Shown here one piece after another: positions 1 to 64,000 of a DNA stretch of 64,000 nucleotides (the stretch's first letter is position 1; every line of letters begins with the position of its first letter). This DNA is from a virus. The notes below the pieces were generated by a model. That model made no database searches and was not told the origin of the DNA. It saw only the letters and a list, made by a program, of their open reading frames with translations. The stretch spans positions 64,001 through 128,000 of IMG/VR virus record IMGVR_UViG_3300028734_000012; one strand, 5' to 3'. The position numbers and the translations under genes are program-made.

Positions 1-489
1 ACATACCTCGAACTCATCATATTTAAATAAGTTATATAAAAGTTCTACTTCTCTATTAAATGAATTATATGCTCTGCATATTCTTCCAAATATATCGTTT
101 CTACTAAATAATACTTTACAATTATCTATGTTAAGATAACAATCTTTTAGTTTGTATTTACCATCAACACAATCAAAATATTTACATAAATATATTTCAC
201 ATAAATATTCAACAGATGGTATCTTCATATTTTTAGTAAATAAAAAATAATATACATATGCTATTTCTGGTGCATGTATATTTTCAAATATAGAATTTTT
301 TGCATCTCTGCCGCCAATGCTTCGATAAAATTTATTATAATTAATTGACTTCATTTCGTTATGTATATTTTCTATATTAACAGAATTTGCTTTACTTAAA
401 ATCTCTACTTTATCATTAGCTATATTTGGATAATAAATAATATCTTTTGTTATTTTAATCTCTAAACCATTGGGTATATATGTAATGGT

Positions 490-666
490 TTATTCAACTC
501 CTTCAATGGTTATCGAAGTCCTACCAGTATCATATGCAGTAAATTGTGATATACTTGAAATCTGATAGATATGTCCATCCACTTCAATCTTAGAATTAAA
601 TCCAAGTTGATGTGTTTCATATTTATCTATAATTTTATTAGCCGCACTAATCATTAACTTTTTCAT
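490..666 (-). CDS. small hypothetical protein (~58 aa, MKKLMISAANK...), not in ORF track
   Basis: Read by eye on the minus strand, with an AGAGG RBS upstream; another open frame follows and runs off the left edge of the window. Confidence 0.5.
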   Translation of the reverse strand: MKKLMISAANKIIDKYETHQLGFNSKIEVDGHIYQISSISQFTAYDTGRTSITIEGVE

Positions 667-685
667 ATAATCCTCTTAACCAATT

Positions 686-928
686 TTATTTTTTATAATT
701 ACCTATAATTACTCCATCAATACATTTGTAATCTATAGCATCATTAATCTCTTTATTTAATCCGTATCTATCCTTATAGATATAATAATAGTTAGAATTA
801 GGATTTTTATATAGCACAATTCCATTCTCGTCTAAAACACGCTTTGACTTTACCGCATGAATTACTATATTATATAAAATATCACAAGATGGATTTGGGT
901 ACTGTATGTCACTAAAATTAATTTTCAT
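686..928 (-). CDS. hypothetical phage protein
   Basis: ORF with RBS in a tightly packed leftward gene string. Confidence 0.6.
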   Translation of the reverse strand: MKINFSDIQYPNPSCDILYNIVIHAVKSKRVLDENGIVLYKNPNSNYYYIYKDRYGLNKEINDAIDYKCIDGVIIGNYKK

Positions 929-960
929 TTATTAGTCCCTTTCAATAATCATATTATAAT

Positions 961-1179
961 TTAACTCATTAAAAATCCTTTTGTTATTTTCATTTTCTCA
1001 AACTTATATCCTAAACATAAGCAACTACTTTTTATAAAAGAAATCCTATCGTTATAACAACTACTAGCAGTTACATTCCATAGACCCGTAATTACATCTT
1101 CTGGTGCATCACTAACATATGTACTTGTGCTATCCCAACCAAGAAAATCATCTACCATAGTAAATGAATAAATATTCAT
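961..1179 (-). CDS. hypothetical phage protein
   Basis: ORF with AAGGGG RBS. Confidence 0.6.
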   Translation of the reverse strand: MNIYSFTMVDDFLGWDSTSTYVSDAPEDVITGLWNVTASSCYNDRISFIKSSCLCLGYKFEKMKITKGFLMS

Positions 1180-1368
1180 ATTTATTTCCCCTTATATTTA
1201 ATTAAATAGTTTGACATCCAATCATATCCCTCACTATCAGAAATTGAATCCCAATCTTTTTCACAAAGTTGATTGCAATTACTACATTCTAAAATTTGAG
1301 TATCATCAATTTTATGTATAATTAATTTACTAAGTTCTAAATCAAAACCACAATATGGGCAGTCAATA

Positions 1369-1665
1369 TTATTTTACCACAACCCATTCAGTCACAGTTT
1401 TTTGTTTTGGAGTTACTTCATATGCTTCGTGAGATTGGTCTTCTAAATAATAACTATAGTCCTCATATCCACATCTTGAATAAGTTATATCAACTTGAAA
1501 ATACTTTCCAGAGGATGGTTGTATGTAAATTACTCCAACGAAAGCCCTATCTTCATTTAATTCTTTATCAAGTTCTTTTACAAATTCCCAAGTTTCTCCA
1601 TTAACAACTAACTTACTCTCATTATGGACTTGTTCGCAATTTTTATTTGTTAAATTAATTATCAT
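1369..1665 (-). CDS. hypothetical phage protein
   Basis: ORF in leftward operon. Confidence 0.65.
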   Translation of the reverse strand: MIINLTNKNCEQVHNESKLVVNGETWEFVKELDKELNEDRAFVGVIYIQPSSGKYFQVDITYSRCGYEDYSYYLEDQSHEAYEVTPKQKTVTEWVVVK

Positions 1666-1667
1666 CC

Positions 1668-1904
1668 TTATTCTTCCTCTTCTAATTTAAACCCATATTT
1701 AAAATCACCCACGACTACGTTACATCCAAAAAGCTCTATACAATATCCCAACTTATCCATTTCTTTAGTTGTTGAAATATGTACACATAAATCTTTGTTT
1801 AATATTTTAGCAGTTTCAGAACCAACAATAACAATTGGAGATTTATTATTATCATCTGAATATTTTGTTATATTGCTTAACATAAATTTATCAAAAGAAT
1901 CCAT
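1668..1904 (-). CDS. hypothetical phage protein
   Basis: ORF in leftward operon. Confidence 0.6.
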   Translation of the reverse strand: MDSFDKFMLSNITKYSDDNNKSPIVIVGSETAKILNKDLCVHISTTKEMDKLGYCIELFGCNVVVGDFKYGFKLEEEE

Positions 1905-2195
1905 TTATTCACACTCACTATTATTTATTTCTTCTACAATAACATAATTACCCTTTAAAAGATATGGAGCAAATAATATTTTTTTTCTTCCATCCAGAGA
2001 CATCATATCTTTTATTTCTGTTCCATCCTCACGACACCATACAAAGATATGGTCAGAATACTTCATACATAAACTAAAATTATTAATTCTACATATTTTA
2101 TTATTATATTCCATTTCTATTGCGGCTTCAAATACCGTCATTATATTATCCCTTTCAACAGGTAATTTCAGTATCTTTATTAAGAGGTGCATCAC
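1905..2195 (-). CDS. hypothetical phage protein (true start probably the internal ATG near 2141)
   Basis: ORF; AAAGGG RBS precedes MTVFEAA. Confidence 0.55.
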   Translation of the reverse strand: MMHLLIKILKLPVERDNIMTVFEAAIEMEYNNKICRINNFSLCMKYSDHIFVWCREDGTEIKDMMSLDGRKKILFAPYLLKGNYVIVEEINNSECE

Positions 2196-2430
2196 TTACC
2201 TTATAAGGTGGCTCAATGCCACGAAAGTTATAAGGTGGGTTATATTTATTAGGAATTGGATATGTACACCCATGAATACTTCCATCTTGAACTCCTGCTT
2301 CATATGCTTTATTTATAATCTCTCTAAATTCTTCTTTAGAAATAGATACCTTACCATTATCTGAAACTGATTCTAAAATTATAATTGGCTTCATATTATA
2401 TATCCTTTCTAAAAGTGAATTTATCCCCAA
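2155..2430 (-). CDS. hypothetical phage protein (true start probably near 2394)
   Basis: ORF; GAAAGGA RBS precedes MKPIIIL. Confidence 0.55.
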   Translation of the reverse strand: MGINSLLERIYNMKPIIILESVSDNGKVSISKEEFREIINKAYEAGVQDGSIHGCTYPIPNKYNPPYNFRGIEPPYKVSDAPLNKDTEITC

Positions 2431-2809
2431 ATTGTTCGCGTAATTTTTCTAAAAATGCTTGATAATCTTTATCGCTTAACTTAATATTTGGAATTTCTTT
2501 TTTTAAACAACCTTGATTTTCACATAACATCTTAATATCATTTTCTAATTGTCTAATCTTTTCATTTAAGACTTTAATTGCTTCTTCATTTGTTTCTCTT
2601 TTACTTTTATCAATAGAAAGCAAATCCTCTATAAAGCCCTCGAGCGCGTTTTCATGTTTTTTCATACTTACTACTCTACCTTGTAAATCATCAATTATCT
2701 CTACTAATTCATTATTGTTGCTTATTACTTGTTGCAATAAATAACTATCTCCATCATACCGCCCACTACTTATTTTACTAATATTGTGCATTAATATTCT
2801 CCTTATCAT
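2396..2809 (-). CDS. hypothetical coiled-coil protein
   Basis: ORF with heptad-like E/K/L-rich sequence. Confidence 0.6.
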   Translation of the reverse strand: MIRRILMHNISKISSGRYDGDSYLLQQVISNNNELVEIIDDLQGRVVSMKKHENALEGFIEDLLSIDKSKRETNEEAIKVLNEKIRQLENDIKMLCENQGCLKKEIPNIKLSDKDYQAFLEKLREQFGDKFTFRKDI

Positions 2810-2821
2810 TCTAAAAATTAT

Positions 2822-3169
2822 TTACTTCATCTTTTGACCGCAAGACCTACAAAACTTATCATCTTTACTTACTCTACTATCACATCTTGGACACCAATAA
2901 TAATTTCTTCCTTCGATTGGTTCTAATCTAACATGTTTTACATCGTTTATTGAATTACCTTTATATACTAGACCACTTGCTGTGCTTATTCTGAACTGAC
3001 CGCTTTCAAAATCCATACCTATATCAACACCTATAACTCCAATCGATGCCCTAGCGCCTACGGATGGCTCTGCAAGGTTAACTAAAACGGGAATATCCTC
3101 TGGACTTTGATAAGTTCTTAAATGCTGTATTTCAAAATCTACTGAATGTTTTAACTCTAAAAGATTCAC
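2822..3169 (-). CDS. hypothetical protein with C-terminal zinc ribbon
   Basis: CPRC...CRSC at the C-terminus; AAGGAG RBS; directly downstream of the promoter at 3223-3251. Confidence 0.7.
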   Translation of the reverse strand: MNLLELKHSVDFEIQHLRTYQSPEDIPVLVNLAEPSVGARASIGVIGVDIGMDFESGQFRISTASGLVYKGNSINDVKHVRLEPIEGRNYYWCPRCDSRVSKDDKFCRSCGQKMK

Positions 3170-3222
3170 TTTAACATTCTCCTTTATTTATTATATATTA
3201 AAATACTTTACTTCCTATATAT

Positions 3223-3251
3223 ATTATAGTATAATCCATGATGTTTGTCAA
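3223..3251 (-). promoter_or_regulatory. sigma-A-type promoter TTGACA-N17-TATAAT with ATTATACTATAAT palindrome
   Basis: Reverse complement reads TTGACA aacatcatgg ATTATAC TATAAT. Confidence 0.85.
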
Positions 3252-3375
3252 GTAATTAAATAAAATAATTAAAATATATTTTCCCCTATTTCATTTTTAA
3301 TCAAATATTTAAATAAACTATATTTTATATGAATTAAATAAATACTTAAAATTTCTATTATATAAACATTGGATT

Positions 3376-3479
3376 AAAATACAAGTCATTTCATTTTAAC
3401 CTATATATTGCAACTTATGCTATATTATATATGATGATATCAACGTTTTTATACCCTAAAAATACAAGTCATTTCATTT
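3376..3479. repeat. 21-bp direct repeat pair AAAATACAAGTCATTTCATTT (3376-3396, 3459-3479)
   Basis: Exact repeat in an AT-rich intergenic region. Confidence 0.8.
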
Positions 3480-3487
3480 ATTTTTTT

Positions 3488-3528
3488 AATGCTATTTAGT
3501 CCATATCTATACTGGACTAAATAGCATT
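3488..3528. repeat. 16-bp inverted repeat AATGCTATTTAGTCCA-N9-TGGACTAAATAGCATT
   Basis: Perfect inverted repeat downstream of the RepL-like gene. Confidence 0.8.
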
Positions 3529-3576
3529 TTCAATATGTCTATCCCTCTCTTCTCTATACCTCGTAATTTTCGTATT

Positions 3577-4440
3577 TTAAAATTCACCGAGTATCTCTAC
3601 TTTATTCCACTTAGAACCCGCATAAAATACATTTGGATTAATAAACATTTTGTATTCTCTTTTATCTTTATTATTAGAGACAAAACTTATTATATGTTTA
3701 TTTGTGCCAGTATTTATATTACATAAAATTTCATATAATCTATTTGAATTTTCTTTATTATAATGTAATAACTCGCACAAGTCTCCTAGATTTATTTTTT
3801 TAATTTTTTTCAATTCCGTTTCCATTGGGTTAATGCAAAGGATATTATAATCAATATTTATATATGGAACTAGCTTAAATAAATATCCTAATTGTTTATG
3901 AGATTTCACTTCGAATTGTTTATACAATAATCTGATTGTATTTACATACATACGGGTTACGTCGTTATTGTTTATGATAAGTTGGTCTAAATCCCCTTTG
4001 ATAAAATAACTACTATTTAAATAAATCCTTTTCTCTTCTTTTTCAGTCATAATTTCACACTCTATCATTCTCTTGTAGAAAAGTTTATACGTATTCTCTT
4101 TCAATTCTAATATAGAGTTTAAGTTATCCTTATTAATATACTTACCATTATCAAATTTTAGATACCCGTCGTATGAAATGTAAGTAGATATAATAAATAA
4201 TTTAGTTATATCAGACAATTGTAACTCTGGAAATAGTTCTTCTGTATAGTTAAATAAAACCCATATAAAACTCCCCATTCCTTTATTAGAATTTTTAATA
4301 GCTATTGACCTAATATCTTTCTCTTCTTGCTTTAGGCGATAATTTTTATTCCTTTCCAGTTGCTTGTTAGTAATGAATACCCCATCTTCCGCAACTTCGC
4401 CAGTATTCTTGTAAATCATAATTGCTTCTCTGTTACTCAT
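3577..4440 (-). CDS. RepL-like / winged-helix DNA-binding (replication-associated) protein
   Basis: IYLNSSYF and MFINPNVFYAG motifs resemble Firmicute RepL-type proteins; own promoter. Confidence 0.5.
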   Translation of the reverse strand: MSNREAIMIYKNTGEVAEDGVFITNKQLERNKNYRLKQEEKDIRSIAIKNSNKGMGSFIWVLFNYTEELFPELQLSDITKLFIISTYISYDGYLKFDNGKYINKDNLNSILELKENTYKLFYKRMIECEIMTEKEEKRIYLNSSYFIKGDLDQLIINNNDVTRMYVNTIRLLYKQFEVKSHKQLGYLFKLVPYINIDYNILCINPMETELKKIKKINLGDLCELLHYNKENSNRLYEILCNINTGTNKHIISFVSNNKDKREYKMFINPNVFYAGSKWNKVEILGEF

Positions 4441-4490
4441 TTTCCATCTCCTTCAAAATATTATAGATAGTATTTATCTATCTATATAGT

Positions 4491-4519
4491 ATTATAGTAT
4501 AATTATAATCAAAAGTCAA
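4491..4519 (-). promoter_or_regulatory. sigma-A-type promoter (leftward of the divergent pair)
   Basis: Reverse complement reads TTGACT tttgattata ATTATAC TATAAT. Confidence 0.8.
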
Positions 4520-4581
4520 GGGATATAAAATCATTATATATTAATTGTATTTTTATTTATTAATATGTAAAGGAAAATCAC

Positions 4582-4610
4582 TTGACTTTCACCGTGAATT
4601 ATACTATAAT
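4582..4610 (+). promoter_or_regulatory. sigma-A-type promoter (rightward, drives the RNAP operon)
   Basis: TTGACT ttcaccgtga ATTATAC TATAAT. Confidence 0.8.
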
Positions 4611-4692
4611 ATAGTTGTAGGGATGGCTTACAAAATAAATTAGAAAGGAGATGAATTTTGTGTTTTACTTTAAGTAACGCTCAAAAAAATAT

Positions 4693-5157
4693 ATGAACAA
4701 CAAATTAAAAATTTTTATTCAATTTCAAGACAGTAATGATTTAACTAATATTCTAAAACTCAATGAAAATATAAGTGACTTTACTTCTTCTAAATTATTA
4801 TCTAGTAAAATATTAAACAAGTTTGATATTTATTCTTACATAATAGGAGAATCAGAAGCCTATAAGTATTTTATTAAGAAACAATATAGTTGGTTAAAGA
4901 ATACTATATTTACAAGCAAAATAGATGAAGATAACAATATTAATACAGATTTACTAAATTACGAACAACTCAATGTACTAATTACTATAGATAGTAAAAA
5001 TGATTCTAATAAATATACGTTATACGATGATATTATTATAATCGATGGTCAAATTTTAAACGCAACTAATCCGAGAGAAGAAGTAAACAAATATTATTAT
5101 AATAGTTTTAATGAAATCTATCAACATTTAGACTATATGTATTGTTTAGAAAAATAA
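4693..5157 (+). CDS. hypothetical protein
   Basis: 154-aa ORF. Confidence 0.6.
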   Translation: MNNKLKIFIQFQDSNDLTNILKLNENISDFTSSKLLSSKILNKFDIYSYIIGESEAYKYFIKKQYSWLKNTIFTSKIDEDNNINTDLLNYEQLNVLITIDSKNDSNKYTLYDDIIIIDGQILNATNPREEVNKYYYNSFNEIYQHLDYMYCLEK

Positions 5158-5169
5158 GGAGCAACACTA

Positions 5170-5415
5170 ATGCCGTGTGATAAGTTAAATGGATATCCAA
5201 TGTTTCCAGATGGCAGAAAATTTTGTACAGATACTATACCCCAAGGTTTAGAAGCGGGTAATCTATACAACATTGTTTGTAAATGTGATAATAAACCAGA
5301 TGGATGTGTACAACAACTATTTGTATTTACAGATGCCGTAGAAGCTGTTAGAGATAATTTTTGGGGTAAGAGTTGTAAGGCTAATAATATTACAATAACA
5401 GTAAGTAAAATTTAA
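5170..5415 (+). CDS. hypothetical Cys-containing protein
   Basis: ORF with AAGGAG RBS. Confidence 0.6.
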   Translation: MPCDKLNGYPMFPDGRKFCTDTIPQGLEAGNLYNIVCKCDNKPDGCVQQLFVFTDAVEAVRDNFWGKSCKANNITITVSKI

Positions 5416-5433
5416 CAAGGAGTAAATAAAATA

Positions 5434-5625
5434 ATGAAGCATAGCTGTAAAAAATGTTCATCCCGTTGTAATTATTATCCTTATGCTTATGAGGATGTCA
5501 CAAACGAATATATTGATGTAGATGGATTAAAACACCGTGACGGTACGTTACGTTGTAGATATGATAACCATAAGATTACTAAGTTTGTAGTTTGTAAAAA
5601 TTATTTAGATTTTACAAAGGAGTAA
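5434..5625 (+). CDS. small Cys-rich (zinc-binding?) protein
   Basis: CKKC..RC...C...C; AAGGAG RBS. Confidence 0.6.
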   Translation: MKHSCKKCSSRCNYYPYAYEDVTNEYIDVDGLKHRDGTLRCRYDNHKITKFVVCKNYLDFTKE

Positions 5626-5629
5626 AATA

Positions 5630-5818
5630 ATGAAATATATCCATAATCCACAAGTTGATTATGTGCTTAGATTCAAAAATAAAGATTGTTCATATTGGTC
5701 TGAACTAGCATTAATAGATATCAGTAAAATGTTTGAATGTTACAATGGATATAAAGAAAGATATGATTATGTTTATGTAATAAAAAGAACTACTACAGAG
5801 GAATTAATTAAGATGTAA
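5630..5818 (+). CDS. hypothetical protein
   Basis: ORF with AAGGAG RBS. Confidence 0.55.
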   Translation: MKYIHNPQVDYVLRFKNKDCSYWSELALIDISKMFECYNGYKERYDYVYVIKRTTTEELIKM

Positions 5819-5883
5819 CGGTTAATAAGGTAATATAATATAGCAAGGGGCGATGTCATCTGTCAGTAAATAGACAATTCTAT

Positions 5884-8661
5884 GTGATGAAGTTCTTTTC
5901 TTCTAAATTGAAAAGCGATGGATATAATTTAAATATTTCTTTTTCAGAAGCTAAAGAAACAAAAGAAATTGTTGCATTAGCAGATAACCAAATATTAAGA
6001 AGTATCAGAGATATTTGTAAATATCCTGTTGACTTAGAAGATGTTGAAACTTTATATCAGAGAAGAGATATGTTAAAGAAATTATCTGGTAATAATTCTA
6101 AGGAAATACAAGAGTTACAAGACCAAATTAACCACTTAATGTTTATTCCAGAATACATAACCGTTATTATGGAACACCCAAAACATTACGAGCATATATA
6201 TAGAAACGGCATTATAATTAATGGTATAAAATATAAAAGATTAAGCTGTTCAGCAGGACAAGCTAGAATTTCAACAGTAGCATTATGTAGCGAAGAAATT
6301 ATAGATGAACTAAGAGAGAGATTAGATAACGGCAGAGATAAAGCCATTCCTTTAGCGCCAAGTAAGTATAACGCTTATTTTGGACTATCTGGCTCTGCTA
6401 CATTTAAAGTAAGTGAACCTAATTTTATAGTTGTTAAAGATTATAATAATCTCGCTAAATTCATGACAAACTTTGTTACAGAAACAGCATGGGATAAAGA
6501 TGATACGATTGAGCAAAAGGAAATAGAATTAGAGATGAATAGAACTGACGGGTTAGGTCTAATCAGTCCTAGACAGGCTCAAATTTGGGCTAACGATATG
6601 GAACTAGATTATATACCATCACAGTTTATCATTCGTCAAAGCTTTCTTAAAGGCTTACTATGTACATTTGATATCCATGAATTTTGCAAAGAGAAAAACA
6701 ATAATAACTACATCGTAGATACAGTATATAAAGATAGTAGTGGCAATTACATAAAAGCAGACCTTAGAGAATACGATGTTATCATTAGCGAATCTCAATT
6801 CAAACTATGGAATGCATACCCTAATATAGAGACTTATATCGATAACTACCATAAGAATAAATTATTTTGGGGTGTGGCTCAATATTCTCCAAACCAAGCA
6901 AAGGATATATTAAAATTAAATTATCAATTTATACAAACTCTTAATTTAAATGATGAGGATGTAGAAGTATTATCTAAACAATTTGTAGAATGGATAAATG
7001 GTATTACATACAAGAATATACCATACGCACTCTTATTTCTTTTAGGAACTAATAATACTGAATTGAACATTCAAACGTATTTACAAAAAAGTGATACATA
7101 TTGGATTAAAGCTTTAATTCTAAATCCAGAGTTAATACACGATAGATATATTACTTCTAAAATATATAATCTAATTAAGGTTAAAATACAAAATGGATGT
7201 TTAGGAAATGTTATCGTAGATGGTAATTTTCAATATTTAGTTTCAGACCCATATGGATTTATGCAAGCAGTATGTGGTCAAGAAGTCACAGGCTTATTAA
7301 AGGAAGGTGAATTTTACTCTAACTACTGGAATGATAAAGATATTAAACAAGTAGATTCTATGAGAAGCCCACTTACATATAGAAGCGAACATATTATACT
7401 TAATCTTAGAAACGATAAAGAGTTAAAGAAATGGTATAAATATTGTGATTTAGGAATAATCGTAAACTATCATGGTCATGAAGTTTGCAATTGGGGCGGC
7501 GCTGATTTTGATGGAGATATTTGTGCAACAACAAGCAATAAAGTAATGATTAAAGGTGTATTCAAAAATGAACTCACTGTTTCATATGACCCACCAAAAC
7601 CTAATAAGATAGTATTTACAGAAGATGATTTATACTACGCAGACTTGTTCTCATTTGGCTCTATCATCGGTTCTATCACTAATAAAGGCAGTATTGCATA
7701 TACTATGTTGCCAGTAATAGAAGAGGAATATGGTAGGGACAGCGAAGAAGTTAAATTGATTATATCAAGATTACAACAATGTTGTAAAGCACAATCTGCT
7801 CAAATAGATAAGGCAAAGATAGGTAGAGAGGTAAAAGGTATCCCCGATGATTGGATTAAATATAAAGTTCCGTCTATTGATTCAAATGGGGAAGTGTTAA
7901 ATACTGATGAAGAGTTAGATTTAATTCAAATCCATAATCATACTCTACTAACTAAAAAACCTTATTTCTTTAAATATTTGTATGACGATACAAAAAGAAC
8001 ATATAGCAATTATATAAATACTGTAAATATGAACTGTAAAAATAAATTCTTTATGACAACAAATGAATTAGAAAATCTTAAAAGACAAACAATTGAGCAA
8101 AAAGAATTTATAGAAAACTATTATCGTTATATGCCAGTTACTATTAGTGATAGTCCAATGAATGTATTATGTAGATATATTGAATCAATTAACTTTGATA
8201 TAAAAGCTAAGTTAAAAACAGATGGTAACAATAATATATATAAGCTATATTTAAATAATAAATTTGAATTTAATCAAGATTTATACAATAAAGTAATACA
8301 AGTAATTGATGATTCATTAAAATCTGCAAGATACATATGGGCTAGTGCAAAAAATAATAAGAAAGATTATAATAACGAAGAGAAGGAGACTACCCCATAT
8401 CCATTATATGCTGAAATATTAGGTAGTAAACTGAACGAATTAAATAGTAATATATATGAATTAACAAATTATGTTGTAAAATATTTTTATGAGTATAAAC
8501 CGTCATCTAATAAGGATATATTATGGTCTGTATATGGTAAATATATCTATCATAATTTAAAGCAAAAAAATAATAATATTTGTTACTTCCCATTTCCAGA
8601 TGATAATGGAGACATTATTTATTTAGGTAAGAAATATAGTCTAAGAGAGGTGACGTTATGA
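5884..8661 (+). CDS. yonO: YonO-like single-subunit two-barrel RNA polymerase
   Basis: 925 aa; catalytic GADFDGD, SAGQAR, TDGLGLIS, R-S-P and QIDKAK motifs of the YonO / cellular-RdRP-like family; SPbeta-like context. The start may lie slightly upstream. Confidence 0.85.
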   Translation: MMKFFSSKLKSDGYNLNISFSEAKETKEIVALADNQILRSIRDICKYPVDLEDVETLYQRRDMLKKLSGNNSKEIQELQDQINHLMFIPEYITVIMEHPKHYEHIYRNGIIINGIKYKRLSCSAGQARISTVALCSEEIIDELRERLDNGRDKAIPLAPSKYNAYFGLSGSATFKVSEPNFIVVKDYNNLAKFMTNFVTETAWDKDDTIEQKEIELEMNRTDGLGLISPRQAQIWANDMELDYIPSQFIIRQSFLKGLLCTFDIHEFCKEKNNNNYIVDTVYKDSSGNYIKADLREYDVIISESQFKLWNAYPNIETYIDNYHKNKLFWGVAQYSPNQAKDILKLNYQFIQTLNLNDEDVEVLSKQFVEWINGITYKNIPYALLFLLGTNNTELNIQTYLQKSDTYWIKALILNPELIHDRYITSKIYNLIKVKIQNGCLGNVIVDGNFQYLVSDPYGFMQAVCGQEVTGLLKEGEFYSNYWNDKDIKQVDSMRSPLTYRSEHIILNLRNDKELKKWYKYCDLGIIVNYHGHEVCNWGGADFDGDICATTSNKVMIKGVFKNELTVSYDPPKPNKIVFTEDDLYYADLFSFGSIIGSITNKGSIAYTMLPVIEEEYGRDSEEVKLIISRLQQCCKAQSAQIDKAKIGREVKGIPDDWIKYKVPSIDSNGEVLNTDEELDLIQIHNHTLLTKKPYFFKYLYDDTKRTYSNYINTVNMNCKNKFFMTTNELENLKRQTIEQKEFIENYYRYMPVTISDSPMNVLCRYIESINFDIKAKLKTDGNNNIYKLYLNNKFEFNQDLYNKVIQVIDDSLKSARYIWASAKNNKKDYNNEEKETTPYPLYAEILGSKLNELNSNIYELTNYVVKYFYEYKPSSNKDILWSVYGKYIYHNLKQKNNNICYFPFPDDNGDIIYLGKKYSLREVTL

Positions 8662-9452
8662 TTGATATAAACCATCAAACAGAATATACTAAATATGTAT
8701 TAGAAAATGGATTTCAAAGTGATAATATTCTTATGGAATTAAAATTACTTGCTGTTTATATGAGGGATGTATTATTATACAAGCCGAAGAAACGCAAAGA
8801 AGAATTAATCAGATTTTGTAGAGAGAATTATAACGATTTTAAAGAACGCAGAGATTATTGGTTAATTAAAAAGTCACTAGGATATTCTACTAACAAAAAA
8901 AACAAATTGATTGACTTCTATGATATTAATTTATATAACAATGAAATGAAATTTATTTCTGGTCAAAATATATCAGATGATGCAAAAAGATTGTTGACGA
9001 CTTTATTAATTGAACATAAGAAAAGTGAATATCGATATAGTATCTTTCATGATGATAAATATATGTCTAACTTGTGCGGTGGTAATTCTACTAAGTATAG
9101 TTATTATAAAAAGATTAGCCATATATCAAATTCACAAGATATAAATTATCTAATTGGAGATATTGGTAATGATATTACTTTGATTGATAAAGATGCTACA
9201 CACGGATTATTCAAGATAACATTTATAAATCAAATTGTAGAACATGATACTCTATGGATGAATGTCACTGACTTTGAAAATTTAGGTTGGTATTATGATT
9301 TATACATAGATAATAAAAAAGTTGGTATTTGTAAGCAATGTGAAAAGTTATTTAAACAAACTGGTAAATATCAATTGTATTGTAAAGAATGTGCTGTTAA
9401 TATAGATAGGATTAAAGCAAGAGAAAGAATGCAAAATCTTAGAAATAAATAA
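8658..9452 (+). CDS. conserved RNAP-adjacent protein with C-terminal Zn finger
   Basis: Overlaps the RNAP stop codon (ATGA); CKQC...YCKEC. Confidence 0.65.
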   Translation: MIDINHQTEYTKYVLENGFQSDNILMELKLLAVYMRDVLLYKPKKRKEELIRFCRENYNDFKERRDYWLIKKSLGYSTNKKNKLIDFYDINLYNNEMKFISGQNISDDAKRLLTTLLIEHKKSEYRYSIFHDDKYMSNLCGGNSTKYSYYKKISHISNSQDINYLIGDIGNDITLIDKDATHGLFKITFINQIVEHDTLWMNVTDFENLGWYYDLYIDNKKVGICKQCEKLFKQTGKYQLYCKECAVNIDRIKARERMQNLRNK

Positions 9453-9546
9453 TATGTTCGATTCTTAAACTTACATAAAACCTATATTATGATTGAAAAA
9501 TTAGGTGTTGAAATTCTACCAATTACATGATAGAGAAGGGTAAATA

Positions 9547-9580
9547 AAATCGAGTGACTTAATCGTTACTCGATTTTTCT
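9547..9580 (+). terminator. probable intrinsic terminator
   Basis: AAATCGAGTGAC-loop-GTTACTCGATTT followed by T residues. Confidence 0.6.
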
Positions 9581-9616
9581 TTGTCAAAAATAAATTATAA
9601 AAGGATTGAATACTAA

Positions 9617-9793
9617 TTGAAGTATGTCACTAAAAGCGAGTTTGAGTTGCTACAAAAGGCAGGATTATTAATAGCGGATAAAAACAATAAAAATTTTAAT
9701 ATTACTAGCCAGAAAAAGAAAGCCCCTAGAGGGAAACACTATGTCGAGGAAACTAAAAAGATAATGGAGTTCCTAAAAAATCTTAATAAGTAA
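9617..9793 (+). CDS. small basic hypothetical protein (58 aa, TTG start), not in ORF track
   Basis: AAAGGA RBS; open frame LKYVTKSEFELLQKAG... Confidence 0.55.
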   Translation: MKYVTKSEFELLQKAGLLIADKNNKNFNITSQKKKAPRGKHYVEETKKIMEFLKNLNK

Positions 9794-9825
9794 AAGAAAA
9801 TAAATTATAAAAGGATGATAATATT

Positions 9826-11055
9826 TTGGGAAATGACCTAAGAAATATCGTTGTTGACACAAGTTCCTTAATGGAGAATGACGGTATCCTTGATGAGTTA
9901 ATCAATGTTTACAATGTTATTATTAACATCGTAGTCGTAGAAGAACTTGACAATTTAAAAACAAACAAAGATTTTGACAGAGCATTTAAAGCCAAACGCG
10001 CTATTAGAAGTTTAGAGAAGTACAAAGATTCAGTACAATTTGATTTAGTCCGTAAAGCAGATGAAGCCTTTACTCAAAATCAATATAACCTTAACGATGA
10101 TGTTATCGTTACTTGCGCAAAACTTAATAATGCATATCTAATGACAGAAGATTTAAATCTTAGAATTAAAGCAAACGTTATCGGTGTTACATGTTCTACA
10201 AAAATAGAAACATCTAATACATATAAGGGTTTTAAAAGAGTTAAATTATCTGATGTAGAAACTGCATATTTTTATGAGCATATGAACGAGAATCAATTTG
10301 ATTCGCTTATTAATGAATACATTGTTATCACTAATAATGTCGAAGCTTTCGAAGATACATATCGTTGGGACGGAAATAAATATATACCTATTAAAACAAA
10401 GAACTTAACTACTGTTGCTTTCGGTTCAGAAATTAAACCTAAAGATGTTTACCAACGTATGGTAATTGACAGTATTCTAAATAATACAATGACTGTTATC
10501 GCAGGAGAAGCAGGAAGTGGTAAAAGTCTATTAGCATTGGTAACTGCTATGTACTTAGTTGAAAATAGAAGCAGTAAATACGAGAGAATCGTTGTACTTG
10601 CTAACCCAACTAAAACCCGTGGTGCTACAGATATGGGATTCTATACTGGTAGTGCTATGGAAAAACTTATGCAATGTTCAATCGGTAATGTCTTAAACAC
10701 TAAGTTTGGTGAACGTAATGGCATTGACCAGTTGATTGCAGGAGATAAACTTAGACTTGTTAGCATGGCTGATTGCCGTGGTATGGAAGTTAGAGATGAC
10801 GAAATCCTATATATCACAGAAGCCCAAAATACAACAGTAGATTTAATGAAATTATGTCTATCAAGAGCAAGTTCAGATTGTAAGATTATTATCGAAGGTG
10901 ATTACAATTCACAAGTAGATAGTAATATGTATGAGAATAAGAACAATGGTATGAAACGTGCTATAGAGGTATTAAAAGGCGAAGATATCTTCGGATATGT
11001 CGAACTTCAAAATGTATGGAGAAGCAAAATTGCTAATCTTGTATACAAATTCTAA
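9826..11055 (+). CDS. phoH: PIN-domain PhoH-family ATPase (PhoH2-like)
   Basis: N-terminal PIN (VVDTS, EELD, NDD, TEDLNL); Walker A GEAGSGKS; RG, EAQN and GD..Q.D motifs. Confidence 0.9.
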   Translation: MGNDLRNIVVDTSSLMENDGILDELINVYNVIINIVVVEELDNLKTNKDFDRAFKAKRAIRSLEKYKDSVQFDLVRKADEAFTQNQYNLNDDVIVTCAKLNNAYLMTEDLNLRIKANVIGVTCSTKIETSNTYKGFKRVKLSDVETAYFYEHMNENQFDSLINEYIVITNNVEAFEDTYRWDGNKYIPIKTKNLTTVAFGSEIKPKDVYQRMVIDSILNNTMTVIAGEAGSGKSLLALVTAMYLVENRSSKYERIVVLANPTKTRGATDMGFYTGSAMEKLMQCSIGNVLNTKFGERNGIDQLIAGDKLRLVSMADCRGMEVRDDEILYITEAQNTTVDLMKLCLSRASSDCKIIIEGDYNSQVDSNMYENKNNGMKRAIEVLKGEDIFGYVELQNVWRSKIANLVYKF

Positions 11056-11080
11056 AATAAATTTAAGGTGGTTAGCTTAG

Positions 11081-11686
11081 TTGGGATTAACTAAAAATGA
11101 ATCTGAATATATAGAGTTCAAACCACAAAATGGTTTGGTCGCACAAATGAAGTTATCATTGGTACTAAATCAAAGAAAGATTTTCTTATATGATGATGTA
11201 AGTGAAAATTCTATTTTTGAATGTATTTACTATCTATATAAGTTAATGGATATGGATAAACGAACAGGAGAAAAATCACCGATTGATATTTTTATTAATA
11301 GCAACGGTGGATATGTTGACGATGGTTTAACATTAATTTCTTTAATTGAGTATATGAAAGATAACGGTTATGATATAACCACAATTAATATGGGTAGAGC
11401 ATATTCTATGGGCTTTATGATATCCATCTGTGGCACTCATAGGAAGTCTTATAGATATGGCAGATACATGGTTCATGATATCTCTTCATGCGCATACGGC
11501 AAGGCACAGCAAATGCAAGAGGATATTGAGGATATGAAGATATCTAGGGCTGTGTTGTATGATATTATCCAAAAATATACTTCTATTACTTTAGAACAAC
11601 TAACAGAATGGCAAGAGAAGAAGATAGATAAATTCTTATCGGCACAAGAACTATTAGAATTAAAAGGAGTAGATGAAATATTATGA
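11081..11686 (+). CDS. clpP: ClpP-like serine protease
   Basis: INSNGG, AYSMG (catalytic Ser), MVHD (His), DKFLSAQE...G.VDEI. Confidence 0.85.
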   Translation: MGLTKNESEYIEFKPQNGLVAQMKLSLVLNQRKIFLYDDVSENSIFECIYYLYKLMDMDKRTGEKSPIDIFINSNGGYVDDGLTLISLIEYMKDNGYDITTINMGRAYSMGFMISICGTHRKSYRYGRYMVHDISSCAYGKAQQMQEDIEDMKISRAVLYDIIQKYTSITLEQLTEWQEKKIDKFLSAQELLELKGVDEIL

Positions 11687-12042
11687 GTGAAATTAAAGAA
11701 CAACCTATTCAGTTCTCACCAGAGGAAATGGATATGGTTCAATCCCCTAGTGATTATATCGAAGAAAACATTATCCATTTAGATACAAAGAAATTGGATA
11801 AAGCTAGATTAGATGATATTTTGTTTGCTAAAGGCATCAATTCGGTTTCAGAGTTATGTGGTGCTATCAGTGCTTTAGTTAGCGTTGGTATCTCACCACC
11901 TATGGCTATGATGTATCTATCGGAGCGTGAGGGCACTATTTTAGCAATGGAACATACTCTTAACCTTAGTAAGATAAACGCTAATGCGACCGTAGAAGCT
12001 TCTAAATTTGAAAGTATTAATCTTCAAAAAAATATGTTATAA
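11683..12042 (+). CDS. hypothetical protein
   Basis: Overlaps the clpP stop codon. Confidence 0.65.
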   Translation: MSEIKEQPIQFSPEEMDMVQSPSDYIEENIIHLDTKKLDKARLDDILFAKGINSVSELCGAISALVSVGISPPMAMMYLSEREGTILAMEHTLNLSKINANATVEASKFESINLQKNML

Positions 12043-12058
12043 TTAATTTCTAAATCAC

Positions 12059-12274
12059 TTGACAAATTAATTGGATTATACTATAATATATATAGAAACA
12101 AAAATACATATTAAAAAAAAGAATTTTTAATTAATTTAGAAAACTACTTGACAAACAATATAAATTATACTATAATATATATAGAGACCAAGTAAATAAC
12201 AAAACTTAATAAAAAAAAGAATTTTTAAAAAGTTTTAAAAATTACTTGACAAACACTACAAATTATACTATAAT
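12059..12274 (+). promoter_or_regulatory. three tandem consensus sigma-A promoters (12059-12087, 12148-12176, 12246-12274)
   Basis: Each reads TTGACA-N10-ATTATAC-TATAAT with exact 17-nt spacing, in ~90-100-bp repeated units. Confidence 0.9.
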
Positions 12275-12298
12275 ATATATAGAGAACAGAAACACTAA

Positions 12299-12353
12299 AA
12301 GATACTTACAGCTATTAACTACATAAAAATTATATTTTTTATTTAGTATCTTG
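12299..12353 (+). ncRNA. ACAGC-stem RNA copy 1
   Basis: AAGATACT-TACAGCTA...AGTATCTTG. Confidence 0.7.
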
Positions 12354-12359
12354 TTTTTT

Positions 12360-12433
12360 AAGGCACTTACAGCTAACTAATAATAGAAAGAATACATACT
12401 AAATATATATTTACTTTAATTATTAGTGCCTTG
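12360..12433 (+). ncRNA. ACAGC-stem RNA copy 2
   Basis: AAGGCACT-TACAGCTA...AGTGCCTTG. Confidence 0.7.
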
Positions 12434-12504
12434 GTAATATCGCATTTAAAAGTGAAAGCTTTTAAAAATATAAAATATTTATGAATTAAAGGGAGAAAAT
12501 CAAC

Positions 12505-12786
12505 ATGACTAGTAAAACATTTATTAAAGCAGTAGCAGATGCTACAGGTAAGACACAGAAAGACACTAAAGCATTCCTTGACGGTGTAGAGACAGTACTT
12601 AAATCAACAGTCGCATCAGCAGTTGTTGGAGAAAAAGTTAAAGTTCTTGATACTACATATACAGTTAAAGATGTATCCGCAAGAGAAGGCAGAAATCCTG
12701 CAACTGGTGAATCTATTTCAATTCCTGCAACAAAGAAAGTTGCACTTAAAGTATCTAAGGATTTCAAGGATGTAGTTAAAGCCTAA
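12505..12786 (+). CDS. hup: HU family DNA-binding protein
   Basis: AREGRNPATGESISIPA...K.SK.FKD.V motif. Confidence 0.95.
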   Translation: MTSKTFIKAVADATGKTQKDTKAFLDGVETVLKSTVASAVVGEKVKVLDTTYTVKDVSAREGRNPATGESISIPATKKVALKVSKDFKDVVKA

Positions 12787-12870
12787 TTTTAACTAAAACG
12801 GATATAATGCTTAAAATATTATAAACGCTTAGATGAAGCCGTGAGTGATGGCTTAAAATCACTCAAATAT

Positions 12871-12945
12871 ATCACTGTAATTTAACTGGTAAAATACGAA
12901 ACTGATAATTTCGATTTCTAAGTCCAAGTCTTAGCGGTGATACCA
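12871..12945 (+). tRNA. tRNA-Ile(GAT)
   Basis: Acceptor ATCACTG/CGGTGAT; anticodon arm CGAAA-CTGATAA-TTTCG; encoded CCA; T-loop slightly degenerate. Confidence 0.8.
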
Positions 12946-12948
12946 TTT

Positions 12949-12985
12949 GGGTTTGTCATATAATGGTTATTATGTGACGTGATTT
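12949..12985 (+). pseudogene. 5' half of an interrupted tRNA
   Basis: GGGTTTG acceptor strand and D-arm (ATATAATGGTTATTAT), with no adjacent 3' half. Confidence 0.5.
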
Positions 12986-12987
12986 AA

Positions 12988-13085
12988 ATAGGTTTTATAT
13001 TATAATTGCAATTATAATATAAGTAATTAATTTTATTACCACAATTAATAAAATTCCCTATAATATCTTTTATTGTGGAAAGGAT
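12988..13085 (+). ncRNA. HNH-leader three-way-junction/kissing-loop RNA, copy A
   Basis: Same length and structure as 16039-16136, with compensatory changes. Confidence 0.75.
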
Positions 13086-13092
13086 AATAATT

Positions 13093-13794
13093 ATGGATAT
13101 TAGTAAAAAGCAAATTGAAGAAACTGCAATACATTCTACTTCTTTAAGTGATTTGTTAGGAAATTTAGGTTTTACTAAAAGTGGTGCTAATACAAAAAAT
13201 TTAAATAAGTTAATTAAAGAATATAGCATTGAAACTAAATTTAATACTATAGTACATCGTATAGTAAATAATGATGACATATTTATTCAAGATAGTACTG
13301 CAAATCAATCAACTTTAAGACGTCATTATTATGAATTAACTAAAGAAAATTATCATTGTTATATTTGTGGACAAGAATCAGCATGGTTTGGAAAAGAACT
13401 TTCTTTAACATTAGACCATATTAATGGAGATAATCATGACGATAGATTTGAAAATTTAAGATGGATTTGTCCAAATTGTGATAGGCAACTTGATACTTTT
13501 AGTGGAAAAAATATTAAAAATAGAAAGTCTAAATTGTTAGATTCAAAAACGTGCAAAAGTTGTGGAAAAGAATTTATTCCTAAAAATACAATTCAAGAAT
13601 ATTGTTGTATAGAATGTGTCCATATATCTCAAAGAAAAACAATTAGACCATCTAAAGATGAGTTGTCAATATTAATTCGTAATTATACTTTTGTAGATTT
13701 AGGAAAGATGTTTGATGTTTCAGATAACACTATTAGAAAATGGTGTAAAATATATGGTTTACCATATTTAAAATCTGAAATTTTAAATACATAA
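13093..13794 (+). CDS. HNH homing endonuclease with Zn finger and C-terminal HTH
   Basis: CYICG...LTLDHINGDNHDDRFENLRWICPNCD; AAAGGA RBS before ATG 13093. Confidence 0.85.
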   Translation: MDISKKQIEETAIHSTSLSDLLGNLGFTKSGANTKNLNKLIKEYSIETKFNTIVHRIVNNDDIFIQDSTANQSTLRRHYYELTKENYHCYICGQESAWFGKELSLTLDHINGDNHDDRFENLRWICPNCDRQLDTFSGKNIKNRKSKLLDSKTCKSCGKEFIPKNTIQEYCCIECVHISQRKTIRPSKDELSILIRNYTFVDLGKMFDVSDNTIRKWCKIYGLPYLKSEILNT

Positions 13795-13801
13795 TTATTT
13801 T

Positions 13802-13876
13802 GGTTGTATAGTATAGCGATTATTACATCGGACTGTCACTCCGAAAATCAGAGTTTAACTCTCTGTATAACCGCCA
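13802..13876 (+). tRNA. tRNA-Asp(GTC)
   Basis: TCGGA-CTGTCAC-TCCGA anticodon arm; GCCA end; degenerate T-loop. Confidence 0.75.
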
Positions 13877-13880
13877 AATA

Positions 13881-13917
13881 ACAGTAAATCCGAGTTCGAT
13901 TCTCGGCATTCCCGCCA
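13881..13917 (+). pseudogene. 3' half of an interrupted tRNA
   Basis: Intact T-arm CCGAG-TTCGATT-CTCGG plus CATTCCC-GCCA, with no adjacent 5' half. Confidence 0.65.
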
Positions 13918-13952
13918 AAACCGTAAGTGATGGTTATATAATCACTTAATAA

Positions 13953-14030
13953 TACAGGGTAGAGAAGTTTGGTCATCTCATTAGGCTCATAACCTAAAAA
14001 TCGCTAGTTCGAATCTAGCCCCTGCAACCA
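13953..14030 (+). tRNA. tRNA-Met(CAT), initiator-like
   Basis: TTAGG-CTCATAA-CCTAA anticodon arm; GTTCGAATC T-loop; ACCA end. Confidence 0.8.
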
Positions 14031-14062
14031 AGGAAACCTATATCCTTTAAAGTAGGTGATAT

Positions 14063-14138
14063 ATCTGTTGGACGGTAAGGTATCGTTGTCTATCTCATAA
14101 GTAGATACAATTCGCTTCGATTGCGAAAGCAGATACCA
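14063..14138 (+). tRNA. atypical tRNA-Met/Ile2(CAT)
   Basis: ATCTGTT/AGCAGAT acceptor; TCTAT-CTCATAA-GTAGA anticodon arm; ACCA end; non-canonical D region. Confidence 0.6.
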
Positions 14139-14176
14139 GAATTTTATTTAGAATGGTGGTGTGTTATTAAACAATA

Positions 14177-14608
14177 ATGAAAAATGGTGAATACATATTA
14201 GTTGTTGCCCCAAAAAATTACGATGGTAAAAAATATAGAAATAAATATTGTTATGAACATATTTTAGTTTATTGGGAATATTATAAAATATTACCAAAGG
14301 ACAATGAAATTATACATCATATTGATGGTAATAAACATAATAATGACATATCTAATTTAAAATTAATGTCAAAATTAGAACATGATATATTACATAAAAA
14401 TAAAAGAGGAATTAAATTTGTAATGCTAAAATGTACTGGATGTGGTAAAATTTTCGAAAAAGAAAAGAGAAAAACATTTTTAATTAGTGGTGGAAAATTT
14501 ACTTGTTGTTGTCGTAAATGTATAGGTATAACCACTGGATTAAATCAAGAAGAAAAAAATAAAAGGATATCTCAAAATTTAATATATGAATTTACTAAAT
14601 ATAAATAA
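14177..14608 (+). CDS. HNH homing endonuclease
   Basis: YEH...IHHIDGNKHNNDISNL...H; C-terminal CxxC...CC..C. Confidence 0.85.
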   Translation: MKNGEYILVVAPKNYDGKKYRNKYCYEHILVYWEYYKILPKDNEIIHHIDGNKHNNDISNLKLMSKLEHDILHKNKRGIKFVMLKCTGCGKIFEKEKRKTFLISGGKFTCCCRKCIGITTGLNQEEKNKRISQNLIYEFTKYK

Positions 14609-14619
14609 ATCAATTATAT

Positions 14620-14691
14620 TCTGGTGTAACACAACGGTAGTGTAATTCCCTGTTAAGGAAAAGGCTGTTGGTTCAAGTCCAACCACCAGAG
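14620..14691 (+). tRNA. tRNA-Asn(GTT), no encoded CCA
   Basis: TCTGGTG/CACCAGA acceptor; TTCC-CTGTTAA-GGAA anticodon arm; GGTTCAAGTCC T-arm. Confidence 0.85.
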
Positions 14692-14692
14692 C

Positions 14693-14765
14693 GTTCCACA
14701 ATTTACAGTAACCTTTACGTGGTGTGGAATATCAACTATCTAAATTGATAGGCTAATAACTGTAA
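14693..14765 (+). ncRNA. HDV-like (theta) self-cleaving ribozyme 1
   Basis: P1 GTTCCAC/GTGGAAT, P2 TTACAGT/ACTGTAA, P3 ACC/GGT, L3 TTTACGT, P4 ATCAA/TTGAT, J4/2 GGCTAA. Confidence 0.75.
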
Positions 14766-14804
14766 TTATTAATAATAGGTATATAATCATAATAGAGAAA
14801 ACAT

Positions 14805-14878
14805 AGCACCATCGAATAAAAGTAATTCGCAAGGTTCTCAACCTTGTAATCTGGTGGCAGAATCCAGTGGTGTTACCA
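14805..14878 (+). tRNA. tRNA-Glu(CTC), atypical T-loop
   Basis: CAAGG-TTCTCAA-CCTTG anticodon arm; ACCA end. Confidence 0.65.
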
Positions 14879-14882
14879 ACAT

Positions 14883-14958
14883 GGCACATTAGGCAAGTGG
14901 ACTAAGCCGTCACCCTTTCACGGTGAAGACACCGTTTCAATTACGGTATGTGTCTCCA
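14883..14958 (+). tRNA. tRNA-Glu(TTC)
   Basis: TCACC-CTTTCAC-GGTGA anticodon arm; CCA end. Confidence 0.85.
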
Positions 14959-15010
14959 TAGTTCTCTTTTAGTGCTTTTCTATCTTTGCAAATAGTAAAA
15001 GCGCATTTAT

Positions 15011-15093
15011 GTCGAAGTGATGGAATGCATACATGCTAGTTTTAGAAGCTAGTGCCGAAAGGATTAGGAGTTCAAATCTCCTCTTCGACACCA
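15011..15093 (+). tRNA. tRNA-Leu(TAG)
   Basis: CTAGT-TTTAGAA-GCTAG anticodon arm; long variable arm; ACCA end. Confidence 0.85.
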
Positions 15094-15122
15094 TTGACAA
15101 TCTGGAAAGACAGATAAAATAT

Positions 15123-15197
15123 GGAAGATTAGCTTATGTGGTAAAGCAGTAGTCCGAAGAACTACGGAATCCTATTCGAACGAGGAATGTTCCACCA
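15123..15197 (+). tRNA. tRNA-Phe(GAA), atypical (C33, irregular T-arm)
   Basis: GTAGT-CCGAAGA-ACTAC anticodon arm; ACCA end. Confidence 0.6.
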
Positions 15198-15321
15198 GTT
15201 GAACAACGCAGGATACATATACGTTATAGGAGTAGGCACTAGTGCCCGCACCAAATTCTAAAAAATTAAGTAAATAGAGTGATATCCCTATCTGAAAGAT
15301 TTTTAAGTGTATCCAATATAT

Positions 15322-15396
15322 GGGGTCTGTAGTGTAATGGTAGCACGGAAAATTGTGATTTTTTAAGTAACAGTTCAATTCTGTTCATTCCCACCA
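15322..15396 (+). tRNA. tRNA-His(GTG)
   Basis: GAAAA-TTGTGAT-TTTTT anticodon arm; acceptor stem with two mismatches; CCA end. Confidence 0.7.
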
Positions 15397-15427
15397 AGCA
15401 ATAAGCACGGCTTTGTAGATGCTTTTA

Positions 15428-15486
15428 AAGACACACACAGCGATACAATAATAATAAAATATTTGCTTTTTATTAACTGTGTCTTG
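15428..15486 (+). ncRNA. ACAGC-stem RNA copy 3
   Basis: AAGACACA-CACAGCGA...TGTGTCTTG. Confidence 0.7.
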
Positions 15487-15565
15487 TTATCTAATTGGGT
15501 TCGTAACCTCAATTTCTTTGCGGCGAAGAGTTTAAATATGAGCCGAAAATAAGTTACGATTATAC

Positions 15566-15655
15566 GGAGAATAAACCAGACAGGCGAACTGGAACTGCCT
15601 TGAAAACAGATTGATGTTTAACAGCATTGGGTTTCGAGTACTCTGTTCTCCGCCA
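15566..15655 (+). tRNA. tRNA-Ser(TGA)
   Basis: GGAGAAT/GTTCTCC acceptor; CTTGAAA loop; long variable arm; GCCA end. Confidence 0.8.
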
Positions 15656-15764
15656 AATTAGTGTGAAAATGGAACAACCACGCTATCTTACCTATAGAGA
15701 GTTTAAATAAATATAGGTGTTGACCTAATTAGGGTAGTAAAACTAATTTGTTGTTCCAAAATAT

Positions 15765-15840
15765 GTACTATTAGTGTAAATGGCAAGCACTTCTGCCTTC
15801 CAAGCAGAGAATTTCGGTTCAAGTCCGAAATGGTACACCA
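15765..15840 (+). tRNA. tRNA-Gly(TCC)
   Basis: TCTGC-CTTCCAA-GCAGA anticodon arm; ACCA end. Confidence 0.85.
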
Positions 15841-15891
15841 AACCTACTTTTCTGTTGCTTGGCTGTAGATAATGTGGAACAGAATTTTTAT

Positions 15892-15963
15892 CGAGGATGA
15901 GTTGTAATGGTATGCATGTGTACCTTGGACGTATGCGGAGAGGTTCGATTCCTACATCTTCGA
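15892..15963 (+). tRNA. tRNA-Pro(TGG), degenerate, no encoded CCA
   Basis: CGAGGAT/ATCTTCG acceptor; CTTGGAC loop; GGTTCGATTCC T-arm. Confidence 0.65.
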
Positions 15964-16035
15964 GTTAGACAAGATAATATACCTCTATGTGGTGTCAAAC
16001 ATCAACTGTTATTTATAACAGGCTAAATTATTATC
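15964..16035 (+). ncRNA. HDV-like (theta) self-cleaving ribozyme 2
   Basis: P1 GTTAGAC/GTCAAAC (one mismatch), P2 GATAAT/ATTATC, P3 ACC/GGT, L3 TCTATGT, P4 CTGTTA/TAACAG, J4/2 GCTAA. Confidence 0.7.
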
Positions 16036-16038
16036 AAA

Positions 16039-16136
16039 ATAGGTTTTTATATAGTGTTGCAACATTATATAAAGTAATTAAACTAATTGCTACTATCAAT
16101 TAGTTTCCCTATTAAATCTTTTATAGTAGAAAGGAT
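16039..16136 (+). ncRNA. HNH-leader three-way-junction/kissing-loop RNA, copy B
   Basis: Structural homolog of 12988-13085. Confidence 0.75.
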
Positions 16137-16140
16137 AGAA

Positions 16141-16965
16141 ATGTTAAGTCAAGAAGAATTTGAAAAAAGAATATCTATTACATTTAATGATACGATTGAG
16201 ATTTTATCTGATTATAAGGGTAAGAGAAAAGACATAGAACTTAAATGTAAGAAATGCGGTTATCAATGGAATGTAGTTGCACAAAATGCAATGTATGGAA
16301 AACAAAGAAACTGTCCAGAATGTGAAATTGATAAAAAGAAAACAGGAGATTCTATAGTATGCGCTAATTGTGGCAAGAAAATATATAGAGTAAAGTCAAA
16401 GATGAGTAAATCAAAAAGTGGCTTGTACTTCTGTAATAGGAATTGTTCAAGTACATATTTTAATCATTCTAGTAATATAGTATCTATAAATAATTATAGA
16501 GATAAAGCTATAGATTATTATGGTGCAAAGTGTGAACTATGTGGAGACAATGAAGATATAAGATTATTAGATGTACATCATATTGATGAAAACAGATGTA
16601 ATAATGAAATTAATAATCTAATTGTTTTATGTGTTAAATGCCATGCTAAAATTACAAGAGGTATAGATAAACTTATTGATAGAACTCTGATAATAAATGA
16701 AGATAATATTGATAAAAATAACTCTGTGCATTGTAAGCCAGAAACAGTACATAAAAAATATTGTAAAATAAATTGTTATGATAAAACAGATAATCTAATA
16801 AAATCATTTAATAAAATGTCTGATGCATTAGATTGGTTAAAACAATTTTACCAAAATCCATCATCTACTCATATAATAGAATGTATCTTACATAAGAGAA
16901 AAAGTGCATATAATTATATTTGGGTTGGAGTGACTATAAATAAAAAGATACTTACAGCTATATAA
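16141..16965 (+). CDS. HNH endonuclease with Zn ribbons and C-terminal NUMOD1-like domain
   Basis: CELCG...DVHHIDENRCNNEINNLIVLCVKCH; KSAYNYIW; RBS before ATG 16141. Confidence 0.85.
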   Translation: MLSQEEFEKRISITFNDTIEILSDYKGKRKDIELKCKKCGYQWNVVAQNAMYGKQRNCPECEIDKKKTGDSIVCANCGKKIYRVKSKMSKSKSGLYFCNRNCSSTYFNHSSNIVSINNYRDKAIDYYGAKCELCGDNEDIRLLDVHHIDENRCNNEINNLIVLCVKCHAKITRGIDKLIDRTLIINEDNIDKNNSVHCKPETVHKKYCKINCYDKTDNLIKSFNKMSDALDWLKQFYQNPSSTHIIECILHKRKSAYNYIWVGVTINKKILTAI

Positions 16966-17023
16966 ATTAATGATTTAGAATATGAAATTGTATAGGAATA
17001 TTAAGCGTGTAAGCAGTATCTTG
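16945..17023 (+). ncRNA. ACAGC-stem RNA copy 4
   Basis: AAGATACT-TACAGCTA...AGTATCTTG; overlaps the last codons of the HNH gene. Confidence 0.7.
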
Positions 17024-17031
17024 TAAATGGA

Positions 17032-17101
17032 AAGGCACATACAGCTAATTTTAAAATCAAGAAGAATATTATAATTCTACTAATTTTTATTTAGTGCCTT
17101 G
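17032..17101 (+). ncRNA. ACAGC-stem RNA copy 5
   Basis: AAGGCAC-ATACAGCTA...GTGCCTTG. Confidence 0.7.
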
Positions 17102-17127
17102 TCAATAGTTTTAAGTAAAGAGGTCAT

Positions 17128-17886
17128 ATGGGAGAAAAAGAAAATAACAATTGTTCAGTGTATGTACATATTTTCCCTAATAGCAAACTATATTTTGGGA
17201 TTACTTCATTAGTACCACAAATACGATGGGGAAATAACGGAATAGGATATCAAGGTCAATGTGTATATAGTGCAATAAATAAATATGGTTGGGATAATAT
17301 TGAGCATATTATTTTATATGATAATTTGACGTTGGAACAGGCTAATAATTATGAAAAATTATTTATTAAATATTATGATACCAAAATTGATAATGGTAAT
17401 GGTTATAATGTTACAAATGGTGGTAATGGAACTTGTGGATACATATGGTCAGAAGAACAAAAATTAATTTTAAGTAAATCTCATATGGGATTAAATAATT
17501 TTATTAATAAGACTGAAAACGAAATGGAAGAAATAAATAAAAAGCGTAGTAAGTCAATAACAGAAACAATTAATTCGGAAGATTGGAAAGCAAAAAATAA
17601 AGGAATACATATAGGACATATAGTTTCTAAAGAGACAAAAGATAAAATAAGTAACTCTTTAATTGGATATAAACGTTCTGATTCTTTTAAAAAAAAATTA
17701 AGTGATATCCATAATATTCCTGTAATATGTGTATCAACAGGAGAAATATTTAAATCTACAAAAGAAGCAAGTAAGTTTTATAACTGTGATAGTTCAAATA
17801 TTACTGCATGTTGTAAAGGTAGGTTAAAAACAGCAGGTAAATTTAATGGAGTTAAGTTAGTATGGGAATATTGTACCAACATGTGA
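17128..17886 (+). CDS. GIY-YIG homing endonuclease with NUMOD3/NUMOD1 domains
   Basis: VYVH..PNSKLYFGIT, AINKYGWDN, E...I, GYN...GG, ITACCKG..KTAG. Confidence 0.8.
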   Translation: MGEKENNNCSVYVHIFPNSKLYFGITSLVPQIRWGNNGIGYQGQCVYSAINKYGWDNIEHIILYDNLTLEQANNYEKLFIKYYDTKIDNGNGYNVTNGGNGTCGYIWSEEQKLILSKSHMGLNNFINKTENEMEEINKKRSKSITETINSEDWKAKNKGIHIGHIVSKETKDKISNSLIGYKRSDSFKKKLSDIHNIPVICVSTGEIFKSTKEASKFYNCDSSNITACCKGRLKTAGKFNGVKLVWEYCTNM

Positions 17887-17986
17887 ATCATAACACATAA
17901 AAATAAAATGTGGCTAGTCGATTACTGCTTGGCTGATTGGTAGTATAGGTTATGTAGCCTTAGTTTTACTTTGACTATATAAATAT

Positions 17987-18062
17987 GGGGATATAATTCA
18001 TTTGGTAGAATATCTGCCTTGCAAGCAGAACGTGAACGGTTCAAATCCGTTTATCTCCACCA
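17987..18062 (+). tRNA. tRNA-Ala(TGC)
   Basis: GGGGATA/TATCTCC acceptor with G3:U70; TCTGC-CTTGCAA-GCAGA anticodon arm; ACCA end. Confidence 0.9.
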
Positions 18063-18159
18063 ACATATCAAGTCGGAATGGAGACATTAAACCCATATCC
18101 ATTCCAGAATAAAACTGTGAAAAATTGATGGTTATACTTCCATACAAAAAGTAATTTAT

Positions 18160-18233
18160 GGTCAATTATTTTAACGGTAGAATCTCTGTTTTGTAATCAG
18201 AAGATGCGGGTTCGATTCCTGCATTGACCTCCA
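18160..18233 (+). tRNA. tRNA-Thr(TGT)
   Basis: GGTCAAT/ATTGACC acceptor; TTTGTAA loop; CCA end. Confidence 0.8.
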
Positions 18234-18350
18234 CTTTCATTGACCTATATCTGCTTTGTTGCAAGAGTGGTGTAGAGAGAAAGCTTTAACTGTTTGTATG
18301 TATAACATGACTGCAACTATGTACTTTAGTACACAAAAACATTCGTTCAT

Positions 18351-18427
18351 ACGCTAATGGCTTAACTGGATAAAGCATCAGATTTCTAATCTGTGTATTG
18401 GGGGTTCAAGTCCCTCTTAGCGTACCA
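18351..18427 (+). tRNA. tRNA-Arg(TCT)
   Basis: ACGCTAA/TTAGCGT acceptor; CAGA-TTTCTAA-TCTG anticodon arm; ACCA end. Confidence 0.85.
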
Positions 18428-18432
18428 AATTA

Positions 18433-18488
18433 AAGATACTTACAGCTATTAAATAAAATCAAGCTTTATTGATAAAAATAGTATCTTG
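18433..18488 (+). ncRNA. ACAGC-stem RNA copy 6
   Basis: AAGATACT-TACAGCTA...AGTATCTTG. Confidence 0.7.
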
Positions 18489-18494
18489 TTATAT

Positions 18495-18568
18495 GGGGCA
18501 ATAGTCCAACGGTAGAACGTCAGCTTCCAAAACTGATTACGTGGGTTCAACTCCTACTTGCTTCGCCA
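18495..18568 (+). tRNA. tRNA-Trp(CCA)
   Basis: GGGGCAA/TTGCTTC acceptor; TTCCAAA loop; GCCA end. Confidence 0.8.
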
Positions 18569-18605
18569 AATATCTCATTGAACGTGAGTATAAAGAATGT
18601 TCATT

Positions 18606-18634
18606 AAACACCTATTTTTTATAGGTGTTTTTTT
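18606..18634 (+). terminator. intrinsic terminator ending the tRNA operon
   Basis: AAACACCTAT-loop-ATAGGTGTTT followed by a T-run. Confidence 0.85.
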
Positions 18635-18711
18635 GTTATGTAAAAATACAAAATCTATATTTTATTTATATATAAAATTAATTTATATATAGAAGAAAGA
18701 GAGGAATTAAT

Positions 18712-20304
18712 ATGGCTGAAATCCATGTAGCGCCACAAATACAGAATGATGATGGCACTTTTACTGATGTAAAAATTCAAACAGATTCAAGTCAAGTATT
18801 TAATACTGATGGCACTACAGTACAATCACATGTTGATAATTCTAGTAAACATATTACCAAATGTTCGCACGTTAAGATTGGTACTGTTCATAATTTATCA
18901 GATGATAATATAGGGACTGTAACAGGCTCTAATGTCACAATTAATGGGACTGTAAATACTAGCATTAAAAGCTTAATTATTAATGGTAGCACTACTTTAA
19001 CTGGGACTGGAATAGCTTCTCCAAATAATCTTTATACTATAACAGGAGTAGTTGCTCCAAGTATTACTATCAACGATGTGGTACGCTCTACTACTATTAT
19101 TAATGCACTTTATAGTATGAGTGATGGAGTAAAAGATACCGTAAATATTACAACAGGAATAAGAACTAATTACACTGGATTAGTTAAATTTGTTGGCAAT
19201 GAAACTTGGTCAATATATTCTACTTCTGATAATTCTACTTCTGTATGTTTTTATGTTAGTTCTTTTACAAATAGATTAGCATCAAGTACAGACGTATGTA
19301 ATGAGTTTACATATAAAACAAATCTTTTAAGTAGTACTACAACAGATGAAGGGTACTGGTTAAGTGACGTACAAGCAAATGCAACCCTTGGATATTTCCG
19401 TGTAAATAAAAGCAGATTAATTGGATGGTCTGATTCACTTTCTGATGTAAACAAAATTGCATTATTTAAAACTTGGCTTTCTTCATATAATCTTATTGTA
19501 TTATATGAATTATTAACACCAACAACTTCTACAGAAACAATTCAAGAGTTTAGAACAGCGGATACAACTACAAATGTATCTATAGATAAAGGTTCATTTA
19601 CATTAGTTTATTTTAAAGATATGTTAGGTAGTAATACGATAAGTTTTCAAACTACTGCTGATTTTACCGTTGGAGATACATGGAAAATTAATGGTTCTCA
19701 ATTAATTGCAAAAATGATTAATGGTAATGCATTATATACCAATGTATTTAAATCTGGTGGATTTATTGTAGGTAAAATTGATGGCTCTAATTTATTAATA
19801 AGTATTACTGATGGCGGTAATTCAGATACTGTAGATGGAAAACATTCAAGCGATTTTGTACCAAAGGTTATTGGTTGTACTGGTAGTTGTGATGGTTATT
19901 TTCAGACAGGAGTTTATCAAGGTATATTTACAAATTATCCACCTTCATTACCAGATGGTCAAGGAAACTTAATTGTGCATTCATATAGTACAACTTCTAC
20001 AAGTGCTGGGTGGACACAACAAGAGTTTGTATCTGCTCAAACAAGTGTTAAAAACATAAGGAAAGCAGTTAATGGTGTTTGGGAATCATGGGGAACTCAA
20101 TATTCTTCTTTAAATATTGGTACTGCAAGTGTTTTAAATGCAGATACTGTAGATGGGATACATGCCGCTGATTTAGGTGGTATGTATGTAGGAATTGTCG
20201 CCCCAACTGCTGTAACAAAAGGTTGGATAGATACTGCTAATGGCGGTATATTGAAATATTTTAATGGTACTGCTTGGGTAGCGGCTAAAGGAGTTTGGGG
20301 ATGA
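18712..20304 (+). CDS. tail-fibre / virion appendage-like protein
   Basis: Thr/Ser-rich beta character; (N/A)DTVDG.HA fibre repeats; WTQQEF...IRKAVNGVWESW knob-like segment. Confidence 0.65.
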   Translation: MAEIHVAPQIQNDDGTFTDVKIQTDSSQVFNTDGTTVQSHVDNSSKHITKCSHVKIGTVHNLSDDNIGTVTGSNVTINGTVNTSIKSLIINGSTTLTGTGIASPNNLYTITGVVAPSITINDVVRSTTIINALYSMSDGVKDTVNITTGIRTNYTGLVKFVGNETWSIYSTSDNSTSVCFYVSSFTNRLASSTDVCNEFTYKTNLLSSTTTDEGYWLSDVQANATLGYFRVNKSRLIGWSDSLSDVNKIALFKTWLSSYNLIVLYELLTPTTSTETIQEFRTADTTTNVSIDKGSFTLVYFKDMLGSNTISFQTTADFTVGDTWKINGSQLIAKMINGNALYTNVFKSGGFIVGKIDGSNLLISITDGGNSDTVDGKHSSDFVPKVIGCTGSCDGYFQTGVYQGIFTNYPPSLPDGQGNLIVHSYSTTSTSAGWTQQEFVSAQTSVKNIRKAVNGVWESWGTQYSSLNIGTASVLNADTVDGIHAADLGGMYVGIVAPTAVTKGWIDTANGGILKYFNGTAWVAAKGVWG

Positions 20305-20310
20305 GTATAA

Positions 20311-20982
20311 ATGAGTGAAATGATTTCTAGTGAACTAATTGCTTTAAAAGCAAAAGTAAAAGCAGAAATGCAAAGAAGAGCATATACGGGAAGTCTTGTT
20401 GCTTATGCTGATACTTCTTGGGATTTTTCTACAACACCTGCTACGGGTGGAATAATATTAGCTGAACATGGTAAAAAAGTTATAGAACCATTACTAGCAG
20501 TTAAAACATATGGAGATTTAGTTCCTGTTGTTTCAGGCGCTATTATCCCTACATCTTTTGATAATACTGGATTAACAACTATAGTTAATAATTTAGCCGC
20601 AGAAGCTACTACAACGTCAGCATCTTCATGTTCTGCATCATGTACAGGATTATGTGTTGCTTGTACTGGTAGTTGCACTGGTGGTTGTAGCGGTAGTTGT
20701 AGCGGTAGTTGTAAAACTGGATGTAGCGGATGTGAGGGTTGCGGAGTATGTGATGTTACTTGTTTAGGATTTTGTAAAGCAACTTGTAATACCACATGTA
20801 CTCCATGTACTGGATGTTCTAGTATGTGTGCTGGTACTTGTGGGGCATGTACATCGTGTGATGGTTGCTCTGGATGTAGTGGTTCTAAATCTTCTGGTGC
20901 TAACTGTAGCGGATACTGTTCCAGTACATGTACAAGCAGTTGCGGAGCATGTACTGGATGTTCTGGTCAAAGAGCGAGTTAA
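20311..20982 (+). CDS. Cys-rich CXXX/CXX-repeat protein, putative radical-SAM substrate
   Basis: ~105-aa N-terminal domain followed by 30 Cys in Cxx(x) spacing. Confidence 0.8.
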   Translation: MSEMISSELIALKAKVKAEMQRRAYTGSLVAYADTSWDFSTTPATGGIILAEHGKKVIEPLLAVKTYGDLVPVVSGAIIPTSFDNTGLTTIVNNLAAEATTTSASSCSASCTGLCVACTGSCTGGCSGSCSGSCKTGCSGCEGCGVCDVTCLGFCKATCNTTCTPCTGCSSMCAGTCGACTSCDGCSGCSGSKSSGANCSGYCSSTCTSSCGACTGCSGQRAS

Positions 20983-21005
20983 AATAAAAGGAGAAATATT
21001 TTATT

Positions 21006-21299
21006 ATGAAGGTAGAAATTAAAGGGGAACTTGTCGATTATATAGAATCATTGCAATATGAAACATATGCACGTAAAGATATTATAGCGTTTATGTTAGA
21101 AAAAAATATGAATATGAGTACTGATTCTGCAAAAGAATATCAAAAAGAATATAAAAGGTATTTTTCTGAATATGAAATTGCACTACAACAATTGAAAGAA
21201 TTATACATATATGCTAATCCTAGTATTGCTGATAAAGAAGTCAAATGGAGTTTAGATTTTGAGAGCAAAATGTTAACAATCGAGGTAGATAATGTATAA
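21006..21299 (+). CDS. small accessory protein of the CXXX-repeat modification system
   Basis: Helical 97-aa protein ending in WSLDFES; lies between substrate and maturase. Confidence 0.6.
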   Translation: MKVEIKGELVDYIESLQYETYARKDIIAFMLEKNMNMSTDSAKEYQKEYKRYFSEYEIALQQLKELYIYANPSIADKEVKWSLDFESKMLTIEVDNV

Positions 21300-22614
21300 A
21301 AAAATAGAACAATATGCTGATTATATCAATAGACTATTTCCACAACCATATGACGGTGATGTGCATCATAAAAAACTTGCACGTACAATAACATTTCAAG
21401 TTACTGATGATTGTAACCTAAGATGTACATATTGTTATGAAATTAACAAAGGTCATCATTTTATGAATTTTGATATAGCAAAACGTTTTATAGATGATAT
21501 ATTAAATACAGATATAGATACCAATGAATATATTAATATTGATAATTCTCCTGCTATTATAATGGAATTTATAGGTGGAGAACCATTCCTAGCAATAGAT
21601 TTGATTGATAAAATAACTGATTATTTTATTACACAAATGATTATAAAAAAACATCCGTGGGCTACAAGATTTATGATAACTATCTGTTCTAACGGTGTAT
21701 TATATTTTGATGAAAGAGTACAAACTTATATAAAGAAACACTTACATCATTTATCATTTTCCGTATCTGTAGATGGTAATAAGAGATTACATGATACTTG
21801 CAGAGTATTCCCTAATGGTATGGGTTCTTATGATATGGCTATAAAAGCAGTTAAGCACTTTACAGAAGTGCTTGGTGGTAAAATGGGAAGTAAGATGACA
21901 CTTGCTCCTGCTAATATAGGGTATACATTTGAAGCTGTTGAAAATCTTATTAAATTAGGATATGAACAAATATTTCTTAATACTGTATATGAAAAAGGAT
22001 GGACTAAAGAAAACGCAACTACACTATATGAACAACTTAAAATGGTAGCTGATTATTTATTAGAAAATGGGTTACAAAATAAGATATACCTATCTATTTT
22101 TGAGGAAGATTTTGCAAGACCAAAGGGCACTGATGATATTGATAATTGGTGTGGTGGTACTGGCAACATGATTGCTGTAGATTATAAGGGAGATATTTTT
22201 CCATGCTTACGTTATATGGAAAGTAGTCTAGGTGATGACCAAGAACCTATGATAATTGGTAATGTATTTGACGGTATGATGAAAACAGAAAAACAATGTG
22301 ATTGTGTTAATTGTTTAGGATGTATTGATAGAAGAACACAATCTACTGATGAATGTTTTAATTGTCCTATTGCGCAAGGTTGTGGATGGTGTTCTGCTCA
22401 TAATTATCAAGAGTTTGGTACGGCTAATAAAAGAACTACATATGCTTGCGATATGCATAAAGCAAGAGCATTGGCTAATGTATACTTTTGGAATAAAACA
22501 TATGCTAAAAACGGTATAGCTAAAAGATTTAAAAATTACGTACCAGACGAATGGGCTTTAGAAATTATAAATAAAGATGAACTTGAAATGCTTAAAAGTT
22601 TAGAAAAGAGATGA
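21292..22614 (+). CDS. radical SAM/SPASM peptide maturase (CXXX-repeat-target type)
   Basis: CNLRCTYC motif, FIGGEP, and SPASM cysteines (WCGG...FPC...CFNC...GCGWC...C). Confidence 0.9.
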   Translation: MYKKIEQYADYINRLFPQPYDGDVHHKKLARTITFQVTDDCNLRCTYCYEINKGHHFMNFDIAKRFIDDILNTDIDTNEYINIDNSPAIIMEFIGGEPFLAIDLIDKITDYFITQMIIKKHPWATRFMITICSNGVLYFDERVQTYIKKHLHHLSFSVSVDGNKRLHDTCRVFPNGMGSYDMAIKAVKHFTEVLGGKMGSKMTLAPANIGYTFEAVENLIKLGYEQIFLNTVYEKGWTKENATTLYEQLKMVADYLLENGLQNKIYLSIFEEDFARPKGTDDIDNWCGGTGNMIAVDYKGDIFPCLRYMESSLGDDQEPMIIGNVFDGMMKTEKQCDCVNCLGCIDRRTQSTDECFNCPIAQGCGWCSAHNYQEFGTANKRTTYACDMHKARALANVYFWNKTYAKNGIAKRFKNYVPDEWALEIINKDELEMLKSLEKR

Positions 22615-22618
22615 TATA

Positions 22619-22945
22619 ATGTTTAAAATTAAATTAATTGATGGCACGATTTTTAACGCAACTTCTGTAGAAGAAAATTTTAGAACAGAAGTTACTGGTG
22701 ATGCTCATATTTCACTTACTATACAAAATGATAAAGCTGAACCTAGTGATAACCTTGAAGTATATAAAAATAAATTGATTACCGAAAATCTTAAATCAAT
22801 TTCAGTATACGATGAAACTGGTAAAAATCTAATTACTGTATATCAAGGATATGTATTTGTTAGATATTTAGCGGCTAGGATTCAAGCGAATGGAAGTATA
22901 CTATACGATTTTAATCTTACTAAAGAAGACTTAGTAACAGTATAA
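22619..22945 (+). CDS. hypothetical protein
   Basis: ORF in operon. Confidence 0.6.
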   Translation: MFKIKLIDGTIFNATSVEENFRTEVTGDAHISLTIQNDKAEPSDNLEVYKNKLITENLKSISVYDETGKNLITVYQGYVFVRYLAARIQANGSILYDFNLTKEDLVTV

Positions 22946-23031
22946 TAATCTAAAAACAAATCATAATTGAGTAGGATAATTTCCCCCTTATATATGAATG
23001 GTTTAAACTTATTTTTAAGGGAGATGCTAAT

Positions 23032-23478
23032 ATGCAAGCACAGATTGATATGAATAGCGTATCAATTATTGTTGGGCTTATCTTATCTTTAAGTGCAATA
23101 ATTGGATTATTATTCAAGGTATTTAAGAAATTTGATAAGATTGATAAAATTGATATAATTTTAGTCAAAGTAGAGGAATTAGAGAAGAAATTTATTTTTG
23201 TAGATGTTATGAAGCAAGATTTTGAAGCAAATGCAAAAGAATCAGAAACTAAAATTACTTTACTCTCTGGATTAAAAGATGATGTAAAAGAGATATCTAC
23301 GCAATTAGAGGAAGTAAAAGAAGAAACACGATTTAATACTAGCATGAATAAAGTTGATACAGAAGTATTAGAAGCGTTAGCAGACCATGCCATTAAAACA
23401 CAGAATGCTAATGGTAAGGTACATAGAAGTTTAGAAATGCTAGAAAAACTAAAATTTAATAATCCAAAATTTTCATAA
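23032..23478 (+). CDS. membrane-anchored coiled-coil protein (holin-like?)
   Basis: Single N-terminal TM helix followed by a coiled coil. Confidence 0.55.
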   Translation: MQAQIDMNSVSIIVGLILSLSAIIGLLFKVFKKFDKIDKIDIILVKVEELEKKFIFVDVMKQDFEANAKESETKITLLSGLKDDVKEISTQLEEVKEETRFNTSMNKVDTEVLEALADHAIKTQNANGKVHRSLEMLEKLKFNNPKFS

Positions 23479-23559
23479 TTATCGTACTACTACATTTTAC
23501 TAATTGTTTACCCCTTTGATATTATTATTTAAAAATAATTAAAAAAGGAGTTTTATATT

Positions 23560-23709
23560 ATGGCTTTGACAACTAAACAAATTAAAGATTTAAATAATAT
23601 GAATATATCGGCTCAAAAAGCAAAGTTAGGAACGGAGATACAATCTATATTATCACAAATTGGTGATATAGAGATAATACTAGATATAATTAATGGTGAG
23701 ATTGTATGA
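23560..23709 (+). CDS. small hypothetical protein (49 aa), not in ORF track
   Basis: AAGGAG RBS; MALTTKQIKDLNNMN...; overlaps the next start codon. Confidence 0.6.
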   Translation: MALTTKQIKDLNNMNISAQKAKLGTEIQSILSQIGDIEIILDIINGEIV

Positions 23710-25376
23710 GTATAATTAACAAATTACAATATTTAAATGAAACTAAAAATGAAATTAAAAATGCTATTAGAGATAAAGGTGTCGAGATATTAGACACTGA
23801 TATTTTTAGAAATTATCCTAATAAGATTAGTCAAATTAGTGGTGGTAGCGTTGAACCGCCATCCCCTTTAGAGGTATACAATACAACTAGACCTAAAGAT
23901 TGGCTGACGATGCCAATCCCTAATGATAATGAAGCTTATATGTTATTTTTAATACCACATACTGATATGGCTTTGTTTGCTATAAATGTAATATGTGACG
24001 GTATCTATAGCGTTTATTTTGGTGCTAATGAAAGCATAATCAATATATTGAGCGGGACTACAGCCGAAAAAACACTTGATTTTAATGATTATGATGATTT
24101 AACTTCTGATGGGTTTAAACAGGTAATGATAAGAATAACTGGTGAAAATATTACGGATATAAGTCTTGTATCTCATAGTTTGAAAAATGGTTATACAGAT
24201 TTTACGGTTGTAGATTTTATTGGGAAATTACCTGTTGTAGAAGATATTAAGATAACATCTAATAATTTAAGATACTTTAATCTAATTGGGAATAACAATA
24301 TAAGTCAGGTATCTGATATATCTAATCCTATGGTATTTAATAAATGTATATCATTAATCGCATTATTATCATTAAACACTAGCAAAGTTACTAGCATGAA
24401 TAGTATGTTTAGCAATTGCACCTCTTTAAAAAGTATACCATTATTAGATACAAGTAATGTTACTGATATGAATAATATGTTTAGCGGTTGCAATTGTTTA
24501 AAAAGTATACCATTATTAGATACAAGTAAAGTTACTAATATGAATAATATGTTTGATAGTTGTTTTTCTTTAACAAATATACCACTATTAGATACAAGTA
24601 ATGTTACTGATATGAGTAGCATGTTATCTTTTTGTCAGCTTTTAAAAAATATACCATTATTAGATACAAGAAATGTTACCGATATGAATAATATGTTTTC
24701 CACTTGTGTTTCTTTAATAAGTATACCATTATTAAACACTAGCAAAGTTACTAGCATGAATAGTATGTTTAGCAATTGCACCTCTTTAACAAATATACCA
24801 TTATTAGACACAAGTAATGTTACTGATATGAGTTATATGTTTATTGGGTGCAATTGCTTAATAAATATACCATTACTAAACACTAGCAAAGTTACTAATA
24901 TGAATAATATGTTTAGTAGTTGTATGTGTTTAAAAAGTATACCATTATTAGATACAATCAACGTTACTGATATGAGTAATATGTTTAATAGTTGTTTTTT
25001 TTTAAAAAGTATACCATTATTAGATACAAGTAATGTTATTGATATGAGTTATATATTTTATAATTGTACGTCTTTAATGGACATACCGTTGTTAAACATA
25101 AAAAGTCTTGTATCTAATGATGGTATGTTTAATTACTGTTCCTCAATATATAATATATTATTTGGTGGTCTAAATGTATCTAGTATTATAATTTCCATAC
25201 GTTCATGTCCTTTATCACATAAAGCAATAGTTAATTTAATTAATTCATTACCAATATCTGCGGAAAGTTCTACTTTAAATATTATTAACATTTTGAATAA
25301 TGAACCGCTAACAGATGCAGAAAAGTTAGTTGCTAATAATAAAAATTGGGATATAGCTACAGGAGAATTGGAATAA
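23706..25376 (+). CDS. DUF285/BspA-like leucine-rich-repeat protein, probable receptor-binding appendage
   Basis: About ten 24-aa repeats LLDTSNVTDMxxMFxxCxSLxxIP. Confidence 0.8.
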   Translation: MSIINKLQYLNETKNEIKNAIRDKGVEILDTDIFRNYPNKISQISGGSVEPPSPLEVYNTTRPKDWLTMPIPNDNEAYMLFLIPHTDMALFAINVICDGIYSVYFGANESIINILSGTTAEKTLDFNDYDDLTSDGFKQVMIRITGENITDISLVSHSLKNGYTDFTVVDFIGKLPVVEDIKITSNNLRYFNLIGNNNISQVSDISNPMVFNKCISLIALLSLNTSKVTSMNSMFSNCTSLKSIPLLDTSNVTDMNNMFSGCNCLKSIPLLDTSKVTNMNNMFDSCFSLTNIPLLDTSNVTDMSSMLSFCQLLKNIPLLDTRNVTDMNNMFSTCVSLISIPLLNTSKVTSMNSMFSNCTSLTNIPLLDTSNVTDMSYMFIGCNCLINIPLLNTSKVTNMNNMFSSCMCLKSIPLLDTINVTDMSNMFNSCFFLKSIPLLDTSNVIDMSYIFYNCTSLMDIPLLNIKSLVSNDGMFNYCSSIYNILFGGLNVSSIIISIRSCPLSHKAIVNLINSLPISAESSTLNIINILNNEPLTDAEKLVANNKNWDIATGELE

Positions 25377-26701
25377 TCATAATTTTTAGAATCGAAAGGA
25401 ATGTTTTTTTATTGAGTAAAATCGAACAAGAGAACTTTATCTTATCCCTGTATAGAGATAAGGGTTTATGCTATAGAGAGATAGCTATTAAATCAAATGA
25501 AAAATTTTCGACTGATTATTGGGATAACGAAAGAATTAGAAGCGTTATTAGAAAGTCAAGAAAAACATCTAAAATTATCCCAAATAAACCACTTAATGTT
25601 CAAGAACATTCTATGGGTTATAAAGATAGCACACAGTTAAATCAAGATGGTTCAATGGTTTCTGACCGTATTATTGAAATATGTGAAGAAGATTTAAAAA
25701 GTCCAGAGAGATTATTAGAAGCGCATAAATTTGATGCTTCTAAATGGGAATTAATTAATTGTAAAAACAATTTGTGGAATGCACCAGCAGGAAACGGATT
25801 AAAGATTGTTATGTATCAAAGTAAAATCACAGTAAAACCAAAAAAAGATTTTGCTTGGTCAGCGGATTATATTGAACAGTTATTCGATAACATAAAAATA
25901 AAGGACATTTCAAATATCAAAAAAGAACAATATGAGAAGAATGGGAAGGCTTTAATACTTCCAATTACTGATTTACATTATGCTCTTAGAAGTTATGTTG
26001 AAAGTTCTGGTAATGAATACGACGAAAATATAGCTGAAAAAATATTCTATCAAGTTGTTAACGATGTATTAGAAAGAACTAAACATCTTAAATTTGAAAA
26101 AATATACTTCACTATTGGTTCAGATATAATCAATGTAGATAACAAAATGGGCACTACAACTAAAGGCACTCCACAAGTAGAATCTATGGAAGTTGAAAAA
26201 GCAGTTATTAACGTTACTAATATGTTAATTTCTACTATTGAAAGATTAAGAAAAATCTCTAATGTTGAAGTTATACATATACCGTCTAATCATGATTACC
26301 ATGTTGCTTTCGGAATTGCAAATGCTTTGCGTGTGAAATATGATGGCTGTGAAGACGTTAATGTAGACTATGAGTGGATTGAAAGAAAATATAAGGTTTT
26401 TGGTAAAACTTTAATTGGGTTTGCGCATGATTTAAGACAAAACAATATTAATGATATTGTTAATTCCGATGCAAGACAATTATTAGGTCAAACTGAAAAT
26501 ACGGTATATCTATTGGCTCACTATCACCATGAGAGCGTTGTTGATAAAGGTGGTACTGATGTAAGAAGATTGCCAACTGTATCCGCATTAAGTAGATGGG
26601 GATACGAACAAGGATATGGCGCTGTGAGAAAGAATCAGTCATTTGTACTTGATTCTGAACACGGTATAAGCGATATCATATATACATTTATAGAAGAATA
26701 A
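25346..26701 (+). CDS. calcineurin-like metallophosphoesterase with N-terminal HTH (true start probably TTG near 25412)
   Basis: DLH, GSD, SNHD, AH and HYH motifs. Confidence 0.8.
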   Translation: MGYSYRRIGIIIIFRIERNVFLLSKIEQENFILSLYRDKGLCYREIAIKSNEKFSTDYWDNERIRSVIRKSRKTSKIIPNKPLNVQEHSMGYKDSTQLNQDGSMVSDRIIEICEEDLKSPERLLEAHKFDASKWELINCKNNLWNAPAGNGLKIVMYQSKITVKPKKDFAWSADYIEQLFDNIKIKDISNIKKEQYEKNGKALILPITDLHYALRSYVESSGNEYDENIAEKIFYQVVNDVLERTKHLKFEKIYFTIGSDIINVDNKMGTTTKGTPQVESMEVEKAVINVTNMLISTIERLRKISNVEVIHIPSNHDYHVAFGIANALRVKYDGCEDVNVDYEWIERKYKVFGKTLIGFAHDLRQNNINDIVNSDARQLLGQTENTVYLLAHYHHESVVDKGGTDVRRLPTVSALSRWGYEQGYGAVRKNQSFVLDSEHGISDIIYTFIEE

Positions 26702-26716
26702 AAAGGGGTTGGTTAG

Positions 26717-27763
26717 ATGGGAAGAACCGCAGTAAGAAGTAATCCAACTGCAACAGAAGCTGATAAGATTAAATGTGTAAAGTGTGGTACATCTAATCAA
26801 GCTAATTTTTATCAGTCTAAAGATAGATTTAGACAATATTTTGGGAAAATACCATACTGTAAAGAATGTACTAAAGAAATATATTCATATTATCTACAAA
26901 AATATAAGAATATGAACTTAGCAATATATTATATGTGTAGAAAGATTGACGTACCATACATAAACGTTTGTTATCAAGGTGCTGTTGTTAATATTAACAA
27001 TCCAGAATCTAAGATTAAAGGCGAAGATGCAATTGTACAATCATATATGAAAGGCTTAGGATTTTCAGAACAAAATGGTTGGGGGTACTCCTTTGATGAT
27101 TCAATGGGGGAAAATGAAATTGATGGATTGGCATCATTTGATGAAATTACTAAAATTAAGAGAAAAGCAAAGAACGAAGATATAGATACAGAAAAATATG
27201 ATATTATTGAATATGACACAGATGATTTACAACAAAAATGGGGAATGTTCGATAATGAAGATTTGGCTTATTTAGAAAATGAGTATCTTGATTGGCAAGA
27301 TAAACTTAACGGTATTAATGAAAAATCAATTGATATCATGGTGCAACAAGTTTGTTTACAATGTAATGAAATCAGAAAAGATAGAGAAATTGGTAACAGC
27401 GTAGAGAAGAAAGTAAAATCTTTATTAGAATTATTAAATACCAGTGGACTTGTTGAAAAACAAAATAGTGTTGGTTCAATTAAAGCTACAACTGGACAGA
27501 GAATAGAAGATTTAGAAAAAATTAGACCAGTTAAACAAGTTGACCCATCTTTTGAAGATGTGGATGATATTAACAAGTTATTGATTGGATTTATTGCTTC
27601 TACATGTAAGGCATTAGGTAAAACAAATGCTTATACAGAGAAATTTGATGAATTATATAAGGATTATACAATTGATTTAATCGAAGATATTCAAGATGTG
27701 AATGAAGAGGAATCGCCTATTTCGGATGTTCCAGAAGCTGTGGATGAAAAAGGTGAATCATAA
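26717..27763 (+). CDS. putative terminase small subunit (N-terminal Zn finger)
   Basis: Directly precedes the large terminase; CVKC...CKEC. Confidence 0.55.
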   Translation: MGRTAVRSNPTATEADKIKCVKCGTSNQANFYQSKDRFRQYFGKIPYCKECTKEIYSYYLQKYKNMNLAIYYMCRKIDVPYINVCYQGAVVNINNPESKIKGEDAIVQSYMKGLGFSEQNGWGYSFDDSMGENEIDGLASFDEITKIKRKAKNEDIDTEKYDIIEYDTDDLQQKWGMFDNEDLAYLENEYLDWQDKLNGINEKSIDIMVQQVCLQCNEIRKDREIGNSVEKKVKSLLELLNTSGLVEKQNSVGSIKATTGQRIEDLEKIRPVKQVDPSFEDVDDINKLLIGFIASTCKALGKTNAYTEKFDELYKDYTIDLIEDIQDVNEEESPISDVPEAVDEKGES

Positions 27764-29526
27764 TGCCAACGATTACAATAAAGAGATTAAAAAAGGAAAA
27801 TAAAACTCAACAACAAATTTATGCAGAGAACTTTGAAGAATGGGTAGGTTATTGGAGAAGTAATCCACATAGATTTATTACTGATTATTTAGGATTAGAA
27901 TTACATGATTTTCAAAAGGTATTGATATACCAAATGAATAAATATCCTAACTTTATTTTTATTGCAAGTCGTGGATTAGCTAAATCAACTATAACGCTTC
28001 TATTTGCAGTTCAACGTGCAATTCTTTATCCTAACCAAAAAATATTGGTTGTATGTCCTGTTAAAAGTCAGTCTACTAGATTTATAAAAAAGATACTAGA
28101 CTTTTCAAGAGATAGTAAAAATCTAAGTAATGAGATAGAAAAAGACGGTGTAAAAACTGGACAAAATGAAAGCAGTATTACTTTTAAGAACGGTTCTGTT
28201 ATTGCTACCGCACCTTATAGTGAAAACTCATTAGGTATTCGTTGCCATATATTAATTGTTGATGAATTTGTAAGAACAGAAAAAGAAGTTTTAACTAGAG
28301 TATTCGTACCAATGTTAACATCTCCTAGATGCCCACCATACAGAAGTTTAACTGCAAAAGAGAAAAATGCATTGCCATCAGAAGAACAAAGACAATTGTA
28401 TTTAAGTTCTATACGTGGAGCAGAAGAATGGTCTTATAAATATTTTGAACAATTTGTGCAATATATGTTAGATGGTAACATGGATTATTCTACTGTTGCT
28501 TTACCTTATCACTTTGGTGTAAAGAATAAGTTTATTACTCGTAAAATTGTAGAACAAAGTTTTAGAGAAAATCAAGAATCATTAGAAATACTAAAAGCTG
28601 AATATTTAGGTATTCCAGAACGAGGTAATGGTGATTCATACTTTAAATATACTGTAATGGATAAAGTAAGAACAAATACTAAAGCGCTATATGCTATGAG
28701 TAATGAAGAGTTCGTAGATTTCAAAGAAGATAAGACTAAATGGCAGTTCTATCAAGAAAAGTTACCAAATGAAATTCGTCTTTTATGTATGGATGTCGCG
28801 CTGATAGAATCAGCAAAAAACGATAATACCGCTTACTGGATTATAAGACTAATTCCAAGTGATGGTAAGTATAAGAAAATTGTAGCGTATGGTGAAAGCC
28901 TACATGGTATTAACTCACTTATTCAAGCTAGACGTTCTAAACAATTGTTCTATGAATTAGATTGTGACTATTTTGTTATCGATACACAGGGAAATGGTGT
29001 TGGTGTATTCGATGCTTGTACTACAGAAACTTATGATGAAGAACGTGGTGAAAATTATCCTGCATGGACAGTTGTTAACTATGACGATGTAAAAATGGTC
29101 AATAGAACTATTAGCCAAAATGCAGTACCATTGATTTATAGTGTTAAAACACCACCACAATTAAAACATGAAATGTTTATTAATATGAAAAATTTGTTTA
29201 CATCAGAAGAAGTTTCACTATTAGTGGAATCACAAGAAGCTGTAGAATATCTTAATAAATATTTTAAATATTATAAAATAGAAGATTCTAATTTAAGAAT
29301 TAGACTTTTAGATTCTTATGTTCAAACTAATATGTTAATTAATGAAGCAATAAATTTAGACCAAGTAGCAGGTGGTTATATCAATTTAAAAGAGAAATCT
29401 GGTAGACGTAAAGATAGAGTTATGTCTTTAGCTTACGGATTATACTATGCAAAACTTTTAGAAGATAACCATTTTAGCAATAATAATAGCGATTATGGTT
29501 TGCTAGACTACATACAATACGGATAA
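27763..29526 (+). CDS. terminase large subunit
   Basis: ASRGLAKS Walker A, LIVDE Walker B, YLSS coupling motif, MDVA...D nuclease, KDR. Confidence 0.9.
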   Translation: MPTITIKRLKKENKTQQQIYAENFEEWVGYWRSNPHRFITDYLGLELHDFQKVLIYQMNKYPNFIFIASRGLAKSTITLLFAVQRAILYPNQKILVVCPVKSQSTRFIKKILDFSRDSKNLSNEIEKDGVKTGQNESSITFKNGSVIATAPYSENSLGIRCHILIVDEFVRTEKEVLTRVFVPMLTSPRCPPYRSLTAKEKNALPSEEQRQLYLSSIRGAEEWSYKYFEQFVQYMLDGNMDYSTVALPYHFGVKNKFITRKIVEQSFRENQESLEILKAEYLGIPERGNGDSYFKYTVMDKVRTNTKALYAMSNEEFVDFKEDKTKWQFYQEKLPNEIRLLCMDVALIESAKNDNTAYWIIRLIPSDGKYKKIVAYGESLHGINSLIQARRSKQLFYELDCDYFVIDTQGNGVGVFDACTTETYDEERGENYPAWTVVNYDDVKMVNRTISQNAVPLIYSVKTPPQLKHEMFINMKNLFTSEEVSLLVESQEAVEYLNKYFKYYKIEDSNLRIRLLDSYVQTNMLINEAINLDQVAGGYINLKEKSGRRKDRVMSLAYGLYYAKLLEDNHFSNNNSDYGLLDYIQYG

Positions 29527-29547
29527 AAGTAAGAAAGGAGAGATAAT

Positions 29548-31152
29548 TTGGCTGACAACGATGGAAAACTAACAGAGGGCGAAGTAAACCAAGTTTTAAA
29601 CGCTTGGGATTTTCTTAGCTTTTCAAACGAATATAATAATCAATTCCGTAATACATATTTCACACCAGACACGGTGAATAGACAATTACAAAATATTAAT
29701 ATGAACCCCGTCGAAGGAACTATGGAAGGGATTGAAAGAGCATTAAGAGCGCCTAAAGATAGCGAAACTATATTAAGAAATTATAGTACAAATTTTGAAG
29801 TTCAAAATATGTTTTATAAAAGATTAATTAGATACTTTGCTGATATAGCTTGTTTTAATTTAACATTTGATTGTACAAACATAACCAAAGATGAAGAATT
29901 TAACTCTCCTGCTTTTAAGAAAGATTTAAAAATCTTAGATGATTTTTGTAGTCACTTTAACTTTAAAGAAGAGTTTCAAAAAGCAATGAAACAAATGCTA
30001 AGACAAGGAATCTATTATACTATACTTAGGGACGAGGGAAGTAAATATACACTTCAAGAACTTCCACCAGATTTTTGTAAGATTACTGGAAGACACGATT
30101 CTGGATTGTTATTTGACTTCAACTTCAACTGGTTTATTGGTAATTACGGTGTAGACATAAATATGTACCCTAAAGTTTTTAAAAGAATGTATAGGGAAAC
30201 ATTTAAGAATGTTTCTACAGAGTATGAACCATCTGGTAACGTTGATTCAAGGAATAGCACGTTTATTTATTGGCATCAATGTTCCCCAAAAGATAAGTTT
30301 TGGGCTTTTAAAATATCACCAGAAATAGCTACCTTAACCCCATATTTCGCCGCATTATTTCCAGAAATATCTATCCAACCAACCGTAAGGAAACTTCAAG
30401 AGGATAAATATTTTATTGAAGCTTCTAAGTTATTAGTTGGTATTATAGGAATGAATAAAGATAAAAAATCTGGTGCTGTTGCGAATCAAATTAATATCAC
30501 ACCAGATATTTTAGGTAAATTCTTAGGTGTAGCTAGACAAGGTTTAGCTAAACAAATTGGATTAACCGCATTACCTATGGATGATATTAAACCAGTAGAA
30601 TTTACTGTTTCTGAAAGAAATATGCTATCAGAGTATGTAGATAATATCTCTGCTCAAAGTGTTGCATCTTCTGAACCATTAATTAGTACTGATAGACTAA
30701 ATGTACACCAATCTAAATTAGCTAGTGCAATAGATAATGCTTTTATTAAATCTATATATCCACTATTTGAAGATTTTGTTGATTATTTTGTTAACGCAAA
30801 TACAAAGAAATACAAATTTAAAGTTAAATTTAGTGATATAGATATACCAGATGATGTTAAAGAAAGACAAGATAAATTTAAGAATTTAGCAACTATGGGT
30901 ATTGTTGATTTTCAACAAGTCTCAAGAATTTGTGATATGAATCCATTCGAACTTAATAGACATTTATCTTTATCTAAATCTATGGGATTTGATAAGAAGC
31001 TAATTCCTTTGATGAGTTTAAATAATCAAACTGCCGAATCACAGAAAGTTGACCCTACAAAAAAAACACAGGGTAGACAGTCTAAAGAAGATACTGACAA
31101 TGAAGATACTTTAAATAGTCAAGCGCGTGGAACTAGCGAGTTAAAAGAGTAA
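29548..31152 (+). CDS. portal protein
   Basis: Position after terminase; 534 aa; LP.DFCKI.G motif typical of SPbeta-like portals. Confidence 0.75.
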   Translation: MADNDGKLTEGEVNQVLNAWDFLSFSNEYNNQFRNTYFTPDTVNRQLQNINMNPVEGTMEGIERALRAPKDSETILRNYSTNFEVQNMFYKRLIRYFADIACFNLTFDCTNITKDEEFNSPAFKKDLKILDDFCSHFNFKEEFQKAMKQMLRQGIYYTILRDEGSKYTLQELPPDFCKITGRHDSGLLFDFNFNWFIGNYGVDINMYPKVFKRMYRETFKNVSTEYEPSGNVDSRNSTFIYWHQCSPKDKFWAFKISPEIATLTPYFAALFPEISIQPTVRKLQEDKYFIEASKLLVGIIGMNKDKKSGAVANQINITPDILGKFLGVARQGLAKQIGLTALPMDDIKPVEFTVSERNMLSEYVDNISAQSVASSEPLISTDRLNVHQSKLASAIDNAFIKSIYPLFEDFVDYFVNANTKKYKFKVKFSDIDIPDDVKERQDKFKNLATMGIVDFQQVSRICDMNPFELNRHLSLSKSMGFDKKLIPLMSLNNQTAESQKVDPTKKTQGRQSKEDTDNEDTLNSQARGTSELKE

Positions 31153-31158
31153 TGTACA

Positions 31159-31359
31159 TTGACAAAGGAACTGGGGTGTAATACCATGTTTATTCTTAAT
31201 CCTAAAATAGTAAATGAAGATAAACTATACCGTTGTAAAAAAGAAGAATCTACAATGTTATTAAAAAATGGTTTTTCATTATTTAGTATTGAAAAAGGAG
31301 ATTATATATATTATAAGACACAAGAATTAATACAATTTTTAAATTTAGGGGGTGAGTAA
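31159..31359 (+). CDS. small hypothetical protein
   Basis: ORF in head operon. Confidence 0.55.
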   Translation: MTKELGCNTMFILNPKIVNEDKLYRCKKEESTMLLKNGFSLFSIEKGDYIYYKTQELIQFLNLGGE

Positions 31360-32668
31360 AATGAACAAGTATTCTATTAATTTTTCAGTTGATAAAATTG
31401 AATTATTAGGAGATGCAAAAAGTAGTAGATTTCAGAAAGCTAAAATATATGCTTTTGCTGATGGTAAAAATGCTCATACTTTAGATATTGAGAATGATGT
31501 GTTAAATAAGTGTGCTGATACAATTTATGACATTCCGATTCTATATAAATATAATAAATACATAGGTGATTTTGAAGGTCATGAATCAGATGAAGTCCCA
31601 TGTGGGTTTATTAAAGAAGAAGAATCTAATCCAGTTGTGTTTAGTAAAGTACCAGACGGCAGAACTTTTATTACAATAATGGGAACTATTTGGAAGAAAT
31701 ATAGTGCTGATGTACTAAGAGTATTCAATGAAGATGGTAATAAAAAGGCTGTAAGTGTAGAAATGAGTGTTACTGATTCAGAAGAAATTGAAGACAAATT
31801 AAGGGTTAAAGAGTTTGTATTAGAGGGTGTTACTCTCTTAGGAGATTATATAAATCCCGCGGTTAAAGGCGCTAATATCCAATTGGAGTTTTCAGAGGAT
31901 AAAAAAGCCTACCTTAATGAAGTAGGCACTTCTGATGATTTAATAAATAATAATGAAGGTGCAGGTGAGTTGAAATTGACTAAAGAAGAGTTAGAATTTG
32001 CTGAAAAAGAAAAGGCAAACGAAGCTGAAAAAGCTAAAATAGCTAAAGAAGAAGAAGACAAAAAGGCAAAAATGAGCGCAGACGAAGCTGAAAGTAAGGC
32101 AGAAAAAGCTAAGGAGTTAGCAGATAAAGATGCAGAAGCTAAAGAAGCAGAAGCTAAAAAAGCAAAGATGAGCGAAGATGCTGAAATGAGTGCTAAAGCT
32201 GATAAAGCTAAAGCCGATAAAGAAGCCGCTGATAAAGCTAAAGCTGATAAAGAAAAAGAAGACAAAGAAGCTAAAATGAGCGCAGATGAAAAGTTCGAAG
32301 CTATGTCAGCAGAGAACGCTAAACTAAAAGAAGAAAATAAAGCTTATATGTGTCAAATTGAAACTATGTCTGATTATGCAGACTTAAAGAAATTTCAAGT
32401 AGATGCAGAAGAGAAATTAAAACAAGAGAAAGAGATGTCTGCAATCACTAAAGTAATGTCAGATATTGAAAATCGTGGAATCACTATGAGTGAATCCGAA
32501 AAGACTGAAATGCAGTCTAAAATTAAGGAATTTTCCTCTATTGAATCTTGGAGCAATTATGTAAAAGCACAGGTATTTGATAGGGCTGAAAATATAGATG
32601 GTATCGTAAAGATAGGTCTCCCATTCGAATCTCAAAGAAAAACAAATAGTATTTGGGATACAATATAA
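31352..32668 (+). CDS. prohead protease fused to scaffold
   Basis: N-terminal HK97-type protease (H, VSVEM, GVTLLG...PA); C-terminal E/K/A-rich coiled coil. Confidence 0.8.
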   Translation: MSKMNKYSINFSVDKIELLGDAKSSRFQKAKIYAFADGKNAHTLDIENDVLNKCADTIYDIPILYKYNKYIGDFEGHESDEVPCGFIKEEESNPVVFSKVPDGRTFITIMGTIWKKYSADVLRVFNEDGNKKAVSVEMSVTDSEEIEDKLRVKEFVLEGVTLLGDYINPAVKGANIQLEFSEDKKAYLNEVGTSDDLINNNEGAGELKLTKEELEFAEKEKANEAEKAKIAKEEEDKKAKMSADEAESKAEKAKELADKDAEAKEAEAKKAKMSEDAEMSAKADKAKADKEAADKAKADKEKEDKEAKMSADEKFEAMSAENAKLKEENKAYMCQIETMSDYADLKKFQVDAEEKLKQEKEMSAITKVMSDIENRGITMSESEKTEMQSKIKEFSSIESWSNYVKAQVFDRAENIDGIVKIGLPFESQRKTNSIWDTI

Positions 32669-32698
32669 TTTTTTATTTTAGAAAGGATGAATTGAATT

Positions 32699-33235
32699 AT
32701 GGCTACAAATGTTGTTATAAAAACTCGCGTACAAGCAATGAACATCGATACATACAACAGAACTGCTGTTGCTACTTCTGATGTTGAAAACGGTTCTGTA
32801 TTTAATCTTAACTCTTACTCTACAAATCTTGGAGAAGGCACAGTTTGGAATGCTACAGAAGCAGGTTCAGTATCTGCTAAAGGACTATGGATGGCTACAA
32901 GCCCAGAAGTTGTTATCACTAGAGACCTAATGGGTAGTGAATATAAAGGCTTAACACCAGACCCAAGAGCATTTATTAATTTCACTGGTCGCATGATTGA
33001 TGCTACATTCCTTGCTCCACATGACATTATCGAAATGACTTGTGCTGGAATTGCTGATGTCGCAACTCTTGGTTTCCTTACACCAGCCGCAACTGGATTT
33101 AAACTTGTTGCATCTGCAACAGCAGGGACTGGTTTCACATTAAAGAAAGTTGGAACAAGTATTCTACATATTGGTTCAAGCAATCTAGTTAAAACTCCCG
33201 TAACTACTTACAAATTTGAAGTAGTTAACAACTAA
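32699..33235 (+). CDS. head decoration / minor capsid protein
   Basis: Between scaffold and capsid genes; VENG motif. Confidence 0.6.
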   Translation: MATNVVIKTRVQAMNIDTYNRTAVATSDVENGSVFNLNSYSTNLGEGTVWNATEAGSVSAKGLWMATSPEVVITRDLMGSEYKGLTPDPRAFINFTGRMIDATFLAPHDIIEMTCAGIADVATLGFLTPAATGFKLVASATAGTGFTLKKVGTSILHIGSSNLVKTPVTTYKFEVVNN

Positions 33236-33261
33236 TTTAAGAAAGGTGTTGAATAAAAATT

Positions 33262-34359
33262 ATGACTAAACAATTATGTTTCTCTGCCAACCGTAATACA
33301 GTCGAGGTTGCATTTAGAGATTATATGAACACATATTTTTCTGAAACAGAAAAAAGAACTGGCTTCGCATACGACAACTCAATTTCATTTGCTGATAAAG
33401 AAAAGAAAATGAATAAGTTAATGAACGCTGAAATCTATAGACTTGCTAACATTGAGTTCGCAGAAAATTCAATGGTATCAAACGAAATGTGGGGTCAACA
33501 TCCTCTAATTAAGTGGGCTTCTTTTGCAGTTGCAAACTCACTAATTGATATGATTATCCCAGACGTTCTTGATAAAAGCATCGGCGCTTACACAGAACAA
33601 AGAAATGGTATGATTGGCGATAGCTTTGCTTTCGACGTTGAACCTAATGATTTGTTCTATGTATCTAAAGCTGGTAGAGACCAAAGAACAGTAGAGTTCC
33701 AAAGACAATACAACGGTCAAGTAACTGTTATGCCAGAAAATCGTGCTATTGCCGTTTCTGTTAACTTTTACAAAGTCCTTTGTGGTCTTGATTCTCTAGC
33801 TAAGTTTGTAATGAAAGCTATCCTTAGTGTAGAAGCTCAAATTACAAAAGAAGTTTACAAAGCATTTGATACTGCAATGGGCGACCTTCCTTCAACTCCT
33901 GTAGATGGTAATCTTAAAGTTGCAGGATTTACTAAGAAAGAAGCAGTAAGACTTGCCGCTACTGTTACAGCATATAATGGCGGTGCTAAAGCTGTATTCT
34001 TAGGTACTCCAACAGCATTAGCAAATATTCTTCCAGATGATGCAAACTACAGATACGATATCGATAGTGAATTTGTAAAAGTTGGTTATGTCAGAACTCT
34101 AGCAGGATATGACACAATGGTATTACCACAAATCGCTGATTGGTCTAATCCTTATAAATTAGCAATTGACGACGATAGAATCTATGTAATTTCTCCTTCA
34201 AGCCAAAAACTTGTAAAGCTTTGCTATGAAGGTTCAAGCACAAATAGTACTATCGCGGCTCAACAAACTGCTAACTTAACAGAATCTACAACTATCAACA
34301 AATCATATGGTATCGCAGTTGCTACAAATGCTATTGCAGGAATTATCACACTAGCTTAA
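33262..34359 (+). CDS. major capsid protein
   Basis: Position, 365 aa, highly expressed codon bias, downstream hairpin. Confidence 0.8.
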   Translation: MTKQLCFSANRNTVEVAFRDYMNTYFSETEKRTGFAYDNSISFADKEKKMNKLMNAEIYRLANIEFAENSMVSNEMWGQHPLIKWASFAVANSLIDMIIPDVLDKSIGAYTEQRNGMIGDSFAFDVEPNDLFYVSKAGRDQRTVEFQRQYNGQVTVMPENRAIAVSVNFYKVLCGLDSLAKFVMKAILSVEAQITKEVYKAFDTAMGDLPSTPVDGNLKVAGFTKKEAVRLAATVTAYNGGAKAVFLGTPTALANILPDDANYRYDIDSEFVKVGYVRTLAGYDTMVLPQIADWSNPYKLAIDDDRIYVISPSSQKLVKLCYEGSSTNSTIAAQQTANLTESTTINKSYGIAVATNAIAGIITLA

Positions 34360-34404
34360 TCGTACACGTTCGTACATAATATATTTATACATAAATATTA
34401 GGAT

Positions 34405-34437
34405 AGAAGGGATACCGACTTAATAGGTATCCCTCTA
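34405..34437 (+). terminator. hairpin after the capsid gene
   Basis: AGGGATACC-loop-GGTATCCCT; weak T-tail. Confidence 0.5.
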
Positions 34438-34469
34438 CCAATATTTGAATTGAAAGGGGATTTATTAAT

Positions 34470-35174
34470 ATGCCTAAGATTGCAAATGCCGCTTCTACAA
34501 TTGTAGAAGAAAAGGTTACTAACGTTGCTGAACCAACGATTGGCAACGCAGAATATCAACAAATATTACAAGACAATGCTGAACTAAAAGCTAAACTAGA
34601 GGTTTTAATTTCTAGTATGCAGAAATCAGATAATATAGCTAGTAAAATCGAAAGTCCTAAATTAGCAGAGGTAGAAGTCGAAAATGAAGGATTTGTAGAA
34701 CCATCCGCTAATAAACAAATTAAAGTAATGTCTTTATACTACGGTTCTTTAAATTTACCAACAGAAGAAGGTGGCTCGGCAAAATTGTCCTTTAATCAAT
34801 ATGGACAAGTTAAGTCAGTCTCTTATTCTAAGCTAAATGATATTGTTAATACTAATAAGAAATTTGTCGATAATGGATTGTTTTATGTTCTTGATAAAAA
34901 TGCCGTATACTTCTTAGAACTTACGGAATTATATAAGACTATTTTAAACAAAGATGCTATTGATAAAATTTGTGATTTTAGCGCTAATACTATTGAATCT
35001 ATGTTAGATAATATTACTGATTCACAAAAAGAAATAATTATTCATAATATTAGTATGAGTATATATGGTGGACAGGCTGTTGACTATAATAAAGTTGATA
35101 TTATTAGTAGAAAATTCGGAGTTGATATTAAAGCAAAAGCAGAAGGAATGAAAAGTTTTGATGTAAAAGCATAA
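34470..35174 (+). CDS. conserved phage protein
   Basis: Position after the capsid gene. Confidence 0.65.
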   Translation: MPKIANAASTIVEEKVTNVAEPTIGNAEYQQILQDNAELKAKLEVLISSMQKSDNIASKIESPKLAEVEVENEGFVEPSANKQIKVMSLYYGSLNLPTEEGGSAKLSFNQYGQVKSVSYSKLNDIVNTNKKFVDNGLFYVLDKNAVYFLELTELYKTILNKDAIDKICDFSANTIESMLDNITDSQKEIIIHNISMSIYGGQAVDYNKVDIISRKFGVDIKAKAEGMKSFDVKA

Positions 35175-35211
35175 TATTAACTTTATAATATAAAAAAGAG
35201 GGGGTGGGAGT

Positions 35212-35676
35212 ATGGAAACGGTAACTTCATTTGAGACTTTGTATAAATTATTTTTAGGGTCTATTCAAGATTATAAAATCAAAAAGATATTTCAAGAAGA
35301 TGTTGCAATTGCAGAAGATATGATGGATACATTTTTAATTAAAAGTATCCCTCGGTTCTCTTCTGATTGTATCAAGGATATTTCAAATGTAGACCTAGTT
35401 AGTAGAACATTTTTGGTGTCTTTAGATATTGATGAACTCAATATCATGGCTGATTCTATGGTTTTGACTTGGATGAATTGGTCGATAAATAATATTACAC
35501 AAATGGAGATAACTCTAAATGATAACGATTATAAACATTACAGCGAAGAGCGTAATTTAAGTGGTAAGAATAATCATAGAAATATGCTAAGAGAAATATT
35601 AGACCAAGATATTATAGTATATGGATTAAAACATACCCCTTTCAAAGAATGGGCGGCTGGAAATTATGGAGTATAA
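35212..35676 (+). CDS. head-tail adaptor (putative)
   Basis: Synteny and size. Confidence 0.55.
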   Translation: METVTSFETLYKLFLGSIQDYKIKKIFQEDVAIAEDMMDTFLIKSIPRFSSDCIKDISNVDLVSRTFLVSLDIDELNIMADSMVLTWMNWSINNITQMEITLNDNDYKHYSEERNLSGKNNHRNMLREILDQDIIVYGLKHTPFKEWAAGNYGV

Positions 35677-35989
35677 TATTAACAATATTAATATATCTGG
35701 CTCTGATGTAAATGAATACATAATTAAATTGATAAATGAAGTGTTTGCTATACTTCCTATATATGAGGAATGTGAAATAGCTGATGATTTTAAAAGATTT
35801 CACGTATATTTAGAAAGATTAATTATGGAAACAGCAGGTGGATATTTTAATTTAGGAACTAAAGGCTACTTAACATTAACAAACGTTTTAACAGGAGTTA
35901 ATATTAGTACACAGTTAAACCATGCAAATGTCAAATCATTAACGTTTTATTGCATATCAATTCTAAATGCATTAAAGGTGATAGAATGA
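35666..35989 (+). CDS. hypothetical protein
   Basis: ORF in operon. Confidence 0.6.
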   Translation: MEYNINNINISGSDVNEYIIKLINEVFAILPIYEECEIADDFKRFHVYLERLIMETAGGYFNLGTKGYLTLTNVLTGVNISTQLNHANVKSLTFYCISILNALKVIE

Positions 35990-37233
35990 GTTATTATGAT
36001 ACCTTTTTATCAGTTAATAAATCTCCAAAAGAGTTTTATTTAAACCAAATACAAGAATTAGTAAATGGACAATTTGATAATGCTTCAACAGTTCAAAGTG
36101 ATGTTGAGGAAGAAATTGAGTTTGGTACTTTAAGTTTTGTTCCATGTGAAAGTAGAATTACCAGTCTAATTGATGTAAAAACTGGTAAAAAGAACAATGA
36201 TGATTTTAAAAAAATTCTATTTAGAGATGTTACACACCAACCACCATTAGGTACAAGATACAGATTTGAAGATAATATTTGGATTGCTTATGCAACTGAT
36301 AATATAAAAAGTGCTACATCAAGCGCTTATTTACAAAGATGTAATTGTACAATGAACTCACAGGATAAGTACGGTAATATTCACGAAGAGCCATGCTATG
36401 TAGATTATAATCTGATGGAAACACAATTATTAACTAATATACAATTGGATGTTCCAGCAGGAAGAATCGAAGTAAAATGTCAATTGAACAAATATACAAA
36501 AGATGTTGATGTTAATGCAAGGTTTATTTTTGGGGATGACGTTTATAAACTAAGAAGCAGAAGTAAGCCAAATAGACTAAATACTTTTGATAAAGATTCA
36601 GTCACATTTTTATCATTTTATGCTAATTATGACAATAAAGCAGAAGATGATAATTTTGATTTAACAGTTGCAAATTACAAGACATATAATTATGTGATAT
36701 CTTGCCAATCTAATATTAAGAATACGATTGGGGCTAAAGATACATTAAAATCAACTGTTTATTTAGATGGTATAGAAATTGAAGAAGATGTATTATGGTA
36801 TTCATCTGATGCTAGTATCATTGAAATTAATGAAGTTACTGGCGAATATACGTTAGTTGGTTTAGGTATTTGTAATGTTACATGTAAGCTTAAAAATAAT
36901 ATCATTTTTAACACTTCTATAAAAGTAGAGGTTGTTGATGTTATCATTGATAGTTACCATGATGCCATATTACCTAATATTACATATGTTAAGTTGAATC
37001 AGAAACAAACTTATGAAGTTTTTGAATATAACAATGGTATCCCAACGGACACTACGTTTACAATTAATTCATACGATGTTCCAGATAAAAATTATCATAT
37101 TGATACCACATTAAACGGGTTCTCAATAACTAATTTAAAATCTACAAAAGATGTATTACTAAGAATAGTATGTAAAAATAATAGGACTTCTGAACTTAAT
37201 ACACTTTTAATCGAGTTAGGGGGATTGTTTTAA
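35986..37233 (+). CDS. head-closure/neck protein with Ig-like (Big_2) domain
   Basis: WYSSDASIIEI...G...G...VT Ig motif; AAGGTG RBS before ATG. Confidence 0.6.
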   Translation: MSYYDTFLSVNKSPKEFYLNQIQELVNGQFDNASTVQSDVEEEIEFGTLSFVPCESRITSLIDVKTGKKNNDDFKKILFRDVTHQPPLGTRYRFEDNIWIAYATDNIKSATSSAYLQRCNCTMNSQDKYGNIHEEPCYVDYNLMETQLLTNIQLDVPAGRIEVKCQLNKYTKDVDVNARFIFGDDVYKLRSRSKPNRLNTFDKDSVTFLSFYANYDNKAEDDNFDLTVANYKTYNYVISCQSNIKNTIGAKDTLKSTVYLDGIEIEEDVLWYSSDASIIEINEVTGEYTLVGLGICNVTCKLKNNIIFNTSIKVEVVDVIIDSYHDAILPNITYVKLNQKQTYEVFEYNNGIPTDTTFTINSYDVPDKNYHIDTTLNGFSITNLKSTKDVLLRIVCKNNRTSELNTLLIELGGLF

Positions 37234-37829
37234 TGGCTTATTATGCAGAACTTGGTGATATTATTAATAATGTCATTGCAGAAAAATTGCTAAGAAATCA
37301 AACAATATGTAAAGCTTTAAAATATTATCCTACTGAAAACTCTATTGATTATAACCCTTTAACTCAACCAGACATTTCTGACACAAGGTCTCTTCTTATG
37401 GATAAAATTTTTCCATTACCAAAGATGCCAAATTCAGATACAGAAAAACATGGATATGTTACCGTCACTTTAACTGGTGGAGATTCCGCTTATGATAATC
37501 AAGGATATCGTTATGTTAATTTAGTATTTGATATTATTTTTCATCTTGATACTTGGTGTACACAAGCAGGATATAGACCATATCTAATTGCAGAAGAATT
37601 AGACAAAATGTTTAATAACCAACAAACCGATTTACCAATAGCAAATAGACCGCTTGATTTAGGATTTAAACAAAGAGACTATTCTAACTATTTTTATGGT
37701 TTACAATTAGTGTATCAACTTAGTTTAGATAGTAATGTGGGTTGTGGGACTACCCCTGTGGCATCACAAGTAGATATTACAATGAATCAAAGACCTAGTT
37801 TTTTACCAAAGAATCTAAATCTTAGATAG
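37233..37829 (+). CDS. tail terminator/completion protein (putative)
   Basis: FDI..H...W....RPYLIAEELDKMFN; synteny. Confidence 0.55.
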   Translation: MAYYAELGDIINNVIAEKLLRNQTICKALKYYPTENSIDYNPLTQPDISDTRSLLMDKIFPLPKMPNSDTEKHGYVTVTLTGGDSAYDNQGYRYVNLVFDIIFHLDTWCTQAGYRPYLIAEELDKMFNNQQTDLPIANRPLDLGFKQRDYSNYFYGLQLVYQLSLDSNVGCGTTPVASQVDITMNQRPSFLPKNLNLR

Positions 37830-37839
37830 GGGTGATGTT

Positions 37840-38724
37840 ATGGAAATGAGTACGTTACGTTTATTATATGGAGATGGGTTAAAATTAATTAATGGTATTG
37901 AGGTTAAACACCCTAAATTATCTGATATCGTAGAGTTAGAAAGAAAATGTATAAGTGATAATGATTATAATTATAATGATTACATAAAAGCATTAACTTC
38001 AACACGAATAGATGTTGCAGATATTTTATGGTGTGAAATGCAAATCTGGTACGAGGATATAAAAACTGAATGGGAATTTTTTATACAGAAATGTATATTA
38101 AACAAAAAGGTTATGAATATATTTTTTGAAGCTGAACTCGATGGGAAGATTATAAAAGTTGAAAAACAGGCTGTTGCAATAGATAAAATATACAGAGATG
38201 CTTTAAATTTCTTCCTTGGATTAAGCGGAGAATATGTACTATTAGATATTAATGAAACCGATATACCACAAATTGTACTTTGTAATGTACAAGAAAACAA
38301 ACTTAAACAATATATTGTTAGCAAAGATAATGTAAAATTTACAGAAAACCTATACGACACTACCCTTAAATATTTGAAAAAAATAAATTGGATAACTAGT
38401 GAATATATGTTCTTAAAAGGTGGAAGTAAAGGTGCTAAACAATATATTTTAAAGAATCAATATAAATCAAGAACAAAAATTAAAGTAGATAAATATTATG
38501 TTTCATTAGATAGTATTATCTCGTCTGAAATTGCAAAGGGTACAAGGTATCAAGACATAAAAGAGTATCCAATATATTTAATCTATGATTTATATTACAG
38601 AAATGTAAAGATAAATGAATGGCAAAATACAATGGATGCATTACATAATGGATGTATAGATACCGAAAAGAACCCAATTGAATGGGAAAAAGTCAATTGG
38701 GGGAGCGTTATAAACTTAGATTAG
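37840..38724 (+). CDS. conserved tail-region protein
   Basis: Synteny. Confidence 0.6.
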   Translation: MEMSTLRLLYGDGLKLINGIEVKHPKLSDIVELERKCISDNDYNYNDYIKALTSTRIDVADILWCEMQIWYEDIKTEWEFFIQKCILNKKVMNIFFEAELDGKIIKVEKQAVAIDKIYRDALNFFLGLSGEYVLLDINETDIPQIVLCNVQENKLKQYIVSKDNVKFTENLYDTTLKYLKKINWITSEYMFLKGGSKGAKQYILKNQYKSRTKIKVDKYYVSLDSIISSEIAKGTRYQDIKEYPIYLIYDLYYRNVKINEWQNTMDALHNGCIDTEKNPIEWEKVNWGSVINLD

Positions 38725-38774
38725 TAAGCGAAAGCTTTACTATATATAAATTATTTATGAGGAGGAATTTGATT

Positions 38775-39605
38775 ATGGCTATTCTAGCTACACCTAAAAA
38801 GTTTGCTATGCAACAAGTTTTTGAAATTTTACTAAGAAAACCTGTCGATAAAAGCATTATCGCTTATTTAACAGATACTAAGACTTCTGGACTTGAGAAT
38901 ACTATCACAATGGTTTATCCTACTGGTGGTAGAGGTAATACATACATCGGAACTGGTTTTGGACATTCAAGAAAGGCTACTTTAAAAGTAACCCTTGCAA
39001 CTTGGAATACCGATGTTCTTGCTGTACAGAACGGTACAGAAGTATTTACTGGTAGTACCAATATTACTTGGTATGACACAATTCAAGGCGGTACAGGCAA
39101 AACTTTTGCCACTAAATTTACTGCTATTGGAGCAACTGGTTCAGAAATTGGTAGTTTGTATAAACTAGAACAAGATGGTACATACGGTACTAAGTTCACA
39201 CAAGCTACTACTGCAACTACTGGCACATTCACATATGCATCTGCTACTAAGGCTATTTCATTTGCAACTGCTGATGCTACTGCTCCTGCTGTTGGGGATT
39301 ATATCGCTTGCGCATATACCTATAAAACATCTGCAACTGCTCAAAAGATTACAGTTAATGCGGATGGTATTCCACCAACAGTTCTTGTTTCAGCTTATGG
39401 TGTTGCAAGAGATACATGTACTGGTGAATTGTTCCCTGCTGTTGTAGAAGGACAAGCACAAGTAGATGGTAACTGGAACTTCGATTTATCAGCAAGTGGA
39501 GAACCAGTTGTTCAGAACTTAACAATGGACTTTGTAAGAGGATGTACAACAAAAGAATTATATTCATTTACAATTTTCGAAGATTCTAGCGAAGCAACTG
39601 TTTAA
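38775..39605 (+). CDS. major tail tube protein
   Basis: GGAGG RBS before ATG 38775; Thr/Ala-rich beta protein; V...GGRGN motif; followed by a terminator. Confidence 0.75.
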   Translation: MAILATPKKFAMQQVFEILLRKPVDKSIIAYLTDTKTSGLENTITMVYPTGGRGNTYIGTGFGHSRKATLKVTLATWNTDVLAVQNGTEVFTGSTNITWYDTIQGGTGKTFATKFTAIGATGSEIGSLYKLEQDGTYGTKFTQATTATTGTFTYASATKAISFATADATAPAVGDYIACAYTYKTSATAQKITVNADGIPPTVLVSAYGVARDTCTGELFPAVVEGQAQVDGNWNFDLSASGEPVVQNLTMDFVRGCTTKELYSFTIFEDSSEATV

Positions 39606-39635
39606 TTAATTTTAAACTACTAGATAAAAATTTAT

Positions 39636-39670
39636 CCCACACAGACATTTGTCTGTGTGGGTATTTTTTT
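39636..39670 (+). terminator. intrinsic terminator
   Basis: CCCACACAGAC-loop-GTCTGTGTGGG followed by TATTTTTTT. Confidence 0.85.
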
Positions 39671-39693
39671 TATGAATTAAAAGGGGATATGAT

Positions 39694-41544
39694 ATGAAAA
39701 TTTCTGCAATTACGATTACTAAAAATGAAGCTTCTAATATCGAAAATTCCATCAATAGTTATAAAGACGTTGTAGATGAAATTATCATAGTAGATACTGG
39801 CTCAACTGATAATACTAAAGAGATTTGCACCAATTTAGGGTGTAAGGTGATAGATTACGAATGGGAGAATGACTTCTCCAAAGCAAGAAATTTCGCAATC
39901 GAACAAACAACATGTGACACTATTTTATTCTTAGATTCTGATGAATTCTTTGAATATAAATTAGACAATAATTTCAGAACAACTGTTGAAGATGTTCTGA
40001 ATAGAGGATATAACGGTATCAAATTCTTGACTAAAAATATAGATGAAAGTTCACGAACTATTATCAATAACAGTTATGGATTAAAACTATTTAAAAATTT
40101 AGGATTTAGATATGATAGAAAAATACACGAAGTACTAAAAGACTGTGATGAGAAATTAAATACAGTCACCGTATTAGGATATGACCTTATCCATACTGGA
40201 TACAAAAAAGACGTAGATTTAGATAAATGTAAAAGAAATTTAGATATTCTCAATAAAAGTTATGAGAATAAAGAGTATGACACAATTGACTTATTCTATT
40301 TGTCAAGAGAAAATCTGGCAATGTCAAATTATGAATTGGCAGATGAGTTTTGTGATAAATTCTTAGAATCTGATGATTTACAAGATATATTAGCTACATC
40401 TGATATTGCATATTTATCATACTTTTATAAGTATTATATAATGCAAAAGTTAAACTACTATAGCGATTCTGATTTAAAAAATCAATTACTTAAAATTGAA
40501 TCACTTTATCCAAATATTCCACAAACATACTATGAACTTGCTATATTTGAAAAAAGTTCCGATTTAAATAAAGCTATTGAATATTTTAGAAAATGTATAA
40601 AACTTAATTTAGAATTTGAGAATGAACATAAGTTAACAAACAATTTTGGAAATTATGAACCAAATATTTACCACACAATGGCAGAAATTGAATTTATATT
40701 AGACAAAAGAGATGAAGCTTTATCACATTGTATTGTATCATGTATGTTAGATAGACATAATTCTGATTTTCTAGGGTTACTTTTAAAATTAGTAAAAAAT
40801 AAAGATACAATGAAAATAATTGACACATTAAATAAAGTGTATCAACCAAAAACTACAAGTGATTATGAATTTTTAATTGATTCACTTGTAAACACTCAAC
40901 TTTATGGTGTATTCATAGAATATACAATGAAGTATAATATTGAACATAATGGTGGAAGTAATCTTGTATTTTTTGCTATGATTTTAAACACACAGACAGA
41001 TTTATGTATAGAAACTGTACTAGACATATACGAGAAAAAAGGTAACGAATATAATCTATTTATAGCATCATTGGCTATTATGTATAATAACGATATCGAT
41101 TTATATTATGCTTATAGAAATAGATTATCTATAATCTATAAGAATGCTTTAGATTATTACTTTGGTAAAACAACAGATATAAGTGAAGATGATTATAGCG
41201 TTTTTATTAATTTATATGATAGATTGATTTATTTAACAAAAAAAATAAACTACATACAAGATATCGATATGGAAAAGATATCTCAAAAACAGTTAATGAA
41301 AATATTAAATACATTAGAATCTATCGGAAAATTTAGAGAAGTATATTTATTATCAAATAAATTAATTTATAATGATAGATTTATAGATGTTAGAGATGAA
41401 TTAATTAGCATGATGTTATTCTCTTTATTTATGACTAGAAAATATACATTATTTATTAAATGGCACAATAAGCTAGTATTAGCTGAACATATCACTATTG
41501 ACAAATATTCAAATTTATTAAAAATAGCAACTAAAGATGTATGA
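39694..41544 (+). CDS. GT2 glycosyltransferase with TPR repeats
   Basis: ITKNE, VDTGSTD.T, WENDFSKARN, LDSDE, IHE, H.GY; helical C-terminus. Confidence 0.9.
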   Translation: MKISAITITKNEASNIENSINSYKDVVDEIIIVDTGSTDNTKEICTNLGCKVIDYEWENDFSKARNFAIEQTTCDTILFLDSDEFFEYKLDNNFRTTVEDVLNRGYNGIKFLTKNIDESSRTIINNSYGLKLFKNLGFRYDRKIHEVLKDCDEKLNTVTVLGYDLIHTGYKKDVDLDKCKRNLDILNKSYENKEYDTIDLFYLSRENLAMSNYELADEFCDKFLESDDLQDILATSDIAYLSYFYKYYIMQKLNYYSDSDLKNQLLKIESLYPNIPQTYYELAIFEKSSDLNKAIEYFRKCIKLNLEFENEHKLTNNFGNYEPNIYHTMAEIEFILDKRDEALSHCIVSCMLDRHNSDFLGLLLKLVKNKDTMKIIDTLNKVYQPKTTSDYEFLIDSLVNTQLYGVFIEYTMKYNIEHNGGSNLVFFAMILNTQTDLCIETVLDIYEKKGNEYNLFIASLAIMYNNDIDLYYAYRNRLSIIYKNALDYYFGKTTDISEDDYSVFINLYDRLIYLTKKINYIQDIDMEKISQKQLMKILNTLESIGKFREVYLLSNKLIYNDRFIDVRDELISMMLFSLFMTRKYTLFIKWHNKLVLAEHITIDKYSNLLKIATKDV

Positions 41545-41547
41545 TAT

Positions 41548-41955
41548 ATGAATAATAGAAAATGTCAAAATTGTGGTAATGAATATTATGTTTGTAGGTC
41601 TTGTATATCTATAAATTCTTGGAAAAACGTTTGTTGTACGCAACAATGTTTTAGAAATTTAATGGCTAACTCTGATACAGAGATAAAGCCAATCATTATA
41701 GAAAGTGGAGTGAATAATATGAATGTAGTTTTAAGGGCAGGATTAGTTGGTGGTAAAACAATTGACATTGTTGGATATGACGTAGTGTTAGGAAAGTTTG
41801 ATTGTACCGATGATAAGACAAGGGGATACGATGATTTCGAGTATTTCATTATCCCTAAAGACGAATTACTGGCTATCAAAGAACAAATTTCGGTTTTATC
41901 TACAAGTGAGGTTTCTGCTAAACCGATATCAAAACCTAAAGTTTCAAAAATTTAA
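41548..41955 (+). CDS. Zn-finger hypothetical protein
   Basis: CQNCG..Y.VCRSC...W...CC...C. Confidence 0.65.
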   Translation: MNNRKCQNCGNEYYVCRSCISINSWKNVCCTQQCFRNLMANSDTEIKPIIIESGVNNMNVVLRAGLVGGKTIDIVGYDVVLGKFDCTDDKTRGYDDFEYFIIPKDELLAIKEQISVLSTSEVSAKPISKPKVSKI

Positions 41956-41978
41956 TAACAAAAACATAAATAAACATT

Positions 41979-42037
41979 AAGATAATTAAGTATAAAAAAG
42001 ACAAAATCTTTGAGTATTACTTAATTATCTTTTTTTT
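41979..42037 (+). terminator. probable terminator
   Basis: AAGATAATTAAGTA...TACTTAATTATCTT followed by a T-run. Confidence 0.55.
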
Positions 42038-42097
42038 AAGATTTTTATATAAATAAAAGGTAAATTTTATTTCTAATAGAGAGTAGGTAAGAATATT

Positions 42098-42559
42098 TTG
42101 AAATATAAAAAATACATATGGGGTCTTGATTTATCGTTAAAGAATACGGGAGTTACTATTTTTCAAGATAATAAGCCTATATTTATTGGTAGCACCATGA
42201 CTAAAGATAAACAAACTCACGGTGTTAGGTTGAAACAGATTTATGATTATCTTAGTGAGTTAAAGGATAAATACCCACCTAGCGTTGTCTGTATTGAACG
42301 TGCATTCAGTAGGTTTAATACATCGACCGCAGTTATATATCGCGTACACGGCATTGTTAACCTATTATTTTATGATGTTGAGCAGGTATATTATCCACCA
42401 AAGACAATCAAGGAATCAATTTTAAAAGGCAATGCTACAAAAAAAGAAGTCATGGAAGAAGTTTTGAAATTATATCCAAATGTGACATTTGAAAATGATG
42501 ACCAAAGTGACAGCTTCGCAATTGTAGTAACCTATCTTAATAAAAGTAAGGTGAAGTAA
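42098..42559 (+). CDS. ruvC: RuvC-like Holliday junction resolvase
   Basis: GLDLS..TG, IE, KGNATK.EV, DDQSDS.A. Confidence 0.9.
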   Translation: MKYKKYIWGLDLSLKNTGVTIFQDNKPIFIGSTMTKDKQTHGVRLKQIYDYLSELKDKYPPSVVCIERAFSRFNTSTAVIYRVHGIVNLLFYDVEQVYYPPKTIKESILKGNATKKEVMEEVLKLYPNVTFENDDQSDSFAIVVTYLNKSKVK

Positions 42560-42561
42560 TT

Positions 42562-43437
42562 ATGGGCAGAACTGATAAATTATCTTATGAATATATTAAA
42601 GAACAATTTAATAATGTTGGATATACGTTATTAGGGGATGAGTATATAAATTCTAAGATAAAACTTAGATATAAATGTGAAAAACATCCAGATAAAGAAT
42701 TAAGCATCACATGGAGTAATTTTCAACAAGGGTATAGATGCCAATATTGTAATAAAGAAATAAATAAAAATGAAATAAATTGTTATTCAATTTATGTACA
42801 TATCTTTCCTAATGGTAAATTATACTTCGGTATTACTTCACAAGATGTAGAACGTAGATGGATGAATGGGGCGGGATATCAATCTCAAATATTAATGACT
42901 AGAGCGATTAATAAATATGGATGGGATGATATTGAACACGTTATCTTATATGATAATTTATCAAAGTCACAAGTTTGTAAGTTAGAACAAGATTATATTA
43001 AATATTATAATACGACTAATCATGAGTTTGGATATAACTTTTCAACTGGTGGTGAGGTTGGTAATAGCGGATGTATTAGAAATAAAGAGTGGAGAAAAAA
43101 AATAAGTGATTCTCAAAAAGGAAATAAAAATGTAATGTATGGGAAACACCCCTCAGAAGAAACACGATTAAAACTTAGTATTGCTCGTAAAGGAAAACAC
43201 AAAGGGGCAGAAAGTTGGAACTCAAAAACCATTATTTGTGTTGATACTGGTGAGATATTTTACTCTATAATTGATGCAAGTAATTATTATAAAACAAATT
43301 ATTCTCATATAGGTGAATGTTGCCAACACAAACGTAAAACAGCAGGAAAACATCAATGGGAATATTATGATAAATATATAGAAAAAGAAGGTGGAAATCA
43401 TCGGAAGACAAACCCAGTACAACAAGCAAACGAATAG
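42562..43437 (+). CDS. GIY-YIG homing endonuclease with NUMOD3 repeats
   Basis: IYVH..PNGKLYFGIT, GYN...GG, MYGKHPSEETRLKLS; paralog of 17128-17886. Confidence 0.8.
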   Translation: MGRTDKLSYEYIKEQFNNVGYTLLGDEYINSKIKLRYKCEKHPDKELSITWSNFQQGYRCQYCNKEINKNEINCYSIYVHIFPNGKLYFGITSQDVERRWMNGAGYQSQILMTRAINKYGWDDIEHVILYDNLSKSQVCKLEQDYIKYYNTTNHEFGYNFSTGGEVGNSGCIRNKEWRKKISDSQKGNKNVMYGKHPSEETRLKLSIARKGKHKGAESWNSKTIICVDTGEIFYSIIDASNYYKTNYSHIGECCQHKRKTAGKHQWEYYDKYIEKEGGNHRKTNPVQQANE

Positions 43438-44434
43438 TGATTTATTAGATAAAATTAGTATAGAGAATAAACAAATAATGACTGAATTTTTACAGTATTT
43501 AAAATCAGTTGATAGAAGCGCCACTACAATTCATGGATATGAGAATGATTTACAAATATTCTTTACATGGAATCTGTTGTTTAATAATAACAAGTTCTTT
43601 ATTGATTTAAATAAAAGAGAAGTAATGAGATATCAAAGTTATTTGTTATCAATTAATAATAGTCCTAATAGAATACGTAGACTAAAATCTGCATTGAGCA
43701 GTATGTCAATCTTTATTGAAAATATATTAGATGATGATTATCCTAATTTTAGGAACATCATAAACAAGATTGAAAGCCCCGTTAAGACACAAACAAGGAC
43801 TAAGACTATTGTTACAGCACAAGAGGTTGAAACCGTTCTAAAGTATCTGACAGATAGAGAGCAGTATCTAAAGGCTTGTGTTTTTGCTTTAGCTGTTTGT
43901 AGTGGTTCGCGTAAATCAGAATTAACACGATTTAAAGTAAATTATTTTGATGATAGTAATATAGTCTACGGTTCACTTTATAAAACACCAGAACTAATGA
44001 AAACAAAAGGGAAAGGTTCTCGTGGAAAAATGTTAGATAGATATACATTGGTTAAAGATTTTAAACCATACTTTGATTTATGGATGGCTCAAAGAGAAAA
44101 ACTTGGAGTTGATAGTGAGTATTTGTTTGTTTCAAAAGATGAAGCAACTGGTAAATGGAAACCAATTACAATCTATACTTTAAACAGTATGGCTATTACA
44201 TTTAGTAGAGTACTAGGTATTGACTTCTACTGGCATTCACTTAGACATTTATTTGTAAGTAGATTAATGGCTTCTAATATTCCAGCCGAAATTGTTAAGA
44301 AAATAGTTGGTTGGGAATCAGTAGATATGGTTGGTATCTATAACGATGCTGATATATCTGCCGAACTAGGTAAATATTTTGATGAAAATGGAATAAAGGA
44401 TAATATACAAGAAGGTAGTTTATCCAATTTATAA
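43391..44434 (+). CDS. tyrosine recombinase (integrase family)
   Basis: GSRKSEL, K, HSLRH, GW, Y catalytic set; SAM-like N-terminus. Confidence 0.9.
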   Translation: MEIIGRQTQYNKQTNSDLLDKISIENKQIMTEFLQYLKSVDRSATTIHGYENDLQIFFTWNLLFNNNKFFIDLNKREVMRYQSYLLSINNSPNRIRRLKSALSSMSIFIENILDDDYPNFRNIINKIESPVKTQTRTKTIVTAQEVETVLKYLTDREQYLKACVFALAVCSGSRKSELTRFKVNYFDDSNIVYGSLYKTPELMKTKGKGSRGKMLDRYTLVKDFKPYFDLWMAQREKLGVDSEYLFVSKDEATGKWKPITIYTLNSMAITFSRVLGIDFYWHSLRHLFVSRLMASNIPAEIVKKIVGWESVDMVGIYNDADISAELGKYFDENGIKDNIQEGSLSNL

Positions 44435-44461
44435 TAATAGAAAATAGGGGAGATATATATT

Positions 44462-45109
44462 ATGGCTAATAAAAAAAGCGAGTATGCACACTTTTCAGAT
44501 GTTCATGATAAAATGGTTCAAGTTACAACTGGTTTAATTACTAGAGAACAATTCACTAACTGGTTTAATGAAAATATTACAGTAAAATCATATTTACCAC
44601 TTGCAAGTAAATACGCAATTGTTAATGTGTTTGCAGAAACATTTAAAAATAAAGCATTTAATCAAGGCGATAATAAGAAAATTGATTTAGACTATATTTA
44701 TTTAGAATATGATTTATCTATGATGTTTGATTTACAGTTTTATTATACAAATATTGGTGTAATGCCAACTGATAAAACGACTAAGAATTATGACTTAGTT
44801 AAACAAAGTGGATTATATGATTTGATTAACGGTGCTTGTGAAGGTGATTATGTAGAATTACTTGAAAAATGTGATAGACTTTCTGGCATTCGTAACGTAA
44901 GTATTATGAATGAACTGATAAATATTTTTGATAATTATCCTAAAGTAGAAGAAATCGAAAGAATGAGAGATATTCTTAATAACGAAGTTGATATTGATAA
45001 GCTAAACGTTTTAAAAACTATTGAAACATTTAATAACCCAACTCTTACAAAGATTGTAGAGGGAATTAAATCTGAATCAACAGACGAGATACTTACCAAA
45101 AAGGAGTAA
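44462..45109 (+). CDS. tail assembly chaperone-like protein
   Basis: Position upstream of the tape-measure gene. Confidence 0.45.
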   Translation: MANKKSEYAHFSDVHDKMVQVTTGLITREQFTNWFNENITVKSYLPLASKYAIVNVFAETFKNKAFNQGDNKKIDLDYIYLEYDLSMMFDLQFYYTNIGVMPTDKTTKNYDLVKQSGLYDLINGACEGDYVELLEKCDRLSGIRNVSIMNELINIFDNYPKVEEIERMRDILNNEVDIDKLNVLKTIETFNNPTLTKIVEGIKSESTDEILTKKE

Positions 45110-45114
45110 TAATA

Positions 45115-45627
45115 ATGGCTGATGAAATAACACAGTTTCTAAATGCTAGATTAAAAACTATCGAAGCTAATATGCAATCTGAAATAAAAATTATATTAAT
45201 GGAAACTGGTAATGAAGCCGTAAAGAAAATAAATTCATTTATTTCAGATTGGTATGACAAATATACATATGATGAAAGTGACCCTAACCATTATAAAAGA
45301 ACTAATCAGTTAAGGAACTGTGCAAGATATAGCATAACTGGTAATACTGTTAGAGTTTACATGGATATGAGTAGATTAAGGGCTTCTGCTCAAAATGAAG
45401 GTAAAGGATGGCAAGCACACAGAAGTTTTGATGGTGAAGATTTTACATATGGGTTGATTGATTTTCTTGAAAACGGTGGAGAAGGTAAAGGTTCAAGACG
45501 TAATCCACGTAGGAATGATTTTGGTATCCATTTTTTAGAACAAACACAGGATTGGGTTAATGATTATGTTGCGAAAGAAATAGATAGAAAATTAAGAGTT
45601 TTAGTTAGAATGGACTATAAAAATTAA
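45115..45627 (+). CDS. HK97-gp10-like neck/tail protein
   Basis: YKRTNQL motif. Confidence 0.5.
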   Translation: MADEITQFLNARLKTIEANMQSEIKIILMETGNEAVKKINSFISDWYDKYTYDESDPNHYKRTNQLRNCARYSITGNTVRVYMDMSRLRASAQNEGKGWQAHRSFDGEDFTYGLIDFLENGGEGKGSRRNPRRNDFGIHFLEQTQDWVNDYVAKEIDRKLRVLVRMDYKN

Positions 45628-45654
45628 ATTATATTTTAGAGAGGGGGGATAATT

Positions 45655-47459
45655 ATGGCTTTAGGTAAAGGCTCTAAATACTTACAAGAGTTTGGTGTTG
45701 AGATTGGTGTTGAGGTTAAAGATAAGGATAGTGTAAAGCAAGTTAATCTTATCGTAGACCAACTTAAAGAAGTATTTAAAAATAAATTAGGCGATAACGA
45801 ACTATTCAATTATAAACAAGAATGGAAAAATGTACAAAAATTAACAAGTCTAATCGATGAATTAGGGTCTGGAATGCGTGCAACATTTTTAGGTTCTGGT
45901 TCTAATTTACTTTCTACATTTTCATTAAATTTTGAAAATTTACATAAAGGTATAACAACAGTTCTAATCGATTTCAAGGAAATGATTAGATTAAAAGATG
46001 CGGCTAATGCTGGTGGAGAATTTATTAAAAGTGGAACACCAGAAGTAAATACTACCGTAGTTGATAAGACTAATCCTAAGTACCAGATGAGCGAAGTTAT
46101 AAAGTTATATACAGAATTAAGAAATAAAGCTGAACAATTTGCAAAGCAAAGCGTTGGTTCAGAAAAATGGCAAGAAGCAGAAGTTCAACTAAGTAATGCT
46201 CAAACAAGATTAGATGAGTACATACAAAAACATGAAAAATTAATTGATGATGAAAAACTCCGTTCTACCATATTAAAGAATCAGATTATGTTAAGTGAAA
46301 AACTTAATATGTTAGAAGCAAACAAATTAGATAAAGAAGAATCCACAGAAGCAAAAGATAATTTATCTTTATATAACCAAACATTAGGTATATTAAATAC
46401 TATACATACTACAAAAATAAAACTTGTTACAGCGGATGAAAAATCTAGTTTATTATTAAAAGAGCAATTAAAAACATTACAACAAGAACTATCTAGTAAT
46501 GTTGGTAGTGGTAGATTGACCACTAGTCAAGTTTCAAACGTAAACAGCGGAACAGAAAATAATGACAAAATAGAAGCTAGTTATGCAGGAATTGTTCAAA
46601 AACAAGAGCAATCATTAAAACTAGCTAAAGAACAATCAGCCGCAGAAGATGGCTTAAAGTCCTCTCTCAATTATCAAGTAACTTTAAAAGAAAAAATTAA
46701 TTCAGAAAATGCAAAAAATAATACAGAAGTTGCAAGTGCGTATAATAATCTTTTAGCTAAAGAAGAGATTGTATCTCAAACATATAAATCTCAAATATTA
46801 GATAAACAAAAAATAGTATCACTTGAAAACGATTATTCAGATAAGATGTCTATTGTAGATGCAAAAGAAAAAAGTTTACAAAGAAAAAATACAGAAGAAA
46901 TAGATACTGATAATATTAAAACCGCAATAAAAGCTTACGATGATTTAATCGAAGCTAAAATAAGATTGACAAAATTACAACAACAAAAAGCAAACGATGT
47001 TGTAATCGAGTCAAATGTTCAATCAGTTAAGAAATTGCAGTCTGCTTATACAACAGCATCTTCTGCTGTACTTAAAGACAATTCTGTTGTAGCTTCTAAT
47101 GAAAAAGTTAAGGAATCAGTCATCGAAGCAGACAAAAAATTGCTTGAAGCACAGAATAATATTTCTGACGGATTAAAAAATTCTACTGTTCATGTTTCAA
47201 GTTTTAATAGCAAAATGACAGATATGATTCGGAACGTATTCCAATATAGAATAGCTTCTTCTGCATTCCAAGAAGTAGACCAAGCTATTATGGCAAGTAT
47301 AAAAAAAGTAAAAGCACTTGACGATTCAATGACACAGATTAGATTAGTCACTGGTGGAACAAGTCAAGAAGCACAACAAATGATTGGTACTTATGCTAAC
47401 CTAGCCCTTCAACTACATACTACAACACAAGCTGTTGCAGATGGTTCGGTAGAGTGGCT
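45655..47459 (+). CDS. tape measure protein, exon 1
   Basis: Ends ...VADGSVEW-CT at the U-G pair of intron P1; TP901-type tape-measure core begins here. Confidence 0.85.
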
Positions 47460-48616
47460 TTTTAATCGAGGTCACTATAAATTCCTTTAACTGACGGGGA
47501 ACTCCTTAGAGATTATTCTACTAACTTATTATGGTGACATAAATAAGGGCAAGCAGTAATGTGCTTGGTATAGTAAAAAAGAATAATATTGGACAATCCG
47601 CAACCAAGTCTCTATTTATTTAGAGGAAGGCTCAACGACTATTCCGAGAGGAAGTACATGCAAGTGCATGGAAATGGGGAATATTTCATATTACAATATG
47701 AAATAAAGATATAGCCTATGCTTATAGGAAACTATGAGAAAATTCCATTTTAGTATTCGTTAATATATTATAGAAAGAAGGTTTTGTGGATACAGATAAT
47801 CAAGAAATTAAAGTAAGAATTAACAATTTTAATTTAGAACATTTTAAAGGTTTAGGATATGATGTAAAAATTAATGATAATATTATCATTAAAACGTGTG
47901 AACTTCCTAATGGCTCTGGAATTAAAGTTGATGTAAAATGTAAATATTGTAAAAAGATATTTAAAAAACCATATAGAAAATACTTAGAAACTAAAGATGA
48001 TATTTGTTGTGATAAATGTAAGACTAAAAAATGTGAAAAAACTAATATTAAAAGGTATGGTAATAAATGTTCTTTAAGAAATAAAGATATTTTAGATAAG
48101 GCTAAACAAACTAATATTAAAAAATTAGGTGTTGAGTATCCTTTTCAAAATAAGGAAATATTAAAGAAGTGCATAAAAACATCATCTAAAAAATATGGTA
48201 TAAACTACAGGAAACATAGTACGAGTAAACAACAATTATATATTTATAATTTATATGGTGGGATTTTAAATTATAATATTGGTAATTATTTTTTAGATAT
48301 ATATTTTAAAGATTCTAATATTTATTTTGAGTACGATGGTTCTGGTCATAATCTTGGGGTTAGACTAGGTACATTTACAATAGATGAATTTAATAAAAAT
48401 GAATTAAATAGAGAAAAATTTCTATATGATTTAGGAATAAAAGAATTTAGAATAATATCTGGAACTGATAAACTACCATCTGATGCTGAACTAATAAGTA
48501 TTAAGAACAAGGCATTCGAAATATTAATTAATCAAGATTTTTATAAATATACATATAATATAGATACTAAAATGGAATCTTTTGAGAAGTAACGATTCTT
48601 AAAAGTAATATTACAG
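47460..48616 (+). mobile_element. group I intron (IA-like) in the tape measure gene
   Basis: P1 AGTGGCT/GGTCACT; core CTGACGGGGAACTCC, GGACAATCCGCAACCAAG, GGCTCAACGACTA, AAGATATAGCCT; terminal G; splicing restores W-L-R-Q-G in frame. Confidence 0.9.
47786..48592 (+). CDS. intron-encoded endonuclease (Vsr/DUF559-like PD-(D/E)XK)
   Basis: YFLDIY....IYFEYDGSGH...RE; N-terminal Zn finger and KYG repeats. Confidence 0.75.
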   Translation: MDTDNQEIKVRINNFNLEHFKGLGYDVKINDNIIIKTCELPNGSGIKVDVKCKYCKKIFKKPYRKYLETKDDICCDKCKTKKCEKTNIKRYGNKCSLRNKDILDKAKQTNIKKLGVEYPFQNKEILKKCIKTSSKKYGINYRKHSTSKQQLYIYNLYGGILNYNIGNYFLDIYFKDSNIYFEYDGSGHNLGVRLGTFTIDEFNKNELNREKFLYDLGIKEFRIISGTDKLPSDAELISIKNKAFEILINQDFYKYTYNIDTKMESFEK

Positions 48617-51600
48617 GAGACAGGGCAAAACAGTAGAAGATACAACGACTTTATTAAAGGCTTCTACAACCTTATCTAAAGTTGGTATGATGGATTCTGC
48701 CCAATCTACAGAATTAATGACAGCCGCTTTAAATGGTTTTAAACTTAGTGCAAGTGATGCTATGGGTGTCGTTGATAAGTTCTCTGCATTGGATTTAAAA
48801 TATGCTACATCAGCAGAAGAAATTGCAACAGCGTTACAATACGTTGCATCTAGTGCTGGATTAGCAGGAGTTGGCATTGACAAAATGAGTGCCTTGATTA
48901 CCGTAGCTTCTTCTGTTACAAGATTATCAGCAGAAACTATTGGTAATGCTTGGAAGAGTGTTACTGCTAGAATGCAAAATATCAAAATTGGCAAGTTTGT
49001 TGATGATGATACTAGCGAAGCATTAAATGACGTTGAAAAAGTTCTTAATAAATTAGGAATTAAACTAAGAGATACTAACGATTCATGGCGCAATATGGAA
49101 GATGTACTTGATGATGTTGGCAAAAAATGGAATACATATACAGATATAGAAAAATCTGCATTAGCAACTTCTATAGCTGGTACTCGTCAACGTAACGTTT
49201 TTATTGCCACAATGGAAAACTATGATAAGGTATTAGAAGCAACAAGTGTTTCAGCTACATCAGCAGGAACAGCCCAAGAAAAATATGCCGCAATTTCGGA
49301 TTCAGTTGATGGTAAACTTAACAACCTTATTGCAACATGGGATAAGCTAGTTAATAATCTTAACCAAAGTGGTAATTTTAAAGGAATACTTGATTTAGGT
49401 ACTTCATTAGTTGGTATGTTAGACTATGGAATAAATAAATTAAATTTATTATCTGCCGCACTTGTATTAGTTGGTGGTAAATTATTAGGTTTAGGTATCG
49501 AAGGTTTAATGACTAAGTTTTCAACTATGTCAACAGCTACAGATGGGTATGTCATTACTTTAGGTAAATTAGCACAAGCAACAATGTTAGGCAACGTAGA
49601 AACACAAAAGACACAAATTCTATACGATGGTCAAGTATTAAATTTAGGTAAATTAAATCAAGCGCAGTTAATTTCAGTTATTAGTAGTAATAAAGAATTA
49701 GCTGGTTTAAAATTATTAGATGCAGAAAAAATAGAAGCGGTTCTTGTCACGCAAGGGGTAAGTGCCGTAATAGCAAAAGATACCGCAATAAAGCTTACTG
49801 ATGTAACTGCCACTGGTGCGGCTACTGTAGCAACTGGTGGATTTACTGTAGTTATGAAGGGTTTAACTGCGGCAATAGCGGCTAATCCAATTGGTTTTTG
49901 GTTAACATTAATTACTACATTATTATCAGTTGCTATTCCCTTAATTCAACACTTTGCAGGAGCAGAACAAGATTTAGCTAATAAGTCAAAAGAATTATTA
50001 GATACATTTGCTACACAAAAAGCAACATTAGATAGTAACGCTAAAAGTATTAGTGATGTAAGCACCGAATATGCCAAATTAAGACAAGGTGTAGATGCTT
50101 TAAATAATAATGTAAGTTTATCATCTACCGAATATACTAGATTTTTAGAATTAAATAAACAAATTGCAGGAGTTTCACCAGAACTAGTTAAGGGGTATGA
50201 TTCACAAGGTAATGCTCTATTAGACTTAAACGGTGGTGTAAATGCAGTTGTTACATCATTAACAGAAATGATTGCAAAACAAAAGGAATCATATAATCAA
50301 AGTATAGTTAAAGATGCCGATAATATATGGAATGGGATTAAAGGTAAAGTAGACGAATATAATACTTCTTTAACTAATTTAGATGAAATACAAAAGACTA
50401 TAAATACTAATACTGGTTTATCACAAGACAAAATGCTAACTTTATCTGAACAATTAGATAAACTTGGTATATCATATACAAAAGTTTATAAAGAAGCAAA
50501 AAATGCTAATGAATATGGTACGTGGAGTTTTGATTTTGGTGGTATAGATACTAAAGATGTAACAAAAAAAATATCAGATTCAAAAAATGATATAAAAAAA
50601 TCTTTAGAAACTGAACTAGCTAAAATACAACCAGTGATACAAGCAAAAGTTGAACTTGATGATAATTATAAAAAAATGGGAAGTCAATTACAATCAGTTG
50701 TTACCAAAGCTGTTTCTGGTTTAAACTTTAGTAAAATTGGAAGTAACACAACAGAAATTAGTGACTATATCTCAAAGAATATAATCAAACCAATCTCCGA
50801 CAATTCCCCAAAAATACAAGAAGCTTGGAATAAGGCATTAAAATTACAAACTGATTTTAGTAAAGGCACAATAGATAAAACTAAATTTACAGCAGAAGTA
50901 AATGATTTATTTAAAGAAGCATTTTCTGGTGTGGATACAAAAACTTTAGATGTATTAAAAAATTCATTAACAAATGCAGGAGTTGAAGGTAACGGATTAA
51001 TTCAAATGTTCACTAATCTACTTACACCTACAAAAGATGAAACTGATGCAATTGCCGCACAAGCTGATGCTTTAGATTCTTTGAGCACTACAATTACCAC
51101 TATAGTTGATAAATATAATTCTCTTGGTGATGTTATAGAAAATATTAATACACATCATGCCGTATCATCTGATGATATGAAAGCAATTATAAAAAACTAT
51201 AGCGATTTAACTCCTGCTCTATTAGAGTATTCAGCAGGAATTAGAAGCGCCGCTAATATAGAAGATTTATTAAAAGCTAAACAAAAAGAACAAGCTGATG
51301 CATATAAGAAAAATATACAAGACCAAATAAGCAATAGCACTGATTTTTACACTCAAAAAATGGCAAAAGAAAATACATTGGCAACTCAATTAGAAGCTAA
51401 CTATCAAATAGATTATGCAAAATATACAACATTCCAACAACTTAAAAATGCTGTTGATGTAGCTGTACTTAATAAGCAAATAGGATTAGTAACTCTTTCT
51501 GGAAAAATTTTAGCTGATGAATATTTAGCTGATGCAACTAATTATGGTAGTTTCGAGAATGGTAAAACTAAAATTTCTGATGCAGTTAGGTTAAATATTG

Positions 51601-54239
51601 AAGGTCTTAATGAAGACAAAATTAGAGCATTAGCTAAACAATACGGAATTGATGTTGGAAAATATGGCGATGGAGAAGCGGCAAAAGCAAAAATTACCGC
51701 AGAAGTCACTGGAAAAATAGTCCAAATGTATGCCGCAACTAACGATGGGTTTAAGAGTACATTACAAACTCAATTAGAATTGGCTAAAGCAAGCGTAGCT
51801 TCTATGGAAGGTAACGGACAAGACGGTGGTAGGGCATACATAAATGCACAAAATAGTATTGTAGCTTTACAAAAAGCTTTAAATGGTGGTACAACAACAG
51901 ATACAAGTGGAATACAAAAAACAATTGACGGTATTCTAGGAAGTATTAATACTAGCATACCAAAAACTACAAAAGAATTAGATGCAGTTGATGCCGCTAC
52001 TAAGAAAGCCGCTAGTACCGCAAAGTCAGAAGCAAGTGCCGCCGAGACAGCCGCTAATAAAGCCGCCGCCGCATTAAAAGCAAAGTATGAGTTAGAACGT
52101 AAGGTAATAGAAACAGCAAAAGATACTGGAAAATATGATGTTAATAAGATAGGATATTATACCGCATTAAATAGCCTACAAGCTAAATGGGCTAAATCTG
52201 CTTTAGACACAGAAGACAAATTAACATTACAAAAAGATACTTATGGTGCGCTTAAAGACTATCAAGACGATATTTTAAAATCTTCTTATGATGAACTTGC
52301 AAGAAGAGAAGACCTTAACATAATAGGAAAAGATTCAGAAGCTTCACTTCAAAATCTGTTAGAAATTCAAAAGAACTTAAATTCAAGTGGAATGACACTA
52401 GCAAATACAGCAGAAAAACAACTTGAACTACAAAAGAAAATCCTTGCAGTTAAAAAAGCTATTGCTGATTCTGAACAAGATACTCTTGACCATGATGTAT
52501 CAATGGGAACAGTTCAAGAAAATAGTATTCAGTACGTACAAAGATTACAAGCTATATATGCAAAATTAAATTCAAGTAATATAGCAGACAAAAAAGATTT
52601 ATGGGATTTACAAGAAAAAATTTATGATGCTGAAAAAGCTTATGCTAAAGAACAATTAGATAATGCTTCAAAAGCTATCGATAAGAAAATAGCGGCATAC
52701 CAAAAACAACAAGATGCGATTGAGAAAACATATCAGAAACAAATAGATGCAGATGAAGCAGAAATCAAATCATTAGACAAAAAAGAAACTGTTCTTGAAG
52801 ATTTATATCAACCACAACTTGATGCTATTGATGCCCAAACTAAGGCTTTAGAAAAACAAGAGAAACTAATGGAAAATATGTATCAACCACAAATTGATGC
52901 ATTACAAAAAGTACTAGATGAAAAAGAAGCTGAAAATAATTTAACTGATAAATCTATTGCGCTTGAGAAAGCAAAACAAGATTTAGCTAAAGCTGAAAGT
53001 CAAAAAGTAAACCGTATATATAAACAGGGTGAAGGGTTTGTATTTGAAGCAGATAAAACTGCGGTTTCTGATGCTAAGAAGACTTTAGATGATTTAAATT
53101 ATCAAGCAGAAATCGATGCAATAACTGCTCAAAAAGATAAATTACAATCTTCACTAGATTCAGAGAAAAAAGCGTTAGAAGACCAAATTACGACACTGAA
53201 TGATTATAAGACTACATTACAAGATAATTGGGATGCTGAAAAGAAAGTCTTAGATGACCAAATTAAAACATTGAATACTCATAAAGATAACTTACAAGAT
53301 ATTGTTGATGCTGAAAAGAAATCTATACAAGACCAAATAGATTCTTTAAATGATTATAAAGATGAGTGGGATGAACTCGTAGATTATTACGATGAAAATA
53401 GTGATGAGTTTATTAAGAAAATGACTAATAATAATGTTAATGAGACAGGGTTATTAAAATCAAGATTAGCAAGTTATATTAGTCAAAATACTGACTTCTT
53501 AGATTTATTTACAACAAGTAATGATAATGAAAATTCTTTATTAACAGATAGAGAAGATTCTTACACAGAAAGTAATCAAGCATCATTAGTATTATATAAT
53601 CAAAAGACAGCAGATTATTTAGCTAGTCAGACAAAATTCTTAGCACAGTTATCTGATGGTAATTCTAAAGAGAATGCTTTATTAACTACAAGACTTGCTA
53701 ATTTAGATTCATTTAGGGCTAAATATGCAGTTTCACAAAATCAAATTGTTGCAACAAATAGTACAATAATTAATTCTAATGATAAGTTAGCAAGCAGTTA
53801 TAGTAATGCGGCATCTGCGGCATCAAACTATATCGATTCACTAGCAAGCGTAGCCGCCGCTAAATCAAAGAGTAGTAGTAGCGCTCCTAATAGTAACTAC
53901 GTTGCTCACGGGGCTTATGCTGATGGTGGTGTTGATACTAAGGGTGGATTAAATATGCTACATGGTACTCCAACAAGTCCAGAAACAATATTTAATGCAA
54001 CTGATAGTAAGAAACTATACGATGTTGTACATAACAATAGTAATCTAGCAGAATACTTCACAAGCAAGATGGAAACACATAACTCTAAAATTACATCAAG
54101 CAATGATAAGAACGTTAATATTACAATTGGGGATGTCAACTTACACGAAGTTGAAAATCCAGATACAGCGGCTAAAGCTATCGTTGAGAAACTTCCAGCT
54201 AGTGTATTGCAAGCATTGTTTAGTAGAAGCGGTTCTTAA
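48617..54239 (+). CDS. tape measure protein, exon 2 (spliced product ~2475 aa)
   Basis: In frame with the ORF at 48687; ETIGNAWKS, TM segments, coiled coils, YADGG...LHG....E motif. Confidence 0.9.
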
Positions 54240-54331
54240 TATACGTTAACATTTAGGAATATAGTTGAAAGAGAGTGATTGTCATGTGACATTTTTTAAT
54301 AAATAATCAAAATTTATAGAGGGAGAAAATA

Positions 54332-56302
54332 ATGGATATTAATGATAAAATGGTAAGTGTATTGTCGGAAACAATTGTTGATTCAGTTAATAAAGCGGTA
54401 GAAAATATCGATTATGATAAAAGTTTTAAAGCAATTGTTACGGCAGTACTAGGAAATAATCAATATAAAGTTGCATTTAATGGAGCAGAATATAATATTC
54501 CTGCTGGAATTAAAAATACAACATTTAAAATAAATGATTCAGTATGGGTTATGATACCACAAAATAGATGGGCTGATATGTATATATCTTCTAGTGTAAT
54601 ACCTAGCGCTACTGTGTTGCCAACACCTAATACTTGGATTGCTACAGCTACTACAATGGGAGATAGCAATTGGGGATACTATTTAACTATACCCAATTTT
54701 GTATTTACAGAGGGTTGTCAAGTAACATTTAAAGCCCCTATTGCTCCAATAGAAGGAATTTGGATATATGTAAGTATACCAAATGTTACTACATTTGGTA
54801 TCCGTAAATTAAATGGGGAGTACCCAACAAGTGATAGTTGGGTAGCTAATGCAATGGTTACAGTGACTTTATCATCATCAGTAGTTTTAGATTATGGTAG
54901 TGGCTCTGCCCGTGGTGGTACAGCTTTTTTTAAAGGTGGCGCAGGAAGTATAAAAGATATGTATGACTTCCCATTAAGTATACAGACAGCCACACCTACG
55001 CCTGTGAATACTAATCATATATGGATAGCAAATGACACTAAGAGGATTTTAGTTATTGATGAAGCCGTCAGAGCAGGATATGATAATTATTATTGCGCTA
55101 AAACTAGTAACACAAATAATAAATACTTAAATCTTGTAACTACAAAAAAAACTACAGACGGTACAAAAATAACTATGTTCGATAACTATATTAATAGAGA
55201 TGCTACCCCTTGGACTACTGCAAATAATGTAGCTTTTACAAATGGAAGTACCATAACTTCTTTATCTCAATTTCCTTTAATATATAGTAAAGTTAATGGT
55301 GCTGTTGATATGGAAACAGCTTATAGATGGGATGGTTCTGCTTGGCAATATTTAAGTCAAAAAGGTAAATATGTATTTTCTGGATTTACTGGTGCATCAC
55401 CATATAATCATATGTATAATAGAAGTGGAAACGTTTTAATTCAACATTCAGATATTATAGTGCCATATAGTTATCCTATCTATTCAAAATTTTCACCAGA
55501 TGGAGTATATTTATTTGTTTCGATATACAGTTCCCCATATTTATATGCATTTAAAAGAATTGGAGATACTTTTACACAAATTACCTTTAATTTACATTTA
55601 CAAAATTATATATTTGATATACAGTTTAGCCATGATGGTAATTACGTAGCACTTTGTACCTATTCTTTAGCTACATGTGATATTTATAAAAAACAACCAG
55701 ACGGTTCTTGGGTATTTTTAACTTCACTTTCTGGTCAATATACATATTGTTGTGCGTGGTCACAAGACGATAGTTATCTTTCATTTAGTGGAAGATACAA
55801 TTATATATATCTGTATAAAAAATCTGGTGATACATTTACATATTTAACAATTAATGTTATTGGGACGGCATCATCTTCATATTATAAATACAAAATGGAA
55901 TATGATAGTACTGGAAATTTTATTGTATGTACATCTAACACCACACCATATATAAATTTATTGTATAAAACTTCTGAAACTACTTTTAATGTAATGGCAA
56001 CAACTAACTATGGAGTACCATCCCAATATACAAATGTTAAGTTCCTACCAAATAACTATATAGTATTAGGGGCTGGTGGTTATTTATATATATATTCATA
56101 TACATATAATACTTTCACATATATTAATACAATTGTAGTTGGTACTAATGTTAGTTCTTTAGATGTGAATAATACTGGGACTTATTTAATAGTTGGTGGT
56201 ACTAATTATATGTATATGTATTCTATAAGTGGGGCAACACTTACATTAGTTAATACTATAGCTATATCTGGTACTGGGTATGGATGTACCTTATTAAATT
56301 AA
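54332..56302 (+). CDS. baseplate/spike-like N-terminus fused to a WD40-like beta-propeller
   Basis: N-terminal YDKSF.A.V...Y.V...D.VWV.IP; repeated FSPDG/FSHDG/WSQDD blades. Confidence 0.6.
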   Translation: MDINDKMVSVLSETIVDSVNKAVENIDYDKSFKAIVTAVLGNNQYKVAFNGAEYNIPAGIKNTTFKINDSVWVMIPQNRWADMYISSSVIPSATVLPTPNTWIATATTMGDSNWGYYLTIPNFVFTEGCQVTFKAPIAPIEGIWIYVSIPNVTTFGIRKLNGEYPTSDSWVANAMVTVTLSSSVVLDYGSGSARGGTAFFKGGAGSIKDMYDFPLSIQTATPTPVNTNHIWIANDTKRILVIDEAVRAGYDNYYCAKTSNTNNKYLNLVTTKKTTDGTKITMFDNYINRDATPWTTANNVAFTNGSTITSLSQFPLIYSKVNGAVDMETAYRWDGSAWQYLSQKGKYVFSGFTGASPYNHMYNRSGNVLIQHSDIIVPYSYPIYSKFSPDGVYLFVSIYSSPYLYAFKRIGDTFTQITFNLHLQNYIFDIQFSHDGNYVALCTYSLATCDIYKKQPDGSWVFLTSLSGQYTYCCAWSQDDSYLSFSGRYNYIYLYKKSGDTFTYLTINVIGTASSSYYKYKMEYDSTGNFIVCTSNTTPYINLLYKTSETTFNVMATTNYGVPSQYTNVKFLPNNYIVLGAGGYLYIYSYTYNTFTYINTIVVGTNVSSLDVNNTGTYLIVGGTNYMYMYSISGATLTLVNTIAISGTGYGCTLLN

Positions 56303-56317
56303 TGAAAGGAGATATTA

Positions 56318-56623
56318 ATGTTTTATTATACATACGATATTAATGGTTACGTATTATCTAAATCAAATATACAACCAATTGATACTAAATATGGAATACA
56401 TGCAATAGATTTTGATTTAGATAACTATGATATAATTATTGGTTCAATAGACGAAAACTATAATATTACATTTTATACTCAAAATCCAAAACCAACAGCA
56501 ATACTAATACAAAACTTAACAATTTTAAAATCTAATTTATTAGATAGCGATAATATTATGCTAGATTTAGATTATAGATTAACATTACAAGAAAATGGAT
56601 TGAAAGAAAGTGATATTACATGA
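56318..56623 (+). CDS. hypothetical protein (fibre chaperone-like)
   Basis: Ends LDLDYRLTLQENG. Confidence 0.55.
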   Translation: MFYYTYDINGYVLSKSNIQPIDTKYGIHAIDFDLDNYDIIIGSIDENYNITFYTQNPKPTAILIQNLTILKSNLLDSDNIMLDLDYRLTLQENGLKESDIT

Positions 56624-56766
56624 CATATAAATTGATTAAAAAGGTTATCGAAAATGGAGTTTACGATAAAGTTGATATCCAAAATAAGTTAGATGTTTTT
56701 ATGACATTTAATCGTATCACGCAAGAAGAATATACTGAATTACAAAATTTAATAAACACGAAATAA
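56620..56766 (+). CDS. XkdX-like small protein (48 aa), not in ORF track
   Basis: KLDVF....RITQEEY.EL motif. Confidence 0.65.
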   Translation: MTYKLIKKVIENGVYDKVDIQNKLDVFMTFNRITQEEYTELQNLINTK

Positions 56767-56799
56767 GAGTTTCATTTAATTTAGAAAGGGGGTTTAATT

Positions 56800-57963
56800 A
56801 TGGCATCACCATTATTATACCAAATAGTTCCATTTGATGCTAAATCAGCATTTGACTTTGTATTTTCATATAGTGCTAGTCAGATTTTTAAGAATAGATT
56901 AATCGTAAAAAACAATGTTACAAACGTAACTGTATATGATGTGACTACTGAAAGTAGACAATTACTATGTGAATTACCAGCAAATACATTAGTAAATGGG
57001 ACTGCTTATAATGCACAATTATCCGTATTTGATTCAAGTAACAATGAAAGTACATTAAGTAATATTATATCATTTACTTGCTACGCTATGCCAGTTCTAA
57101 TATTTAGTAATTTAGTTGCTAATCAAGTATTGGATAATTCTTATTATACCTTTACATTAAGTTATACACAAGCACAAGATAGAATACTAAATAATTATAA
57201 GATGACTTTATATAACAGTAACAGTTCTGAAATATTCAACACTGGTACTATTTATAACACGACTTCTTTATCACAAATAATTAAAAATTTTGATAATAAT
57301 ACAAATTATTTTGTTAAGGGTGACGGAGAAACAGTAGATGGTATGACATTTACTACTGGATTAGTTAGGTTTAATGTCCAATATATTACACCAGTAGTAT
57401 TCTCAATGATAGAACCAGAAAATATGCCATTACTAGGAGAAGTTAAGATTACTTCAAATTTGTTATCAATTGATGGTTGGTCTAATCCAGACCCACCTAC
57501 ATATATTGGTAATAACCTTGTGGATTTATCCACTCCTAATACTTGGGTTATATTTGATAAAGGGTTTGACTTAACTAATAATTTTTTATTACAAATTAAT
57601 CTTAGAAGTTTAACTCCTAATCAAATGTTTGCTGAATTTTCTAATAGTTTATGTTCTTTCCAATTATATTATATGGAATCTACATTTTCTGATTCAGATG
57701 GTTTGGTTGGATATATTAATTTAAAAACAAAAGGGAACGCATTAACATATACTATAAATAGTCAATATATTAAACCAATGAGTATATATGGGTATATTTA
57801 CAATATTTGGATAAGAAAAGTAAATAATATATATGATTTAAAAGTAGCAAGTTTATCTATTACAATAGATGATATTAATGCTATGCATTCTACAATTAAT
57901 GATATTATAGAAAAGGATGTTCATATTGCTACATTTGATAGTGATATGCAAAATATTATATAA
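56800..57963 (+). CDS. tail/baseplate protein with FN3-like domains
   Basis: PFDA...F.F.Y; LPANTLVNGTAY; synteny. Confidence 0.6.
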   Translation: MASPLLYQIVPFDAKSAFDFVFSYSASQIFKNRLIVKNNVTNVTVYDVTTESRQLLCELPANTLVNGTAYNAQLSVFDSSNNESTLSNIISFTCYAMPVLIFSNLVANQVLDNSYYTFTLSYTQAQDRILNNYKMTLYNSNSSEIFNTGTIYNTTSLSQIIKNFDNNTNYFVKGDGETVDGMTFTTGLVRFNVQYITPVVFSMIEPENMPLLGEVKITSNLLSIDGWSNPDPPTYIGNNLVDLSTPNTWVIFDKGFDLTNNFLLQINLRSLTPNQMFAEFSNSLCSFQLYYMESTFSDSDGLVGYINLKTKGNALTYTINSQYIKPMSIYGYIYNIWIRKVNNIYDLKVASLSITIDDINAMHSTINDIIEKDVHIATFDSDMQNII

Positions 57964-57974
57964 AGGAGAAATAT

Positions 57975-59561
57975 ATGTCAAGTACAAATAAGACATCTGG
58001 CTTAGACTTAACACAATATATTGGTGTTGACATTTTTAATCCTTTAGAAGATTACAATGTTGATATGGGTAAATTGGATACTAAAATAACAGCCCTATCA
58101 AATACAGTACCTATGAAAACTATAGCAGACATAACATATTATGTTTCTACAACAGGATTATACACAAATGATGGATTAACAAGTGGCACATCATTTCCCA
58201 CAATTAAGTATGCTATTGATAAAATACCACAAGTTGTTAATCATGTTATTACAATTAATGTAGCGGCAGGAACTTACCCAGAAGATATAGTAATAAGCGG
58301 ATTTTCTGGTAAAGGGTCTATATACCTTATCGGGTCATCCACACTAGAAACTGCCTCAAATTACAATGTATTAAGTTGTGAAATTGATAATTGTAGTTGT
58401 GTTGTTGAGGTTAAGGGGCTTAATTTTACAAGTATTCTAAAACCAAGTTTTTGTGGAAACTATTGTATGAATGTTAGACTATTCTATACTAAAGCTATTT
58501 CTATATCTGATACTGGCGTACTTATTGTTGGTTCAAAATCAGTCATTGCTTTTTGTATTATATCAAATAAGAAACAAGCGATAGGCGCTGATAGTAACTC
58601 GGAAGTATATACAACAGAGGTATCTGGTATAAATAATATAGTTTCCTATTCATCACTCGCAAACTGTAAGATAACCGCTATGAGTATAATGGGACAGTTA
58701 TCTGGACGTATTAACATGCAATATGGTGGAGAAATTATTGGTTCTGATGGTAAGTCTACAAGTGGTTATAGCCCTAACCTGTTAATTAATGGGGATTTTA
58801 AAGTCTGGCAACGTGGAACAACATTCAATTTAGCAACTGGGGGATATACAGCAGACAGGTGGAAGATATATACTGACAGTTCAATGACAAATGTTGCCTA
58901 TTCTGCAAAACTGTATTGTTTAAACAGACTTGGTGGAAACGGAACATTTAGTGCTATATGTCAGTTCATAGAAGATTTAAGTATTATTGGTAAAACTGTT
59001 ACTATGTCTGCAATGATTGACGGAGTTGTTTATTCAGTTACAACTGTCTTAGGCTCACAACAAAGCTTCATTGTTAAGTCTGGAATTTTGGAATTTGATA
59101 TTGGAACAGCGATTTATAGTAATGTAAATCCTGCCGTAAATATAGCGTTTCTTGATAAACTTGACCACCAAGTATCATGGGTGAAGCTTGAAGTAGGTTC
59201 TGTCCCTACACCATATGTTCCCCGTCCAATAGCAGAGGAACTTGCAATGTGTCAGAGATATTTTATTTCATGCAAGAAGGGCTGGGAATCAACTAATGTC
59301 TACCAAATAAGTTTGAATGACATATATGCTAATTTTAATATCCCAGAAATGCGTGTTGTTCCGACTGTTAATGTTGATGGTTCTAAGATTTATGTTAGCG
59401 GTCAGAATACTAATGGAATAACAGGGTTTACTATAGATTCACATGGAGCAAGCATGGCTCTTATTTCTTTGCATGTAGTAAGCACTAATAATTCTGTTAA
59501 CGTGTATGGTTTACAAATAGCTGTAGATGGTGCTATAACTCTTGATTCAGAAATATACTAA
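57975..59561 (+). CDS. tail fibre / receptor-binding protein A
   Basis: YYVS..G...NDGL...F.TI..AI beta-helix start; NLLINGDF.VWQRG; ELAMCQRY. Confidence 0.75.
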   Translation: MSSTNKTSGLDLTQYIGVDIFNPLEDYNVDMGKLDTKITALSNTVPMKTIADITYYVSTTGLYTNDGLTSGTSFPTIKYAIDKIPQVVNHVITINVAAGTYPEDIVISGFSGKGSIYLIGSSTLETASNYNVLSCEIDNCSCVVEVKGLNFTSILKPSFCGNYCMNVRLFYTKAISISDTGVLIVGSKSVIAFCIISNKKQAIGADSNSEVYTTEVSGINNIVSYSSLANCKITAMSIMGQLSGRINMQYGGEIIGSDGKSTSGYSPNLLINGDFKVWQRGTTFNLATGGYTADRWKIYTDSSMTNVAYSAKLYCLNRLGGNGTFSAICQFIEDLSIIGKTVTMSAMIDGVVYSVTTVLGSQQSFIVKSGILEFDIGTAIYSNVNPAVNIAFLDKLDHQVSWVKLEVGSVPTPYVPRPIAEELAMCQRYFISCKKGWESTNVYQISLNDIYANFNIPEMRVVPTVNVDGSKIYVSGQNTNGITGFTIDSHGASMALISLHVVSTNNSVNVYGLQIAVDGAITLDSEIY

Positions 59562-59594
59562 AATAAAACAACTTAAAAAGAAAGGGGTGAATAT

Positions 59595-61235
59595 ATGTCA
59601 AGTACACATAAAACAGACAATGTGCCTTTAACACAGTATGTAGGTATAGATATCTTTAATCCACTAGAGGATTATAATGTTGATATGTTTAATATATCAA
59701 GTGCAATAGGTTGGATATATGATGATTTTGATGCATTAGACAATAAGTATCCATTAAAAACTGTTGAAGATATTACATATTATGTTTCTAAAGGGACTGG
59801 ATTAGATGATGAAAATGACGGATTAACTTCTGACACAGCATTTTATAGTATAGCTAAAGCAATAAGTATGATTCCTCAAATTGTGAATCATAATGTAACT
59901 ATTAATGTTGCCGCAGGAACTTACATAGAAGATGTCACACTCGAAGGATTTGTAGGTAAAGGGACGATTACATTAAAAGGTTGCGAAGCTTTAGGTTCAC
60001 CAACGGAGTATAAAGTTAATAGCGTATTAGTACAAAGATGTACAGTATTAGTTTCAGTAATTGGTTTAAATGCTGTGTCTTTTAAAACAGGGTTTGGTTC
60101 ATTTACTTCAACCCTATGTTCAGAAGTGTATATTAATACATGTATATCTACATATATAGATGCAACAAAACCTCATTTTGGTATTTTATCATGGGGTTCA
60201 ATCACATATGTAATTAATAGTACATTTTCAAATTCTAATGGGATATACACAGGACTTGGTGGGACTTTATATTTAGAATCAGTATCTGGGACTAATAATC
60301 TTGTTGGTATTACTGTAGCTAATGGAAGTACAGCTATTAAGTCATTTGGTGTTATTATTACTGGCAACATAGACACCAGTATTCAAGCTGGAAGTCAAAT
60401 TATAGGTTCTGATGGTAAGTCTACAAGTGGTTATAGTCCTAATTTACTTATTAATGGAGACTTTAAGATTAATCAAAGAGCATTATCTAGTTATACAACT
60501 GCCAATGCTTATTCTGTTGATAGATGGTTAAATTATGGTGTTAGCACAACTATAACACCTATAACAAATGGATTGACAATTTCATGTTTGTCAACTAGTG
60601 ATAGCAATCTAATCATGCAATCAGTAGAAGATTATGCTAAGTTCTCTGGTAAGACTGTTACATTGTCAGTAAAATATAGTGCTTTGTCTTTAGGGACAAA
60701 TACTAAAATGACATTAGCTATTAGTGATGGCATTAGTATGTATTCTGTTGATACAACTCAATCAAGTGGTATCATTAGCGTTACGCATATACTTCCAAGT
60801 AATATTACAAAATTATGTGCGACACTGGTTAAATATGGAAACGGAACATCATTTTCAGTAAATGTAGAATGGGCTAAACTTGAATTAGGTTCTGTACCTA
60901 CACCTTTTGTTCCACGTCCAATAGCAGAAGAACTTGCAATGTGTAAGAGGTATTATGAATCATTTCTTTGTACTTCTATTGTTACGGATAACTCATATGG
61001 AACGTATCGCTACTGCTCTAGTATACCCTTGGTAGAGAAAAGAATATTTCCAACTCTAAAATTTGATTCAGCAAATATTCTTAATATTGTTATACTTAAT
61101 GCATCGCAAATTAGTTATGATAGTTCTGCTTCTAATAAATCATCAATACTTCCAACGGTTTTACAATCAGCTTTTACTACTACTGGAGCTAATGGGGTTA
61201 TTTTTATAGGTTCAGCAGATGCAGAAATTTATTAA
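59595..61235 (+). CDS. tail fibre / receptor-binding protein B (paralog of A)
   Basis: Same architecture and shared sequence blocks. Confidence 0.75.
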   Translation: MSSTHKTDNVPLTQYVGIDIFNPLEDYNVDMFNISSAIGWIYDDFDALDNKYPLKTVEDITYYVSKGTGLDDENDGLTSDTAFYSIAKAISMIPQIVNHNVTINVAAGTYIEDVTLEGFVGKGTITLKGCEALGSPTEYKVNSVLVQRCTVLVSVIGLNAVSFKTGFGSFTSTLCSEVYINTCISTYIDATKPHFGILSWGSITYVINSTFSNSNGIYTGLGGTLYLESVSGTNNLVGITVANGSTAIKSFGVIITGNIDTSIQAGSQIIGSDGKSTSGYSPNLLINGDFKINQRALSSYTTANAYSVDRWLNYGVSTTITPITNGLTISCLSTSDSNLIMQSVEDYAKFSGKTVTLSVKYSALSLGTNTKMTLAISDGISMYSVDTTQSSGIISVTHILPSNITKLCATLVKYGNGTSFSVNVEWAKLELGSVPTPFVPRPIAEELAMCKRYYESFLCTSIVTDNSYGTYRYCSSIPLVEKRIFPTLKFDSANILNIVILNASQISYDSSASNKSSILPTVLQSAFTTTGANGVIFIGSADAEIY

Positions 61236-61917
61236 AAAAGGAGAACTACAAATAATGGAAATTAATATACAAACACACAAAGCTTATGCTAGTGTAGATT
61301 CTAATAATATTGTAACTAAATTATTCTCTGATGTTTTTATACAACCAACTGATACGGACGTATTAATCATTGAAGGACAAGGAGATTCTGTAGTTTATAT
61401 ACAAAATAGTTATACATTGATGGATGAAAATCAATGTTATAATTATAAAATAGTTGATGGAAAAATAGTCACTAGAGATTTAGAAGAAAAACAATCTGAT
61501 GTTGATTATATAAATCGTGTGAAAATACAAAAATTACAAGAGATATCAAATGCTTGTGAGAAAACAGTATATGCAGGAACTGATGTGACTACATCTTTAG
61601 GTGTAGAACATTTTTCTTGTACTGCAAATGACCAAACTAACATTTCGGCTTCTGCTTCTGCCGTATTACAAGGGGCAACGCAAATCCCATATCATGCTGA
61701 TGGTAAATTATGTAGAGTATTTAGTGGTGAAGAAATCACTAATTTATATACAAGCGTTAAGTTATTTGTTACATATCAAGTTACATTCTGTAATCACTTA
61801 AATATTTGGATTAAACGTTGTACGACAATTGATGAATTGAACTCTATAACATATACTTCTAAACTCCCAAGTGATTTATTAGAAAATTTTAATACTATTA
61901 TGGGTATAGTAGAATAG
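61219..61917 (+). CDS. DUF4376-like tail fibre assembly protein
   Basis: HFS....DQTN....YHADG.LC. Confidence 0.6.
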   Translation: MQKFIKKGELQIMEINIQTHKAYASVDSNNIVTKLFSDVFIQPTDTDVLIIEGQGDSVVYIQNSYTLMDENQCYNYKIVDGKIVTRDLEEKQSDVDYINRVKIQKLQEISNACEKTVYAGTDVTTSLGVEHFSCTANDQTNISASASAVLQGATQIPYHADGKLCRVFSGEEITNLYTSVKLFVTYQVTFCNHLNIWIKRCTTIDELNSITYTSKLPSDLLENFNTIMGIVE

Positions 61918-61924
61918 AAAGAAT

Positions 61925-62344
61925 ATGAAAAAGTTATTCGAAAATTTAATTTTGTTTTTAATTGGTGGTAGCATTTATTTCTTTTCTGAATGTATATTCA
62001 GAGGTTATTCGTTTATGCCTATGTTTATCGTAGGCGGTATATCGTTTCTATGTATAGGAGCATTAAATAATACAGTGTTTAATTGGAACACACCTTTATT
62101 AATACAACAATTTATATCAATGCTTATTATTACTTCTTTAGAATTTGCAAGTGGTATGATATTGAACGTTTATATGGGATTAAATATGTGGGATTATTCT
62201 AACCAATGGGGGAACATTTATGGACAGATTTGTCCAAAATTTATGATAATCTGGTTCTTTGTTTCTCTTATTGGTATTATTTTAGATGATATTATTAGAT
62301 GGAAACTGTTTAAAGAAGAAAGACCGCATTATCAATTATTATGA
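61925..62344 (+). CDS. membrane protein (putative ABC-transporter type IV-like)
   Basis: Four TM helices; EF..G...N......WDYS....N..GQIC. Confidence 0.75.
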   Translation: MKKLFENLILFLIGGSIYFFSECIFRGYSFMPMFIVGGISFLCIGALNNTVFNWNTPLLIQQFISMLIITSLEFASGMILNVYMGLNMWDYSNQWGNIYGQICPKFMIIWFFVSLIGIILDDIIRWKLFKEERPHYQLL

Positions 62345-62362
62345 AAGAATAGGGGGTGTAAT

Positions 62363-63265
62363 ATGGTATTTTTAGGTAATTCATTTTTCTTAGGGCAAAA
62401 GTGTATGAGAACTACCCCATCAAGTATTTCTCATATTGTAAAAATTAAATTACAAAATGGTATGTTCGATGAAGTATATATTGGTAAGGATACAAATACA
62501 ACATATACAACAGATATAAATCCTACATGGGATTATAATACACTTTTACACGCATTTTTCAATGGTAATTTATATGCTGGTAATGTAGATTTCCAATTAT
62601 CACAAGTAAGTTCTATAAGAATAAAACGTAGAGTAACTGGTGAATATGAGTATACTACATTATTTGAGATACCTATTAAGGTAGAATCAGATTTACGTTT
62701 TACAAGATATGATAGATTAGCACAATCTGGAATACAGTATGATTACATAAGCGTTCCAGTACTAAATAACGTAGAAGGTAACTCTAGTGTTAAGAGCGTT
62801 TTAAGTCAATTTGAAGGTGTATTTATTGTTGGTAAAGACCAAACATTCAATACAATATTAAATGTTGCAATCACTTCACAAAAGAATAGACCATCTTCCA
62901 TTATCAATACAATAGATAGAAAATATCCATATGTTGTTTCTAATGGATTAAATAATTATTATAGCGGTACAACAACTGGTATGTTCTTAGAAACAGAAAC
63001 AGATAATTTCACATGGAAATATTATGATGGGTGGAAACATAGAGCCGATTTAATGGATTTTTTATGTGATGGTAAGCCTAAAATTCTAAAGCATTATGAT
63101 GGAAGAATTTGGATGATATCTGTTGTTGAAAATCCAACCGAAACAGTACAAGAACAAAATGATATTGTAATTACTTCATTTAACTGGACTGAAAGTGATG
63201 ATTATAATTCAACTAATGCGTTATATAATGGTGGGTTTATTGAAGTTAATGTTGAGGGGAGATGA
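62363..63265 (+). CDS. distal tail/baseplate protein
   Basis: Synteny; FL.DGKPKILK..DGRIW. Confidence 0.55.
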   Translation: MVFLGNSFFLGQKCMRTTPSSISHIVKIKLQNGMFDEVYIGKDTNTTYTTDINPTWDYNTLLHAFFNGNLYAGNVDFQLSQVSSIRIKRRVTGEYEYTTLFEIPIKVESDLRFTRYDRLAQSGIQYDYISVPVLNNVEGNSSVKSVLSQFEGVFIVGKDQTFNTILNVAITSQKNRPSSIINTIDRKYPYVVSNGLNNYYSGTTTGMFLETETDNFTWKYYDGWKHRADLMDFLCDGKPKILKHYDGRIWMISVVENPTETVQEQNDIVITSFNWTESDDYNSTNALYNGGFIEVNVEGR

Positions 63266-63271
63266 TAATCA

Positions 63272-64000
63272 ATGCCATATCAAGTACAGCAAGAAGACAT
63301 TAGATTATTAAAACAATCTCCAAAGACTAATTATGTTTCGTTAGAGTTACAAAATAACGTATTTAAAACAATAGATAAAATGGAAGGTCAACTTGTATCT
63401 GATTCATATACAATTGATGCAGATTCTGATATAAGAAGAACCTTTACACTTACATTAGTTGTAAGTGATTCAAGTTTTAACATAGGAGAAAATTCTAAAA
63501 TATGGTTGAATAAATATATTAAAATTACTATTGGTACTTTTAATTTAAGGACAGAATCAATCGTATGGTATCCCGTAGGTACATACCTATTTACAGATAC
63601 TAACTATAAATATGATTCAGTTTCTAATATATTAACATTAACTTGTGTAGATTTAATGAGTAAATTAACGGGATTAAGAAACGGGCAACTTACTGGTTTA
63701 ACTACCTCAATACCACAAGGTTCTGTACTTCGTGATACGATAATTTCAGTAATCACACAGTTAGGTGGATTCCCAAATTATAGAATTGAGGATGCTGGAA
63801 AACCAATACCATATGACTTGAATTTTTCAACTGGGGCAACTGTTTATGAAATTCTTACGACACTAAGAGACTTATATGCAGGATATGAAATGTTCTTTGA
63901 TATTGATAATGTGTTCGTATTTCAACCAATACCAACATGTAAAGATACAGATTATTTTTTAGTAGATACAGACTTAAAGGATTTAGTTATTTCAGAAGAA
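63272..64000 (+). CDS. baseplate hub/tail protein (partial, runs off the window)
   Basis: Open frame MPYQVQQEDI...IDADSDIRRT... to the window end. Confidence 0.65.
   Translation, partial: MPYQVQQEDIRLLKQSPKTNYVSLELQNNVFKTIDKMEGQLVSDSYTIDADSDIRRTFTLTLVVSDSSFNIGENSKIWLNKYIKITIGTFNLRTESIVWYPVGTYLFTDTNYKYDSVSNILTLTCVDLMSKLTGLRNGQLTGLTTSIPQGSVLRDTIISVITQLGGFPNYRIEDAGKPIPYDLNFSTGATVYEILTTLRDLYAGYEMFFDIDNVFVFQPIPTCKDTDYFLVDTDLKDLVISEE

What the first reader, a model, noticed from the sequence alone, without database searches (positions are those of the whole stretch)
12836..18603. Mini H-type pseudoknots between tRNAs: candidate type III toxin-antitoxin antitoxin mimics
Seen: about 26-30-nt pseudoknots next to tRNA ends. 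They are 12836-12864 (AAGCC/GGCTT + GAGTGAT/ATCACTC), 13919-13947 (AACC/GGTT + AAGTGAT/ATCACTT), 14030-14057 (AAGGA/TCCTT + ACCTAT/GTAGGT), 15396-15424 (AAGC/GCTT + AAGCA/TGCTT, weakest), 18128-18153 (ATGG/CCAT + TACTT/AAGTA) and 18574-18603 (CTCA/TGAG + TGAACG/TGTTCA). Most have an A-rich loop 3 and A/U-rich flanks. Known: ToxI/AbiQ/CptI antitoxins are pseudoknots of about this size, and phage-encoded pseudo-ToxI RNAs can neutralise ToxIN. Inference: tRNA end-processing would release these as a varied panel of anti-abortive-infection decoys. Alternatives are nuclease-blocking or processing elements.
Basis: partly seen in the sequence, partly recalled or inferred. Interest (0 to 1): 0.8.

Follow-up and report, generated by a model that had tools for sequence, protein, structure and literature searches.

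The report
Conserved pseudoknot RNA beside phage tRNAs
Four of the six small RNA knots next to this phage's tRNA genes are real and non-random, and two of them belong to an uncatalogued knot family found in many unrelated phages; they look like caps that protect RNA ends made by tRNA processing, and no test supported mimicry of a bacterial antitoxin.

Summary
All six complementarities exist at the stated coordinates. Loose 4+5 bp "pseudoknots" are common in this 31% GC phage, so they differ in weight.

- **pk1 and pk2 (12836-12865, 13919-13948):** paralogs of a sequence-conserved H-type pseudoknot, ..CC-G-UGAGUGNN-GG..(loop 3-12 nt)..NNCACUCA-A. I found about 19 instances in unrelated phage contigs (GC 30-63%). 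Both stems covary and no Rfam family matches.
- **pk3 and pk5:** unrelated in sequence, but with the same architecture and position.
- **Three more** lie in the phage's second tRNA array, outside the window.
- **Enrichment:** 7 of 24 tRNAs have a pseudoknot ending 2-8 nt before the RNase P site, against a 2.2% genome background (P=5e-7). Phage T5 and another AT-rich phage show no enrichment.
- **pk4 and pk6:** weak.

The conserved family also sits just after stop codons of abundant-protein genes (HU here, a major tail protein elsewhere).

No test supported the antitoxin-mimic reading: no tandem repeats, no ToxI model match, no bacterial counterpart of the core in 185,579 species, and usually one copy per phage. 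It is not excluded.

My best reading (about 0.4) is a cis-acting cap or insulator that leaves only the AUAY leader free and protects the upstream RNA's new 3' end after RNase P cleavage.

The parts
12026..12292 (+). Three tandem copies of a 98-nt unit carrying a TTGACA / extended -10 promoter-like sequence, in front of the HU gene and the tRNA array.
   Evidence: Tandem Repeats Finder: period 98, 2.9 copies; sequence read. Promoter function is inferred.
12505..12786 (+). HU-type DNA-binding protein gene. Its stop codon lies 48-50 nt upstream of pk1, with no terminator in between.
   Evidence: Pfam PF00216, E=5e-18; PHROG 379; distance.
12836..12865 (+). pk1, a member of the conserved pseudoknot family. 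Layout: stem 1 AAGCC/GGCUU, loop 1 G, stem 2 UGAGUGAU/AUCACUCA, no loop 2, loop 3 AAA, then tail AAUAU before tRNA-Ile.
   Evidence: p=0.001; best + strand score in the genome. Covariance model hits of 49.9 bits. An identical 30-nt copy occurs in an unrelated GC~50% contig, L074.
12871..12945 (+). tRNA-Ile(GAU), 5 nt downstream of pk1.
   Evidence: ARAGORN; Rfam tRNA 58.4 bits.
13877..13918 (+). Orphan tRNA 3' half (T arm plus CAUUCCC-G-CCA) that ends 2 nt before pk2.
Evidence: Sequence read.
13919..13948 (+). pk2, a paralog of pk1. Layout: AACC/GGUU, loop 1 G, UAAGUGAU/AUCACUUA (one G-C to A-U compensatory change), loop 3 AUAUA, tail AUAA before tRNA-Met.
   Evidence: p=0.002. Model hit of 46.1 bits. 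Pair counts.
13953..14030 (+). tRNA-Met(CAU). Its CCA end abuts pk3.
   Evidence: ARAGORN; Rfam 58.1 bits.
14030..14057 (+). pk3, unrelated in sequence to pk1 but with the same architecture. Layout: AAGGA/UCCUU, loop 1 A, ACCUAU/GUAGGU (one U-G wobble), one-nucleotide loop 2, loop 3 UAAA, tail GAUAU. It fills the 32-nt spacer between two tRNAs.
   Evidence: score -17.1, p=0.002.
14063..14138 (+). Atypical tRNA-like gene (anticodon CAU), 5 nt downstream of pk3.
   Evidence: Called by ARAGORN only; absent from the Rfam tRNA hits.
15396..15424 (+). pk4, a weak candidate 3' of tRNA-His. Layout: AAGC/GCUU plus AAGCA/UGCUU with loops of 3, 2 and 6 nt.
   Evidence: Found only with the loose descriptor; p=0.022. 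It is not in the leader class and is treated as unsupported.
18128..18153 (+). pk5, the weakest member of the leader class. Layout: AUGG/CCAU, loop 1 UUA, UACUU/AAGUA, loop 3 ACAAA, tail AUUUAU before tRNA-Thr.
   Evidence: score -11.7, p=0.025. Its position and architecture match the class.
18160..18233 (+). tRNA-Thr(UGU), 6 nt downstream of pk5.
   Evidence: ARAGORN; Rfam 58.1 bits.
18574..18603 (+). pk6, a 6-7 bp hairpin (UGAACG(U)/(A)UGUUCA) with a possible 3-4 bp second helix. It lies 5 nt after the last tRNA (Trp) and just before the terminator-like hairpin.
   Evidence: p=0.005 against shuffles, most of it from the hairpin. The pseudoknot itself is unsupported.
18606..18646 (+). Terminator-like hairpin with a U-run that closes the tRNA operon.
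   Evidence: Sequence read; picked up as AAACACC/GGUGUUU followed by a T-run.

Best explanation
pk1, pk2, pk3 and pk5, plus three more in the phage's other tRNA array, are real H-type RNA pseudoknots in the spacer RNA of heavily transcribed polycistronic units such as HU-tRNA.

**Architecture.** Stem 1 has 3-7 bp, loop 1 is usually a single purine, stem 2 has 5-9 bp, there is usually no loop 2, and loop 3 is 3-5 nt. Stem 2 ends 4-8 nt before tRNA position +1. That leaves single-stranded only the short AUAY leader shared by nearly all tRNAs of this phage, which I infer is what RNase P uses.

**Proposed mechanism (inferred, not shown).** The knot folds the spacer on itself so that it cannot mispair with the nascent tRNA. 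RNase P then cuts at +1. The upstream product (HU mRNA, spacer RNA, or in other phages a major-tail-protein mRNA) is left with a compact knot and a 3' overhang too short for 3'-to-5' exonucleases to engage. The logic is the same as the MALAT1 triple helix next to the RNase P-cleaved mascRNA.

**The conserved subfamily.** pk1 and pk2 belong to a sequence-conserved family (CC-G-UGAGUGNN-GG...NNCACUCA-A) spread across unrelated phages. Its invariant stem-2 end, loop-1 G and 3' A imply either a special tertiary fold or a conserved binding partner that I could not identify.

pk4 and pk6 are probably not pseudoknots.
For: **Position and enrichment**
- 7 of 24 tRNAs have a pseudoknot ending 2-8 nt upstream, against 2.2% of genome positions (P=5e-7). 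At the stricter score it is 5 of 24 against 0.32% (P=1.4e-8).
- T5 and L128 show no enrichment with the same script.
- Leader positions -4 to -1 read AUAU, AUAC, ACAU or UUAU in most tRNAs of this phage.
- 16 of 24 leaders have some nested structure ending 3-9 nt upstream, against 152 of 400 random positions.

**Structure**
- On 18 family members, every one of 198 cells pairs. The stem-1 third pair was constrained by no search pattern or filter, and it pairs in 18 of 18 with five pair types (GC 13, UA 2, AU 1, CG 1, GU 1).
- The stem-2 distal pair shows UA 9, GC 6, CG 3. The covariation score is 0.280 against 0.103 in shuffles (0 of 500 reach it) and at most 0.09 with slid partners.
- The paralogous knots before tRNA-Ser(GCU) and the CUA suppressor keep stem 1 (CAGU/ACUG), while four of six stem-2 pairs change and all still pair.
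- G-U pairs, and the fact that the knot points the same way as the neighbouring tRNAs and ORFs wherever I checked, put the element on the transcribed strand.

**Location at the 3' side of expressed units**
- pk1 lies 48 nt after the HU stop codon, with no terminator before tRNA-Ile.
- Family members lie 3-7 nt after the stop codons of a major tail protein gene (L197), a Lys/Ala-rich ORF followed by tRNA-Met (L203) and a structural-looking ORF (L074).
- One member is followed directly by an intrinsic terminator (L154).
- Eight lineages have a tRNA (in L190 an unconfirmed tRNA-like sequence) 2-9 nt downstream.

**From general knowledge, not tested here**
- RNase II, PNPase and RNase R need roughly 6-10 nt of single-stranded 3' tail.
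- The MALAT1 3' end is made by RNase P at mascRNA and protected by an adjacent triple helix.
Against: - No RNA ends were observed.
- A purely structural cap would not need the strict sequence conservation seen in stem 2 of the pk1 family across hosts of 30-63% GC.
- pk3 lies directly between two tRNAs and starts at A76 of the upstream one. There a stable knot would hinder exonucleolytic 3' trimming of that tRNA rather than help it.
- The pk1 family is present once per whole phage record in four of five searched, even where the locus around it holds 17-27 tRNAs. It is therefore not a general requirement of tRNA processing.
- In one group of phages it is embedded in the middle of a larger non-coding RNA.
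- Leader pseudoknots are absent from T5 and L128, so the class is not general.
- The knot before tRNA-Lys(UUU) has a competing longer plain hairpin.
Confidence: 0.4

Rival explanations
1. Trans-acting decoy. RNase P and 3' processing, or a terminator, release the pk1-type knot as an autonomous RNA of about 35-45 nt. It binds and neutralises a widespread host RNA-binding nuclease, for example a CptN-, ToxN- or TenpN-type toxin.
For: - pk1/pk2 share their architecture with CptI: H-type, a single G as loop 1, coaxial stems and an often A-rich loop 3. One CptI repeat alone is antitoxic (PMC4627078).
- Strict sequence conservation with patchy spread across unrelated phages is what a counter-defence RNA fitted to one protein would show. 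That includes an identical 30-mer in a 31% GC and a ~50% GC phage.
- The usual single copy per phage record, and the invariant single-stranded A after stem 2, fit a defined processed end.
- Phage pseudo-ToxI is an established precedent (PMC5086642).
Against: - The ToxI covariance model gives no hit on any pseudoknot.
- There are no tandem repeats.
- The exact-core scan of 185,579 species genomes found no pseudoknot-type bacterial copy next to a toxin. The only tandem array, in Salinicoccus (L089), lies between a SNF2 helicase gene and a DUF2207 gene.
- No conserved 5' boundary or cleavage motif lies upstream of stem 1.
- Several copies sit immediately after ORF stop codons within late operons.
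- pk3, pk5 and the knots of the second array share no sequence with anything found here.
- CptI, TenpI and antiQ sequences could not be obtained for comparison.
Confidence: 0.1
2. Sequence-specific cis-regulatory element acting on a conserved machine. Candidates are a modulator of RNase P access to the neighbouring tRNA, an RNA-polymerase-directed pause or antitermination signal placed once per operon, or an operator for an RNA-binding protein (as the T4 gene 32 leader pseudoknot is for gp32).
For: - The stem-2 end, the loop-1 G and the 3' A are invariant across phages of very different hosts, which argues for a universal partner.
- BLASTP comparison of open reading frames from four whole phage records that carry the knot found no protein shared by all four, so any partner would be host-encoded.
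- It occurs once per operon or record in most cases.
- In some phages the knot ends only 2-4 nt from tRNA +1 (L002, L167, L201, L190), close enough to affect RNase P.
- The geometry (1-nt loop 1 over a 7-8 bp stem 2) is that of the T2/T4 gene 32 pseudoknot. This is recalled from the literature and is only a lead.
Against: - No partner was identified.
- The spacing to the tRNA varies from 2 to 10 nt, and some copies have no tRNA nearby.
- The sequence-unrelated knots (pk3, pk5 and those of the second array) occupy the same position, which argues that structure rather than sequence matters at that position.
Confidence: 0.2
3. Folding insulators only. The knots keep AT-rich spacer RNA from mispairing with the 5' acceptor strand of the nascent tRNA, and they have no role in the stability of the upstream RNA.
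For: - Two thirds of this phage's tRNA leaders carry some self-contained structure that ends 3-9 nt upstream, against 38% of random positions.
- Different sequences serve at different tRNAs.
- This reading explains pk3, which sits between two tRNAs.
Against: - It does not explain the copies that lie after ORFs with no tRNA nearby (L074, L197), the copy before a terminator (L154), or the sequence conservation of the pk1 family.
- T5 and L128 manage without such knots.
Confidence: 0.15
4. Chance complementarity or plain hairpins. This applies to pk4 and pk6, and possibly to pk5 and the knot before tRNA-Lys.
For: - The loose descriptor finds 37 candidates in 5.9 kb, including inside ORFs.
- pk4 needs loops of 3/2/6 nt and has p=0.022. 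pk6 is a hairpin plus 3-4 bp. pk5 has p=0.025.
- In the L044-L053 phages, apparent leader pseudoknots turned out on inspection of their sequences to be ordinary UUCG-loop terminators.
- The tRNA-Lys knot competes with a longer hairpin.
Against: It cannot explain pk1, pk2 or pk3, the covarying Ser/suppressor pair, or the genome-wide positional enrichment.
Confidence: 0.12

Closest known systems
Type III antitoxin RNAs (ToxI, Rfam RF02519; CptI of Eubacterium rectale)
   Same: - Small H-type pseudoknots of about 30-45 nt.
- CptI has a single-G loop 1, two coaxial stems and an A-rich loop in the stem-1 minor groove, and one repeat is active (PMC4627078).
- Phage-borne mimics are known (PMC5086642).
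   Different: - No tandem repeats, no terminator-plus-toxin arrangement and no ToxI model match.
- The core is absent from bacterial genomes as a pseudoknot.
- The knots sit in front of tRNAs or just after ORF stop codons.
- The sequence comparison with CptI, TenpI and antiQ could not be done.
MALAT1 / MEN-beta 3' triple helix next to the RNase P-cleaved tRNA-like mascRNA (from general knowledge)
   Same: A compact structure with A-rich elements lies immediately upstream of an RNase P site. Cleavage creates the 3' end of the upstream RNA and the structure would protect it.
   Different: - That system is a eukaryotic nuclear long non-coding RNA, with a U-A-U triple helix formed with a genomically encoded A-tract.
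- Here the structure is an H-type pseudoknot in a phage operon followed by a real tRNA.
- Protection has not been shown here.
Theta / HDV-like ribozymes flanking phage tRNAs (Kienbeck et al. 2024, PMC10879173)
   Same: - Small pseudoknotted RNA modules that abut phage tRNA genes and define RNA ends.
- Two HDV-like candidates lie in this same array, at 14693-14767 and 15964-16033.
   Different: - Ribozymes sit 3' of CCA-less tRNAs and have P3, P1.1 and a catalytic C.
- The knots here sit 5' of tRNAs, have no room for P3, and in pk1, pk2 and pk3 have no C in the loop that corresponds to J4/2.
Autoregulatory pseudoknot of the T2/T4 gene 32 mRNA leader (from general knowledge)
   Same: The same geometry: a stem 1 of about 5 bp, a single-purine loop 1 spanning a 7-bp stem 2, no loop 2, and an A/U-rich unstructured tail downstream.
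   Different: - That knot nucleates gp32 binding to repress translation of its own gene.
- Here there is no SSB gene downstream, and the usual neighbour is a tRNA.
Upstream pseudoknot domain of plant-virus 3' UTRs in front of the tRNA-like structure (BMV3_UPD-PK1, RF01108)
   Same: An H-type pseudoknot directly upstream of a tRNA-shaped RNA. It is the only Rfam model that gives even a weak score on pk1 (15 bits, E=0.35).
   Different: The score is far below the gathering threshold of 38 bits. That system is a eukaryotic RNA virus element with a role in translation and replication. This is an analogy only.
Stable small RNAs of unknown function in the phage T5 tRNA region
   Same: A tRNA array interspersed with HNH endonuclease genes and annotated stable non-tRNA RNAs.
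   Different: T5 shows no leader-pseudoknot enrichment and lacks the conserved motif.

Membership tests
Type III toxin-antitoxin antitoxin RNA (ToxI / CptI / TenpI / antiQ) or a phage pseudo-antitoxin | Tandem direct repeats of 31-62 nt, about 1.9-5.6 copies (PMC3401426). | tested here: not met
   Tandem Repeats Finder on 12000-19000 finds only the 98-nt promoter repeat and trivial A/T repeats. The pk1-type model finds one copy per whole phage record in four of five searched, and two non-adjacent copies here.
Type III toxin-antitoxin antitoxin RNA (ToxI / CptI / TenpI / antiQ) or a phage pseudo-antitoxin | Sequence and structure similarity to a known antitoxin repeat. | tested here: inconclusive
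   For ToxI the feature is not met: the RF02519 search of the whole phage gives 12 hits of at most 14.1 bits (gathering score 50), none on a pseudoknot, and no Rfam family matches. CptI, TenpI and antiQ sequences were not obtainable. Only the published description of the CptI architecture could be compared, and it resembles pk1.
Type III toxin-antitoxin antitoxin RNA (ToxI / CptI / TenpI / antiQ) or a phage pseudo-antitoxin | A cognate bacterial locus with repeats, a terminator and an endoribonuclease toxin that carries the same RNA core. | tested here: not met
   The exact-core scan of 185,579 species genomes gave 7 hits, none of them a CC-G...GG pseudoknot next to a toxin. The Salinicoccus 12 x 41-nt array lies between SNF2 and DUF2207 genes. 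The phage has no ToxN. The scan needed an exact core, so diverged originals would be missed.
Type III toxin-antitoxin antitoxin RNA (ToxI / CptI / TenpI / antiQ) or a phage pseudo-antitoxin | An H-type pseudoknot fold. | tested here: met
   Both helices are supported by covariation for pk1 and pk2. The tails were not examined as such.
Type III toxin-antitoxin antitoxin RNA (ToxI / CptI / TenpI / antiQ) or a phage pseudo-antitoxin | Neutralises the toxin. | not testable with these tools
   This needs co-expression assays.
HDV-like / theta ribozyme | A nested double pseudoknot with P1, P2, P3/L3 and P1.1, and a catalytic C at the start of J4/2. | tested here: not met
   In pk1-pk3 stem 2 runs directly, or after 1 nt, into the 3' strand of stem 1, so there is no room for P3. 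Loop 3 (AAA, AUAUA, UAAA) has no C. Rfam HDV models hit only 14693-14767 and 15964-16033.
New family proposed here: pk1-type phage pseudoknot | The core CC-G-UGAGUGNN-GG...NNCACUCA-A, with stem 1 of at least 3 bp and stem 2 of 7-8 bp, both covarying. | tested here: met
   pk1 and pk2 score 49.9 and 46.1 bits with model R1. The 18-sequence alignment A4 pairs in 198 of 198 cells, with 4 pairs changed on both sides. Caveat: members were collected with patterns that fix most core positions, and they were filtered for pairing of the three distal stem-2 pairs.
New family proposed here: pk1-type phage pseudoknot | Lies on the transcribed strand in intergenic RNA, typically 2-10 nt 5' of a tRNA or just 3' of an ORF. 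| tested here: met
   A tRNA lies within 10 nt downstream in the window (twice) and in L002, L029, L148, L167, L201 and L203b; L190 has an unconfirmed tRNA-like sequence. An ORF stop lies 3-48 nt upstream in the window and in L074, L197 and L203b.

The most novel reading that the evidence does not exclude
The pk1-type knot is an autonomous, sequence-specific RNA device that phages pass among themselves, in one of two forms.

- **Exonuclease block:** a bacterial-world counterpart of exoribonuclease-resistant RNAs that blocks 3'-to-5' exonucleases and borrows RNase P 'punctuation' at tRNAs to create its own end.
- **Decoy:** a CptI-like RNA released by tRNA processing that disarms a widespread host RNA-binding nuclease.

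The probability given here is for that version.
Probability: 0.1. Interest if true: 0.85.

Novelty: new variant of a known kind. Interest (0 to 1): 0.6.

Why it matters
Phage tRNA arrays are now seen as counter-defence and recoding devices, but the RNA between the tRNAs is almost unexplored.

This work defines a compact pseudoknot motif of about 30 nt with these properties:
- it matches no family in Rfam 15;
- it is conserved in sequence across phages whose hosts range from 30% to 63% GC;
- it sits at one RNase-P-leader distance from tRNAs, or right behind genes for abundant proteins.

If it caps 3' ends made by RNase P, it would extend the eukaryotic MALAT1-mascRNA logic to phages. It would also offer a very small, portable RNA-stabilising part.

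If instead it binds a conserved host factor or a defence nuclease, it would be a new class of phage RNA effector.

Either way the motif is short, has clear compensatory-mutation predictions, and can be tested directly in vitro.

Tried and rejected
- **Close relatives of this phage.** I looked for them to test conservation of pk3-pk6, using the 530-aa protein downstream, the large terminase, the HU protein and a tRNA-Met anchor. None was found, only phages with about 45% HU identity and one unrelated phage sharing a tRNA end. BLAST against 50,697 cultured phage records gave only HNH-gene and chance hits. pk3, pk5, pk4 and pk6 therefore have no comparative data.
- **Apparent leader pseudoknots in the L044-L053 phages.** They were enriched, but on inspection of their sequences they are plain 11-bp UUCG-loop terminator hairpins. 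I rejected them.
- **Known RNA classes.** I compared the sequence by eye with recalled consensus features of HDV-like, hammerhead, pistol and preQ1-I or other riboswitch pseudoknots. There is no room for P3, no catalytic C and no loop 2 for a ligand pocket. No Rfam match supported any of them. The CUGAUGA...GAAAC stretch downstream of the knot in L014-type contigs does not fit a hammerhead and has no Rfam hit.
- **A DNA operator for a dimeric protein.** Rejected because the spacing between the arms varies from 8 to 15 nt (up to 17 in the pair-count table), stem 1 covaries, G-U pairs occur, and the element keeps one strand orientation.
- **A shared partner protein.** BLASTP comparison of open reading frames from four whole knot-bearing phage records found no protein common to all four.
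- **The Salinicoccus tandem array (L089).** It looked like a possible type III locus but has no toxin gene.
- **Supplementary tables of antitoxin repeats.** None are held for PMC3401426.

Full report
**Context**

The window is bases 64001-128000 of a 176,332-bp, 30.6% GC IMG/VR phage record. Three tandem promoter-like 98-nt units (12026-12292) precede an HU gene (12505-12786). After that comes an array of 13 ARAGORN tRNAs (12871-18568) plus two further Rfam-only tRNA-like genes. HNH and GIY-YIG-type ORFs are interspersed. A second array of 9 tRNAs, including a CUA suppressor, lies at G000 5727-7346 on the minus strand.

**Observation**

Such complementarity is cheap here: a loose descriptor returns 37 non-overlapping "pseudoknots" in 5.9 kb, many of them inside ORFs.

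I scored candidates by summed Turner stacking energies and used three nulls.

- **Dinucleotide shuffles of each 42-47-nt flank, 1000 each.** pk1 p=0.001, pk2 0.002, pk3 0.002, pk6 0.005, pk4 0.022, pk5 0.025. This null also destroys plain hairpins, which flatters pk6.
- **The real genome, both strands.** A pseudoknot of score -15 or better ending 2-8 nt upstream occurs at 0.32% of positions but at 5 of 24 tRNAs (P=1.4e-8). At -11 or better it is 2.2% against 7 of 24 (P=5e-7). pk1 is the top-scoring pseudoknot on the + strand of the whole genome.
- **Other phages.** T5 gives 1 of 23 at a 4.7% background (P=0.67). The AT-rich locus L128 gives no real case. L002 and L067 give one or two each.

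The seven positives are pk1, pk2, pk3 and pk5, plus three in the second array. Those three lie before tRNA-Ser(GCU), the CUA suppressor and tRNA-Lys(UUU).

They share one architecture:
- stem 1 of 4-7 bp;
- loop 1 usually a single purine;
- stem 2 of 5-9 bp;
- usually no loop 2;
- loop 3 of 3-5 nt;
- a 4-8-nt A/U-rich tail that ends in the AUAY consensus shared by nearly all leaders of this phage.

The Ser and suppressor knots are paralogs. Stem 1 and the tail are conserved, while four of the six stem-2 pairs changed and all still pair. pk4 and pk6 lie 3' of tRNAs and are not supported beyond chance or a hairpin.

**A conserved family**

pk1 and pk2 are paralogs. Pattern scans of IMG/VR, JGI metagenomes and GTDB genomes and covariance-model searches recovered about 19 instances, at least 13 of them distinct sequences, in contigs of 30-63% GC.

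The consensus is (N)RGCC-G-UGAGUG-NN-GGCY-(loop 3 of 3-12 nt)-NN-CACUCA-A.

On an 18-sequence alignment, all 198 cells pair:
- The stem-1 third pair was never constrained by a pattern or a filter. It pairs in 18 of 18 with five pair types.
- The two distal stem-2 pairs show UA, GC and CG, and AU, GU and GC.
- The covariation score is 0.280, against 0.103 for shuffles (0 of 500 reach it) and at most 0.09 for slid partners.

Caveats: most core positions were fixed by the search patterns, and members from the last scan were kept only if the three free stem-2 pairs were complementary. By chance I would expect about 5% of the roughly 68 new loci to pass, and 10 passed. Nine of those ten also have stem 1, and most lie in tRNA arrays.

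G-U pairs, and an orientation that matched the flanking tRNAs and ORFs wherever I checked, put the element on the RNA strand.

It matches no Rfam 15 family. The only score is 15 bits to a plant-virus upstream pseudoknot. It was not found among 50,697 cultured-phage records.

An identical 30-mer occurs in this 31% GC phage and in a ~50% GC contig.

**Where the family sits**

- *Just upstream of a tRNA, by 2-10 nt:* this window (Ile, Met), L002 (Pro), L029 (Met), L148 (Trp), L167 and L201 (Arg), and L203b (Met); in L190 an unconfirmed tRNA-like sequence follows.
- *Elsewhere inside tRNA arrays:* L191, L206, L203a and L003.
- *Directly after ORF stop codons:* HU here (48 nt), a major tail protein in L197 (3 nt), a Lys/Ala-rich ORF in L203b (7 nt) and a structural-looking ORF in L074 (5 nt).
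- *Before an intrinsic terminator:* L154.
- *Inside a larger non-coding RNA:* L014-type contigs.

Four of the five whole phage records searched hold one copy, and this one holds two. BLASTP comparison of open reading frames from four whole knot-bearing records found no protein shared by all four.

**The antitoxin-mimic reading**

Features that define type III antitoxins were tested where possible.
- No tandem repeats.
- No ToxI model match on any knot.
- No ToxN in the phage.
- No pseudoknot-type bacterial copy of the core in 185,579 species genomes.
- The one tandem array that shares the core, in Salinicoccus (12 x 41 nt), lies between a SNF2 helicase gene and a DUF2207 gene.

Against dismissing the idea outright: CptI is described as an H-type knot with a single-G loop 1, coaxial stems and an A-rich loop, and one repeat suffices for antitoxicity. 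The patchy, sequence-conserved spread of the pk1 family is also what a counter-defence RNA would show. I could not obtain CptI, TenpI or antiQ sequences. I put this reading at about 0.1.

**Best explanation (confidence about 0.4; the mechanism is inferred)**

The knots are cis-acting modules that fold the spacer right up to the minimal RNase P leader. After RNase P cuts at tRNA +1, the upstream RNA ends in a compact knot with a 2-8-nt overhang.

From general knowledge, that overhang is too short for RNase II, PNPase or RNase R to engage. The logic is the same as MALAT1 with mascRNA.

This fits:
- the fixed distance to +1;
- the placement behind genes for abundant proteins and inside highly transcribed arrays;
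- the copy that lies in front of a terminator;
- the use of unrelated sequences at different tRNAs.

It does not explain:
- the strict sequence conservation of the stem-2 end, the loop-1 G and the 3' A in the pk1 family, which suggests a special tertiary fold or a conserved host partner;
- pk3, which is wedged against the CCA end of an upstream tRNA.

Rival readings are a sequence-specific regulatory element (0.2), pure folding insulators (0.15), the decoy (0.1), and chance for pk4 and pk6.

**Novelty and earlier notes**

I found no description of this motif in Rfam or in the papers searched. Earlier notes of this scan describe other, different pseudoknot modules near phage tRNAs. Notes on this genome independently flag the HDV-like ribozymes, the ACAGC repeat and the split tRNA.

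Noticed in passing
window 14693-14767 and 15964-16033 (+): Two HDV-like ribozyme candidates (RF02682, 39.4 and 34.2 bits, below the gathering score of 44). Each starts immediately after a tRNA that lacks an encoded CCA: tRNA-Asn 14620-14692 and the tRNA-like gene 15893-15962. For the first, P1 (with a G-U first pair), P2, P3 and a candidate catalytic C in J4/2 are all readable. This matches the published theta-ribozyme context (PMC10879173).
   Followed up: partly
window 12304, 12365, 16950, 17037, 18438 (+): Five same-strand copies of the motif AC(U/A)UACAGCUA, against 0.39 expected by chance. By my reading of the sequence, each sits inside a long-range hairpin whose closing stem covaries (GAUACU/AGUAUC against GGCAC/GUGCC). 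They flank the HU gene, the HNH and GIY-YIG ORFs and tRNA-Trp. This looks like another uncatalogued RNA element.
   Followed up: partly
window 12026-12292 (+): Three tandem 98-nt copies of a strong promoter-like unit (TTGACAAAC ... TATACTATAAT) upstream of the HU gene and the tRNA operon.
   Followed up: no
window 13877-13918 (+), with 12946-12975: An orphan tRNA 3' half (T arm plus CAUUCCC-G-CCA) resembling tRNA-His.
   Followed up: partly
window 5884-8661 and 9826-11055 (+): A 925-aa protein matching the two-barrel 'RdRP' family PF05183, possibly a YonO-like phage RNA polymerase, and a PIN-PhoH fusion that may be an RNA helicase/nuclease. Both lie just upstream of the tRNA operon.
   Followed up: no
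G000 6145-6237 (-), outside the window: A CUA (amber) suppressor tRNA with a long variable arm. Its 5' sequence and its leader knot closely resemble those of the neighbouring tRNA-Ser(GCU), suggesting a paralog. It hints at UAG recoding, possibly to Ser, as in the phages that carry theta ribozymes.
   Followed up: no
G000 55311-56528, 25821-29641 and 172389-172805, outside the window: A PurA/PurZ-like adenylosuccinate synthetase, a NAMPT plus PRPP-synthetase pair, and a NADAR-domain protein. Each is shared with the unrelated 172-kb phage G001 at 29-34% identity. They are candidate nucleotide-modification or NAD-rescue genes.
   Followed up: partly
L089 3097-3581 (Salinicoccus halitifaciens contig): Twelve tandem 41-nt units, each able to form a CCC-AG-UGAGYGAU-GGG...AUCRCUCA knot-like fold, with stem-2 covariation between two unit types. 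The array is followed by a terminator and lies between a SNF2 helicase gene and a convergent DUF2207 gene. No toxin gene is present.
   Followed up: partly
L014 / L025 / L040 / L042 / L134 / L137 (about 150 nt either side of the knot): In this group of ~38% GC phage contigs the conserved knot is embedded in a roughly 300-350-nt non-coding RNA with hairpins that appear to covary upstream, a three-way-junction-like domain downstream and its own terminator. L040 has no Rfam hit.
   Followed up: partly

What the first reader, a model, noticed from the sequence alone, without database searches (positions are those of the whole stretch)
12988..16136. Undescribed 98-nt three-way-junction + kissing-loop RNA leading two different HNH endonuclease genes
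Seen: two elements (12988-13085 and 16039-16136) have identical segment lengths. Each runs ATAGG-TT-[28-nt palindromic hairpin centred on TTGCAA]-GTAATT-[10-bp stem, 7-nt loop]-C-CCTAT-3 nt-ATCTTTT-[7-nt loop]-AAAGGAT, then the ATG 4-7 nt later. The stems differ in sequence but stay paired. The two 7-nt loops are exactly complementary within each copy (CCACAAT/ATTGTGG in A, CTACTAT/ATAGTAG in B), which is a covarying loop-loop interaction. The last hairpin buries the Shine-Dalgarno sequence. The two HNH proteins have different domain layouts, so this is not a recent duplication. Known: simple RBS-occluding hairpins repress phage homing endonuclease translation. Inference: this larger fold could be a translational switch protecting the highly transcribed tRNA operon from nuclease overexpression, a ribozyme or processing signal, or an RNA partner of the nuclease. 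I recognise no RNA family for it.
Basis: partly seen in the sequence, partly recalled or inferred. Interest (0 to 1): 0.9.

Follow-up and report, generated by a model that had tools for sequence, protein, structure and literature searches.

The report
Structured RNA leader on phage HNH genes
Two unrelated homing-endonuclease genes inside a phage tRNA operon carry the same 98-nt folded RNA leader, which probably keeps the nuclease from being over-translated. It is a new RNA motif for a known kind of control, seen so far only in one small group of uncultured phages.

Summary
The elements at 12988-13085 and 16039-16136 have the same layout. They differ at 28 of 98 columns. Of these, 26 form 13 compensatory base-pair changes, two of them in the 7-bp loop-loop pairing, and the other two lie in a short linker. 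All 13 other unpaired positions are invariant.

I found two further versions upstream of 72-77% identical HNH-B genes in related metagenomic phages. In the four-sequence alignment, 163 of 164 pair cells are paired and 14 pairs show compensatory change. All wobble pairs are G-U on the + strand, so this is an RNA structure.

No Rfam family matches, and there are no other copies in the 176-kb genome. Six pattern scans of public collections and the contexts of more distant HNH homologues gave no further copies.

The leader sits at the 5' edge of mobile HNH cassettes, inside an operon with three perfect sigma-70 promoters. The hairpin holding the ribosome-binding site is worth only -2 kcal/mol. Any repression must therefore depend on the loop-loop pairing (-5.5 to -7.1 kcal/mol).

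It is not shown that this pairing can coexist with helix P1, and function is inferred throughout. I read it as a new variant of phage homing-endonuclease translational control, narrow in distribution and of moderate interest.

The parts
12059..12274 (+). Three tandem perfect sigma-70 consensus promoters (TTGACA-17-TATAAT) that head the HU gene plus tRNA/HNH operon
   Evidence: The genome holds 43 such perfect promoters.
12871..12945 (+). tRNA-Ile, the last gene before cassette A
12949..12985 (+). Degenerate 5' half of an older tRNA-Asp, the left flank of cassette A
   Evidence: It aligns to the 5' half of tRNA-Asp in relative L064. In relative L092, tRNA-Ile is followed after 3 nt by tRNA-Asp, which is the empty site.
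12988..13085 (+). Leader A. P1 12988-12992/13057-13061; P2 12995-13006/13011-13022; P3 13029-13038/13046-13055; L3 13039-13045; P5 13065-13071/13079-13085 (the 3' arm is the Shine-Dalgarno sequence); L5 13072-13078.
13093..13794 (+). HNH-A, a 233-aa HNH homing endonuclease
   Evidence: PHROG phrog_10822, E 5e-38. Gene callers use the same start (P0001).
13802..13876 (+). Intact tRNA-Asp carried inside cassette A
13881..13917 (+). 3' half (T arm, acceptor, CCA) of the older split tRNA-Asp, the right flank of cassette A
15893..15962 (+). CCA-less tRNA-Pro-like gene upstream of leader B
   Evidence: Rfam tRNA 27.1 bits, gathering score 29. Relatives have tRNA-Pro at this place.
15964..16033 (+). 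HDV-like (theta-type) ribozyme candidate, ending 5 nt before leader B
   Evidence: Rfam RF02682 34.2 bits, gathering score 44, E 4e-5
16039..16136 (+). Leader B. P1 16039-16043/16108-16112; P2 16046-16057/16062-16073; P3 16080-16089/16097-16106; L3 16090-16096; P5 16116-16122/16130-16136 (the 3' arm is the Shine-Dalgarno sequence); L5 16123-16129.
16141..16965 (+). HNH-B, a 274-aa HNH endonuclease with an N-terminal zinc-finger-like domain
   Evidence: Pfam HNH and DUF4379; PHROG; the start agrees with homologues P0122 and P0123.
18606..18630 (+). Intrinsic terminator that closes the tRNA/HNH operon

Best explanation
The 98-nt element is a cis-acting, structured 5' leader of HNH homing-endonuclease mRNAs. 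It travels as the first module of the mobile HNH cassette that is inserted between or into tRNA genes.

The tRNA operon is read from three consensus early promoters, so the nuclease genes are transcribed heavily whether or not the phage benefits. The leader folds into a three-way junction (P1, P2, P3) followed by a small hairpin, P5, whose 3' arm is the Shine-Dalgarno sequence.

P5 alone is too weak to block ribosomes. The 7-nt loop of P3 pairs with the 7-nt loop of P5, and this locks the ribosome-binding site shut. Only a little nuclease is then made, and ribosomes are kept away from the neighbouring tRNA and ribozyme folds.

Shown: the fold, its covariation, its strand, its position, the operon context and the energy terms.
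Inferred: that the loop-loop pairing forms inside one molecule, that it lowers translation, and why this is useful.
For: 1. RNA structure. In four distinct sequences, 163 of 164 pair cells are paired and 14 pairs show compensatory change. 0 of 500 shuffles reach this, and slid controls pair at only 44-53%. RNAalifold gives the same fold.

2. Strand. Every non-Watson-Crick pair is G-U on the + strand: four variable pairs plus one fixed pair in P5. None is A-C.

3. Link to translation. The 3' arm of P5 is the Shine-Dalgarno sequence in all four versions, and the ATG lies 4-9 nt downstream.

4. Energy terms. P5 contributes -2.0 to -2.3 kcal/mol and P1 -1.2 to -2.4. The cognate L3:L5 duplex contributes -5.5 to -7.1, and non-cognate A/B loop pairs +0.1 to -2.4.

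5. Conserved unpaired bases. The 13 unpaired positions outside the linker are invariant between A and B, while 32% of paired positions changed. By my own estimate this has probability of about 0.007 if rates were equal, so the junction is under sequence-specific constraint.

6. A module independent of the ORF. The leaders are 71% identical with sharp borders, while the proteins are unrelated. The B-type leader is 89-90% identical to its orthologues, against 77-80% for the ORF.

7. Context. There are three perfect promoters upstream and no terminator before 18606. Leader A starts within 7 nt of the cassette's left break in a split tRNA-Asp. The orthologous leaders start 0-3 nt after tRNA-Pro.

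8. Precedent. [quoted passage not shown] It is predicted, not shown, for segB in the T4 tRNA cluster (PMC2988022, PMC2330249).
Against: 1. There are no expression or structure-probing data.

2. By pseudoknot-free folding, the ribosome-binding sites of these two genes are not unusually occluded: ranks 51 and 121 of 223 genes. Leader A's minimum-energy fold does not even contain P3 and P5 when extended into the ORF.

3. P5 never varies, so it has no covariation support of its own.

4. L3:L5 covariation rests on a single A-versus-B comparison.

5. By my own rough geometry, a straight P3-kiss-P5 stack is about 24 bp (about 65 A). The connection between its ends is 1 nt, the 5-nt P1 strand and 3-4 nt. 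The full 7-bp pairing may therefore need P1 to open, or may form between molecules.

6. Other HNH genes in the same operons lack the leader. One contig carries the HNH-B orthologue with the leader cut off inside L3.

7. No conserved way of relieving the repression was found. The sigma-70-like internal promoter seen in A is not kept in B or L067.
Confidence: 0.5

Rival explanations
1. The element is an RNA processing, stability or insulator module. It gives the HNH mRNA a folded 5' end once the upstream tRNA or ribozyme has been cut away. That end protects the mRNA from 5' exonucleases, or shields neighbouring tRNAs from misfolding. Any effect on translation is secondary.
For: The leader begins 0-5 nt after a tRNA 3' end or an HDV-like ribozyme in three of four contexts. 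P1 would then be at the very 5' end of the processed RNA. It is the first module of the inserted cassette. P5 alone is too weak to repress.
Against: This does not explain why L3 must pair with the loop of the Shine-Dalgarno hairpin, nor why the anti-SD strand is invariant. Leader A is 42 nt from tRNA-Ile, not adjacent. A stabiliser would raise nuclease output in an already strongly transcribed operon.
Confidence: 0.15
2. The element is a two-state switch. P1 (the three-way-junction state, with the ribosome-binding site mostly open) and the L3:L5 lock (site closed) exclude each other. A ligand, a protein or temperature acting on the invariant junction chooses between them, as in a riboswitch.
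For: The junction and apical nucleotides are invariant beside freely covarying stems. P1 is worth only -1.2 to -2.4 kcal/mol, against -5.5 to -7.1 for the loop pairing. The linker is short (3-4 nt), which makes coexistence doubtful (inference). In A and L064 the P1 3' strand can instead extend P5 over the start codon.
Against: There is no ligand candidate. Only about 13 conserved unpaired nucleotides are seen. The distribution is very narrow. No riboswitch model matches. The alternative P5 extension is not conserved in B.
Confidence: 0.12
3. The two complementary loops pair between molecules, hand in hand as in phi29 packaging RNA. The leaders would then form dimers or rings, or act as an RNA partner of the nuclease.
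For: It has a three-way junction plus two mutually complementary loops, and pairing within one molecule looks strained (inference). The A and B loop pairs are orthogonal. The P2 apex is a conserved 6-nt palindrome.
Against: It is an mRNA leader with the Shine-Dalgarno sequence inside it, not a separate transcript. The Rfam pRNA and HEARO models give no hit. The proteins are ordinary small HNH enzymes of two unrelated kinds.
Confidence: 0.06
4. The element acts at the DNA level as a promoter or operator, a palindromic protein-binding site, or a cruciform or recombination site of the cassette.
For: P2 is a perfect 28-bp palindrome in A. A sigma-70-like site (10 of 12 matches) lies at 13036-13064. 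The element sits at the cassette edge.
Against: All imperfect pairs are G-T on the + strand only, which would be A-C mismatches on the other strand. The stem sequences drift while pairing is kept. The promoter-like site is not conserved in B or L067. The conserved motifs are not enriched elsewhere in the genome. Promoter-like sites in the region are no more frequent than in shuffles (54 against 49).
Confidence: 0.07
5. The element is a new small self-cleaving ribozyme.
For: The phage uses HDV-like ribozymes in the same operon. The element has a three-way junction with a tertiary loop contact.
Against: No ribozyme family matches, even at E up to 10. The core is AU-rich, with no known catalytic motif.
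Confidence: 0.03

Closest known systems
[quoted passage not shown] Sources: PMC2988022, PMC2330249.
   Same: A nuclease gene rides on a long early polycistronic transcript, and segB also sits inside a tRNA cluster. The Shine-Dalgarno sequence is placed in a stem. The presumed purpose is to restrain translation.
   Different: Those are single, very stable hairpins (about -20 kcal/mol is predicted for segB), and most have a late promoter inside or beside them. Here the SD hairpin is worth -2 kcal/mol. It depends on a 7-bp pairing with the loop of a distant helix in a three-way junction. No conserved internal promoter is seen. The same leader serves two unrelated nucleases.
phi29-family packaging RNA (pRNA); from my own knowledge. 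The Rfam pRNA model gave no hit here.
   Same: A three-way junction carries two loops that are complementary to each other and covary between phages.
   Different: pRNA is a separate transcript that binds the portal. Its loops pair over 4 bp and only between molecules. This element is an mRNA leader that contains a ribosome-binding site.
Purine and lysine riboswitch aptamers (three-way or multi-way junction with a loop-loop contact and an SD-containing expression platform); from my own knowledge.
   Same: There are conserved junction nucleotides, covarying stems, a loop-loop tertiary contact, and an SD in the last helix.
   Different: There the loop contact is within the aptamer (L2-L3), not between the aptamer and the SD hairpin. 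No model matches here, no ligand is indicated, and far fewer nucleotides are conserved.
ColE1 RNA I / RNA II kissing complexes with fully paired 7-nt loops; from my own knowledge.
   Same: Two 7-nt hairpin loops are complementary over all seven positions.
   Different: Those form between two molecules, an antisense RNA and its target, and control plasmid replication.
HEARO / IscB omega RNA (HNH-endonuclease-associated RNA); from my own knowledge plus the Rfam scan.
   Same: A structured RNA lies next to an HNH-domain gene.
   Different: HEARO is several hundred nt long and guides a large RuvC+HNH protein. Here the proteins are 233 and 274 aa, of homing-endonuclease type, and no Rfam hit was found.

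Membership tests
T-even-type RBS-sequestering regulators of homing endonuclease genes | The Shine-Dalgarno sequence lies in a stem of the leader. | tested here: met
   The P5 3' arm is the SD in all four versions.
T-even-type RBS-sequestering regulators of homing endonuclease genes | The sequestering hairpin is very stable on its own. | tested here: not met
   P5 is -2.0 kcal/mol. SD occlusion ranks 51 and 121 of 223 genes.
T-even-type RBS-sequestering regulators of homing endonuclease genes | A late or middle promoter lies inside or beside the structure, so that late transcripts escape it. | tested here: inconclusive
   A sigma-70-like site is seen in A only. Its -10 equivalent is not kept in B or L067. 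The late-promoter motif of this phage is unknown. segB also lacks such a promoter.
T-even-type RBS-sequestering regulators of homing endonuclease genes | The gene lies on a long early polycistronic transcript. | tested here: met
   Three perfect promoters at 12059-12274 and the first convincing terminator at 18606. These are predictions, not transcript data.
Any Rfam 15 family (including pRNA, HEARO, riboswitches and small ribozymes) | A covariance-model match at or near the gathering score. | tested here: not met
   No hit at gathering score. No meaningful hit on the elements at E up to 10.
phi29-type pRNA | A separate small transcript whose complementary loops pair between molecules. | not testable with these tools
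   The loops are complementary. Whether they pair within or between molecules cannot be computed here. The element is continuous with an ORF.
Riboswitch | A conserved ligand-binding core found widely, with ligand-dependent structure. | not testable with these tools
   13 invariant unpaired nucleotides in only four sequences.
Group I intron in a tRNA gene | A group I catalytic core around the ORF. | tested here: not met
   An E-value scan of 12940-13960 finds only the tRNA.

The most novel reading that the evidence does not exclude
The leader is a portable two-state RNA device. A weak three-way-junction state (P1 closed, ribosome-binding site open) competes with a 7-bp loop-loop lock, formed either within one molecule or hand in hand between molecules. 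The invariant junction senses a factor that sets the balance. Homing-endonuclease cassettes of different protein families have captured this device as a shared expression controller.
Probability: 0.15. Interest if true: 0.7.

Novelty: new variant of a known kind. Interest (0 to 1): 0.5.

Why it matters
Homing endonucleases are selfish nucleases that must be expressed just enough to spread without harming the phage. The known control is a single strong hairpin over the ribosome-binding site.

This element would show a different solution. It is a compact, modular leader in which a weak hairpin is locked by a programmable loop-loop contact, and unrelated nuclease genes share it. The contact exists in two orthogonal versions within one genome.

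If confirmed, it would add a small, well-defined natural RNA part for tuning translation. It would also show that regulatory RNA modules move together with, and between, mobile nuclease cassettes in phage tRNA operons.

Tried and rejected
**Searches for more copies**
- Seven exact-pattern scans built from the conserved blocks covered viral contigs (5), metagenome contigs (2) and genome contigs (1 further scan). All hits failed the covariance model or nhmmer and look like coding-sequence chance matches.
- The collections may leave out near relatives of the window.
- HNH-A homologues at 42-50% identity in other large phages also sit beside tRNAs but lack the element.
- An HNH-B homologue at 48% identity lacks it.
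- PhoH-based relatives (37-47% identity) and their whole records lack it.
- A terminase-based search found no relatives. A search with the HU protein found only two.
- GenBank phages gave no DNA match in near or distant mode.
- Contigs of the same phage from other samples carry identical leaders, so they add no variation.

**Ideas tested and dropped**
- Internal promoter: the sigma-70-like site in A is not conserved.
- Phage late promoter: no clear motif was found.
- Antisense promoter in B (9 of 12 matches): it has no counterpart in A and is at chance level.
- Leader peptide: there is no conserved short ORF in the leader (read from the sequence).
- General promoter or repeat: the conserved blocks are not enriched elsewhere in the genome. 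A look-alike at 3250-3290 is chance.
- Group I intron: no hit.

- Relatives cannot be drawn for a virus record.


Full report
**Where this is**

The window is bases 64001-128000 of a 176,332-bp uncultured virus record with 30.6% G+C. No close relative exists among deposited phages. The promoters, the Shine-Dalgarno sites and the best protein matches point to a phage of Bacillota, which is an inference.

Positions 12059-18630 form one predicted operon. It starts with three perfect TTGACA-17-TATAAT promoters, then an HU gene, then 13 tRNA genes interspersed with four homing-endonuclease genes. These are HNH-A 13093-13794, an HNH_3 gene 14177-14608, HNH-B 16141-16965 and a NUMOD3-type gene 17128-17886. 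A terminator at 18606-18630 closes the operon.

The two 98-nt elements are exactly as described. I name the parts as follows:

| Part | Content |
|---|---|
| P1 | AUAGG / CCUAU |
| P2 | 12 bp, with apex UUGCAA |
| J2/3 | GUAAUU |
| P3 | 10 bp |
| L3 | 7-nt loop of P3 |
| linker | 3 nt |
| P5 | AUCUUUU / AAAGGAU |
| L5 | 7-nt loop of P5 |

- L3 and L5 are CCACAAU and AUUGUGG in A, and CUACUAU and AUAGUAG in B.
- Of the 28 columns that differ between A and B, 26 make up 13 compensatory pairs: 7 in P2, 4 in P3 and 2 in L3:L5. The other two are in the linker.
- None of the other 13 unpaired positions differs.
- The pattern has no chance matches in shuffles. A covariance model built from the pair finds only these two places in the genome.
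- The similarity stops sharply at both ends.
- The two proteins are unrelated apart from the HNH motif.

**More members**

Close homologues of HNH-B (72-77% identity) lie on metagenomic contigs L064 (identical to L065) and L067. Each is preceded by a full-length leader scoring 88.8 and 99.2 bits. Both have the B-type loops, and both show new changes in P1, P2 and P3.

Results on the four distinct sequences:

- 163 of 164 pair cells are paired.
- 14 pairs carry compensatory change.
- No shuffle out of 500 reaches the observed values.
- Sliding the partners drops pairing to 44-53%.

RNAalifold recovers the same fold without being told it, and adds one U-G pair to P2. All wobble pairs are G-U on the + strand, which is what an RNA read in the sense direction predicts and a DNA palindrome does not.

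The B-type leader is better conserved than the ORF behind it, at 89-90% against 77-80% nucleotide identity.

**Distribution**

I found nothing else. There is no Rfam family at gathering score or at E up to 10. No copy turned up in the following places:

- more distant HNH-A or HNH-B homologue contexts;
- PhoH-based relatives;
- pattern scans of the viral, metagenome and genome collections, screened with the model and with nhmmer.

Other samples of the same phage carry identical leaders. The family therefore stands at four sequence versions from three closely related phage lineages. The pattern scans need exact conserved blocks, so diverged members could have been missed.

**The leader belongs to the mobile cassette**

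- In relative L092, tRNA-Ile is followed after 3 nt by tRNA-Asp.
- In the window, the stretch just left of leader A (12949-12985) aligns to the 5' half of a tRNA-Asp. The stretch right of the intact tRNA-Asp (13881-13917) aligns to a 3' half.
- So leader A, HNH-A and a replacement tRNA-Asp sit inside an older, split tRNA-Asp, and the leader begins within 7 nt of the left break.
- The orthologous B-type leaders begin 0-3 nt after a tRNA-Pro.
- In the window, leader B begins 5 nt after an HDV-like ribozyme that follows a CCA-less tRNA-Pro-like gene.
- Other HNH genes in these operons have different leaders.

**How it probably works**

The only part with an obvious reading is P5, whose 3' arm is the Shine-Dalgarno sequence. 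The energy terms are:

| Element | kcal/mol |
|---|---|
| P5 | -2.0 to -2.3 |
| P1 (net) | -1.2 to -2.4 |
| L3:L5 duplex, cognate | -5.5 to -7.1 |
| L3:L5 duplex, non-cognate A/B | +0.1 and -2.4 |

By nested folding, the ribosome-binding sites of these genes are not unusually hidden. The loop-loop pairing is the largest term.

My reading is that the three-way junction presents L3 so that it clamps the loop of the SD hairpin and turns a weak hairpin into an effective lock. This keeps nuclease synthesis low on a very strongly transcribed operon.

The precedent comes from T-even phages. There, I-TevI-III and mobE are shown, and segB in the tRNA cluster is predicted, to be restrained by structures over the ribosome-binding site (PMC2988022; PMC2330249). 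For I-TevI, the same restraint protects the folding of neighbouring structured RNA.

**Limits**

- Function is inferred, because no transcript or probing data could be obtained.
- P5 is invariant, so it has no covariation support of its own.
- L3:L5 covariation is one comparison.
- A straight P3-kiss-P5 stack would be about 24 bp long. The chain that joins its two ends is 1 nt, the P1 strand and 3-4 nt. By my rough geometry the full pairing may require P1 to open, or may form between molecules as in phi29 pRNA.
- That leaves room for a switch or for self-association. The invariant junction nucleotides suggest a specific tertiary fold or a bound factor.
- The natural variant L066 carries the same protein as L064 with the leader replaced upstream of L3. 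It is either a truncated allele or an assembly artefact.

**Verdict**

This is a real and well-supported RNA motif that is undescribed in Rfam. Its most likely function is translational restraint of a homing endonuclease, which is a known kind of control built in a new way. Its distribution is narrow.

The same stretch was also noted by first-stage readers of overlapping windows of this genome. The scan holds nothing like it from other DNA.

Noticed in passing
window 14693-14767 and 15964-16033: Two HDV-like ribozyme candidates (Rfam RF02682, 39.4 and 34.2 bits, gathering score 44) lie directly behind tRNA-Asn and a weak tRNA-Pro-like gene (15893-15962, 27.1 bits). This is the arrangement described for theta ribozymes that trim tRNA 3' ends in phages (PMC10879173, seen by title and abstract only).
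   Followed up: partly
window 12949-12985 and 13881-13917: These look like the two halves of an older tRNA-Asp, split by the cassette of leader A, HNH-A and an intact tRNA-Asp. Relative L092 has the uninterrupted tRNA-Ile / tRNA-Asp junction.
   Followed up: partly
whole genome G000; window 12059, 12148, 12246: The genome holds 43 perfect TTGACA-17-TATAAT promoters, 24 on the + strand and 19 on the - strand. They are clustered in the early regions, and three stand in tandem in front of the tRNA operon.
   Followed up: no
L095 against window 17103-17900: A contig of the same phage from another sample lacks the 252-aa NUMOD3-type endonuclease gene, with about 183 nt in its place. This is a presence/absence polymorphism typical of a mobile homing-endonuclease gene.
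   Followed up: partly
L066:1-93: This contig encodes the same HNH-B orthologue as L064, but the leader is replaced upstream of the last bases of L3 by unrelated sequence. Only the P3 3' arm, the P1 3' strand and P5 remain. It is either a natural truncated allele or an assembly chimera.
   Followed up: partly
L064:456-540: The leader of a different HNH gene (200 aa), at the position of cassette A in the related phage, shows a 7-nt long-range pairing just upstream of its Shine-Dalgarno sequence and a 4-bp pairing onto the SD itself. This is a single sequence with z-score -1.4, so it is unsupported.
   Followed up: partly
L063 (contig carrying HNH-A homologue P0022): The homologue translates to the query only with TAG read as Gln, so it lies in a stop-codon-recoded phage. 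It also sits next to a tRNA.
   Followed up: no

Follow-up and report, generated by a model that had tools for sequence, protein, structure and literature searches.

Two putative HDV-like ribozymes located directly behind CCA-less tRNA genes in the tRNA array of a phage genome

Two elements found in the tRNA array of a phage genome are most probably HDV-like ribozymes whose self-cleavage sets the 3' ends of CCA-less tRNAs of this phage, a reading to which we assign a probability of roughly 0.8. The first (copy 1) is located immediately behind the single tRNA-Asn gene of the whole phage and, judging from its sequence, is very probably a tRNA 3'-end-cutting ribozyme. The second (copy 2), which the original prediction did not report, lies behind a weak tRNA-Pro(UGG)-like gene. 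The HDV-type fold, the family to which the elements belong, the covariation, the exact adjacency to tRNAs and the link with a missing CCA were all observed here. The source is an IMG/VR virus record of 176,332 bp (ca. 89% complete, with a G+C content of 30.6%), of which bases 64001-128000 constitute the 64-kb window analysed; positions refer to this window unless given as genome positions. The features of the region are the following.

12871-18568, plus strand: tRNA array (ARAGORN and Rfam)
13075-13794, 14177-14608, 16087-16965 and 17128-17886, in the tRNA array: homing-endonuclease genes (PHROGs)
14177-14608, plus strand: HNH endonuclease gene, immediately 5' of tRNA-Asn (PHROGs)
14620-14691, then C14692, plus strand: tRNA-Asn(GUU) (ARAGORN; Rfam RF00005, 65.4 bits)
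14693-14765, plus strand: HDV-like ribozyme copy 1 (RF02682, 39.4 bits; model R2, 54.7 bits)
15893-15963, plus strand: tRNA-Pro(UGG)-like gene (Rfam tRNA, 27.1 bits for a cut-off of 29, match 15893-15962; no ARAGORN call)
15964-16035, plus strand: HDV-like ribozyme copy 2 (RF02682, 34.2 bits, match 15964-16033; model R2, 56.7 bits)
16087-16965, plus strand: HNH endonuclease ORF, ca. 50 nt 3' of ribozyme copy 2 (ORF list, PHROGs)
18606-18630, plus strand: terminator-like hairpin followed by a T run, behind the last tRNA of the array

The array comprises 13 tRNAs detected by ARAGORN and two more detected by Rfam only, and the four homing-endonuclease genes that it contains correspond to three HNH genes and one GIY-YIG-like gene. 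The hairpin at 18606-18630 is likely the end of the tRNA-array transcript, while a promoter scan gave no more matches than expected by chance. Between ribozyme copy 1 and tRNA-Glu, a cloverleaf-like RNA occurs at 14804-14879 (MFE -22.4 kcal/mol, z = -3.7); it displays a D-like arm, an odd T-like arm, an acceptor-type stem that is long and terminates with ACCA, and an anticodon-like arm of 5-8 bp whose loop, UUCUCAA, would read CUC, and neither ARAGORN nor Rfam called it as a tRNA. An extra tRNA located at 15123-15194 was detected by Rfam only (37 bits) and missed by ARAGORN; its anticodon is GAA (Phe), position 33 is occupied by C rather than U, the T arm is poor and CCA is encoded.

Read by eye, the sequence of copy 1 forms a complete nested double pseudoknot of the HDV type, with all helices present as listed here.

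14693-14699 (GUUCCAC) with 14724-14730 (GUGGAAU), plus strand: P1, first pair G.U
14703-14709 (UUACAGU) with 14759-14765 (ACUGUAA), plus strand: P2, 7 bp
14711-14713 (ACC) with 14721-14723 (GGU), plus strand: P3
14714-14720 (UUUACGU), plus strand: L3
14731-14735 (AUCAA, reading AUCAAC with the next base), plus strand: J1/4
14736-14740 (CUAUC) with 14747-14751 (GAUAG), plus strand: P4, 5 bp with a 6-nt loop
14752-14758 (GCUAAUA), plus strand: J4/2
C14753, plus strand: presumptive catalytic C, first base of CUAA in J4/2 and equivalent of C75 of HDV

The HDV topology that the original prediction had placed from G14693 onwards, with the G.U first pair of P1 followed by P2, P3, P4 and J4/2, was found in full and at the very same positions. 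RF02682 (HDV-F-prausnitzii) aligns with 14693-14767 over its full model length (1-74), with a score that remains under the gathering cut-off of 44 bits and an E-value of 5.6e-7 for the 176-kb genome or of 2e-5 to 9e-5 for all Rfam families. This alignment starts at 14693 and includes C14753, in agreement with the cleavage proposed between 14692 and 14693 and with the presumptive catalytic C of GCTAA. The probability of a perfect 7-bp P2 occurring by chance in the right position is ca. 0.006, a helix that is scored neither by RF02682 nor by the leave-out model R2 presented below.

Copy 2, which RF02682 likewise aligns over model positions 1-74 with a score under the cut-off of 44 bits, is organised in the same way.

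15964-15970 (GUUAGAC) with 15994-16000 (GUCAAAC), plus strand: P1, one A.A mismatch, first pair G1-C
15973-15979 (GAUAAUA) with 16029-16035 (UAUUAUC), plus strand: P2, chance probability 0.012
15981-15983 (ACC) with 15991-15993 (GGU), plus strand: P3
UCUAUGU and AUCAA, plus strand: L3 and J1/4, respectively
16006-16010 (CUGUU) with 16017-16021 (AACAG), plus strand: P4
C16023, plus strand: presumptive catalytic C, in GGCUAA

The core ACCU.UA.GUGGUG, AUCAAC and GGCUAA is common to both copies, while almost all helix positions of P1, P2 and P4 have changed with pairing retained, i.e. in a compensatory manner. As in the HDV family, L3 of both copies has a U at its 5' end and a G at its 3' end, the bases of the metal-binding reverse wobble, and a two-pair P1.1 can be formed with the bases after P1', which consists of U:A and U.U in copy 1 and of U:A and C.U in copy 2. 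No further copy was found in the 176-kb genome. A third RF02682 match (genome 10869-10943, minus strand; 14 bits, E = 0.4) was regarded as noise, and a scan of the genome with a loose home-made descriptor was uninformative, with ca. 100 matches per strand and similar or higher numbers when A, G or U replaced the catalytic C.

Relatives were obtained by scanning JGI metagenome contigs, which yielded 22 loci, 20 of them with a full ribozyme and the AUCAAC junction, corresponding to 17 distinct sequences. Model R2 was built from the 17 unrelated metagenome sequences, the window copies being excluded to avoid circularity. In the 64-kb window, this model has exactly two matches (E of ca. 1e-10), namely 14693-14765 (E of ca. 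4e-10) and 15964-16035 (E of ca. 2e-10). The GGCUAA motif is invariant in all aligned family members (22/22). Pair counts were taken from the model-based alignment A2, since several rows of the MAFFT alignment A1 had P1 and P2 out of register: standard pairs occupy 89% of the pair cells, versus 65% after shuffling and 31-48% when partners were slid by 1-3 columns, and changes on both sides affect 6 of the 7 pairs of P1 and 4 of the 5 pairs of P4. For P2, which was assessed on per-sequence helices, at least 9 different helix forms occur across the family, each of them fully complementary.

Five distinct relatives (six loci, L022 being identical to L036) are linked to a tRNA and start right after the discriminator N73. 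Their partners are tRNA-Leu, tRNA-Arg and tRNA-Met in dense phage-like tRNA arrays, and their contigs encode a phage-type GroEL, a metallophosphoesterase and a HAD_SAK_1 RNA-repair domain. In two cases (L029:8988-11130 and L017:19-2144), the gene for the HAD_SAK_1 RNA-repair domain and that for the phage GroEL adjoin the tRNA array. Other relatives have no adjacent tRNA (L016, L018-L021, L023, L025-L028, L030, L031, L034, L035 and L037). Among these, a subgroup of the AUCAAC type (L019, L023, L025, L026, L028, L030, L031 and L037) shows a run of 8-10 A just before the cleavage site and a P1 that begins with C instead of G.

Searches elsewhere were negative. Pattern scans of IMG/VR, with the exact core or with AU after P1', returned no true relative, all matches being of the classic drz-Fpra type apart from two false positives; three pattern matches were found in 185,579 representative prokaryote genomes, none of which was backed by the model; and phage CBA120 (Ackermannviridae) had no match to model R1. 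Searching via the gene located after the array or via the exact 3' half of tRNA-Asn identified no relative, and searching via PhoH gave three distant loci devoid of tRNAs and ribozymes. That no close phage relative with the same locus was found in those searches was counted against our preferred reading.

The original prediction had labelled copy 1 as a theta ribozyme. Theta ribozymes are minimal HDV-like ribozymes associated with tRNAs in gut Caudoviricetes (Kienbeck et al. 2024, PMC10879173); those located next to tRNAs cleave in vitro, and the associated tRNAs, which are of all amino-acid types, encode CCA in 4.5% of cases (PMC10879173). The window copies resemble them by their HDV-type fold, by a predicted cleavage site within 1 nt of the 3' end of a phage tRNA, by the mostly CCA-less nature of the tRNAs concerned, by P3 (ACC/GGU), the ..ACGU of L3 and the CUAA of J4/2, and by the occurrence of a DRB0094-like RNA ligase in the genome. 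The published RNArobo descriptor for theta, however, specifies U-CC-NCGN for L3, GG after P1', and 5-8 nt replacing P4 followed by CUAA (PMC10879173). The window copies depart from it on three counts, namely UU or CU in L3, AU after P1' and a real P4. While the descriptor examples inspected all have CC and GG, L3 of the window copies reads U-UU-ACGU or U-CU-AUGU with AU after P1'; both copies carry a 5-bp P4 with a 6-nt loop, i.e. ca. 20 nt between J1/4 and J4/2; and they differ further by their AUCAAC J1/4 and by a P1.1 made of U:A with U.U or C.U. A further difference from theta is that the amber suppressor tRNA of this phage has a CCA and no ribozyme.

The theta label was not retained, the copies being closer to the P4-bearing drz-Fpra type represented by RF02682, their best match in Rfam, with which they share length and P4-bearing architecture. 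Conserved between the two are ACCUCUaCGUGGUG, the U and G of L3, CAAC, GGCUAA and a U-A first pair in P1.1. In contrast, drz-Fpra has AGGCAAC after P1', with a P1.1 of U-A and C-G and one base more; its IMG/VR members found here are not adjacent to tRNAs, unlike the window copies, and the latter score below the family cut-off. The expectation that standard motif searches would miss this variant was borne out, the theta descriptor having failed and both Rfam scores (39.4 and 34.2 bits) lying under 44. By function, the elements would be grouped with theta; structurally, they are a P4-bearing relative of drz-Fpra with an AUCAAC junction, outside both published detection schemes. In the literature searched, neither the AUCAAC variant nor any phage HDV-like ribozyme combining a P4 with linkage to a tRNA was found to be described.

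With respect to P1.1, the original prediction was correct in proposing a U-A first pair but not in regarding it as unusual, since this pair belongs to the drz-Fpra consensus and has precedents in Ackermannviridae and C. briggsae. HDV-like ribozymes from both sources have been crystallised, with a P1.1 of U:A over U:U and of U:A over C:U, respectively; they cleave at 4.2 and 9.3 per min, and a C-to-U change abolishes activity (PMC13635239). By the published description of P1.1, copy 1 is of the Ackermannviridae type, and copy 2 together with most AUCAAC-type relatives is of the C. briggsae type; for neither crystallised ribozyme does the paper state a tRNA context (PMC13635239). Because the same P1.1 types occur in these fast ribozymes, the variant P1.1 is no argument against activity.

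This bears on whether the two elements might be inactive look-alikes or decayed relics that do not cleave, as could be suspected from scores under the Rfam cut-off, from a P1.1 with a single Watson-Crick pair and from the mismatch in P1 of copy 2. Such a reading is made unlikely by the core, which is fully kept in two diverged copies with compensatory changes in their helices; moreover, the same types of P1.1 are active in solved ribozymes (PMC13635239), and a dead ribozyme would leave a long 3' tail on the only tRNA-Asn of the phage. We regard decay as highly improbable, although the sub-cut-off Rfam scores, the A.A mismatch of copy 2 and the marginal 27.1-bit tRNA that precedes it were also counted against the preferred reading.

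The tRNA-Asn has an acceptor stem UCUGGUG/CACCAGA with G14691 as discriminator and does not encode CCA; copy 1 starts 1 nt past the tRNA end given by ARAGORN, which is 2 nt past the discriminator. The Pro-like gene has the anticodon loop CUUGGAC, a short T stem and no CCA, and copy 2 starts 2 nt past the tRNA end given by Rfam. It can be read in two registers, G1-C72 with G73 and one additional A, A15963, or C15892-G15962, where A15963 would be the discriminator; the second reading, C1-G72 with A73, corresponds to the identity elements that bacterial tRNA-Pro usually has. Both copies therefore begin 1-2 nt after a tRNA discriminator, within the distance used to define tRNA association for theta (site at most 5 nt from the tRNA 3' end), and the probability of a ribozyme match starting by chance no further than 2 nt from a tRNA 3' end is ca. 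3e-4. Cleavage 5' of G14693 is predicted to leave tRNA-Asn ending in G73-C74, a correct start of CCA; the product envisaged in the original prediction, a discriminator G plus one C, corresponds to G14691 and C14692 in the ARAGORN and Rfam calls. For copy 2, the predicted product would end in G-A (G73 and A) or in A73 depending on the register, G-A being no direct start of CCA, a point also counted against the preferred reading.

Most tRNAs of this phage encode their CCA (20 of the 22 detected by ARAGORN in the genome, or 21 of 24 when two extra Rfam calls are included). No ribozyme occurs behind the 21 CCA-encoding tRNAs, versus two behind the three CCA-less ones, an association for which a hand calculation from the 24-gene counts gives a Fisher p of ca. 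0.01. Besides tRNA-Asn and the Pro-like gene, the third CCA-less gene is a tRNA-Pro(UGG) at genome 7271-7346 (minus strand), which is 5 nt from the start of the next tRNA (Tyr). This last gene has neither CCA nor ribozyme and was counted against the preferred reading; it is the sole CCA-less tRNA that must use another processing route. The amber suppressor tRNA(CUA), labelled Pyl by ARAGORN (genome 6145-6237, minus strand), encodes its CCA and has no ribozyme behind it. No clear signal of TAG recoding was found, as reading TAG as sense raises the coverage by long ORFs from 66% to 68%, with about the same effect for TGA.

These data also bear on the idea that the ribozymes mainly serve the downstream RNA, which would be stabilised or activated by its 5'-OH and compact pseudoknot, with tRNA trimming as a by-product. 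The targets would then be the HNH message for copy 2, which ends at 16035 with the HNH ORF starting within ca. 50 nt, and the tRNA-like RNA and tRNA-Glu for copy 1. Many family members indeed have no adjacent tRNA, and 42% of the published theta occurrences in annotated phage genomes stand alone as well (PMC10879173). Neither the start of both copies 1-2 nt from the discriminator nor the restriction of ribozymes to CCA-less tRNAs is accounted for in this way, and what follows copy 1 is a non-coding RNA together with tRNAs whose release by RNase P would occur anyway; overall, a primarily downstream role seems unlikely.

Alternatively, the link with the missing CCA could be an insertion footprint, a selfish homing-endonuclease cassette having landed at the tRNA 3' end and displaced the CCA, with the ribozyme repairing the damage. 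Four homing-endonuclease genes do interrupt the array and one of them is directly behind copy 2; for copy 1, however, the HNH gene precedes the tRNA instead of following the ribozyme. A search downstream of either copy, with up to 3 mismatches allowed, revealed no displaced tRNA 3' fragment. The HNH gene at 13075-13794 is preceded by a tRNA-Ile that bears a CCA and has no ribozyme, and the tRNA-linked relatives L017, L022, L029 and L036 are flanked by tRNAs and not followed by an endonuclease gene. Such a cassette fits copy 2 loosely and copy 1 not at all, and we consider this origin quite unlikely.

Under the preferred reading, in which the ribozymes set tRNA 3' ends, the array (plus strand) would be read as long transcripts. 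Once the P2' strand emerges from the polymerase, the ribozyme would fold into its nested double pseudoknot, with P1-P1.1-P4 and P2-P3 as stacks. C14753 (C16023 in copy 2), together with a Mg2+ held by the U/G pair of L3, would then drive the 2'-OH of C14692 to attack the phosphate that follows it. Self-cleavage leaving a 2',3'-cyclic phosphate is the established chemistry of the family (PMC13635239, PMC10879173). The tRNA-Asn would be released co-transcriptionally, ending in G73-C74 with such a cyclic phosphate, whereas the downstream RNA would begin with a 5'-OH, its 5' end being capped by the folded ribozyme, so that in the case of copy 2 the HNH mRNA would start with the ribozyme. The 5' end of the tRNA would be cut by RNase P, the cyclic phosphate would be removed, and C75-A76 would be completed by the host CCA-adding enzyme. 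Cleavage itself, healing of the end and CCA completion are what we infer from the features described above.

A candidate for the healing step is located at genome ca. 169.7-172.8 kb (minus strand; L041:6687-9806), where a gp30.3-like protein, an RNA ligase, a HAD_SAK_2 phosphatase and a NADAR protein are encoded, the phosphatase at ca. 171.3-171.8 kb. The ligase (PHA02142 OB fold and RNA_ligase, DRB0094-like) directly adjoins the HAD_SAK_2 RNA-repair phosphatase, and its DRB0094-like family is 140-fold enriched in theta-bearing phages (PMC10879173). The HAD_SAK_2 phosphatase may remove the cyclic phosphate, a role that a host enzyme could also fulfil. No gene for a PolyA_pol-type CCA-adding enzyme was found in the phage, so that CCA completion must rely on the host; this, too, was counted against the preferred reading.

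Ribozyme-made tRNA 3' ends have so far been documented only for the minimal theta motif, tuned on gut phages; the present elements would be HDV-like ribozymes of full size that have another core junction and the same predicted role. Since the theta descriptor and the Rfam threshold both miss this variant, the spread of ribozyme-processed viral tRNAs is probably underestimated. The healing of cyclic-phosphate ends was left open in the theta paper (PMC10879173), and the occurrence of ribozymes behind CCA-less tRNAs only, together with adjoining phosphatase and ligase genes, offers a simple testable model for it. More tentatively, and with rather less than even confidence, the AUCAAC-type P4-bearing HDV-like ribozymes might form a distinct, undescribed clade that independently cuts tRNA 3' ends in large-phage arrays well outside the gut and works with phage RNA-repair enzymes (HAD_SAK phosphatases and DRB0094-like ligases) that heal the cyclic-phosphate ends. 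If this is true, some large phages would run a host-independent route of ribozyme and repair enzymes for the maturation of CCA-less tRNAs.
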